A stretch of DNA of 48,941 bases from Folioceros fuciformis (taxonomy: Eukaryota): positions 1 to 48,941 of the forward strand of contig JBNGIO010006268.1 in assembly GCA_049999805.1 (NCBI GenBank), read 5' to 3'. Made by a program: the position numbers and the translations under genes. This document shows positions 1 through 48,941 of the stretch, piece by piece. Position 1 is the first letter of the stretch, and every line of letters begins with the position of its first letter. A model generated the notes under the pieces. That model had not been told where the DNA came from, made no database searches, and was given only the letters and a program-made list of their open reading frames with translations.

Positions 1-1015
1 GGGCATAATGGCCAGTGGAACCACTCCTGCCCGTGGGGAAGGTGAGCTACCCATTGACGGGGGATCTCTTGCTTGCACGATAGTTCTGTTTTGTTACTTC
101 TACAATTCAGGAATTAGCATGTACGCTAACGTCTCTCGGAGTTATTCGAGCAAATATTGTAATCTGGCCGTAGCTTGAGCTATGTATAATCAGACTTTTT
201 TCTTCTCGAAAAAAAAAAAAATGTTCATGTTTGTGACCAAAGATCATGATACATGGACATTGTTTATATTTGTGACCACCTATCATCATGTCATAGGGAA
301 ATCATGAAACCAAAGATCATTCAACTACAAGGGAATGAAAATGACTTAGTTAAGCTAGGCATGACATTATTGAGACAAGGAGATGATAAGAAATAAGCAT
401 GGGCTACGTCCTTCCTCTCTACCTCCTCGTTGACTCTTGGTTGATGAGATGATGAGCTTGCCCTATACATTTTTTTCATGTAAGAAAAGTCCCCCATTAG
501 GTAGGTTTGGCAACTAGGACCCTAAGAAGTGGATGCCTAATGTCCTTAGCCACAATCTAATTCCCTTGGTGTGAAGTATCTTAGCACACATAATGGTATT
601 AGTTGATTCATATTATTGCACATAATAGCATCTAACCTTTTAATTAGTTAGTCCCAATCCATACCATTCCCTTAAATTATGCATAAGTTATACACACCAT
701 GGTTGAAAGTATTAATGGCTTAAGCACACTAAACTTCAAATTATTATTGGTAGGAGTTGTAACAACTCCTCAACCTATAACACTCATCTATCACTACTAC
801 TCTCTTTGCTTTTCGTATTCAAAGACATGTTGTGAAACACATGAAGTAGGTGGAAAAAGGACCTCGAACTATCAATCATCCAACTTGAAGAAAACTCATC
901 AATTATATAACATATGGTTGTCAATTTTACAAAGAAAAGAACAATTCAATTATATGGGCGATTGTGATAAAACTCAAAGCCATAATTTGACCGTAATGAA
1001 TCTCACACGATCACA

Positions 1016-1387
1016 ATGAATCTCCGCTTGAAGCCATATTTTGACGTGATTAGCGGTTAAGATGAATCTTGGCTTGAAGCCATATTTTGACGTGATTAGC
1101 GGTTAAGATGAGTCTGGCTCAAGCCATATTTTGGCATGATTAGTGGTCAAGATGAATCTGGCTCGAAGCCATATTTTTGGCGTGATTAGCGGTCAAGATG
1201 AATCTAGACTCGAAGCCATATTTTGACGTGATTAACGGTTAAGATGAATCTCAACTCCAAGCCATATTTTAATGTGATAAGTGGTCAAGATGAATTTCGA
1301 CCACCTCAGTTGTATTTTGACATGATTGATGATCAAGATTCATCTTGACTCGAAAGCATTAGCATTTTGATGTGATTAGGAGTCAAG
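1016..1387. repeat. Minisatellite, ~46-bp unit, ~8 copies, degenerating towards the 3' end
   Basis: The unit ATGAATCTYGGCTYGAAGCCATATTTTGACGTGATTAGCGGTYAAG repeats head-to-tail with no unique spacers. Confidence 0.9.
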
Positions 1388-2012
1388 TAGAACACTATGA
1401 AATGTAACAGAATTAATTGTTTTGGAGATCGAATTGGAATGACCTTTACATGTACACTCCTCCCACCTCTACACGTCCTGAGTATATATGTAGATGAAGA
1501 GGAAGGAGAAGACTAATAGATTGCACAAGTTCCCACTACCATAATGTGCAGTAAGACATGTTGCTAAAACACCCAATTAGCTATTCAAGGTATGATAAGT
1601 TTAAAAAGCTTTGAATGACGGTTACAAGGAGGAACTGAATCTTTACCTGGTGAGGAACACATCAATCCCACAAGCTTATGGCACACCACACCCCACCCAA
1701 GTTGGACGGCCCCTTGTATGCTTTATCCCCCAACAGTTTTAGAAGGGGTGGTGACCCGGTCCCCTCCCAACAAAACGTAGCTTGTTCGGAAAACGATGCC
1801 AAGGAAGATGCAATGGTGACGAATACGTTTTGGCAACCCAGTGGCCACAGGACCAACGAGGCTCAGCCATGTGGAGTGTGACACGCACTTGAGTCCCCAT
1901 CGTCAGCCCTTGTGGGAGGCTTCTTCTCAAACGTTGTCGCAGGAGGCACGGCACTCTGTTCTCTTCCTCGCATGTGGTCCCGGCAGATCGCATACTGCTT
2001 CAGCCTCACGGA

Positions 2013-3280
2013 ATGGATTTGGTAGCAGAGATTGAGAAGCAGAGCGAGCTTGCGGTGGATCTGTACAAGCGGCTCGCAGAGAAGCACCCCGGCACTAATG
2101 TGGCCATCTCTCCCATCAGCATAGCCGTGGCTCTGTCCATGGTGGCAGCTGGAGCTCGGGGCCCTACCCTCCAGCAGTTTCACTCTAGCCTGAAGCTACC
2201 AGCCCGAGATCTGTTGCATGAGTTTGCATCCCAAGTGAAAGCTCTCATTCTTGTGGATGCCGGCGGCAGTGGCGGGCCTTCCTTGGTGGTTGCCAACAGT
2301 GTGTGGGTGGAGAAGGGGTTGGACTTGAAGCCACCCTTTGTGCAGATCCTCAAGGAGAAGTACCTCACTGAAGCACGGCAGTCAGACTTCCTTCACCAGG
2401 TACGTCGTCACAAGGGGTCCCTCTTTCATGGCAGATCGTGTACCCTGTGTTTCCGGGATGGCGCATTGCATCGAGCTACCTGTCCCGGTGAAGTGTGCAG
2501 GCAGAGGATGCAAGGAGGGAGGTGAATAACTGGGCAGAGGAGCACACCCAAGGAAAGATCAAGGACTTGCTGCCACCGGGAAGTGTGGACAGCGACACTC
2601 GCTTGGTGCTGGCCAATGCCATCTACTTCAAGGGGAGATGGGAGCATCCGTTCACTCATTCCGACACCAAGGTGGAAACCTTCTACTTGCTGGATGGGAA
2701 AACGGTAACAGTTCCCATGATGACCAGCAATAACGAGCAGTACATCGGCCACTTTCCTAACCACGGATACAAAGCTCTTCGGCTGCCATATGCCCAAGGC
2801 AGTGATAACAGGTCCTTTTCCATGTACTTCCTGTTGCCTGACGATAGGATGGGGCTGCCTGACTTGGAGCAAAAGCTGGACCTAGCAGCTCTGCAGGAAA
2901 GCTTGCGCCAGCTGAGGAAAGGCCCTGTTTCCGAGTTCAAGCTTCCACGATTCAATATCTCCTCCCAGTTCAACGTCCCTGATGTGCTCAAAAGTCTGGG
3001 GTTGGTGCTTCCTTTCACTGATCAGGCAGACTTCTCTGACCTGGTGGACGCCCCTGTAACCCTCTCGGACGTGTTCCACAAGGCTTTTGTACAGGTAAAC
3101 GAGGAAGGAACAGAGGCTTCTGCAGCCACAGGTGCCACCATGATGCGTAGATCGCTGCGTATACCTCCAGAGCCTCAAAGCTTTGTTGCAGATCATCCGT
3201 TCCTTTTCTTCATCAAGGAAGACCGCACTGGCCTTGTGTTGTTTGTAGGGAAGGTGACACATCCCTTGTTGGATGCCTAG
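2013..3280 (+). CDS. Serpin (plant serpin-Z type), 2 exons: 2013-2399, 2501-3280
   Basis: Serpin motifs NVAISPISI, VNNWAEEHTQGKIKDLL, LVLANAIYFKGRW, hinge VNEEGTEASAAT and signature FVADHPFLFFI. The phase-0 GT-AG intron 2400-2500 (cag|gtacgt...gtgcag|) joins the two ORFs in frame. Confidence 0.95.
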
Positions 3281-3788
3281 CCTATGACGGGTTTGTGTGG
3301 GTACCATCTCGTAGATTGTTTTGTGCTTCAAAATTATTCTACTTCAGCCACCGGACTCGAGAACTTCATGCATTTCAGTTGGGGCCGCGTGGTTCAGGGA
3401 TTTCCTTCACAGACTGTCGCAACAATCGAATTCATTGGACACGGGTGTCGAAGTCTGACATCCATACGCCTACCGCAGAACGCCTAAGGGAAACTACATT
3501 TCCACTTCACCTTTGTGTGAGTCGGTTCCGGGCCTGAGACCTTGGAGCAGGTAGTTCGCAAGGCTCCAGGACTGCAAATACGCAATTCATGAATTGAAAA
3601 ATCAACTTTCAAGTACGCCACCTTCTGCCCTCTCTCTACCTGAAAAAGCAAGAAGCCGTTACTCTGACCCACCAAAGGGGGCTTGGGAGTAATCATCTGT
3701 CGTGTCCGGGACCATCACCTGCCACAAGAGATCGTCCGGACACTACTAGTTTTGTCTTAAGGCTAGCAAAGGTACCGTGGAGATAGGT

Positions 3789-3910
3789 CCTCCAACTGCA
3801 ATGCTTACCTTGCAATAAGCATAACAAGGTTGAGGGGAAGCTTGAACGCTACTTACTCCAACTGCAATGCTTACCTTGCAATAAGCATAAAAAGGTTGAA
3901 GCGAAGCTTT
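3789..3910. repeat. Short tandem duplication (~65 bp x2)
   Basis: CTCCAACTGCAATGCTTACCTTGCAATAAGCATAA.AAGGTTGA occurs twice. Confidence 0.8.
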
Positions 3911-4491
3911 AATGCTACTGATTGCCAATGAGATTCTTTATAGTGAAAGCTACTGAGATTCTTTATAGTAAAAATATGTGGAGATAAATACTCATTGAAA
4001 GACGGCCTCTTCCAACAGTCTTGACTTGCAATGCAATTTGGATCCATTAGAGAAAGAACTCAACATATAAATACTTGTCAAAAGACATCATTGTCGAAGA
4101 CTTATGTAGATCAACAAGACCTCCGCAGATAAATACTTATTTGTTGAAAGACATGGTCGCAAAGACCTTGATAGATAAATACTTCAAATGTTACTGACTT
4201 GCAACAAAACTTGCAACAATATATCATCGAAGATATCTTTCATAAATACTTCTAAGAACGACCTTTTTTCACAAAGGACTAAGACATGAAAGAAGCTATG
4301 GACTTCAGCAGCTCACGATCCTCTAGTCTTTCTAGTCTTAGCCTAGATTTTCCCATGTTGGCTTTTCCAAGGATCCAGCAAGAGATACTACAGGAAGACA
4401 GTGTACATCTCTGCACACTTCTTTCATGGAAATATCTCAGGGCATGCAACCCTTTTTACAATGATGTATCATGGTCATTTTACCCACTCTT

Positions 4492-5253
4492 CTATCGCGT
4501 GCCACGTCTCCGATTGCCCCTCTCAATCCTCGGCGTGCTCGGGACTCGACAGCTCTTGCTGAGGAACGGATAGAGCCATTCAATACACCGGGAGAACTGA
4601 CCAGTCTTCTGTGCTCCTGTGAGCACGATGCTCCCACTGTGATACAGAGTAGCTGTCAACCACTTGTCGACGTACACCTGCTGACAGAGGCCGGGAAACA
4701 GTTCCGGCTCAAAGTTGAGACTCCCAAGCTGCCCATCGTCGTTCTTAACAGGCTTGGGTCCTCCCTGCTGGCTTGTGAGCAAATCACAGAGCAGGTTAAG
4801 ATCCAGACTGTACGGCAGTTTCAGCTTGCCTACCCGATTGGTGACGCGGAACCCGCACACCCTCGCATCCGCGTACCCGATTTCCTGAACGAGCCGCACA
4901 ATCTCTGCCCCTGCACGCCGTGCAGAATCCTCGTCCGCAGCTCCCATGAAAGTGACTTTCCCCGTCTTGAACACGAATGCAGTCAGGCCCAGCGTCTTCT
5001 TCCAGTTCAGCTTGCAGCGGATGAAGTTCCCCTTCACCTGGTACTCCGCGTTGGGCAGCGACGCGCTCAATATCACCAAGTCCACAGGGATGCCAAGGCT
5101 CAGCGTTCCACACACGTTAACTTCCTTGATCTCCTGAACCAGGATCGCAGCCGCTGGCAGCTGGCAAGCTTCGGCCTTGACCTTGTCGGCGTTGGCGTCG
5201 GCGCCGCCGACCATCAGGTCACTGTCGTCCTGCTTTGCGAACGGGCTAGACAT
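4492..5253 (-). CDS. Divergent TATA-binding-protein-like factor, single exon, 253 aa
   Basis: Both TBP repeats are recognisable: VNVCGTLSLGIPVDL, NAEYQ, TAFVFKTGKVTFMGA, FRVTNRVG, FEPELFPGL, TLYHSGSIVLTGA, LYPFL. The ORF is intact from the ATG at 5253; the ORF-track start at 5400 is a GTG. Confidence 0.85.
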   Translation of the reverse strand: MSSPFAKQDDSDLMVGGADANADKVKAEACQLPAAAILVQEIKEVNVCGTLSLGIPVDLVILSASLPNAEYQVKGNFIRCKLNWKKTLGLTAFVFKTGKVTFMGAADEDSARRAGAEIVRLVQEIGYADARVCGFRVTNRVGKLKLPYSLDLNLLCDLLTSQQGGPKPVKNDDGQLGSLNFEPELFPGLCQQVYVDKWLTATLYHSGSIVLTGAQKTGQFSRCIEWLYPFLSKSCRVPSTPRIERGNRRRGTR

Positions 5254-5774
5254 GTTCAGACCTGCCTCAAATCCCGCTTGTATCGAGAAAAGGACGCCAG
5301 GCACGATGGAGATCACAAAAAGGATGCGAGACGCGAGGACGCTCTCAGGGGACAGGAGCACCGTCGTCACGACAGAGAAAGGGGTAAAACGACAGGCCAC
5401 TGACTGAGACTCAGTAGCCTCCTTGCTGCATCTTAACCTAATCTAATACACAAGAAGGGCGGGAGAGAGCTGGGTTTGAATTTTGCGACCTCGGGCGCGA
5501 GTTTTGAGGTTGTCGCCTCCACGGTCGGGGTGGGCTGCTTGTCGATGTCGACATTCCCACATGCGTGGATCCATCACGAGGCCTGGGAACTTGGGAAGCT
5601 CGCATGTATGCGACATACAAACATACATACATGGAATGCAGCACACCGCACACAGCGCTCAGAGCTCTGGAGCGTACTTCCCCACGGCGCTTGTGACAAC
5701 TACAGGGACGTCCTTGCATTTCGTCTCACAGCTAAAGTGCCAACCATTCCACTCGAGGGCTAAGATGCAGGTCC

Positions 5775-7610
5775 CTGGAGCTTTGGCCGTTGGTACTGCA
5801 TCAAGAACGTTCCGGTGTCCAAGGAATCTCGTTGTCGCATCCTGTTGTGGCTCTGGGTCAGCTGCTCGTCCCTAAACGTCCCTTGTTCTTGCGTTGCTTC
5901 AGGTGGCCATGGATTCCACCATACCGTTGGCACAGGAAACAGTCAATCCATATGCAATACTGGGATCCACAGCCCTCTCGGCGTGAGCGACAGATACGTT
6001 CTGCAGGTTTGTCAAATCCCACTTTGCACAGTTAGAAACACTGTTGGTTTGTGACTGTCAATCGGCTGAACAGTTGAACAATTAGTTTTTTTTTGTTGGT
6101 CTCTGTGGCGCGGATCTGGTACAGATGCAAGGCTCTGGAGACTTGTCAAGAGCAGGTCACGTGGTGACGTTTTTACAGGCACAACGACCAGGTGAAGCAA
6201 CCTCCACATCTTCGACATAGACATTGCCTACGATAGAAGGATTGGGGAGGTCTTCAATCGTAGACATCGCTGTGGGGGAGTGAAGCCATAGCCTTCGAAG
6301 ATAACTGGAATTGCAAGCCGATCCTGCTCTACTGTGCTCGAGTGAGACATGCACTTGCTACTGGTGAGGACTTCCAGGCGCACATCTACTGTACAGCACG
6401 GCTTGTGAAGACTCTGCCGTGCATTCAGGCCTGACGCTGGCAAGTGACTTACAGACCTGTGTGCTGGGAGATGGCTTCTTGCACCATAGTTCCAACTTCA
6501 GCGTGGCTTCAGGTATGTGGCTACGTGTTGTGGACGTCAGTATATGAGCGTCGTACAGAAACTCGGGGACCACAACATCGTGTGATGCTTGATTATGGTA
6601 TTCGTCAAGCCTTTTCTGTTGATGGGTTTTGTGTTGGGTGATGTTGAGCACGTGATCGGGACTGACTGTGCACCATCTTACTGCTTGGTTTCGTCTTGTA
6701 TGATGTTCAGCAAGCAGATCGGGACTGACCGTGCACGGCCAATTTGCTGCTTTTAGGTGATCTCCCAGGGGTGTGCAACCTTGGAATGGAGGGACTGGAT
6801 TCTGTGTCTGGCTTCACGAAGGCCTGGTTAAGCATATCGGGGTCAGGGTCGTGGTCGCCTAGAATTTCTTGCAGGTGTGCCTCTTTTTGTTCGCTGCGCT
6901 TGTCCCACGTTTCACACCGGAAACCGTTTGTCGTAAACATCCCAAGTCTACGGGATCATGTGGACCGAGTTATAGTCTGTAAGATTTCACTGGACAGTCA
7001 TCTGTTGGCGTCGAAGAACATCCTCGACTCGGGAAGCATCACTGGACTGAGTAATCTTTTTTCCACGCAGGCTATGCTATAATTATACGAAATTCTTGTC
7101 TCGTCTACAAGTGTGTATACCATAGGTACGTCCACTGGCCACAGAAGCTGCAGACGCCTGTCTACCTTTAGCATTGTGTGGCATGGTTGTCCAGAGAAGG
7201 CCTTATTTCTCACGGCTGGACTTGAATCTGGAACAGGGCATTGAGGTGGGCACGAATCGGTCATTTTGCACCATATTTGCTAACAGCTAGATGGGATTGA
7301 TTGGATGGTGATAATCGGTGGAGGGGAAATGCGGCAGCTGTATTGCCTCAGACAAGTGAGGCTTCCTGCACATGCCCTGCTCAAGGGAAGAGACGCTTTG
7401 TCCAACTGGCTCGTAATTCCATCCTCAAATCACCTGCGCCACAATGAAGTTCATTCATGGAGCTAACAGCTTAAAGTGACTTACGAACGACAGTGGCCAT
7501 GCAGATGAACGCGGAGATCAGTCATATTTTGCCAACATCGGCTTCCTCCATGTTCTTCGAACGTCTGATGTGGCAGGGCGCCATTGGTGGAAGTGAGACT
7601 ACTAACGACT
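5775..7610 (+). pseudogene. Decayed inverted genomic duplicate of the 5' half of the lipase gene at 9935-13983
   Basis: Collinear blocks match the lipase reverse complement: GGAGCTTTGGCCGTTG (~5777 vs ~13890); TTGTCAAGAGCAGG.CACGTGGTGACGTTTTTACAGG (~6143 vs ~13550); GCATATCGGG...TTTCT.GCAGGTGTGCC (~6830-6880 vs ~12900); GCTTCCTGCACATGCCCTGCTCAA (~7361 vs ~12200); GTGACTTACGAA (~7476 vs ~12085). Stops and frameshifts are present. The 3' end is approximate. Confidence 0.85.
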
Positions 7611-8310
7611 TCTCCTTCTCGAATTTTTCCACTGATCATGGTGTCCTTCAGAAGTACCGAGTACAAATATGGTTCTGCCGCTGCGATGGGCTGCTGATTA
7701 TTGCATCTGATAAGTTTCTTTGTGTGTGCTTACTAGATGTTCCGAACCCCGGCAGATCCTTCACATCATGAAACAGGAGTATGCTTCCAGAGGTCCCCAT
7801 TTCGGCCACACAGGAGCACTACTACTCGGCGGCGGCGGCAGTTAGAGGGCTTCAGATGCAGCGGAACGGCCTTCCGCTATTCCAAGACGAGGATGACTCA
7901 ACCTTAGTGGTTGCGTACGGTGACAATTCTTAACACCGTGGATGATTAATCTAGATGGTATGGATGAATTCTGGATTGGTAAGTGACTACTCGCAAACTA
8001 ATTAAATGTTTTGGCGGCTGCCAGAAATCAGACTTGAAAAAGTGACGCTGGTGTGAAAAATGCAGGAAATACCCGAGGCCAAGGAATGATCTTTGGCTAA
8101 TGACTTCTGCCACGTCTCCAATTCTGGCAACTAGGCCGTTTCTAATTCCCTCCTCATGTTGCAGTGCCTTGTCACAGGAGCATAGCTAAGCGTTTTCTCA
8201 CTGCAAATATTTCTTCTTTCAGCTAGCTAGAGGTTTCCCATATAGGCTGGGAATACCTTCAAAGTTGCCCTCTTTTGCTTCACACTCTTAGGCTAGCATT
8301 CATGAACTTC

Positions 8311-8876
8311 AAGCATCCCTGGACAACCAATATTTATAGGCTCAGCCATCTCTTCCTCGAAATTATCTTTGAGGCAGCTCGCGCTCGTCTCTACTCTTGC
8401 TCAAGTGAAGAAGCAAGTTCATCGCTTTTTGCTCTATTGCGCATTCAAAATTTAAATTGCACCAATATCTCTCTTGTCTAGTATGATGAGATTCGCGTAG
8501 ACCTAGTCCAGCCCTTGGTTGTAGCTCTTTCTAAGCTTGAAGCCACGGGGTGTGTGTCAATGACTTAGAGAACTACTTTCATCACTACCCAAGCATCATG
8601 GACAATCAATATTTATAGGCTCAGCCATCTCTTCCTCGAAATTTGTTCATCAATGAGGTAGGTCGCGTTCGTCTCTACTCTTGCTCAAGTGAAGTGGCAA
8701 GTTCATCACTTTTTGCTCTATTGCACATTCAAAATTTTTAAATTGTACCAACATCGCTCTTGTCTATGATGAGGATTCGCATAGACCTAGTCCAGCCCTT
8801 GGTTGTAGCTCTTTCTAAGCTTGAAGCCACGGGGTGTGTGTTAATGACTTCGAGAAGTACTCTCATCACTACCCAA
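8311..8876. repeat. Direct tandem duplication, ~280-bp unit x2
   Basis: 8311-8590 and 8591-8876 share CAATATTTATAGGCTCAGCCATCTCTTCCTCGAAATT...TAGACCTAGTCCAGCCCTTGGTTGTAGCTCTTTCTAAGCTTGAAGCCACGGGGTGTGTG...CATCACTACCCAA. Confidence 0.9.
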
Positions 8877-9934
8877 ATGTGAGCAAGCATTGCTACAATG
8901 TTCGCCATGTCATATTCTTCTTGGCAAGAAGTCAGGCTTCTTTCCATCTTAGAAGCATGTGTATACATTGTTTAAGAGTATGAATTTGATTTCAAAACCC
9001 TAAACCCTTGTAGTCATTATTAAGTCCCATCACTATTTAGGGTAAGTAGATCATTTGCCATCGATATGGAACCCATGGAGGCAATGGTTCACAATAGCCA
9101 ATGGTAGACAGGTACAAGATAAACAGTGGTCACAAGACAGGAAGATTTAGGGGATATGACCTGGCCGAACCTAAGGCGAGATGGGTTCACGCAATCCTTT
9201 CTTTTTTTCATAATAAAAACTTGTATAAATTAAACAAATGGGCCAGACTGATGTGTAACACGAATGCTTTGAATGGCCCTTTCAAGGCATATCCCCTCCA
9301 AATCATAGCCTACAATCTGGCAGCCCTGGCAGGTGGGCACAGGATTACTCTGATTAGCACCGGGGTGATTCGTACAGAGGACTCTGCAGCTTGCAAAGGT
9401 ATCAATTGTTTACACGCTGATAATGAAGTCAACTCTCTCGTCTCAGGAGCTAGGATTGGTGCATAAATAGCAAGGAATCATGCCAACTCTCTCCGCTCCT
9501 GCACCATTGATAATCGTGAGGAGTCAGGCGCGGTGCTCCGCACAAGGAAAACCAGGGTACAGATTTGACCTACTACAGTGCTGGAATCTTACCAAAGGCA
9601 ACCCTTCACCTTAGTACACTAATAGTTGAACTCATGGGATAAACACTGCAGAGTCGAAATCGCCAAACTGGGTTGGTTCGAAGTCTTTGGGGTTTTTTGC
9701 AATGAGGAATCCTCTCCTGCTTCCTCGGCTGCACTTGCAGCAACACCATCTTCCTCGGCTCTACTTGTGGCAACACTGCCTTCTCGGTATAGACAGAATC
9801 TTCATCATCTTACTTTCAAGAGGCTTCTTCCTAGCTTGTACTATACCTGGCTTTAAATTACCATAGGCTTCGAATCCATATGGACAGCCGCAACTGGAAT
9901 GTGCCAGAATGACAGTAGAGAGTACAAGTGCAGC

Positions 9935-12900
9935 TCAAACAATCTCTGAACTGTTTGAGATGTTAAGAAACCTGCTGGAACCGTTATCCCCTCTGAATTC
10001 CACATCTGCAACAAGTTGATTCAAGGCTTGTTGGCACCTGCTCACAAAGGATCACGGGTAACACCTTAGCAACGACATGGCAATGAAGACTTGAAGCGAC
10101 TGGCAAAGCCATTACATCCAACGCGACCAAAGTCCGTCCCCGTACTTACTTCCATGGCAGATGGTCAAGGAACATGGATGGCGACACCACAATGTCCCTG
10201 AAGTGCGAGCAGTCCCTGAGAAGAGCCCTGTGCCGGTGCTTGTGACATTCACTATGCAAAGTGCGTCTCCTGTTTGCCTTCAGATCGCAGATGACATGTA
10301 TAATTAGTCCAGGTATAAACATCTCTGCAGGCCACAGTTTCTCCACTGCTGCTGCCATGCAAGTATTATCCATAGATCCAAACAACTGTGGCTCTTCAGA
10401 AATCTGCAACTCTACGTGGCTGCAACTCTCCTCTGGGACTGGACTTTCTGCCCCACTGTATTTCCTACATGTGCTGAGAAGCCCCTCTGCATCCTCACCA
10501 TGGCAACTTTCACCCCCTGCACGCATACCACAGACTTCTCCATCAGCATCTTCAGACATGCAAACACTGGTCCTTCCACCAACAAAATCTGATCCAGTAC
10601 ATGCCGTTATGTCCTCTGCCCCGGGTAGACATGCAGAGCCTTCAGCTGATTCAACCAACGTTTCCAATTCCTTGGTTGGACTGGCATCTAAGGATCCATT
10701 ACACATGAGCTGAGAGCTACTAGCCGGCATGAGCTGATAGCTACTTGGCACATGTATGGGTTTGGAACCACTCTTAGGGATTGGACGTTTTGCTTCGCAC
10801 TCCGTCATGTGCATAATACATCGGCATGTATGAGAACAGAGACAACGACCACCTTTCAATGAGTTGATAAATCGCCGTCGAAAGTACTGAGGGTTCTCGT
10901 CCTTGGATGTAGATGAAGAGTTGTGAACTGGAGGACAGCTTTGTTCGGATTCCAAAACTTTTTGCGAGCCCCAACACCGCCAAAGATTCATGACCACAGC
11001 AGAATCAGCATGCACATCTTTTAACTTGACAAGTGCTTTCTCCCGCAACTTCATGATAGATGACAGAGACAGCCGAGAGGAGAACTCATCATTGTAGACT
11101 ATGCTGCAGACATCAGCAAAGAGATTTGTTCTCAAGGACGTGTGGCAAGTGTATCAGTGACAAATAGAACACCTTCACCCCCATAATGGGTACCTGGTTA
11201 TGAAGCTGGAACACGCTTTGGCTGTGGCAGCATCTAGACATGGTAGTAACCCATAAGCATACACATGTAACGAAGGGAACCGATCATAGAGCTGCAGTGC
11301 CCAGCCATATCAGGGGTCAGAATAAGTTGAGCACAGGCCGTATACAAGCAACTTCAGTTGGCTCCAAGCATCACATCGACCGTACCCTTAATGCTGTCAA
11401 GGAAGCGATAGCACCCCCCAATGAATGACCAACAAATCGGAGAGAATATCCATCACACGGTCCTCCTGGAGCAAGAAGTGATGACAGCCACCCTGGTTCA
11501 CTTTGAAGAAACTGTTGATCACCTGTTTGGTACACAAAAGTGTGAAAAGTAAGCGATCCACGCTTCTTTAACTGTACAGAGTGTGATAGACGACAAGGTC
11601 AATCCCACTCATACTGTATCTTGGAATGGTGGCTTCACTGCCATCAGCGCCCACTAAGGTTGTGTCATCCTCTTCCAGACGGCCATCCAGCTGCATTGCA
11701 AGTTCTCTTGCTGCTGCTACCACTCCGATGTGGCCAAAATGAGGACTTGTGCAGGCTATCTCCTGTTTCATGGTGTCAGGGATTTGCTGGCTTCTGCAAC
11801 ATCAAAATACACAATGAAGTCATCACTAGCCATCACGGCGGAAGAAGAACATGTAACTCTAGCCTTTTGAAAACTACTATGAGCTGTGTAAACGTTCATC
11901 AAATCTTACTTTAGCAGTCCTTGTAGATCGGAATCTGACAACACACATTCCTTTCCCAGGCCATCCGTGATAAGATCTTCAGGAGTCTCGGTTCCACGTA
12001 CAGCTACCACCACAGTTTGCAAATCATGAAGGGCTGCAACAAAATACACTGCCTCCCTGTTCATCTGCACACTGCCTTTCGTAAGTCACTGATAACCAGT
12101 AGCTCCATCAATCAGGTGCATCGTGGAGCACATGATTTGAACACTGAATTGCCAGCAAGTTGAACAGAGTACCTGACAGACTCGTCCTTTGAGCAGGGCA
12201 TGTGCAGGAAGCTTCACATGTCTGAGGAAAGCTGCTGCATGCCCCCGCCACCAATTATCACCATCCAATGATGGCCTCCTGATACCAGAAGTCATACAAC
12301 GTGAGCAAGTTCATCTCAACATCCTTGCAAACACCACAGCATATTCAGTCCAGCAAACCTGTTACGATTCCAAGCCGTAAAAAGACCTTGTCTGTACAAC
12401 CATGCACACAGAAATGTGGACCGGTGTCGCCCAACATCCAGCAGCGGTCCCTGTTTGTACACATACAAAAGTTATGAAAACTTTGCACAAGAAGACTGCA
12501 TGTGCAAGTTCTCCGATGCCAACTAGCTGCCTCAGTCTGAAAAAATCGAACAGACTAATCCTTTTATTTTTCTGGGGACCAATCCATGTAAACATGTGAG
12601 CAAGTTCACAGAAAACAAAATACCGTGTACGCTGCCACTGCGTACGGGTGCAGCGACGTAGCTTCACGCAGAAGATCACGTGATGCCTCTGGATGCTCCT
12701 CAAACACCGGTGGTTTTGGCATGGGCTCGTGAAGGAGAGCAACTCCTGAACACAGGAATTTGTTGTTAAAGAGCAGAGCAAGTCCAGACAGTGGCACACA
12801 ACACCTAGCATTCGTGAACAGCTTACGACATAACTATGCATAACTAGCTCTGGTTAAAAGGTGGGTCAGCAACAGAAAGGGCACACCTGCGAGAAACTCC

Positions 12901-13983
12901 AGGTGACCAGGACCTTCAGCCCGATATGCAACCAGTTCACCAAGAAGTGAAGCTACAGAATCCACCTCCTCCTTCTTAAGCACATCCCTGGGGATTACCG
13001 AGAAGCAGTAAATTGGTACACAGGCAGCCCCAATCCAATCAACGTAACGCAAGACAAAACCAATATGAGCATCTGCCACTCACATGTACTGCGACCTCCC
13101 AAGGCAGCAAAGTACTTCTCTGATCCCATAATCAAACATCTCACGATAATGTGCCCGCCAGGCTTCAGCCCGCCGCTCATACAATGACCTCCATGTGAGA
13201 ACATCTGATCCAGCACAACACTGAACCACAGCCTGTATCCATGCTGCAGCTGGAACGATTGTAAAGGGAACATGAAGCCATCTTCCAGCATGCCTTGCTC
13301 CACCTGTAAGTCACTAGCCTCAGCAACCTGACTTGACCGTAGAAGTTCACAAGACAACATAGAAGCCCTAACCAGTTGCAAGTGCTACACTCCAGGACAT
13401 CAAGACCAGTGTGCATGTCAAGCTTCCAGAGTTCCTACATCAACCCACCAGAACAATGTCTACGATAGAAGTCCGTCCCAAATGATGAACTCCTCCACAA
13501 TACAAACGTGATGTTTGCAGCAGCTGCCACCTGTAAAAACGTCACCACGTGGCCTGCTCTTGACAACCAGAGCCAGCATCTGTACCAAGTCTGCACAACG
13601 GAGACCAACACAAGAATCAGGAAGTGCCGTCGAGGTCACAAATTAGCAACGTTTCCAGACGTGGAAAATGACAAAGCTGCAGACTCTACCCGTCGCTTAT
13701 GACGAGTGGCAGAGGTTCCCAATGGCTCTCTTTCCTCTGCCAACATGGTAGAAGCCGTGGCCACCTGAACGAATGCAATAACCCATATCCACAACGTGCG
13801 GGAAGTTGATCCCAAAGCTACAAGACTTGATGCAACAAAGATATCTCTTGGACACCCGAATCTTCTCGATGCCGCAGCAACGGCCAAAGCTCCTGCTAGC
13901 AGAGCCCCATTCAACACAGCAAGCAGGATGACAACAAGTCGAATATTTCGCACCCTGCATTGTTCAAAGATCCCCGACTCCAT
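9935..13983 (-). CDS. Lipase class 3 / sn1-diacylglycerol-lipase-like protein with N-terminal TM helices, multi-exon
   Basis: Hydrophobic N-terminus (MESGIFEQCRVRNIRLVVILLAVLNG). Motifs VVAVRGTETPEDLITD (~11970-12020), HFGHIGVVAAAREL, catalytic elbow FVGHSLGG (~11414-11437), IVYNDEFSSRLS and C-terminal MFLDHLPW. The last exon 10038-9935 ends in TGA. Internal exon borders were not all resolved. Confidence 0.88.
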
Positions 13984-14752
13984 CCCTGCCAAAGTCTTGC
14001 AATCATCACCTTCTTCAAAACGATCGTGTTTCACATTATCACGTCCCCTCCCACGACATATCAAACCTCTCTCGAGAACCCATGCGATGACCCAGCCAGC
14101 CCAAAGAAGCACACATTTCCAACCTTTGACTCCTTTTCCCACGCATGCCACATAGTGTCTTCTGCAACCTCTTGCAAACCGGGCAACCAACTTGAGCCCC
14201 GATCTCGCAGCATAGTGGAGCATGTACAACCACGACCATGCTCATCCGCTATACGGACAGCGTCGAGAACAATATAGCCAAGGAGGCAACGTCTCTGTCC
14301 AAACCTAGCCCCATAATTCCCAAATTCAGAACCACCCAAAATTTGATACCCCCCTTCCTGGATCAGGAGATTCGATCGGCATGACCCACAAACAGCTCGG
14401 ATCTAACGGCTTCCTCCAAGTGCTTCTGAAACGAATTCCGAGGGGCCAAGGTCTTACTCTCCAAGCTACGTCAATGCACCACTACCTCACCGCCGCGCAC
14501 AACAAGCTCTTGCAGATGTACATAACAGCGGAAGAATTGCAGGCTGTGTCAGGAGGTCAAGAACAGCAGTCTAATGAAACTAGCAGACTATTTGTTGACT
14601 GTGGTGGACGCCAATTTCCCCAGCCCCCGGGATCCATCCTTCCGGCTTTTGTGGCCGACATGCTGGATGCGGCGGCCGGGCACGACGTCTGACGGGCTTG
14701 GGTGACGAAGCTGCGGATTCTGCTTTTGGCGTAGCAGCCGGTGCACGTAGCT

Positions 14753-17260
14753 ATGGAGGTTGCAGAATGGAACATGCTTCAGAATCGCTTCTACCGAAAG
14801 CACGAGATCCACGCCATGCGATGGCAGGATGTGGATCTGAGCAGGCACAAGGTGGCGTGCGCCAGGTTCGGGGGTCCCATCGCCATGATCAGAGACGAGT
14901 CCAAAATGGTGCAGCTGAGATCGGAGTCGGTGCGGCCCAAGCTGCTAATCTTCTCCGCCTGCGGGAAACTGCTCTCCAGCTTCGTGTGGGAGAGGCCCGG
15001 GGGCAGGCTCATCTCCATCGGATGGACGGACGAGGAAATTCTGCTGTGCGTGGTGCAGGACGGGACCATCTTCCAGTATAACGTCCACGGGGAGCTCTTG
15101 GAGCAGACCCTGTCGCTTGGGGAGGATTGCTGGGGCGAGGGGGTCTCGGAGTGCGTCATCTGGGGGAGTGGGCTGGTCTGCTTGACGGAAGCCAACAATC
15201 TGTTCTGCATTCCGGATCTGAAGCAACCTCAGGCAGTGAGGCTCGCAGATCCCGGGCTGGAAGACCCTCCGCACTGCATGGCGGTCCTGGAGCCGCAGTA
15301 TACTGTGTCGGGGCACGTGGAGGTTTTGCTGGCAGTGGGGGCAACGGTCTTGCTGGTGGATGCTGATACCGTGCAGGACCAGATGCTGAACATCGGTCCT
15401 TTGCAGAGGATGGTGGTGTCTGTGGGGGGGAGCTTTTTGGCCTGTTTCACACACGATGGCCGGTTGCTTGTTGTGTCGTCTGATTTGTCTAAGACGTTGG
15501 TGGATTACAACACGCAGTCAGCTTTGCCTCCGGAGCAGTTAGTCTGGTGTGGGTCGGACAGTGTGGTGCTATACTGGGAAGAGCAGCTGTTGATGGTTGG
15601 GCCTGATGGGGAGATTCGCTACCCGTATGACGAGCCCATCTTCCTCATTCCGGAATGTGATGGTGTGAGAGTTCTGTCAAATTCTGCTACCGAGTTTTTG
15701 CAGCGGGTTCCGGATTCCACTGTTTCCATCTTTGGGTTTGGAAGCACGTCTCCTGCAGCTATGTTGTATGATGCCTTGGACCACTATGATAAGAGGAGTG
15801 CTAAGGCCGATGAGAACATCCGGCTCATTCAGTCTTCGCTGCATGAGGCTGTGGAGTCATGCATAGATGCTGCGGGCCATGAGTTTGATCCTGCTACGCA
15901 GAAGACCTTGATGCGGGCTGCTTCTCATGGCTTGGCTTTCTGCACCACCTTCCCGCAAAACCGGTTTCGGGAGATGTGCAAAACGCTGAGGGTTCTTAAC
16001 GCTGTGCGTAGTTTTGATGTGGGGATTCCACTCAGCATTCAGCAGTTCAAGGTTCTTACCGCACCTGTTTTGGTTGCCAGGCTGGTGAACGCCAGAATGC
16101 ACTTGCTGGCACTCCGGATCTCAGAGTTTTTGGGGTTGAGCCAGGAGACAGTGCTGGTGCACTGGGCTTGCTCTAAGATTGCTGCTGCCACTGACGTCCC
16201 AGACTCCGTGGTTTTGCATTTGCTTGTTGAGAAGCTCAGTATTTGTGCCGGGACTTCGTTTGCTGCAGTGGCTGCTCATGCTCATCGCAGCGGTCGACAG
16301 AAGCTAGCAGCACTTCTGCTGGATTACGAACCCAGATCGTCTGAGCAGGTGCCTCTTTTGACTAGCATGGGGGAGGAGGAAAGGGCATTGGTGAAGGCCA
16401 TCGATAGCGGGGACACTGATCTAGTGTATTTTGCCATCTTCTACCTTCTGCGGCAACGCTCGGCTGCCGAGTTTATGAAGACTATACACGCCAAGCCCCT
16501 CTCTCGGGCGCTCTTCATCATCTATGCAAAGCAGAATGACCATGAGCTGTTAAAGAAGTTCTTCCAAGCCACTGGACAACCACAGGGGGTAGCTCTGGTA
16601 TTGTGGAGAGAATCTTGGGAACAATCTAGGACGTCTGTTGTGGGTGCAGAAGCACAGCTCCCTGTCACCCGGTTGAGAATGATTGAGCAAGCGCACGGTT
16701 TGTATTCACAGCTCAAGGATCACTCCTATGAAGCCAGTGTCACGGATGATTATCTGAGACTGCTGAAGGTGCAACTGGAGCTCGAGGCTGCTACTGGGCA
16801 GGCTATTTTTGTTGATTCCAGTGTCAGTGACACCATAAAGACATGTATAATGCTGGGCAACCATCGAGCAGCCCAGAAAATTAGAACGGACTTCAAGCTT
16901 TCTGATAAGCGTTTCTGGTGGCTCAAGGTTTTTGCCTTAGCAGCCCTCAGGGACTGGGCAGCACTTGAGAAGTTCTCTACCGAGAAAAAGTCGCCTATTG
17001 GATACATGCCATTCGTTGAGGCGTGCTTAGAGGAGGGGGAGAATGCCGAAGCATTGAAGTATGTATCCAGGGTTTCCGATGCCGAGCAGAGAGCTGAGGC
17101 ATATGAACGTCTAGGTATGGCAAAAGAAGCGGCTGAGGCAGCTGCACAAGCAAAGGATGGACCATTGGGCCGCCTCAAGCTACCAGGGTTTGGAAGCAAC
17201 ACTGCCGCTGGAGCGCTTATTGACACTCTGAGAGACCGACTGACACTGCAGGCACAATAG
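14753..17260 (+). CDS. VPS16: Vacuolar protein sorting 16 (VACUOLELESS1), HOPS/CORVET subunit, single exon
   Basis: One uninterrupted ORF of 835 aa from the ATG at 14753. Motifs VACARFGGPIAMIRD, LIPECDGVRVLS, ALVKAIDSGDTDLVY, DKRFWWLKVFALA, KKSPIGYMPFVEAC. Confidence 0.95.
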   Translation: MEVAEWNMLQNRFYRKHEIHAMRWQDVDLSRHKVACARFGGPIAMIRDESKMVQLRSESVRPKLLIFSACGKLLSSFVWERPGGRLISIGWTDEEILLCVVQDGTIFQYNVHGELLEQTLSLGEDCWGEGVSECVIWGSGLVCLTEANNLFCIPDLKQPQAVRLADPGLEDPPHCMAVLEPQYTVSGHVEVLLAVGATVLLVDADTVQDQMLNIGPLQRMVVSVGGSFLACFTHDGRLLVVSSDLSKTLVDYNTQSALPPEQLVWCGSDSVVLYWEEQLLMVGPDGEIRYPYDEPIFLIPECDGVRVLSNSATEFLQRVPDSTVSIFGFGSTSPAAMLYDALDHYDKRSAKADENIRLIQSSLHEAVESCIDAAGHEFDPATQKTLMRAASHGLAFCTTFPQNRFREMCKTLRVLNAVRSFDVGIPLSIQQFKVLTAPVLVARLVNARMHLLALRISEFLGLSQETVLVHWACSKIAAATDVPDSVVLHLLVEKLSICAGTSFAAVAAHAHRSGRQKLAALLLDYEPRSSEQVPLLTSMGEEERALVKAIDSGDTDLVYFAIFYLLRQRSAAEFMKTIHAKPLSRALFIIYAKQNDHELLKKFFQATGQPQGVALVLWRESWEQSRTSVVGAEAQLPVTRLRMIEQAHGLYSQLKDHSYEASVTDDYLRLLKVQLELEAATGQAIFVDSSVSDTIKTCIMLGNHRAAQKIRTDFKLSDKRFWWLKVFALAALRDWAALEKFSTEKKSPIGYMPFVEACLEEGENAEALKYVSRVSDAEQRAEAYERLGMAKEAAEAAAQAKDGPLGRLKLPGFGSNTAAGALIDTLRDRLTLQAQ

Positions 17261-18007
17261 AAAGGTCTGGGCATTTCTGTTCTTCATCCCTACTCAGCTT
17301 TTCCCGGCTTCCCCAGCAGCTGATAGTAGAGACTGGGAGGGAGAAGGAATTTGTCCGGCAACGAAGATATTGCAAGGTACGTGGAATATCGGACAGGTTG
17401 CTCTCTGCAACGATTTCTTGCTCACAAAGGATACAGTGATTACTTCTACATGCAACTGGAATCAAGTTGTGTGAGCATCCATTGTCTGGAATGGCAGAGC
17501 ATGTGTGGCCACACAGCCATCCGAAGAACGAGCGAACCTGGGTGATGACTCCTAATACAGCTGTTTGTACAGGGCTCCCAAGTTGTGCAGTGCATTGGCA
17601 TGTTCCCAAGTTTTGTCTGCCACGGTTGAGCGGAGTGATGATGTCTTAGGCTGTTGGCTATTGGCAGTTGAATTGCAGGGTGACCAAAATGATTGGATCA
17701 ACATCACGCGGTGATTCAATCTTCAACCTGAGATGTGAGATGTCTGTCACGATTCATACTCTGCACCACATAACTGAACTACAAAGACAACCGACGCATA
17801 CACAGTGGCTCGTTTGGGCAAGTGGTTCTGCGGCCACATTTATATTTTGTGACTCATCAGACAGATGAAGGTGAAACGTTCCTTCACGCCAGGTTAAGGT
17901 TTCCTAGCAGGGAATTTACGTGAATAAAGGGCTCAACAGTGGTCCGACGTCGTCTAGGGTTATATCGTCGTCGTCCCGGTGCTCCTCTAACGCTCCGTTG
18001 CAATCCG

Positions 18008-18592
18008 ATGGCAGAAGCCGGGAAGGAAACGCCGTCCTCACCGGAGGCCACCAGTGCCTCCGTGTCGGAATCTTGCAGGAAGAAGAAAGCAGATGGGGCT
18101 ACCTTTATGCAAGACGTGCTTGATCATATTGATGAGTTCGTCCACGCATCCATGGAAGATCACAAAAACTGCTTCCACAAGTCCATGAGCAAGGTACGCC
18201 ACAAACATGTTGCAGATCTTCTTCCATTAGCGGTGCGGGGGAACCTTCGGGCTGAGATCAACTGAGAGCTTTGGTTTGCTCGTCATACTTGTCCGTGCGT
18301 TGCTTTTGCCGATTTCGGCGGGTCTAGGTGGGGCATGCCCAGGGCATTTNNNNNNNNNNNNNNNNNNNNNNNNNNNNNNNNNNNNNNNNNNNNNNNNNNN
18401 NNNNNNNNNNNNNNNNNNNNNNNNNNNNNNNNNNNNNNNNNNNNNNNNNGGTCTAGGTGGGGCATGCCCAGGGCATTTGTTGGAATAACGTGAATTTGAT
18501 TGCAGATGTTTGGATTGACCAAATCTGTGAGCCAGCCTGCCTCGTCTGTCGAAAGCGTTATTCCGTTGAGAGTAACTACCTCAGATTCGTAG
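18008..18592 (+). CDS. Small conserved plant protein of unknown function (~90 aa), exons 18008-18193 and 18506-18592
   Basis: SCRKKKADGATFMQDVLDHIDEFVHASMEDHKNCFHKSMSK|MFGLTKSV...VESVIPLRVTTSDS*. Canonical aag|gtac...tgcag| phase-0 intron (it contains an N-gap). The motif resembles an uncharacterised plant family as I recall it. Confidence 0.8.
18321..18478. other. Assembly gap (100 N) with duplicated flank
   Basis: GGTCTAGGTGGGGCATGCCCAGGGCATTT appears on both sides of the N run. Confidence 0.85.
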
Positions 18593-19756
18593 GATTGCTT
18601 GGGGAGGGGCTTTGGTTGACAGTGCGATGGCTGCAATCTCCGGAGGGTTTGCTTGCTGTGTGAAAAACTGTCGACGACATTAGGCAATGGTTTCGGTGGC
18701 AGATCTTGGCTGGATTGCAATGCCAGGCCCGCGTCTCTGCGTCCTGGACTTTAAACAGGGGTGGGCATTGCTAGCTGTCACCCTGGTAGGCCGATGGAGC
18801 GCACTAAAGACGGATTTCCGTCATGGCAACTTGACATTTGACCCAAGGGCATCCTTCCGATTCAGGAACCATCTCAAGTACCGATCTTCTTATAAATGTG
18901 TGTCCATAAAGTTCTTATTATTGTAGGCGTTGCCTTTGGAGTAAACCATTCCTAGGGATGTTGTTTACAATCATGGATCCTTCGTTTGATTCCCCACTCA
19001 GAACACCACAGTCTAACATCGTTGGGATTTCTGAGCAAAGGAAGGACATTTTTCACTTACGGTCTTATCCCATGAGTTGCAAGGCTACCTCTTTCGCGGC
19101 ACAATCTCTTGTCGTGCAATTCTGCCACAGGTATGGGTTTTTCTTCCAGCTTGTCCCAGGTGTGTTGCGAATGTGGCACCAACTTTATGTTTTAGTAAAC
19201 CATATTAATGTTCCGGGGCTCAGCCGTCCGAGAGCTAATTGGCTCCATTTCCCAAAGTTATCCATCACGATGGCAAATACTTCTCCGTTGCACGTGCAGA
19301 TGCCCAAAAAATTAACTCCCTTCTTCTCTGGCATGCCGAAGAATCTCTGTCCTCTTTTTTCACAATACACACCTTGCTACTGACTACTCTGGTGGCCAAA
19401 ACCAAGCAAGAAGAAGAAAAAAAGCCACACTTGCGACTACCTACCCTACCCTACCCCTCACCGCTCCCCTATCAATCCTAAACTCCTCTATTTCGCTAAA
19501 CCTATCCCGACCCACTCCTCTCTGCGCTGGCCCTTTAGGGTTAAACACCTGAACCCTAAACACTTCCCCTATTTTTTTCTCTCCAAACCTATGCCACACT
19601 ACTCTCTTCTTCCTTCGTTAAAAAATAACAATAAAAAATACTTTTTGCTCCAGTGTGTTGTTGGGTGTAATGTCTTTTTGTGATTGGATCACATCAGACC
19701 GCCAAAGAGAACAGCCTGAAACAAGGAATTTCTTTTCTTATGCCCTAGGAGTTTAG

Positions 19757-19833
19757 TGCAATGCTTCCTTTGGTTTCTGCAATGTCTCCTTTGGTTTCTG
19801 CAATGTCTCCTTTGGTTTCTGCAATGTCTCCTT
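19757..19833. repeat. 21-bp tandem repeat, ~3.6 copies
   Basis: TGCAATGTCTCCTTTGGTTTC is repeated (reads PKETLQK on the minus strand). Confidence 0.85.
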
Positions 19834-20562
19834 AGGTGAAATCACGAAAAAGGGCAGCTTAAAAATCGGAATTCTCCAGTATAAGCTTTCCTGTGTAAGC
19901 TCCTTACACAAGAACTTTCTTTTCCTATGTACTCCTTGGTGCAATGTTCCCTTTCTTTTCCTGTGTTCCTTTCCTTGAATCGCTGAGGAGGACCAGGGAG
20001 GACAATCTAGAATCAGGAATCCAGGAGTCACATGCACCCAGATCCACCACAAAAAAAAAACTTCAAATAAGGGGACATTGAGTGTTCCTGGTTGACATGC
20101 CATACCCTCCAACGAGGTAATGCAGGCCGTCAGTCCACTCGAAACAACAAACAGAACTGTTGTTGGGATGTGCCAAAAATGTTTAGCCCATCGCTTGGGC
20201 CCCATGCTTTTCCCGTGACCCAAAAGGCTAGTAAGAGTAAATGCTATTCTGGTATTACATGAGATTAGACTACAAGCCTGCGGATGCAAAGATCAGGATG
20301 CTCGAAGTTAAAAAAATTCCAACCAAACTACTCTCGTACGACCCACAGGGCTGGAAAGAGTCAATGGCTAATTTGGGTCTAACAATAATCCAGACTAGGG
20401 GCCTGCGGATTTCAAGCTCGGCATACTACAGTCATGGAATTCTTATCAACCTGCCTGGCAGCAGATGTTCTGCAAAGTGTTAAGATAAAAAATAAAAAAA
20501 TAGTAGCCCTGAAATACTGGTGCAAAGTCGCCGCAAATGACTCTGCACATCAAAGATGCCAC

Positions 20563-23500
20563 CTAAAACCATGGATGCCATGTCGGGTCCATCATGCAGA
20601 GGCTTCGGGGCTGCAATGCTGCCTCTACAAGTTCAGTCACCCCCCTCTGGACGGATTGCAGTGGCTCTGGAGAATCTTCGTCCTGCACACAGGAACGAAG
20701 GCCTTCAGAAAATCACAGACATCAGTGGGAGCTACAGCACATGAGCTAAGAGAAACGAACCTCTTCAGGAAAAGACTGGGGTGCAATAGCTTTCACCCGA
20801 TTCATCACCATGTCTACGTTGGTTGTAACTTTCTGCTTCAGCTCACCCGTAGCTATGCCTCCTGCAGTAGGAGCTGCAGGCATACCAGGAGGTCTTCTCC
20901 ATGACCACGATATGAGCTCATCTCTAAAAAACATTCCTAGCTGATGCTGCACATGCTGGTTCTGTACACCCAAGCGTTGAAGATCGATGAGTTGGAACTG
21001 TAGTCTCTTCGAAAGAAGAATACACAATAACTTGGAATTCAAAAAGATGTTCACCTGAGGGGCTACAATGGACTGTGCAGCAGCACACATGGAGGAGACG
21101 AACAGACCTTCTACACCAAAGGGTGTAAAAAACGTCTGCAGGTTCCTTGTCAGTCTAAACGGGACGGAATCTGTAAACTCCACCATTCCATTCATGTCAT
21201 AAGCTGCAAACACCAGACAGGAGTCAGTGCCAGTGATAACACTAAGTCAGTAACCATATTACACATTTGCAACCCAATCACATCTCACCGGGATGGAAAT
21301 CATTCTGAAATACTTTCCCCGTGTTCTTCGCGAACAGAATCTTATTAGGAGATCGCCCCCCAATTTGCAGCATATATGACATGAACCCTGAAAGTGCCAG
21401 TTGAACAGCAAACTGCTTTTTAAATGTCCAAAGATGATTGGATGATGGCAGCGTCTTATACATATACTGGGAAAACACATTTTCGCTGACGAAGTTGTTT
21501 GTGATCTCGTTGTAAGTACGAAGGCGTAAATCAACGAACATCTCATTTGACAGCTGCCCTGTAATAGCCTGGTTCAGCCTCTCCTTGAAATGTGTTATAG
21601 GTGCATCAGCCTCCCGACCATAACGGGCACAGTTGATTTCATAAACCTCACCAAAGGTACTAAACATTAAATCATCCTCCACCATTCGGACCTTTAAAAG
21701 AGAAAGCAAGGTGACTGTGAGCAAATACTAGTAATAAACCAAACAGATCTCTGCACTTTGCAAGCAGGAAAACACATACGTCAACCACATCACCACTACA
21801 TAGCATGCATACCTGCGGCCACACCGGGATTATGACAGGAGCATTAAATGCCAGGTGCCGACGTCTCGACTCTTTGTACTTGTCAAGCAACCTATTCAGC
21901 ACTCTGAACAACTGCACCATGCGCTCGTCACTCCGAGCACTGGGTGTCAAAGATGTCTGCACCAGAAAATGCTTCTGGGAGCCATCACTACCAATCATGG
22001 TCAGGCGTCGGTGGCTACTACCATGACGGCGTACGATTGGAACGTCAGCACCAATTCGATCTAATTTCACAGCATGATCCGGGGAGTGGTCATTAAAATA
22101 CTGCCCTGGAACTTCTATATCTACAACATGGAATTCTCGTAACTGCCGGCTCTCTTCTTCTAATTTTAGCACAGCCGGGAGTCGATCTTCAACATTGCTC
22201 TGAAGCACACCTTTCCAATGCTTCAACCTATTAGTCAATTCTGCCAACGTTGCTGGGAACGTTCCAGCACTCTCAGGGTCCAAGTCCCTCTCAAAATCTC
22301 TTTTGTATTCGGTTACAAACTCGACATGCTTATTGACAGTGTCAGTCGAAAAGCAGGCTCTGCAAACGCCTGCCAGTTCCTTTTTCAGAGACTGTGGCAC
22401 TTCAGCTGTGGTTGCTGTTGGATACTTGTAGCAGCGATGTAACAGTGCATACACCACAGCAAGCAATCTCTCTTCAGGCAGAGGAACAAATCTTGCTCCA
22501 ATTTCTGTGAGCATCAGCTGCACCACCATCCATCTCAGAACATGGGATGACAAAACGACAACATTTCTAAGTGCCCAAATTGAGTAATAGAATCTCAGCA
22601 TCATCATTGCATCATGAAAGCTTGGATAAAAGCATCAAAGAGAAGTTGTACCTCCAATTCAGTTGCAAGGTTAGCATGCTTTCCTCTCAAAGCTTCCATT
22701 ATGTCCTTGGCTGCTTCAAAAGCGGAAGCTGCTGAAGGCCATGCTGCAACATTCCTCCTTGCAGGCAGTTGAGGATCACCTTGCCCACTACTTGCAGGTT
22801 GACCCGTTTCAGAACCTGCAGCTGAAACTCCTTCAATGTTAGGACCCCTCTCGCCTTCTTGACCAGCACTGCTGGCGTTTTCTTGTCCTGTATTTTGAGT
22901 CTGAGCCACATTCCCTGTTTGTGCAGCCGTGTTTGCAATACCCAGTTGATTCGTTGCAGCAGTGTCTACTGCCAATGCACTGCTGCTGGAAACAGATGTC
23001 ATAGGCCCACTGTCAGAGGAATTTGCAGGAGGGGCCCCAGGTGCATTTGCCATGGCTTGCACACGGGCCTGAGCCTGAGCCTGGGCCTGGGCCTGCGCCT
23101 GGGCCTGCACCTGGGCCTGCGCCTGGGCCTGGGTCTGCACCTGGGTCTGCACCTGGGCCTGCCCCTGGGCCTGCACCTGGGCCTGTGCCTGCGCCTGCGC
23201 CTGGGCCTGGGCCTGCGCTTGGGCCTGCGCCTGGGCCTGGGCCTGGGACTGGGCCTGGGCCTGCTTGGCACTCTCAGTCTTGGACGCAATATCACGCCGT
23301 TCCAGCAGGTAAGTCCGCAGCCAGTAGTATAAAGCCTGCAAAGACATCGCAGTTGACAAAAATTGTCATGCTAATTATGTGGTCAGTACTTCTTGGCATC
23401 TCCTGCTCATCGAACCAGCAGTTGACAACCTTACAGCAAGCAGCTAGTGCTAACCCACCTGAGGATACACTGTTGCTAGTCTCGCCAGAACTGTCCTGGA

Positions 23501-26500
23501 ACTCTGAGCTTCCGGCCTCTGCAGTGACAGAAGTAGCTGTGGAATCCAGGACAGCCACACCCAATGCTGTATCTGTTCCCAGTACTTATCGAGAGCCTTA
23601 CCAACTGTACCATTCTGATTGTCAAAGCTCAGAAGATACAATACCCTTGCAAGGTGGCTCCTGCCATGCGAGCCACACTTGATGCCCTGGAGAAAACAAC
23701 TAACAGCATAGTCCAGCCAGATTTCGTCACTTGTGTCCTTGTACACCTATTCAGCATCAGGCAGCAGAAAATAAGCAAAGCACCAAAGTACTAAATTGAG
23801 ACCCTACAAGAACTTGGACTTTGGATACTGACCTGATCACAATGATTACCCCAGCTGATCCACCCTTTTGAAAGATGTTTGAACAGAGAAATAGCTGTTG
23901 AAAACATTTGATTGGCATTCTCATTATCGTGCATTTTCTGTAAGAATTCACCCCTCAGCCTGTAGATTTCTGCCTTGTGTTGCACAGGAAAATATTCCAG
24001 ATTCGTGATGGTCAGGAGGTTTAGCCCACTGGTTAGCTCTCCCTTCATCTCCAAATAAGCCTTTGCTTGCTCTTTGATCTTGACAAAAGCTTCCTGCTCA
24101 GTTAACAAGTTTTCACATATGTAAAAAGAAGAAGCTCAACCTGAACAAGCCGGCAGCATGATGAGCAGCATACAAGGACACCTACCTGAACCTCCATAGT
24201 CATGTAACCATACAACTTGTTAAGCACCGTTACACATACATCATGTAGCCCTTGCTTACGTGCCACATGTGCCAGCTTATTTACACTCCAGGCCTTATCA
24301 CGGAATCCAAGCTGATGGAGCTGTGGGTTGGTCTCTGTAAAGCCTTGGAAGGCATTAATTACAGTGTTGTACATGTGGTTACGCCAAGTTAAGAGCTCAT
24401 ACCAAACAGTCAATTCATCCCACTCATTTGGAGTTCTCAGTTTCCATGTGTCTAAAATGTCCTTAAGGTCAGCATAGGCACCCCCCGAAAGCTGAGGCCC
24501 AGAGTCCTGAGCCTTGCTACCATTTGCAATTTCAATTAAGACTCTTGCAGATTCCTGCAGCTCTACCAGTTGCTGAAACTGTTGGAGAACCGGAATGTGA
24601 GACTGAACAGCCATCTCAGGTAGCTGCCACCACTGTTGCAGAGCTAAGTCGATGCCTTGCTGCACCCTCTGTTCAGCATCATGTACGCCATTCATGCTTC
24701 CGTCACTGAGTGCAACATATGCCTGAACCATGCGATACTTGGGAGTTTCTTCGACTTGGGCCTTCGGAAGTACAGTGTCTTTGAGCAAGGACCAGTCTGG
24801 CACTTTCCATAAACAATCTATGAGAATATCATAGTTGTCAACATTCTTCCCAAACTCAGCTAGCACATCCCAGTGATTGAGACGTTTTGCCCCCTGGATC
24901 CATTGTTCTTCCCACAGACACATTTCTGCCTTCGAGACACCTATATTGAAAGAGCCTTGAGTTGCCTTATTCATGGCCATATAGAAGACATCAGCAGCAC
25001 GCTGCCACATTCCATGCTGCACCAGGGAAAGCCCTGCTCTTGTATCAGGTGTAATGGTACGTTTCTTCCAAAGGCCATATCGGACATCTTCCTCATTCAG
25101 TAACCGATACAGGTCGGCCAGAGCATCGAAGCAACGTGTCTCGTGAGGAAAAAGTGATACATGACTCTCCAGCAAGGAAATAGCTATATGCCAGGCATTG
25201 TACGTCTTCCCCAAGTATTTAATCAATTCACTGGGAATTTTGGGCTGGGGTTGGCTCAAGGAAAGACCTTCTAACAGAGCCTGTACAACATTTGGTCTTT
25301 TGTCTTGCTGTTTGATATGACAGTCCCTAGACAGAAGATTAATCATAGGCTTAGCAAGTATCACCTGCTCTTCCTTCTGAAGGGTTGCCCAAACGATAGG
25401 GAAAACAAGTACCCACATATGATATGCCACGTGAGCATCTCTGTGGGACAACTCTCTCAAAGGGAGAATAAGATCAGCGACCTGCACGTATCGGTAAGTG
25501 TACCGTCAAAAAACCTAACTCGCTCAATCGCAACAGCAGTGACCAAGGCAAATGGAACCAACCTGAAGCTTGCTTGTCTCGTTCAGAAACCTTGTGTGTT
25601 TATGAATAATGCCAAGGAACGTGGGAGGTGCACCCTCAACCTCTTCTGGCAAATCACCAGTTTGTTGCTGAATTCCTGCCCGGTCTGGAATGCCCCCTGA
25701 TGGCATCAGCGGAGGAATTTGAGCAGAATTGGGGGCTAGAGTGATAGGTTCGTGCTCCACAAGTATGGCTAGAAGCAGATCAAGACCCTGCTTTAACCAA
25801 AACACGTCGCTTATATTATCCCAATCCTGTGATTGAATTAGATATTGCAGTCTTATAAACAGTGATTTCCCAATAAACTCATGGTAGAGGGCAAAAAAAT
25901 TTTGCCGCATCTCTGGGTCTCTGGCTCGAAGACCGAGCATGTACTGCCGCTCCAGCTTAAACACATCATTACGTACAGGAACTGAGTACCTGTTGACGTA
26001 CCAAGCATACGTTATCAGTAACTGGAATTTCAGAGCTTACATACAAGTTAGTCTTTTTTTCACAGTGGGCTTACTTCGAAGCATCAGAACATAGTCGATG
26101 GAGTAACTTCAAAAACTTGCTTTCCCACTCTTCCAAAACAGAGGCAGGCATATGCAGTTGGTCGACCAGGGATAGCTTTTGCATGAGCGTGAGAACATCC
26201 TTATTAGTGAGAGCTCCAGCAAGAGTACCAGTACCTGCAGGTTTGAAATCATTTTCAACCCACTCTTTGATAATGTCAAGGATGGCTAGCAAAATGCCAG
26301 CGTCAGTGCCTTTCTCTTGCAACATAGACTGCAGACTGGATATAAACAATCTCTTGCAATCTGGTGCAAAGAGCACACGTCCACTCATAAGATTCAAAAG
26401 AGCCTTCATATTCGCTATCACCAGTCCGAGATCTGCCACCAATCGTGCAGCAGCAGCAGCTCCATCTGAGTCAATGTGGCGCCCCTACAAAGAAGAACCA

Positions 26501-29500
26501 GGAAGGTAGTAAGGAAAACCACCTCAAACGGGTTCAACAAAATAACTAGCTCCGACAGCAGAACATAGGTTCAACCTGGCGCATCAAGGCTAATGCCGTT
26601 GCTGACATGTCACGATTGAGTCTCTGAACTACACGAACTAATGGCATCATGAACCGGTCACTGTATGACTTGTTCCCTTCTGCCAAACTCTTTAGTACAG
26701 ATACACATAAGCCAATCATAGAGTACGTAGACCTGGCATCCATTCCAGGAGATGGTGCAGCAGTTCCAGCAGCTAGATGCTTATGTATCAACTCCTCCAC
26801 TTTCTGGTGCAAAATCTTCACATCCTGGGGAGTAGTCGACAAATCAGCAGGAAAGGCATCATAAACCATCTTCAGCAAAGTACACAGTGCTTTTCCAATC
26901 TCCGGCAACTTGCTGTTGAAGGATGGCTCCAGGAGCTGTTAATAAACAGAAAAAGAGCAGTGTTACAAGACAAGCACCTTTCAGCTTCATCTCACCGAAG
27001 AGGACTTTCCATACAGAAGCGGCAGCCAATGTTCATGGTCATTAACGGTAGTAAGTTACCTGAACAATCTGTTGGACATTGTTACGTATGAAAAGATGAG
27101 GCTGCTTCTCCAACACTTTATTCATAACTTCTAACCCCTGTGCAAGTGCTGAAGACGGATCTTTGTTTTGGCCGCTCATAGGTTGGCTTAATAGCTTCTC
27201 CAAATAATTGAACTTCACATTGGCGCTTGGCCAAACCTCAAGAGCTAGAGTTAGATGATCCAAAGCCTGATTGTACATAGCTGCCATCTCTTTATCCTTG
27301 GGTTCAGTGACCAGGGAANNNNNNNNNNTGTACATAGCTGCCATCTCTTTATCCTTGGGTTCAGTGACCAGGGAAACCTGCAAATGAGAAAATATCAGCC
27401 CTCCGACTAATTTAAGGTGAAAGCCACCCTGGTACATGTTAGTTTAAGATGTGGGACCAGCCTGTTCTACAATATTTACCGGGAAGTTCAACACGAGTGC
27501 AGAAAAATGAATCTGCTAAGCCAATCCACCAGTTTATATTGACAAACAGACAAGGCCTCTCATGCTCAAGCAACACCTTCAACTACCCCACGTTGTCACT
27601 CAGGCTATATGTTCCAGCGGGCTTACTCTGATCAGAAAATTGATGACCATCTCTTCCATGGCTGCATTTGGTTTGAACTCTTCATCCGGCTGTCCACCAG
27701 CTCCTGGAGTGCCGATGTTTGGAATAGAACCAGTACCTGAGACAGGTAGACTTGGAGACAGGCTGGCCGAACTGGAAAGACCAGTTTCAGTCTTGACGCG
27801 TTTGCTTAAGTCCTCTGAGGATAAGGCAACTGTTTCAGCACTTCGCTTAGCAACCGAACTCCCATCTCCAACAGTAGAGTCCTGAGCATCGACGGTGGCT
27901 GCTCCCTCCCCTTCTGGAACAACCTTTGCTTCCGCCTGCCGCCTCTTCTCCCATGAGACAACCAAACCTGCTAGATCTATTGCAAGCCTCCTATTTTCAG
28001 GAGGTGAGTTCTGAGGCAAACCAAGGCGGCTAAGGGAGTTCACCATTTGTGGAACAAACTGAGCACGGCACGAATAGAAGAGCTCGGAATGCCGCACAAG
28101 GAGTTGGAAGATGTGAATCAAGTTTGGAACTGAGTGACCTTCCTCAACTAATATCTTTTTGGTGTAACGTATCCAGATGGGAATCTTCGAATCTCCCAGA
28201 GGCAAACGCCGAGGGAGTGCTGGCATAAGGATATCAAGAGCTTGCCTTACAAGGACCTTGTTCTCTGGTTGACAAAGGCGAAGAAGGGCCACAAAGACCT
28301 GCTTCGGCAAAGTGGACTACGTGTCAAACGGTACCTTGACGTGGCAGAGAATTGCATAGTACAGCCTCCAAAAGGAAGTACCAAGAAGCCCATACCTGTA
28401 AAATAATCTTCTCAGGAGCTTGATATGCTTCCAGAAAATGACAAACGTTGACAAATGCCCACTGCTTGCTGGCACTTTCCTCTCGTTTTAGGTGGTTCCA
28501 TCCGAATTTTATGAGCTCTTTCCTATGATGAACCAAATCATTTGGTAGATACTTCAACAACAATGTTGCGAGCTGGAGCAGCTCGATTCGGAGAGGTTCA
28601 TCATACTCCGCACTCACCTGTTACAAGCCAAACACGTAACCATGAGAACCAGAGACGCAAAATGTCAGAATTCTATGCCTTGGAACCGAAAACCATCCTC
28701 ACAACCACCTCTTCCGGAGGGTCAAGCAGCTTTTCCACTATGGTCTTGATGATAGTGGTGTCCACAACATCCCAGCTTTGGTTATTCTGGAATGCATGAG
28801 TTAACATTGGGAGAATCAACATCTGCATTGCGACCACCAAAAGGTCCTGGGCCATCATTGTTGACTGAAATAGTTGCAGAAAGCGGACCAATATAGCTTT
28901 TTTCTCTTCCGGACCATACCCCTCTGCCACCTGTCAGATTTCCAGTTCACAGTTTAAATGAAGATTCGACATCCAAATTGTATAACGACAAAAGGTTTAG
29001 TTAGCGTTTCAGACAAATACCTCAATCATGAAAAACTCCTTCAGGAATGTGTAGTCAATTCTGGTGCGCACCAAAAAGATTGACAGCATTTCAAAGAGCA
29101 CATCCACTTCAGACTTATCATGCCTGACAAAGTTAAGGAAACACTTAACCAGCCTCTTGCTCTCTTTGACCTGCAAAAACATTGAGCATCCTGACTCTCA
29201 GGACCTCACTCACCACAATGCTGTAAAGCCTAACCATCAATACAGTGACACAAGGCAGCACCTGATTCAGCACCAAGCCCTGTTCATTCCGTAGCCGAGA
29301 AATTCGTCCAGGAGACTGCCAGAGGCGGACAAGGGCATCAAACACTGGCCGATTGCACCACAGCCAGTCAGGCATCAGCTTCACGAGTGCCGACACAAGG
29401 GCAATGCCTTGAAACTGAACTTCCAGTGCCTGCCCAGGGACTTGCACTGGACTAGCTGTTGCTGACTGGACACCCATAAAATTGTCACTCCCTGAAACTA

Positions 29501-32500
29501 TCAGACCTCCAGTTGCCGAAGGGGCTGAGTTTGGTAGCTGATCGTCCGAGGTTGTTGCACTCTTAGTATTCGGGAAGGCACACGTGATAATTTTGTTTGG
29601 AGACTTGGCCAGTTCTTCTCTCAAAGGTTGCCCTGCTTCTGATCTGATGATATCTAGAAATCTGCAACCACAGGTACCACCTCAAATCGATGCATCCTAG
29701 TCATCACATTCCAGCTATCTGTAGACACAGACCATCAAAAACTGTAACAAGCCGCAAACCTAAGTTCCCACCTAGACAGATTCACTAACCCCAGTATCCC
29801 AACCAAGCGTATCGGCAGAATCTCTCACTAAAATGCTTTGTGCCGCTCACTTTCAAGGACAAAAGGAGATCATCAAATAGACTTCACGTTACCTTCGGAA
29901 AAAGTTTTCATTGGTCAGGCGGGCTAGAAAATAGTCGACTGCTTCAGTAGCATAGCGATTGAGAAACTTTGACAAGGGCAGCCGATATGGGCTATTGAGC
30001 TCACTGTACACCAAGCCTTGAGGAAGAGCTTGCTCCAATTGAATCGTTAACACCACTAGTTGGTCAAGAAATTTACTAGCCGCAGGTGGCAGGAGGTGGA
30101 AGAGCTCAATAATTGCTGATTCAATGGATGAGATTGATCAATACAGTGTGTTTGAAACTGTAAACAGCAGTCACAAGCGAACCAACCCAAGACAAGGACA
30201 CCAACCTGCAGCGATTTCAGGCTCTTCTCCATCCTTCCAGGACCTTGGAGAGGTGGCTAGCTTCTCAGGTTCCAGCCACTTCTGTAAATGCTCCATAAGT
30301 TTCTCACCCAAAGTAACATTGAACCAGTTAGCGAGAAGTTCCAGCAGTCGTGCTAAGCCTTGTAGCAGTGGCATGGTAAGATTCTTGGTATGTGCCAAGT
30401 TCACCAGGATAGGCCGTAAACTGCTCTGCAACAGTTCCTTGGGCATCTTCTGCTGTTGAATTACCTGTGGATAGGCATGCAACAAGTGAACCATTCAGGC
30501 TAGTGCATCTACAACCTAACCTTCTCGAACACAAACCCATAACATTACGCAGTTTTCAGACGTGTGGCAGATAATATGAAGACACCCAGTACTGAAATAC
30601 ATGGAAGACAAATTAAAACACAAAGTCCTGACTGCTGCCCTAATGATCCTGTGAGTGCTGTGCTCCTCACCTGGCGGAGACCCTCCTTTGCCACTGCAAC
30701 TATTTCAGGAGTTTTGCATGTTAGCGACTTGAAGAACATGGCAATGATCCGAGACCTCAATTCGCCATGATTGGGGGTTTTAAAATCTGCCCATGCCATT
30801 GCTGTACATAGCAACTCAATGCAAACTGTCCGAAGCTTGTTCAAAGAGGCAACCGTCTTTGGGTTCATGAATTTCCCCTGCAACACCTGTTCATCAGCCT
30901 CTGCCAGGCTAAGTGCATCGGTAAGTATGGTAATCAGCTCTGTGTTCATTTTCAACAAAGGAGGTCGCAGGGCCAAGCAAAAATTCAAGGACATCAGTGT
31001 CCCAACCTGTCACAGACGTTGAAGGTCATCAAAGTTACTACGTTGCAGAAATGCCTGACGCAGACACAATAGTCACAAAATGGGTGCATGATCTGACACC
31101 AACAATCTGCATACCTGATTATCCAACGCCTTCATGCGAAGTGGCCGAACTATCAAAGGCTGCAATAAAGGGCTGTGTAGAGGTTCAAGGAGCTCTGAAA
31201 CTTCACTTCCTGTGCGACTTGCTAGTAGTGCAAGACAAGACTGCACATTTCTCCTGACGACTTGAGAAGTAGACTGATTGAAAAGCTCTGCAGCAAGGAC
31301 GTCCACCACTCCTTGAAAGCTCAGTTGACGAGGCTCAGTGGTGGACTCATCCACATTGTTCACAACCCGCAAAACCTGGGTAAGGACTTGACTAGCTTCC
31401 ACAAGCTCCTTATTTGCATGGGGAGGAAGTCGCTTTAGAACATAAAGCAGCGCTCGGACAGCACGGACCTGGAAAGCACATAATGTCTCCACTGTCACTT
31501 TTCCTACTAATGCGCCAAGACCCATTACCCCTCCCATTTGAGATTGCCACGTGCTTCCATAGCAACAGTGTAGAAGTCGAGGCAATAGCTGCTCGAAGAC
31601 TGGAACCCGAACACCAGGAGGAGGGGAGTACACTGGGTTCATCGATGGGCTTGATACCATCATCGGAGTTCCAGGGGTGCTGACACCCCTAGGTGTCAAA
31701 TGGCCGGTGTGTTTTGCCCTAGCCAGAACTAGAAGGGTTTCCGCAAACACATTCAACCCATCCAGGGCTGCCTTTGCGTGAGCCCTGTTGTCATCAGCCA
31801 GAACGGCTACTACGGCATCCAGAAAAATCAAAGGATCAAGCTCTTTCAAATTCCCCTGGGAGCGAGCTCGAGGCTTCGGCGGTGCACCACCAGCTGAGGT
31901 CCCAACATGTAGCCCAAGCTGTCCAGAGGAAATAGATTGATTGGTTGTGGAAGATTCTACATGGAATATCATGGCAAAGTGGCGGCAAACATTGAGCACA
32001 AAATCATCCTTTGAGTCGAGCAGATCAGTCTCTGCACTAGCGGCAATGACTGTCATAAGTAAGAGTTTGAAGACACTTCTTTCAGCCATAAGCTGAGTCT
32101 TTGTCTTCACACCAAGATCAACCTGCAAAGGAAAGTCTACCTTAGCCGTAAGTCCATAAAGAGATAATCACATGGAATGTTATTTCACTGTATTGCAACC
32201 CTGCAGATGTATAGCACAAATCTGCTGCTATTGGGAATGGAGTGACTACCTTCATGTTCGATGTCTCTGCCCTGCGCCTCGATGGATCCACTGAGGTCAC
32301 AAGTATAGTGCTCAGCTGACCAGGAGTGAGACCTTCAGGCCCAATGTTGCCTTTCAAGTTCAACACAGAGGACAAACAAACTCGCAGAAACTTGAGGGCA
32401 TTCTTGCGGTAGAAGACATCAACACCAGATTGACTTTGTATCACTGCTGCCCTTGCTAGATAGATGCACCTATCTAAGGGCACCAAGAACGAGGTGCTTG

Positions 32501-35500
32501 GCTCAAACGTTAGTATCAACCTCAAACCATGTTCAGGGTTCTCCTTGCACTCCAAGGCAAGGGGTTCCTTCAAAAACTTCCGGTTCCTTCCACCCAGTTT
32601 TCCAAGCAACTGAAGAGCTTTGGCACCAAAGGGATATGGTTTTGGTTGCAAGTGAGACCAGAGTGTCAGGATCAGCTCTGTCATTACGCTCGCCATACTT
32701 GGCTCCAAATACTCTGGATTAAGGCTATCGATCCAAAATTCTAATGTCCTGAGCCCATGACCTACAAGATCATCATTTCCTTTCAAGGCTAAAACCAGAG
32801 GTTTCATAAGTCGTGGGAGGTAAGGAAGCAGCGAACTCAACCGTGCAGGCATGGTAAGACAAAGCTCCACAACTAGGTCACTCATGTCCATTCCTGTTGG
32901 TCCTTCAATCATTCCTAGCAACATGTTCAAACAGGGCTGAAGAGTTGGCACAAACTCCAGGAAGAGAAGCTCAAACTTCCCTCCAGAAAGAGCTCGAAAC
33001 ATGCTTCGCAGGAGCTGCATATAGCCCAATGGTTTATCACCCTCCGTTGCATTCTTCATACAAGCTTCCATGATAGTAATAACATGAGGCTGGAGCACAG
33101 GCTCACAGTCTGCAGGGAACTTGACTACTGCTACAAACAGGTAGCGGAAGAGTTGGAGAACCAGCTTGGCAGATGGTGTATCGGGCTGCTTTAGAACCTC
33201 AAGCTTGCTGTTCACGAGGAAATGAACAAGGACATCAGCAAAGTGTCTTGTAACTTTTGGGTTCTGCAGAAGGCTCACGTAGATCTGCAGCAATTGATTG
33301 TTCTCAAGCATACACTCAAATAGATGCAGCATAGACATAGAGAACATATCCATCAGATTTCTTGGTTCCATCACTGTGAAAACTGATGAATAGTGGGCAA
33401 ACAACTCCTTTTCCTCCTCCTTATCCTTGAACAGCGCGAGACAGTAGACACCGCCTTTCAATATCCCTGATGCGAGTCGAACCTGCAAAAATCACAGCTG
33501 TTCAACATATAGAAGCACCTAAAAACAACAGAACTTGTCTAGATCTATTTGTACCATCACGACTGCCAACAAGATGAGGCATTCGATTCAAACCACCTGA
33601 TTGCACCTGCACTGTTCTAGGCTTGACATTACTGAAAATCACTGAACTGCAAAGAAATTCGCTACTTTAAGAGATTATGATGACTCTTCCTAAAATACGG
33701 CCCCTGGATACCTCATCCTCCCACATGCCCTTGGGGCCGCCTTGGTTCATAGCACCAGGCTGTTGCGAAACCTGCTGAGTATTGAAGTGAGTGATGCTCC
33801 ACACCAGAGTTTTCATTCCTGCACAATCAACCGACAAACAATTGCCTTATCAAACATCAGACAAAATATAACCAGTTCCCGACCTGCAGGACCAAAGTAT
33901 CTCTGCCTGCGCTGGAACCAAAGGCACAAGTAGTCTGGGACTGTAATTCCCCTCAGACAGCTGAAGGCATCACAGTACAAAGCCCTTACCCATGATGAGG
34001 GTCTTAATTAGCTGTCTACAATCTGCAACCTCCTTAGCATGCTCCGGAGGTGCTTGAAGATTCAGCGCAGCCTGCCATGTCGAACCACCAAGTTTCATGA
34101 GAATCTTAGAAACCTGTCCAGCGAATCACAGGAAAAGAACGCCAAAAATATTGTATCTTGAGGATGTTGCCCCCGCCAACCTGAACAGGAAGCTCTAGCC
34201 TCGACCGCAAACTTGGCCTGTCTTTGGTGTCTTCAGAATCACCGCCCTCCACTAGCTTCAGACAACAGAAAAGCACGTATGAGATATATGCTTCATATGT
34301 AAGGGATCCAGATAACCTGAATATCGTGCACAGAGTGTGATGGGGACAGCATTGACTCGGGATATGGTAAAAGTATACCACGGAACGAAAATACAGCAGA
34401 AACGAGCCAACAGAGGTGTACGTGGCAATATCTCTCAACACAGTTCTCTTACTTAACAACAGAGCCTCTAGGTTTCATACCACAGCACATCCTCACCAGC
34501 AGGTCCACTTCGACACATTCCCCCGACTCAGCAATGCTGCTAGAGTGACACCAAAAGTACCTGAGCTATGTTGTGCTTCAAAGTGCCAAATTTGGTTACA
34601 AATGCATCTAGAATCCTCCCCTGTTCAGAATACAGCAAGTAATTATAGAAAACAAGGCGTAACCTCGAGCATTCAAATACGCACAAGGAGAGTGATGACG
34701 TACTAATAGAGCTCGTCCCTCTTCCTTGCTAAGATGGTCAACTCTCCGAGTAAAAATAGCCTCAACCTGGCAGAAGTACCAGGGGAATGTCAGCAAGTAA
34801 GCAAAAATAAACGAGAGTCACATTGGGAACTTGACCCACAGGGCAAGCAACGCCAGCAGTTTTACCAAATTAAGCATGAGACGCACGCATGTTGTCTGCA
34901 CACTCAGGGGCAGAGATGAATCATGTACATTTCGAGAGAATAGGTATACAACGCGACAAAGCTGCAAGGAGAGAGAGAAACTTTAAACCACGAAACACAA
35001 AGGTCGCCAGATGTCCCTTAGAAGACCATCAGTGTGGAGAGGAGTAAAGGATCTGAGTACCGAAGCAAGAGGAATGCATTTCCACTGAACTGCCAGCATT
35101 GACTTACCTGTGGTAGAGACAGTTCAAGACGAACATGATGGATGAGCTCTGCAAGAAGGCTATATGCTAGAGGCCGAAGAGTTTCGTAACATGCTCGGCC
35201 AGTTCCTACGAGAACCCTGCAAAAGGCGAAACAGCATTATACTCATCCTTGGGACTGAATAAATTAGAGGGAGTTTCTGTTAGTTGTCAGAAACTTCAGG
35301 ACAATTACCTTTCATCTAACAAAGTGTCTATCTGATTGAAAAAACCCCTTTTAAAATCTGTTGCAAGAACGTGTCTTGTGGCTACGAGAAGTTCCTGCAT
35401 AGACATTTGCGATTCTCTTTTTGAGTGTTGAAGGAGAGGAAAAGTGTGACAGGGAGAAAAAAACAAGCAAGCACACAGCCCTTCCACGTGAGTATCAAGA

Positions 35501-36984
35501 GTACGGGACATAGAAGACCTTCGAGCACTGACAGAAACATTCACTGAAGCGCTTGTCCACGGGCTATGAGCAAGCACTATGCTGAGAAAAAAACATCCGA
35601 CGAAAGGTTTTAAATGAAACTTGGAATCCTCGTCTTTGAATTCTGCGCACCAACCAGGGCCCCACCTTTCGTATGGATACAGAATCTGGACATGTCACTA
35701 GAAGGTTAACGATGCTTTTGGATATGCTCTCCTCATGTGGACGGATGCAATCCGCAAAACTTCTCAGGAGATACGTAAGAAATGAAACGGTCTGCAAGAG
35801 CCCACAGTAAATAGTGAGTTTTCCATTGTACCTAGACCACGTCAAGAGAAGAAAGCAGAGTTTGTCAATCCTGTGAGCCGACCTTGACTTGAGCCCCTTT
35901 CAGCTCTGCAAAAGTGTTCTTGAGGTTAGGCGGCACTTGCTGCGGCCCGGTGATTGAGATCGCCGTGACCATCAAAGGCAATAAGACTGGTATGTTGGCC
36001 TGGACATAACGGGGATATAGCTGGAAGAGGAACATAACAATGAGGGGGCACTCCGTGACAACTTTAAAAGAGCGGGAACTTGGATTCAGCTGCCCCGGTA
36101 TAGGTCCCCCAGGCTGCGATCGCTGAGCACCCATGAAGCCCATATTGTGCTGTGAAGTAGAAAGCTGCTCCGCACCACCTGCGTCCTCAAAGAAGTAACC
36201 AACTGTATTTTTGAAGTTCTGATAGATCTGCAGCCATAAATGCAACAAGCACACCAGAAAGTGCGATAAGCATCAACTTCTAGGGTTTTCCAGCCCACCA
36301 CAACAGCACAGGGGACGTCTGCCCATGGCCCAGCCTTCAACCAGCTTCTACCCAAGCAAGCCACAAACACGTTCATTCAGTGCAGCCAAGACAAAGGACA
36401 CAAGCAGGTCAAGGAACACAGAAACAGAAACCATCACCTTGCAGACGAAGTCTAAAAAGGGCTGCACTTCCGGCTCCAGAGCGGGTCGGAAATTCTTATG
36501 CAGATCAAAGATAATCCGCAGACAAATAAGGCCGTTCTCTTCATTATCGTTGGAGAGCACGTGCATGGACAGCTTGAGCAAGTCCTGAACGAACGGCCTG
36601 ATGACCTCGCTGTGCGGCAGCCGGTTGAGAACCTCGATTACCACATTTCTAAGCTTGTGCTCCACGCTGTCAGTGGTCTGAGGCTTGGTGAGCTGAGTGA
36701 GAAGCGTGGAAAAGACTCTGAAATAGCTCTTGAGAAAATTCAAGTACTCAGAAGTGTGCACAATCTCGATGCTGTCCCGCACTTCGGTGGCCAATTGGAG
36801 CCGATTTTGCATAGCTGCCAGCAGTGAAGTCAAGGCAAACAAGGGTCCGCCAAACCAAACCCATGCACAACCTCCACAACACTCCCAATTCACTCCAGCA
36901 CACACCACCAGCATGGGAAAGGATACGCAGGTCGGCTTCCAGGAATTTCCTGGCATGTAGGTCGAAATTAGCTATGGGAATCAT
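20563..36984 (-). CDS. TRA1: TRA1/TRRAP, PIKK-family pseudokinase scaffold of SAGA/NuA4, ~35 exons
   Basis: N-terminus [55 protein letters not shown] repeats, [17 protein letters not shown] domain ([10 protein letters not shown]), pseudokinase ([24 protein letters not shown]) and FATC ending TWHPWF* (stop at 20563). GT-AG junctions were followed by eye along the gene. Confidence 0.97.
23066..23263 (-). repeat. Coding hexanucleotide repeat (CAGGCC)n encoding ~33 Gln-Ala-type dipeptides in TRA1
   Basis: In-frame within the TRA1 exon at ~23336-22651: [15 protein letters not shown]...[19 protein letters not shown]...QARVQA. Confidence 0.95.
27272..27377. other. Assembly gap (10 N) with a duplicated ~47-bp flank inside a TRA1 exon
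   Basis: TGTACATAGCTGCCATCTCTTTATCCTTGGGTTCAGTGACCAGGGAA occurs on both sides of the Ns, duplicating [15 protein letters not shown]. Confidence 0.85.
36815..36926 (-). other. U12-type (minor spliceosome) GT-AG intron, first intron of TRA1
   Basis: 5' site GTATCCTTT. A branch-point-like TGCCTTGAC ends 14 nt before the 3' end of the intron, with no strong pyrimidine tract. Splicing restores the frame (CTG C|CT ATG). Confidence 0.85.
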
Positions 36985-37768
36985 GTTGGACGATTCCGAT
37001 CGCGCTGCCTCTCCGGAAGGTAGCCGCTCCTGGACGCCACCAATCTAGCTTAGCTTGGTGCTGAGAAAGCGTGGATTACGCACCGCCCCCGGCCCTGGCA
37101 ACGACTGTGCGCTCGTGCTCGTGCTCAGGCTCCTCGTTCCAACAGTCGGTACGCTGGGTGTGAAGGCGACTCAGCTTGCTCCTGCGCCCCCAGGAGGCCG
37201 CCGCCATCCTCCCTCTCTCCTCTTCTTTGTGCTCATGGCAGGCCAACAAGGCCCCAGCAGCTTGCCTCCCCCCCCCCAGGCCAGGCCAGGCAACAACACG
37301 CCCACGCGAGGGAACCAGGGACTTATACTTTTGCCTTTGAACCACACTTGTGAAAGCGAATCCTACGATGCTTCCGCAAACTCATGTCTCCGCGTTCCAT
37401 AACCCAACCTTGTTTTTCCTTTCCCAGCTTTTAAAACAACAGGGGGGGGGGGACCAGCTTTCAAAAGTCGGCCACCTTTTCAATCAAATAATCGTTATGA
37501 TTATCAAACAAAGCAGTCTAACCATCACCATCGACTTATGCACAACAAGTGGGTGCAGAAAGAGTCAAATGGATGGACAAAGCGATTAGGTTTGATATCT
37601 TCCCACGAAAAACAACAGAAGCTCAAAAGGCTTGATAGATGATCCACACTAACAATCTCTTCACCATTGGAACATCTAGATTTCTCCCAAGTCCATATCT
37701 ACAAACAAGTATGGTGCACAAGCACCAAAAAAAACTCCCCTATCCTAGGGGAATTGTATCTTCGTTTG

Positions 37769-38351
37769 CTAGTCTATTTGCTGGAAAGTTGCAATGATCT
37801 CCCTTTCGAAAGGGGACGATATTTTTCCATAATCACTAGGCACCAAGCTGATCTCACCTGCACAATTAACATCCTCCGGACATAGACCTTGTGGTGTGAC
37901 GATAAGGAAGGCTCCATGGACACAAGGATCAACCACCCATCCCTGTGCTGGCCCTACACAAGCCATCTTGTAAGCATGGCCACACCACCTTGGCAACACC
38001 CCTGCAAGAACCTGTGAGAGAGCGACTCTTACAGCATCTGGAGGGATATTGGGACAATCATTCACTGCAATGCAATGTGAAAGTGAAGAGGATGGATTAG
38101 AGTTAGAGATCAATCACTGAATGGAAATGCTAAAACCTGGCCACAAGAAAATTCACACACACAACCATACCTGTCCTGAACTTTTCAAGAGGAGGGAATT
38201 GTGAAGCCGTGACATTGACATCAAGAGGTCGTAAAGCTCTCATATTGATATCACGTGCTCCATCAATATGCAAAGCAGATGCAAACACCAACACCAAGAT
38301 AAGACAAATCTTGACCATAGCATTTGAAGAACTAAGAGAGATAGCCATCAT
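37769..38351 (-). CDS. Secreted EG45-like/plant natriuretic peptide-like (DPBB, expansin domain-1-like) protein; exons 38351-38171 and 38064-37769
   Basis: Signal peptide (MVKICLILVLVFASALHIDGA) and a phase-1 GT-AG intron. The Cys pattern C..WCGHAYKMAC...DPC..G..LIV..GLCP...C.GEISL...YGKI....I...FQQID matches the EG45-like spacing. Confidence 0.7.
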
Positions 38352-38889
38352 GACAAGAAAGAACTTGAGATGAAACAGAAAACTCTGTGCCTTTGGGTTG
38401 CATGTTGCTGAACATATATAGTCTTTGTAAGCTGTCTTATCTCGATTGTATTGAGAAGATTTTTTTTTTTTGGTCTTACTTCAATCATTTTTTTTTTTTT
38501 TGCCTTACTTCGATCAAAGTAACTCCTAAGAGATATATAACCCAAGTCCATCAATGCATTAAAAAAAGTGCTATTTTTTTATCATGATTATTTCCTACCA
38601 ACGTTTTATTTAATAAATTTACTTGGTCTATCCATCGTATCTTTTCCTGGACACTGCGGCATACACACATCCAGTGCGGTTTCTTTCGCTTTACTACATG
38701 TAGTGTGGTTTGCCCTACCAGCCTAGGTGAGCTGTGTGCAAAATGACTATTTTTAGATGGCTATCTTCTCTTTCTCCTCTCCAGGGCTCTTCAGAGGACG
38801 GTAGCACCAGGGTTCCATTCTTCGTCAGATAATCATCTGAGCAAACTAGCAGACTGGCGTCCGCAAGGAATAATTCGGCTACGGAAAGA

Positions 38890-39240
38890 ATTATGCAATT
38901 CCAACTCATTGTGCACAGCACAAGGACCAGATCTCTGCGTCTCCACTCATTGGAGCGGATCATGAGGAAGATAATTCTGGTGTTAAACCCCTGCATGGAG
39001 GGGAATGTTGAACAAAGAAGCAGAAGCTGGTCCGGACATCAAGGGAACCTGTGCCACAAGGTTCGTGTGAAACAGGATCTCCACAAGGTACTGGTCAGCC
39101 TCAAACCACCTGCACGCTGTCAGCATGTACCAAAGCTTTGGTGGTTCCTCACCTTGCCCATTCCAGAACTTGAAAGAAGCTGGCAGGGACTTTGCCGTGA
39201 GCATGATCCACGCGTACAAGAATTGTCTCAAGGACGAGAC
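38890..39240 (-). pseudogene. Degenerate third GT47 fragment
   Basis: Matches the neighbouring GT47 genes (RWFEADQYLVEILFH, PASASLFNIPLHAG vs RWFETLQYSLEVLFH, PASASLFYIPFYAG; RRRDLVLVLCTMSW vs GGRDHVLVLGKITW), with frameshifts and deletions. Confidence 0.8.
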
Positions 39241-39274
39241 TTTTACCAACGATATTCGAGTGTTTCAATATATT

Positions 39275-41059
39275 TTACATGCTTGAAGCTTGCATATTAG
39301 CCCGATGAATCATGTTGTGGAGACTTACATCAAACGCATCTGCGAACTCAGAAAGCTTTGCACCTGGCTGGGCATACAGCAGGCGAGGCATAATTTCCAG
39401 CAGAATGGTTTTCCTCATCTGTTCCACTTTAGACTCTGGCACCTGTTGGAGTCTGGACACGACATCCACAGCCCCCGTCCGCACATCTTCGTGAGGAATA
39501 TATACTGAGTAGGAATGATAATCCTGTGGGAGGTGCCACGGATATTGAGCATAAGCAGAAACGGGATCAAAAAGCACGGGGATGCAGCCAGCGATAAGGG
39601 AGTCAAAGATAGACCGCCTGGTCAGGCTGTCTCCACTTGGTTGCATACAGTAGTGCGAGTTGAGAAAGAGCTTCATTGTGGACGCAGGCTTAAGACAGAG
39701 ATGCTTGTGGCACCTCAATATCCGACACAGACTCACATTCCTCTTCGCTTCACACTGTTGGATAAGCCGAGTACGGATGCTGTCGGGGTCATCAGGCCTT
39801 GGCATCCCCGCGAAGCTGACCAAACTGTCTCTGGTGCTGTGAAGTGCAAACTGCTGCCACATCCTGATGTCGTCGTCTGAGGAAGGGTGAAAATAGGTTG
39901 GATAGGGCACTCCGATATCGTTTTCATCCCAGGGGTTCCTTTCAATCAAGAGCCTTGTTAGGTTGCTCATCTGAGGAAACTTGAGCAAGGAGCTGCCCCA
40001 GGACGTACTCCGGTTGTCCCATCGTCTGAGATCCCAACTGATTGTTCCGACCAGGAGGACATGGTCTCTCCCACCTTTCCGATGCCACCATGTCTGCGCC
40101 TCCAGCCAGCGGACCAGATCATGAGACAGCTGATCCCGCAGTTCAGCAGTGGCGTTGGAAGCAAAGTTCCAATGCAAAACATCAATCCCTGCGTAGTAGG
40201 GGATGTAGAACAAAGAAGCAGAAGCTGGATCGGACGTCAGGCATCTGTAATGCAGAAGCTTAGCATGAAACAGGATCTCCAGAATGAACTGAAAAGTCTC
40301 ATACCATCTCCCAGCAGGTTGCAAAGCTTCGTCATGCGTCGTCACCTTCCCCATTCCAGAGTTCGAGAAAAACTCGCAAAGACTGTGCCAGGGCACGATC
40401 GTGCTACAACTGGCAGCTAAATCCGCATTAAACCTGCTCGGCAGATCATACACATATACGCGCCTCCCATCACAAGATTCGGCACCGGTATAACCTTTCA
40501 TAACTGTATCTCCCGAAATGCGGAGCTTGTCCACATTTACCATTACCTCTGATCGCCTGCCAGGTCTGCTTGTCTGAAGCTTCTCATCTCTGACATTAGA
40601 GCTTTTCTCGTCCACCGGCCCGCTGCTTCCATGCTCCGCACTCTGCCTTCCCTCTGCCACTGATCCAGTACTGCCAATGGCACTCGAGGTCTCCTCCTCT
40701 GTCCCCTCCGTTCCAGAGGAAATCAAAACATTCACATCTCCAATCTCGTCAGCGGAATCATGTCCCTGCACGCTTCCCTCTTGCCAAGAATGCGGAGTAG
40801 TCTGCTCTACAGAACCTGCATTCACATCGCGCGCGAGACTGTTCCCGTCATTGTGAACGGCATCCGAGTCTACTCGACGCGCAGCATTCGTGTCACGCGC
40901 ATCGAACCACGAATAACACGACTCCCCGCACGGCACCGAGAGCTGCGCAATCATCAAGACGCTCCAACCGCAATATACTATTACCAGAAACATGGATGGG
41001 ACGAGCAGCATTCGCACAAGGCGAACCGGGATCGAAGAGTGACGCTTCATGAGCCCCAT
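39275..41059 (-). CDS. GT47 exostosin-family glycosyltransferase, MUR3/KATAMARI1-like (xyloglucan side-chain clade), single exon
   Basis: Type II TM anchor, Ser-rich stem, CDGRRVYVYDLPSRFN, GGRDHVLLVGTISWD, PYPTYFHP, YCMQPSGDSLTRRSIFDSLIAGCIPVLF, SAYAQYPWHLP. First ATG at 41059; the ORF-track start is a TTG. Confidence 0.92.
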   Translation of the reverse strand: MGLMKRHSSIPVRLVRMLLVPSMFLVIVYCGWSVLMIAQLSVPCGESCYSWFDARDTNAARRVDSDAVHNDGNSLARDVNAGSVEQTTPHSWQEGSVQGHDSADEIGDVNVLISSGTEGTEEETSSAIGSTGSVAEGRQSAEHGSSGPVDEKSSNVRDEKLQTSRPGRRSEVMVNVDKLRISGDTVMKGYTGAESCDGRRVYVYDLPSRFNADLAASCSTIVPWHSLCEFFSNSGMGKVTTHDEALQPAGRWYETFQFILEILFHAKLLHYRCLTSDPASASLFYIPYYAGIDVLHWNFASNATAELRDQLSHDLVRWLEAQTWWHRKGGRDHVLLVGTISWDLRRWDNRSTSWGSSLLKFPQMSNLTRLLIERNPWDENDIGVPYPTYFHPSSDDDIRMWQQFALHSTRDSLVSFAGMPRPDDPDSIRTRLIQQCEAKRNVSLCRILRCHKHLCLKPASTMKLFLNSHYCMQPSGDSLTRRSIFDSLIAGCIPVLFDPVSAYAQYPWHLPQDYHSYSVYIPHEDVRTGAVDVVSRLQQVPESKVEQMRKTILLEIMPRLLYAQPGAKLSEFADAFDVSLHNMIHRANMQASSM

Positions 41060-41552
41060 GGAGGCCCCCGGCAGCAACGCCGCCAGCCTCCCTCCACCCT
41101 TCCGCCTCCCACGTCTCGAGAGATCATACCCAGTTCCTGGATAACATTCATGGACGCGGAGTGCACACACGTTTCTGGCAGAGTCTCGAGTCCCGGCGTC
41201 CCGAATCGTTGAAAGCGCCGACAACCCGGTTCATGGCCGACAAAGGCGCCCAGTTTCGCTCAACCCGGTCTTGGCCTTTTACTCCACTTGCTGCTCAAGA
41301 CAAAAAAGGCCACCAAGCTGTCACGAAGGCTACATCAACCCGCGATCTGTTCAATAATTATATGACTTTCTTTGCTCACATATCATACGTCCTTGGAGCT
41401 ACAAGCCCGCCAATTGGTTCATTGCCATTTCCTCAAAAGCTGGTCTCACAACCCAATCAGTTAATAAAATCTAGATCAACAACCACCATCGCTAACACGA
41501 AGGTTCCAAGACATTTCTACCAACCAAGGACTCCACAATCCGATCTACCAAC

Positions 41553-41642
41553 TCATGCTATGGGGCAGAAGCAAAATCCCAAGCATCACTATTGGAATCA
41601 TGCTATGGGGCAGAAGCAAAATCCCAAGCATCACTATTGGAA
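41553..41642. repeat. Perfect 45-bp tandem repeat x2
   Basis: TCATGCTATGGGGCAGAAGCAAAATCCCAAGCATCACTATTGGAA occurs twice; the minus strand reads SNSDAWDFASAP*. Confidence 0.9.
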
Positions 41643-41658
41643 TCTGAATCCATTCCAT

Positions 41659-42105
41659 TCAATATGGGGAAGGAGAGAAATCCCAAGCATCAGACTCCGT
41701 AGTGTTCACAATTGTGCTGTTATTAACATTGGGAATGAAATCCGAATCCTCATATGCTGAAGGAGAATCCATGGACAGGGGCTCCTCATAGTAAGAAGCA
41801 TAGGGGGCCTCAACATCGAATGTGCTGTTATCCACGTATGGAGCCGAGGTGTCATTGAACTCCTCCATCACCGAGATTGCTGGATCATAGACTGCAACTG
41901 TGTGGGCCCGGCCTGTGACATGCACAACCATAATTCATTCATACCTAAAGACACACTCATCTAAACACAAATCTAAGAACACCCAACAAAACCAAACTAA
42001 TTTCTTACCAGGCCTACTGGAAGGCATGCCCCTTCCAGCAATCAGAATCAAGATAGAACCATTGAGCATCATCAGAAGTAATATAATGAAGATTAACTTG
42101 TTCAT
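41659..42105 (-). CDS. Small secreted acidic protein / putative peptide precursor (116 aa); exons 42105-42009 and 41912-41659
   Basis: Signal peptide MNKLIFIILLLMMLNGSILILIAG. The donor CCTG|gtaaga and acceptor tcacag|GC give an in-frame phase-1 splice (97+254 = 351 nt) into an acidic, Ser/Pro/Tyr-rich ORF ending ESDAWDFSPSPY*. Confidence 0.65.
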
Positions 42106-42949
42106 CGTGTCTGACTTGGGCTCTGACACACACCACAAGTGAATGAAATTAATGAGAAGATAGAACACAAATCTTCATTGTTCGTTCTTCTTCAAATGAT
42201 CAATCTCCTTAAGAATGTTCTTAACTGCTTCGTGGTAATTATGCGGTGAACTTCTCTAACAAACCAGAATATTTTTCTTCTCGCAAAAGTCTCACACGAA
42301 AGAAAGACAATGAACACCTTGGCTGCAACTTCTTATATATTGTAAAGGATTCCAAGTATGAAAGTCTACTCACTTTTAGTTGGAAGTATCCAAGTAAGAA
42401 ATGTTAGTTCTTGCATAAGAAGTAAGTATTTTTTAACTATAGATTGATTAGTAAACTGCTTTACTATTATGGGGTGACATGTATTCAATTTTATCTTTTC
42501 CTTATGCAATATTTGTTCCTTATCCTCCACATCTCCATCTTCTTATATATGTAGAAGATTCTAAATAAAAATATGTATTTAATTCTAGTTCTTCTAATAG
42601 TAATATTTATTTATTAATTACTATAAATAATATGATATGTTATTTTTAGATGTCTCTACTCCACAAACATAAGTGGTAGCCACTATAGGTAAATCCTCTA
42701 AGATTCCTTTGTTTCTAAGCCCATTCGAGTTCATCTTTGGTCTTGTATGAAAAAGGGTCAATTTTAGTTTTTTAATTACCATAGATTTAATTGATGGCAT
42801 GAAGATGGACATTTTTTGGGTCATACTTGGCTTCCATGTTGGTAGATGAACAACATAAATTATATTATATTTAGATAAGATATATATATATATATTATTT
42901 AACCTAAAAAATAAGAAAAAAGAAATAGAAAAAGTAGCCATTTAGGAAC

Positions 42950-43640
42950 AACGTTGGTTTGAGTACCAAGCAAGTAAGCTCCATGTAGAGGCATGTTTAG
43001 CAGAGCAGGTTACTAAGAGCATGAGCTCCATGCAGAGGCATGTTTAGCAGAGCAGGTTACTAAGAGCATGAGAAGCATGCAGCCCTAGGAAAAAGTATGT
43101 GGTAGTGAATAATAGCTTAAGGCTTAAGTAAGTGCTTAAGTAAGTAGTTGCTAAGTTAGTGATTTGAGCTTGTGTATAAAAGGGGACCTAACCAAGGGCT
43201 AAGGGAAGTTCAGTACAGTGGAGTTGAGATCAGTATCTCCTCAAAGCCTTGAGTTGAGATCAGTATCTCCTCAAAGCCTTGAGAGCATTGGGTGCTTGGG
43301 CTCAAAGCCCNNNNNNNNNNGGGTGCTTGGGCTCAAAGCCTAATATCTCCTCAAAGCCTTGAGAGCACTAGGTGCTTGGGCTCAAAGCCTTGAGAGCACT
43401 CGGTGCTTGGGCTATGCCTTGATGCTTGGGCTATGCCTTGAGAGCATGTGTTGCTTGGGCTGTGAGAGTACATGAAAGGTGTTGTGAAGGAGCTGTGGGG
43501 GAGGCTAGAGAAGGGAGAGCTAAACTCCTAGCTTAGGCAAAGATGGGGAGTTCTCTCTAGCCCTCCAGCTCTGTAGTTTTAAAAAACTGACCCCTTCTAA
43601 CTACGTGGTTCTGCCCCACCCCCGTTGAAGGGGGTGTTAC
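42950..43640. mobile_element. Repeat-rich LTR-like remnant (possible solo LTR)
   Basis: Internal tandem repeats (~47 bp x2 at ~42977-43071; 30 bp x2 at 43221-43280; GGTGCTTGGGCT arrays), TATAAAAGGG at ~43175, and an end GGGGGTGTTAC resembling an LTR 3' terminus. No TSD or coding remnant was confirmed, and the patch contains an N-gap. Confidence 0.4.
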
Positions 43641-43804
43641 TATTTGGTTGATTTATTAACTTGTTCAAATTATGATTTTGAACTGAACACCAAGCTTGGG
43701 ATGGAGTATTTCTCCAACAAGTGCCTACACACAATCCGGTCCCGGGGGTTCATCCACATGGAAAGGAGACTCACACGCGACCGTCTATTGCTCGTGGAGA
43801 AAGT

Positions 43805-45637
43805 TTATATATCTGAAGATCGAGCATGAGCCCTGTGAATCATGTTTTGCAGGCTGATATCAAAGGCATCCTTAAATACAGAAAGGGTTGCACCAGGCTG
43901 TGCATACAGCAGGTGAGGCATGATTTCAAGCAGAATAGTTCTCCTCATTTGTTCCAATTTAGACTCCGGCACCTGTTGGAGTATGGACACGACATCCGCC
44001 ATCCCCTTCCTCACATCCTCCTGAGGAATGTATACTGAGTAAGAATCGGAATCCTTTGGCAGGTGCCACGGATATTGAGCATAAGCGGAATAGGGATCGA
44101 AAAGAACTGGAATACAGCCAGCGATGAGGGAGTCAAAGATAGACCGTCTGGTGGGACTGTCTCCCCCTGGTTGCAAACAGAAGTGCGAATTCAGGAAGAC
44201 CTTCATGGTGGCCTCCGGCTTAAAACAGAGATGTTTGTGGCACTTCAATACCCGACACAGACTCACATTCCCCTTCTCTTCACACTGTTGAATAAGCCGA
44301 GTACGGATGTTGTTGGGGTCACCAGGCCTAGGCATCCCCGCGAAGCTGACAAGACTGTCTCTGGGACTGTTCAGTGCAAGCTGCTGCCATAACCTGATGT
44401 CGTCATCTGAGGAAGGGTGGAAATAGGTTGGATGAGGCACTCCGATATCGTTCACGTGCCAGGGGTCCCGTTCTATCAAGAGCTTTGTTAGGTTCTGCAT
44501 CTGAGGAAGATTGAGCATGCAGCTGCCCCAGGACTTAGTTTTGTTGTCTACCCTTCTGAAATCCCAGGTGATTTTGCCCAGCACAAGAACGTGATCTCTC
44601 CCACCTTTCTGATGCCACCATGTCTGCATCTCCAGCCACTGGACCAGATCGTGGGACAGTTGATCCCGCTGTTGAGTAGTAGTGTTGGAGGCAAAGTTCC
44701 AGTGCAAAACATCAAGCCCTGCATAGAAGGGGATGTAGAACAAAGAGGCAGAAGCTGGATCGGATGTCAGGCACCTGTAGTGCAGAAGTTTAGCATGAAA
44801 CAGGACCTCCAGAGAGTATTGGAGAGTCTCAAACCACCTGCCAGGAGGTACCAAAGCCTGATCATACCTCACCTTGCCCATTCCAGAATTGGAAAAGAAC
44901 ACGCAAAGACTGTGCCAGGGCATGATCGTGCTACAATTAGCAACCAAATCCACGTTGAACTTACTCGGCAGATCATAGACGTACACGTATCTCTTATCGC
45001 AAGACTCGGAACCTGTGGAATTCTGCCTGACTGTAAGAGGAGCTCCGGAAATACGGATCTTTTTCAGTTCGGCCATCACACCTGCGAGCACCTCGTGTTC
45101 CGACGACCTGCCACTGCTTCGTGCATGAAGCTTCGAATCTCTTCTAGTGTTTTCCTCGTCAGGCGTCCTGTAGCTTCCTTGCTCCCCACTGTGTTTTCCC
45201 TCCGGCGCTCTGGCCGACCGATAAGCTTGCGAGCGCAGTAATCCCATACTCCCACTCGAATACGATGCTTTCCCTTTGTCCGGATCCTCAAACGAAGAGG
45301 AAGTCAGGAGACTGACATCTCCAACAAGGTTGAAGGCGTGATGCATTCCATGCACGTTTCCCACTGGCCAAGAATCTAGAGGGTGTTCGACAGAACCTGT
45401 CTCAAGATCGATCGCCACAGAATTTCCAGCCATGTGCACAGCAACTGGGTCCGCTTGAAGAGCAGGGTTGATGGCAAACATATCTAACCAGGTATAACAT
45501 GATTCCCAACACGGAAACAAGAGCGGGGCAATAATCAAGACACTCCAAACACATACTGCGATCACCAGAAACATCGAAGGGACAACCAGCATCCGCCTAA
45601 GGCGCGCGGTGAAAGAGCTTTGACGCTTCAGCCCCAT
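43805..45637 (-). CDS. GT47 exostosin-family glycosyltransferase, MUR3/KATAMARI1-like, single exon (tandem paralog)
   Basis: YVYVYDLPSKFN, GGRDHVLVLGKITWDFRR, VPHPTYFHP, FCLQPGGDSPTRRSIFDSLIAGCIPVLF. The ATG at 45637 (MGLKRQSS) aligns with the paralog's MGLMKRHSS. Confidence 0.92.
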   Translation of the reverse strand: MGLKRQSSFTARLRRMLVVPSMFLVIAVCVWSVLIIAPLLFPCWESCYTWLDMFAINPALQADPVAVHMAGNSVAIDLETGSVEHPLDSWPVGNVHGMHHAFNLVGDVSLLTSSSFEDPDKGKASYSSGSMGLLRSQAYRSARAPEGKHSGEQGSYRTPDEENTRRDSKLHARSSGRSSEHEVLAGVMAELKKIRISGAPLTVRQNSTGSESCDKRYVYVYDLPSKFNVDLVANCSTIMPWHSLCVFFSNSGMGKVRYDQALVPPGRWFETLQYSLEVLFHAKLLHYRCLTSDPASASLFYIPFYAGLDVLHWNFASNTTTQQRDQLSHDLVQWLEMQTWWHQKGGRDHVLVLGKITWDFRRVDNKTKSWGSCMLNLPQMQNLTKLLIERDPWHVNDIGVPHPTYFHPSSDDDIRLWQQLALNSPRDSLVSFAGMPRPGDPNNIRTRLIQQCEEKGNVSLCRVLKCHKHLCFKPEATMKVFLNSHFCLQPGGDSPTRRSIFDSLIAGCIPVLFDPYSAYAQYPWHLPKDSDSYSVYIPQEDVRKGMADVVSILQQVPESKLEQMRRTILLEIMPHLLYAQPGATLSVFKDAFDISLQNMIHRAHARSSDI

Positions 45638-46132
45638 GAATTCGTCGTGCTCCACCAAGCCCGCCAATTTCCCTCTTTCCTTCCGGAAGCCTACTACTTC
45701 CCGTTATATCACAGTCAATTCCTGGAGAAGAGTGATCGTCGCACAGAGTTGTTATATACTGTCCAGAAGCTCTGAAAGCCAGTCTGTTCCATGGATCACT
45801 TGGCAGAGAGAAAACATTGTCGATTGCTTATTAATCACCGTTGCCTACAGTTCGTAATTCTCCGCCTTCGTTTCTACAAAGAACTACCTCCACTTCCTCA
45901 AACCTACATTGGCGTGAACTCGTCCAATCAAACNNNNNNNNNNAAAGGTCAGTCACACTGGATATCTTACAAGTTCACACCCTAAGAGATGTCTTTCTAG
46001 TGTAGATACTAATTGTCACGGATGCACCCAGTCATTACAGGTCCTCCAAAACCATGTCCCGAGTTAGACTGGACAACAAGTTTCGCCACTACAAATCGTG
46101 AAAAAGACTCTCCAGGGGAAATCGTTGATGTA

Positions 46133-46597
46133 CTACTTGAGCTCATCGCTCTGCTTGTCGTCTCCTAATAAAACATCCCCACATCCTAGAGCAATCTGCT
46201 GTCCATTCTGTTCAACAGCTCTTTCTTGGAGCCGGGCATGCTCTTTCTTCTCCCACTCGTGATATTGGGTACTGAGAATGATGTCCAACATAGCTCCAGT
46301 CGTGCTGAAAAATACCAGCGGAGTCAGGCTCTTCCGTCTTATACCCACTGGAATGGCGATCAATGTTCCGACTACAGAGAAAGCCCAACCCCTGCAGGTC
46401 ACCAAAGTCACACTTATCACTTCTCGTTGCCACTGGTGACTGCTCTTACATCGCCAACTGAACAATAATTGCTACAACGCAAGGAAGGTCACTCGAATGA
46501 GGCACACGAGCTCGAATTGCTTGTTAGAACAGATGGAAACAACAGACCCTTTCAAAAACTCGGGAGGTGGTGCCGCGTGCTGCTTGCTCCCTTCCAT
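46133..46597 (-). CDS. Small conserved plant membrane protein of unknown function (possibly degenerate); 5' structure uncertain
   Basis: GWAFSVVGTLIAIPVGIRRKSLTPLVFFSTTGAMLDII resembles a conserved uncharacterised plant protein as I recall it. A candidate ATG lies at ~46597 (MEGSKQH), but I could not build a clean spliced model. Confidence 0.45.
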
Positions 46598-46728
46598 GGT
46601 GGACGTCACGATAAGGCGTCCCAACCCTAGTATTATTTGTTTGGGATCCGGTTCGTTTCTATTTTGCGTTCAAGCAGTTCTAGAGGAGGAAGACGCGGGC
46701 TTCTGAGTTGGACTGGCAGATCGACCAC

Positions 46729-48023
46729 ATGGCGATGTATGGGAGGAAGGCGTCGTCGTTGGTGCATGAGCTGAAGGGCTGTGAGGATCACCGCATCCTT
46801 CCTTTCAAGGTGAGGAATTCGTTGCGAGCGTTGGATTCAAGTTTAAAATTTATTGTGTCGAATGTATTCTCCGTGGCGGATGGCAAGTTTAAGTGACCTA
46901 TACCACATTTCCTGGATGCACTTCCAGGAGGACATCTTCACTGGTGCTCTGGAAGACATACATGAGCACCATCAACTGGTGGAGAACCGGTTCCGGTATG
47001 TGCCCTTTGCACCACTTAACTTGCAGTCAAATTCTTTATTTGTGTTTCTGGAGGTGGCTCAGCAGTTTTCTACCTAGCGTCGGTGTCCTAAGGTGGATAT
47101 CTGCCAGGAAGATGGAGGAAGAGGGTGTAGACGTGCAGACTACTGAAGGACCAGACTATGTGGGAGGATACATTCACCATTGCAGCATACTTCGTAACAA
47201 GCGTTGTCTCTTAGCCTACGTGTATGTTGCCTACTTGGAATCAGTTCGGAAGGCCTTGTCTCAGGTTTCTGTTGCAAACCAATGCCGGTCTGATGTTTGA
47301 CAGAGTAGCTCTGAGTTTGAACAGAATCTGAATAGCTTAGACTGATGTGTTCTACAATCGTTCCTTTTTTGTGCAATTGTTTGAGACACTAGTTCAATCT
47401 AGGTCTGGAGTCGATCAGTCTCTGGATGGCGTGCAGTAGTAATCCTTTCTCCAATTTGACTTTTTAGTTTACAAACGCTGATGTATGCACACCGATTGCT
47501 TCAGGTATAATCGTGCTGAAAGGATACGTCGTCTAAGGTGGGAGCTGGGAGCCGTATTACCGCAGGACATACAGGACAAGCTGAGCCATTCAGAAAAGGA
47601 GTTCTTCAAGGACTACTCTACACTGCTGGGAACGTACATGTCGAATATAGATCTGGATCTAACCGTTGTAAGTCCAACGGGCCCTATCTCTGTCCTGCAA
47701 GTTACAGGCTTCTAGAACTTTTAGAACCATGGTGTTGACGATGAGGTCTTCAACTTTTTAGGACGCCACTCCGCCGAAGGATCCATATGTACAGGTGAGA
47801 GTCTTGGAGAGCGTTGGAGAGGTGTTGGTGGGGGACCAATCAACATCACTTATCCGCAACTCCATCCATTTCATGACTCGCACTGAAGCGGAACCTCTCG
47901 TCGCACAGGTCATATCCACGTATCTTGAAGGTTGCAAGCCGCATTTTTTGTTGCAACAAGTGACAGCTGGTGACACTCCTTTTCCGTCTCTGATAGGGTC
48001 TCCTTGAGGAGGTGCTCGAGTAG
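46729..48023 (+). CDS. PSF1: GINS complex subunit 1 (PSF1), 6 exons
   Basis: MYGRKASSLVHEL, IHHCSILRNKRCLLAYV|YNRAERIRRLRWELGAVLP, DLDLTV|DATPPKDPYVQVRVLE, HFMTRTEAEPLVAQ|GLLEEVLE*. Canonical GT-AG introns. The start is at 46729 or 46735. Confidence 0.93.
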
Positions 48024-48628
48024 TGAAGTAAAATGTTGAGGGAGAACCCGAAACCAGTGATTCAACTCCAGCTGTCGCAGTAAGTAGTGGTCGCAACACA
48101 TGCATTTCAAATAGAGGAATCTGTATTTGGTCGTGTTTTCTCTAACAATTTTCGTCGTTCTTCCTGAACCTCGAATCCAGCTCTAGCTCTGATATTACCT
48201 CGACTGGGCCTACAGTCACTGGCGAATGGACTACTAATCATCACCCTGAATGAACTCTGCAACGTCCTCGGTTGTGAATGTGCCCTTGCCCTTTGTTTGC
48301 CCGTCTCTCCAAGAGGGGTGTTCTGTCACGTTTAGCGTCAAAACTGGAACGTCCTCGTATATCATGAAATGCGACGTAATTAAGCTGTCAGTGCATTTTC
48401 TTCCTCACAAGAGGGAAAGGGGATCTTACTTATGGTGAACCCTGTAATTGTCTCAAGTACTGCCTCCCCGTGTTTTGCAAATAGCGGACGATACCGAGAG
48501 GAGGAAAAACTGGCAAATTCAGCCAAGAGGCAAGCCAAGTACGCATTCTATTCCATCGTGACCTCCTTCCAAACCTGAGGCGGAGCAGCATGGTCCTGCA
48601 CCAACAAGCTCGACAGCCGAAAAATTCC

Positions 48629-48933
48629 TCAGTTACGTGCATCTGCGGTGGACCACATTGGTAATCCCGACGACGTCCTGACCACAAATTGGCCATCCTT
48701 CTGCAACACAGCAGAGAAAATATTCGGACTCACAACCCCCCGCGGCCGGGGGCAACAGCTCCACACCTGAACATTCTCTTGACTGTTGATCACCAAATTG
48801 CCGTTTTTCTGCATAGCAAGAAAGCAGCCAGTACCAGCCCCAGCAGTCCCTGACGACCAAGCCTTCCCCTCGAATCCAAACGCCTTGAAACGCTTCCACA
48901 ACACCAGGTCGCAATCCTCCCGCATCTGCAACC
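48629..48933 (-). CDS. Bulb-type (GNA/B-lectin) lectin domain, 3' exon; gene continues beyond the window
   Basis: Three subdomain repeats: MREDCDLVLW..AWSSGT, MQKNGNLVI..VWS, LQKDGQFVV..MWST. Stop at 48629; a probable acceptor (tatag|) lies near the window end. Confidence 0.8.
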
Positions 48934-48941
48934 TATACAGT

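Follow-up and report, generated by a model that had tools for sequence, protein, structure and literature searches.

A highly divergent, intronless TBP-like gene in a genome contig of Folioceros fuciformis

The genome contig JBNGIO010006268.1 of Folioceros fuciformis (assembly GCA_049999805.1), analysed over its full length of 48,941 nt and referred to here as the window, encodes a member of the TBP family that is neither a canonical TBP nor a TLF orthologue, nor demonstrably a giant-virus TBP. The underlying open reading frame (ORF) is a real gene, or one that was real until recently. It is best explained as a lineage-restricted, fast-evolved TBP paralogue, a putative TBP-related factor of this plant lineage, that would have kept minor-groove insertion and TFIIB docking and lost the surfaces on the TFIIA and TAF side, a reading to which we give a probability a little short of even. 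A possible function as an alternative core-promoter factor is inferred from a single sequence of a single genome, and the gene deserves attention as a candidate but does not amount to an established new system.

Family membership and predicted fold

The gene and the parts of its product are arranged as follows.

4492..5253, minus strand: TBP-like ORF, 253 codons plus TAG (4492-4494), single exon, first in-frame ATG at 5253; Pfam TBP E 1.2e-21
5128..5253, minus strand: N-terminal extension, residues 1-42, acidic (pI 4.2), without family match; model confidence low to moderate
4879..5127, minus strand: TBP lobe 1, residues 43-125, with F77 and F95; one-residue insertions and radical replacements in the stirrup/S3 region
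4555..4857, minus strand: TBP lobe 2, residues 133-233, with N139, V141, F186, Y204, V210 and T212; better conserved than lobe 1
4723..4770, minus strand: 16-residue insertion, residues 162-177, in loop H1'-S2' directly before the C-terminal stirrup; block pLDDT 67, which is low
4687..4710, minus strand: C-terminal stirrup EPELFPGL, residues 182-189, same as in canonical TBP
4495..4554, minus strand: C-terminal extension, residues 234-253, Arg-rich by composition (7 K/R of 20, pI 12)

With the Pfam TBP family (PF00352; cut-off 22.9 bits) the protein scores 76.8 bits (E 1.2e-21), in two stretches that correspond to the two tandem repeats. The preliminary description of this DNA, which had reported an intact single-exon ORF of 253 residues with both TBP repeats, is thereby confirmed. 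The NCBIfam TBP models match as well, but under their equivalog cut-offs, and PHROGs gave no match. A phmmer search against the PDB returned 35 distinct TBP chains with yeast TBP as the best match (E 1.2e-18, residues 46-233 aligned), whereas the archaeal TBPs in the same search score more weakly than the eukaryotic ones (E 2e-9 to 1e-5). Judged by these sequence matches, the protein is eukaryote-type.

Modelling with AlphaFold2, for which a 102-row alignment served as input, gave a mean pLDDT of 86.9 and a pTM of 0.78, with the core blocks at 90-98 and with weak parts in the first approximately 40 residues, the insert at 162-178 and the last approximately 15 residues. The best Foldseek match of the model is Arabidopsis TBP (1qn3_A; TM (target) 0.92, rmsd 1.8 Å, 26% identity), and the comparison with solved eukaryotic TBPs gives TM values of 0.85-0.92 and rmsd values of 1.8-2.8 Å. 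The predicted structure is the two-lobed, pseudo-symmetric alpha/beta saddle of TBP. Five motifs can be located on it, namely EYQVKGNF (residues 70-77), FVFKTG (93-98), the insert QQGGPKPVKNDDGQLG (162-177), EPELFPGL (182-189) and TLYHSG (202-207).

Integrity of the gene and its genomic setting

The TBP-like ORF shows strong coding-type periodicity, with GC1/GC2/GC3 values of 0.59/0.43/0.72, and lies between flanks with a GC content of 0.42 (3') and 0.55 (5'). Its GC3 is higher than that of all 10 neighbouring coding stretches measured (0.44-0.64), which counts against a host paralogue and, along with the intronless structure, in favour of acquisition from elsewhere. In codon usage the ORF correlates only weakly with its neighbours taken together (0.37), which likewise counts against the host-paralogue reading, although short host exons give values as low (0.32-0.46). 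An antisense ORF of 310 codons (4471-5403, plus strand) spans the whole gene; it belongs to no Pfam family, and its probable explanation is the shadow frame that a GC3-rich gene usually casts. Logan contigs from two DNA runs, which are possibly the assembly's own source and thus not independent, cover the ORF with identical sequence and as deeply as they cover its flanks. In a putative RNA run under the same species label, the type of which was guessed, no contig falls on the TBP-like ORF; contigs match 5777-5841 and 6143-6179 only, with the identity expected of the paralogous DUF7358 gene described below. No RNA data set is listed as containing the ORF.

The gene lies among the following neighbours.

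2013-3280: serpin gene, flanking the TBP-like ORF
About 10146-14223, minus strand: DUF7358 gene
14753-17260, plus strand: VPS16/VCL1 (VACUOLELESS1) gene, an uninterrupted ORF of 835 codons
Within the window: Tra1/TRRAP (Tra1/FAT) gene
39275-41059 and 43805-45637, minus strand: two tandem intronless exostosin/GT47 genes, Pfam E about 1e-79 each

The best matches of the VPS16/VCL1 protein are liverwort and moss proteins with at most 68% identity, and every named match is from a land plant. Together with the serpin, the Tra1/FAT gene and the two GT47 genes, these sequence matches support the setting in a plant genome, as had been proposed. Plant VPS16 genes are typically multi-exon, and the intronless copy here may represent a retrogene or an intron loss in the lineage. 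Several further features of the window were noted. An AT-rich stretch separates the two GT47 genes (GC 0.31 at 42001-43000). By the kinase-like end of the Tra1/TRRAP gene, an exon-like ORF (22604-23347, minus strand) contains an extended run of Gln-Ala dipeptides (QAQAQA...), which interrupts a giant gene that is conserved elsewhere with low-complexity sequence. Tandem or direct repeats occur at 1008-1293, 3790-3921, 8320-8876 and 19736-19837, with units of 46 nt (five), 66 nt (two), about 284 nt (two) and 21 nt (four), the 21-nt family falling within an ORF that encodes repeated KPKETLQ.

The segment 5777-7910 (plus strand) is a partial copy of the DUF7358 gene (13893-11651, minus strand), old and in inverted orientation, to which it is 68-76% identical in patches. 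Its frames are broken and decayed, and it lies directly upstream of the TBP-like ORF in head-to-head orientation. A duplicated bidirectional promoter was considered and rejected, since the similarity to the DUF7358 locus begins at 5777, within the first exon, and excludes the promoter. The TBP-like ORF thus sits between the serpin gene and a decayed host copy, at a contig depth equal to that of the flanks. No viral or transposon genes adjoin it, its surroundings consisting of plant genes and decayed host sequence.

The decay of this duplicate beside an intact TBP-like ORF demonstrates that unconstrained DNA at the locus does deteriorate. Furthermore, drift to 28% identity without constraint would be expected to fill 762 nt with stops and frameshifts, so that selection probably held the frame open. 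We infer that the gene was under selection during most of its history, its present use being a separate question. On this point the paralogue reading has to be weighed against a relic that was once functional, whether here or in a donor lineage, and is now silent and intact only for lack of time, which we consider unlikely, if worth serious attention. Consistent with such a relic, no orthologue or family member showing continuing constraint was found in the libraries, several DNA-contact residues are replaced (see below), and the gene lies at the edge of the old inverted segmental duplication, so that the region has been rearranged. Against it stand the 253 codons without stop or frameshift, the persisting codon-position periodicity, the two lobes modelled with a pLDDT above 95, and the state of the adjoining host-gene copy, which has decayed where the TBP-like ORF has not.

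Sequence divergence, relatives and origin

As the canonical plant TBP reference, the first 200 residues of P0002 were used, a Penstemon record that contains TBP twice. The protein is identical to this reference at 51 of 184 aligned positions (27.7%), whereas other plant TBP rows are 90-100% identical to it, and the strong departure from canonical plant TBP claimed earlier is evident from these values. Conservation was evaluated in an alignment of 128 rows, comprising the protein itself and 127 of the 150 matches listed, the other 23 being dropped because fewer than 160 residues aligned to the plant core. Among the 62 near-universal columns, defined as those that do not vary among plant TBPs and are conserved to at least 90% among TBPs with 60-88% identity, the consensus residue is kept in 35, compared to 27.7% identity overall. 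This concentration of conservation on family-critical columns points to selection on the family's own positions. At none of the nine land-plant-diagnostic columns is the plant residue present, a result that counts against a host paralogue and for horizontal transfer.

Three of the four DNA-kinking Phe residues are kept (F77, F95 and F186) and the fourth is a Tyr (Y204). The four columns read Phe in 108, 116, 122 and 124 of the 128 rows, respectively, and Tyr is found at the fourth in four rows, this protein included. The preliminary description had correctly assigned the kept Phe residues in FVFKTG and ELFPG and the Tyr in TLYHSG, but its "shifted or replaced" Phe is F77, which both the HMMER and the MAFFT alignments place opposite the first intercalating Phe once a one-residue insertion is allowed for. 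Three rather than two are thus retained. The role of the intercalating Phe residues is described in PMC3142196. In lobe 2, the groove contacts N139, V141, V210 and T212 are retained as well. The C-terminal stirrup, reported as retained, is indeed identical to that of canonical TBP over residues 182-189 and includes both stirrup Glu residues, E182 and E184, which are predicted to contact TFIIB. For Arabidopsis TBP2, a review names E144 and E146 (its numbering) in the stirrup as the main TFIIB contacts (PMC10005294).

Other surfaces have changed considerably. The columns of yeast R98, R105, R196 and K211 carry G, N, Q and S, those of yeast V71, V122 and T124 carry C, T and M, and the helix-H2 columns of yeast R137, K138 and K145 carry A, E and E. 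In yeast TBP, these residues serve in DNA contact or lie on the TFIIA, TAF1, NC2 and Mot1 sides. In addition, the N-lobe stirrup region contains two one-residue insertions, and the net charge of the core is +5 compared to +14 in plant TBP. With these contact positions replaced in the sequence, DNA binding may be weak or lost.

The insertion claimed before the stirrup of repeat 2 is present, the spacing from L152 to E182 being 29 residues compared to a modal 13, although this loop is insertion-prone and measures at least 22 residues in 20 of the 128 rows. The Arg-rich C-terminal tail is likewise found, with seven Arg in the last 20 residues.

Searches for relatives retrieved the TBP family at large. 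When 1.84 billion representative proteins were scanned with HMMER, 932 matched at E<=0.001, 69 at 1e-10 and none at 1e-30, and the highest identity among the matches listed is at most 36%. Canonical TBPs from a red alga, from animals and from plants head the list, the score of the first match being inflated by the duplicated TBP in P0002. A word-indexed search of 5.8 billion proteins produced 1858 candidates, none at E<=0.001, and the same search with alignment A1 yielded four matches, all without names. No orthologue or close paralogue was found in either protein library, which counts against the host-paralogue reading. The protein itself is absent from both libraries too, however, which indicates that the lineage is poorly covered and that close relatives are possibly missing as well. 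Within the window, tblastn found no second TBP-like copy. The preliminary reading as a plant TBP-related factor stands as regards a genuine two-lobed TBP-family protein that is intronless as read, lies far outside the near-invariant range of plant TBPs and has an intact TFIIB-type stirrup; the orthologue search that it proposed found none in the libraries. In agreement with its statement that land plants are usually described with canonical TBPs only, full-text literature searches turned up no paper on a plant TBP-related factor, although relevant entries may exist in the paralogue tables of PMC7221094 or among the ORFs listed in PMC4083422.

Turning to viral and metagenomic sequences, neither the protein alone nor alignment A1 retrieved a relative from IMG/VR, while a scan with alignment A2 found six distant loci (22-25% identity). 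A JGI metagenome scan gave six loci, all remote or partial, three of which (L004-L006) match over 37-43 residues only. In an ESM-Atlas feature search, the three nearest clusters are TBP clusters mostly labelled viral (0.96, 0.95 and 0.95), which serves as a lead only.

The placement of the protein differs between trees. In a quick tree of 128 rows it groups with the metagenome proteins P0029 and P0036 (SH-aLRT 88). In a careful tree of 58 selected rows it instead joins the long branch P0124 (92/60), and the group with P0029 and P0036 is not recovered. A quick tree of 66 rows, made up of these 58 with six IMG/VR TBPs and two metagenome TBPs added, again places it with P0029 and P0036 (87) and with none of the six viral rows. 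The latter two proteins form a pair of their own (SH-aLRT 99-100) that lies far from all other TBPs. Long-branch warnings accompanied every tree run and the protein falls in no starred clade, an instability that counts against the host-paralogue reading; most tree rows are unlabelled, and few of the 30 library matches looked up carry names. In AU tests, a clade of the protein with six land-plant TBPs (lnL 1.81 above the free tree, p-AU 0.523) and a clade with P0029 and P0036 (lnL 3.20 above the free tree, p-AU 0.579) are both not rejected, and the phylogeny is thus uninformative on origin. Nesting within host TBPs is therefore compatible with the test but, with 0/9 diagnostic columns, without positive support. 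The choice between retroposition and a viral or other donor, which the preliminary description had left to a phylogeny, is accordingly retained on both sides, except that known giant-virus TBPs prove more distant than cellular ones.

Under a horizontal origin, the gene would be the solitary remnant of an integrated giant virus or other mobile element, or of some unknown eukaryote, either domesticated or not yet decayed, and its divergence would stem from the donor. We regard such an acquisition as improbable. Besides the GC3, the diagnostic columns and the viral-labelled Atlas clusters, it draws on the grouping with P0029 and P0036 in two of three trees. P0036 is encoded at 929-1732 of metagenome contig L001 (Ga0302305_1031989), which has 58.5% GC, and its ORF lies there between two tightly packed, intron-free ORFs without Pfam match, a context in line with transfer. 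NCLDV-derived DNA is moreover reported from a moss and a lycophyte in PMC4083422, but the same paper describes the moss regions as low-GC clusters of at least two ORFs. In contrast, the gene studied here is adjoined by no viral or mobile-element gene and is flanked by a serpin gene and a decayed host copy. Viral TBPs are also farther from it than cellular ones (6-16% identity among the BFVD matches listed, and the low values of the IMG/VR loci), and the IMG/VR scans with the protein and alignment A1 were empty. Its identity to P0029 and P0036 (30-36% over parts) is no higher than that to canonical TBPs, and the land-plant clade is likewise not rejected. The loop insert and basic tail, considered as synapomorphies with P0029 and P0036, are weakened in this role, as both recur in other divergent TBPs.

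The gene is intronless, as a processed retrocopy would be, but neither a poly(A) tract nor direct repeats on its two sides came to light. A young dead retrocopy of plant TBP is excluded by the divergence itself, because a young copy would still be nearly identical to plant TBP.

Possible function and comparison with known systems

As a fast-evolved paralogue, the protein would still insert its saddle into the DNA minor groove, the three kinking Phe residues and the Tyr as well as the lobe-2 Asn, Val and Thr contacts being intact. Its sequence preference or affinity has probably changed, given the replaced lobe-1 contacts, the loss of four basic positions and the lower core charge. Docking of TFIIB, or of a factor like it, could proceed through the unchanged C-terminal stirrup. 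By contrast, the N-lobe stirrup, towards TFIIA, and the basic helix-H2 face, towards TAF1, NC2 and Mot1, are rewritten, and the protein would therefore act outside TFIID-type regulation.

The same pattern could be read as that of a decoy or negative regulator, which would have kept the TFIIB stirrup, lost promoter binding and the TFIIA and TAF contacts, and would titrate TFIIB-family factors. The identical stirrup, the changes at the four basic DNA-side positions and the helix-H2 face, and the reduced charge are in keeping with this, and a precedent by analogy is offered by metazoan TLF, which according to PMC3142196 negatively modulates transcription by sequestering TFIIA. However, a pure decoy would not need three of the four Phe residues, the Tyr and all lobe-2 groove contacts, and we judge this role very unlikely.

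In animals, transcription in the germline and the embryo is marked by the use of specialised TBP paralogues, and the animal TRF2/TBPL2 systems have so far been regarded as a metazoan innovation. It is conceivable, though on present evidence rather doubtful, that a land-plant lineage evolved or captured its own TFIIB-competent, TFIID/TFIIA-independent TBP-related factor for a specialised programme, for example in reproductive cells, in parallel to these animal systems. Core-promoter recognition in plants has so far been described with near-identical canonical TBPs only. If the gene studied here is functional, alternative initiation factors would have arisen independently in plants, and one small intronless gene would provide a tractable handle on promoters that escape TFIID-type control. 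If captured, it would be a rare single-gene trace of a donor lineage otherwise known from two metagenome proteins; if silent, it is an ordinary orphan relic.

With the canonical plant TBPs of the Arabidopsis TBP1/TBP2 type, the protein shares the Pfam family, the two-lobed saddle, EPELFPGL and three of the four intercalating Phe residues. Its identity to the plant reference is 27.7%, whereas the identity of plant TBPs among themselves is about 90% or higher; the two Arabidopsis TBPs differ by about 10% (PMC10005294). The protein further differs in the one-residue insertions of the N-lobe stirrup, the 16-residue insert before the C-terminal stirrup, the loss of several basic residues, and its acidic N-terminal and Arg-rich C-terminal extensions, the latter at a place where plant TBP ends within a few residues. 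Plant TBP genes typically contain introns, while the gene described here is intronless as read.

The TBPs of giant viruses (Nucleocytoviricota) are similarly intronless and highly divergent in sequence on a TBP fold, often with insertions and extensions, and Foldseek retrieved 73 BFVD matches at E<=0.001. Their identity to the protein, 6-16% among the 50 BFVD matches listed and 22-25% for the six IMG/VR loci, is nevertheless below that of cellular TBPs, and there is neither tree affinity to the six IMG/VR rows nor a viral gene near the locus. P0029 and P0036 resemble the protein in having a basic C-terminal tail, the motif LP[YW]xLxL and a lengthened loop H1'-S2' in the corresponding position, but their identity to it is only 30% over 188 columns and 36% over 127 columns, respectively.

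Passages of PMC3142196 and PMC10005294 describe the TBP-related factors TRF1, TLF/TRF2 and TBP2/TRF3 in animals only. Metazoan TLF/TBPL1/TRF2 would be an analogue in kind, as a diverged TBP-core paralogue beside canonical TBP that has altered DNA-contact residues and could serve alternative initiation. With about 40% identity to the TBP core, TLF is described from metazoans only and still binds TFIIA and TFIIB (PMC3142196), whereas the present protein is 28% identical to plant TBP and is encoded in a plant genome. It is not grouped with a TBPL1-like cluster (P0071/P0068/P0056/P0088, a label that is tentative and derives from one rotifer protein) in any of the three trees, and the TBPL1 cluster of the Atlas ranks only 26th for it. 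Finally, the protein keeps the Phe residues that TRF2 is said to have lost (PMC10005294), and it is the TFIIA-side stirrup that is rewritten in its sequence.
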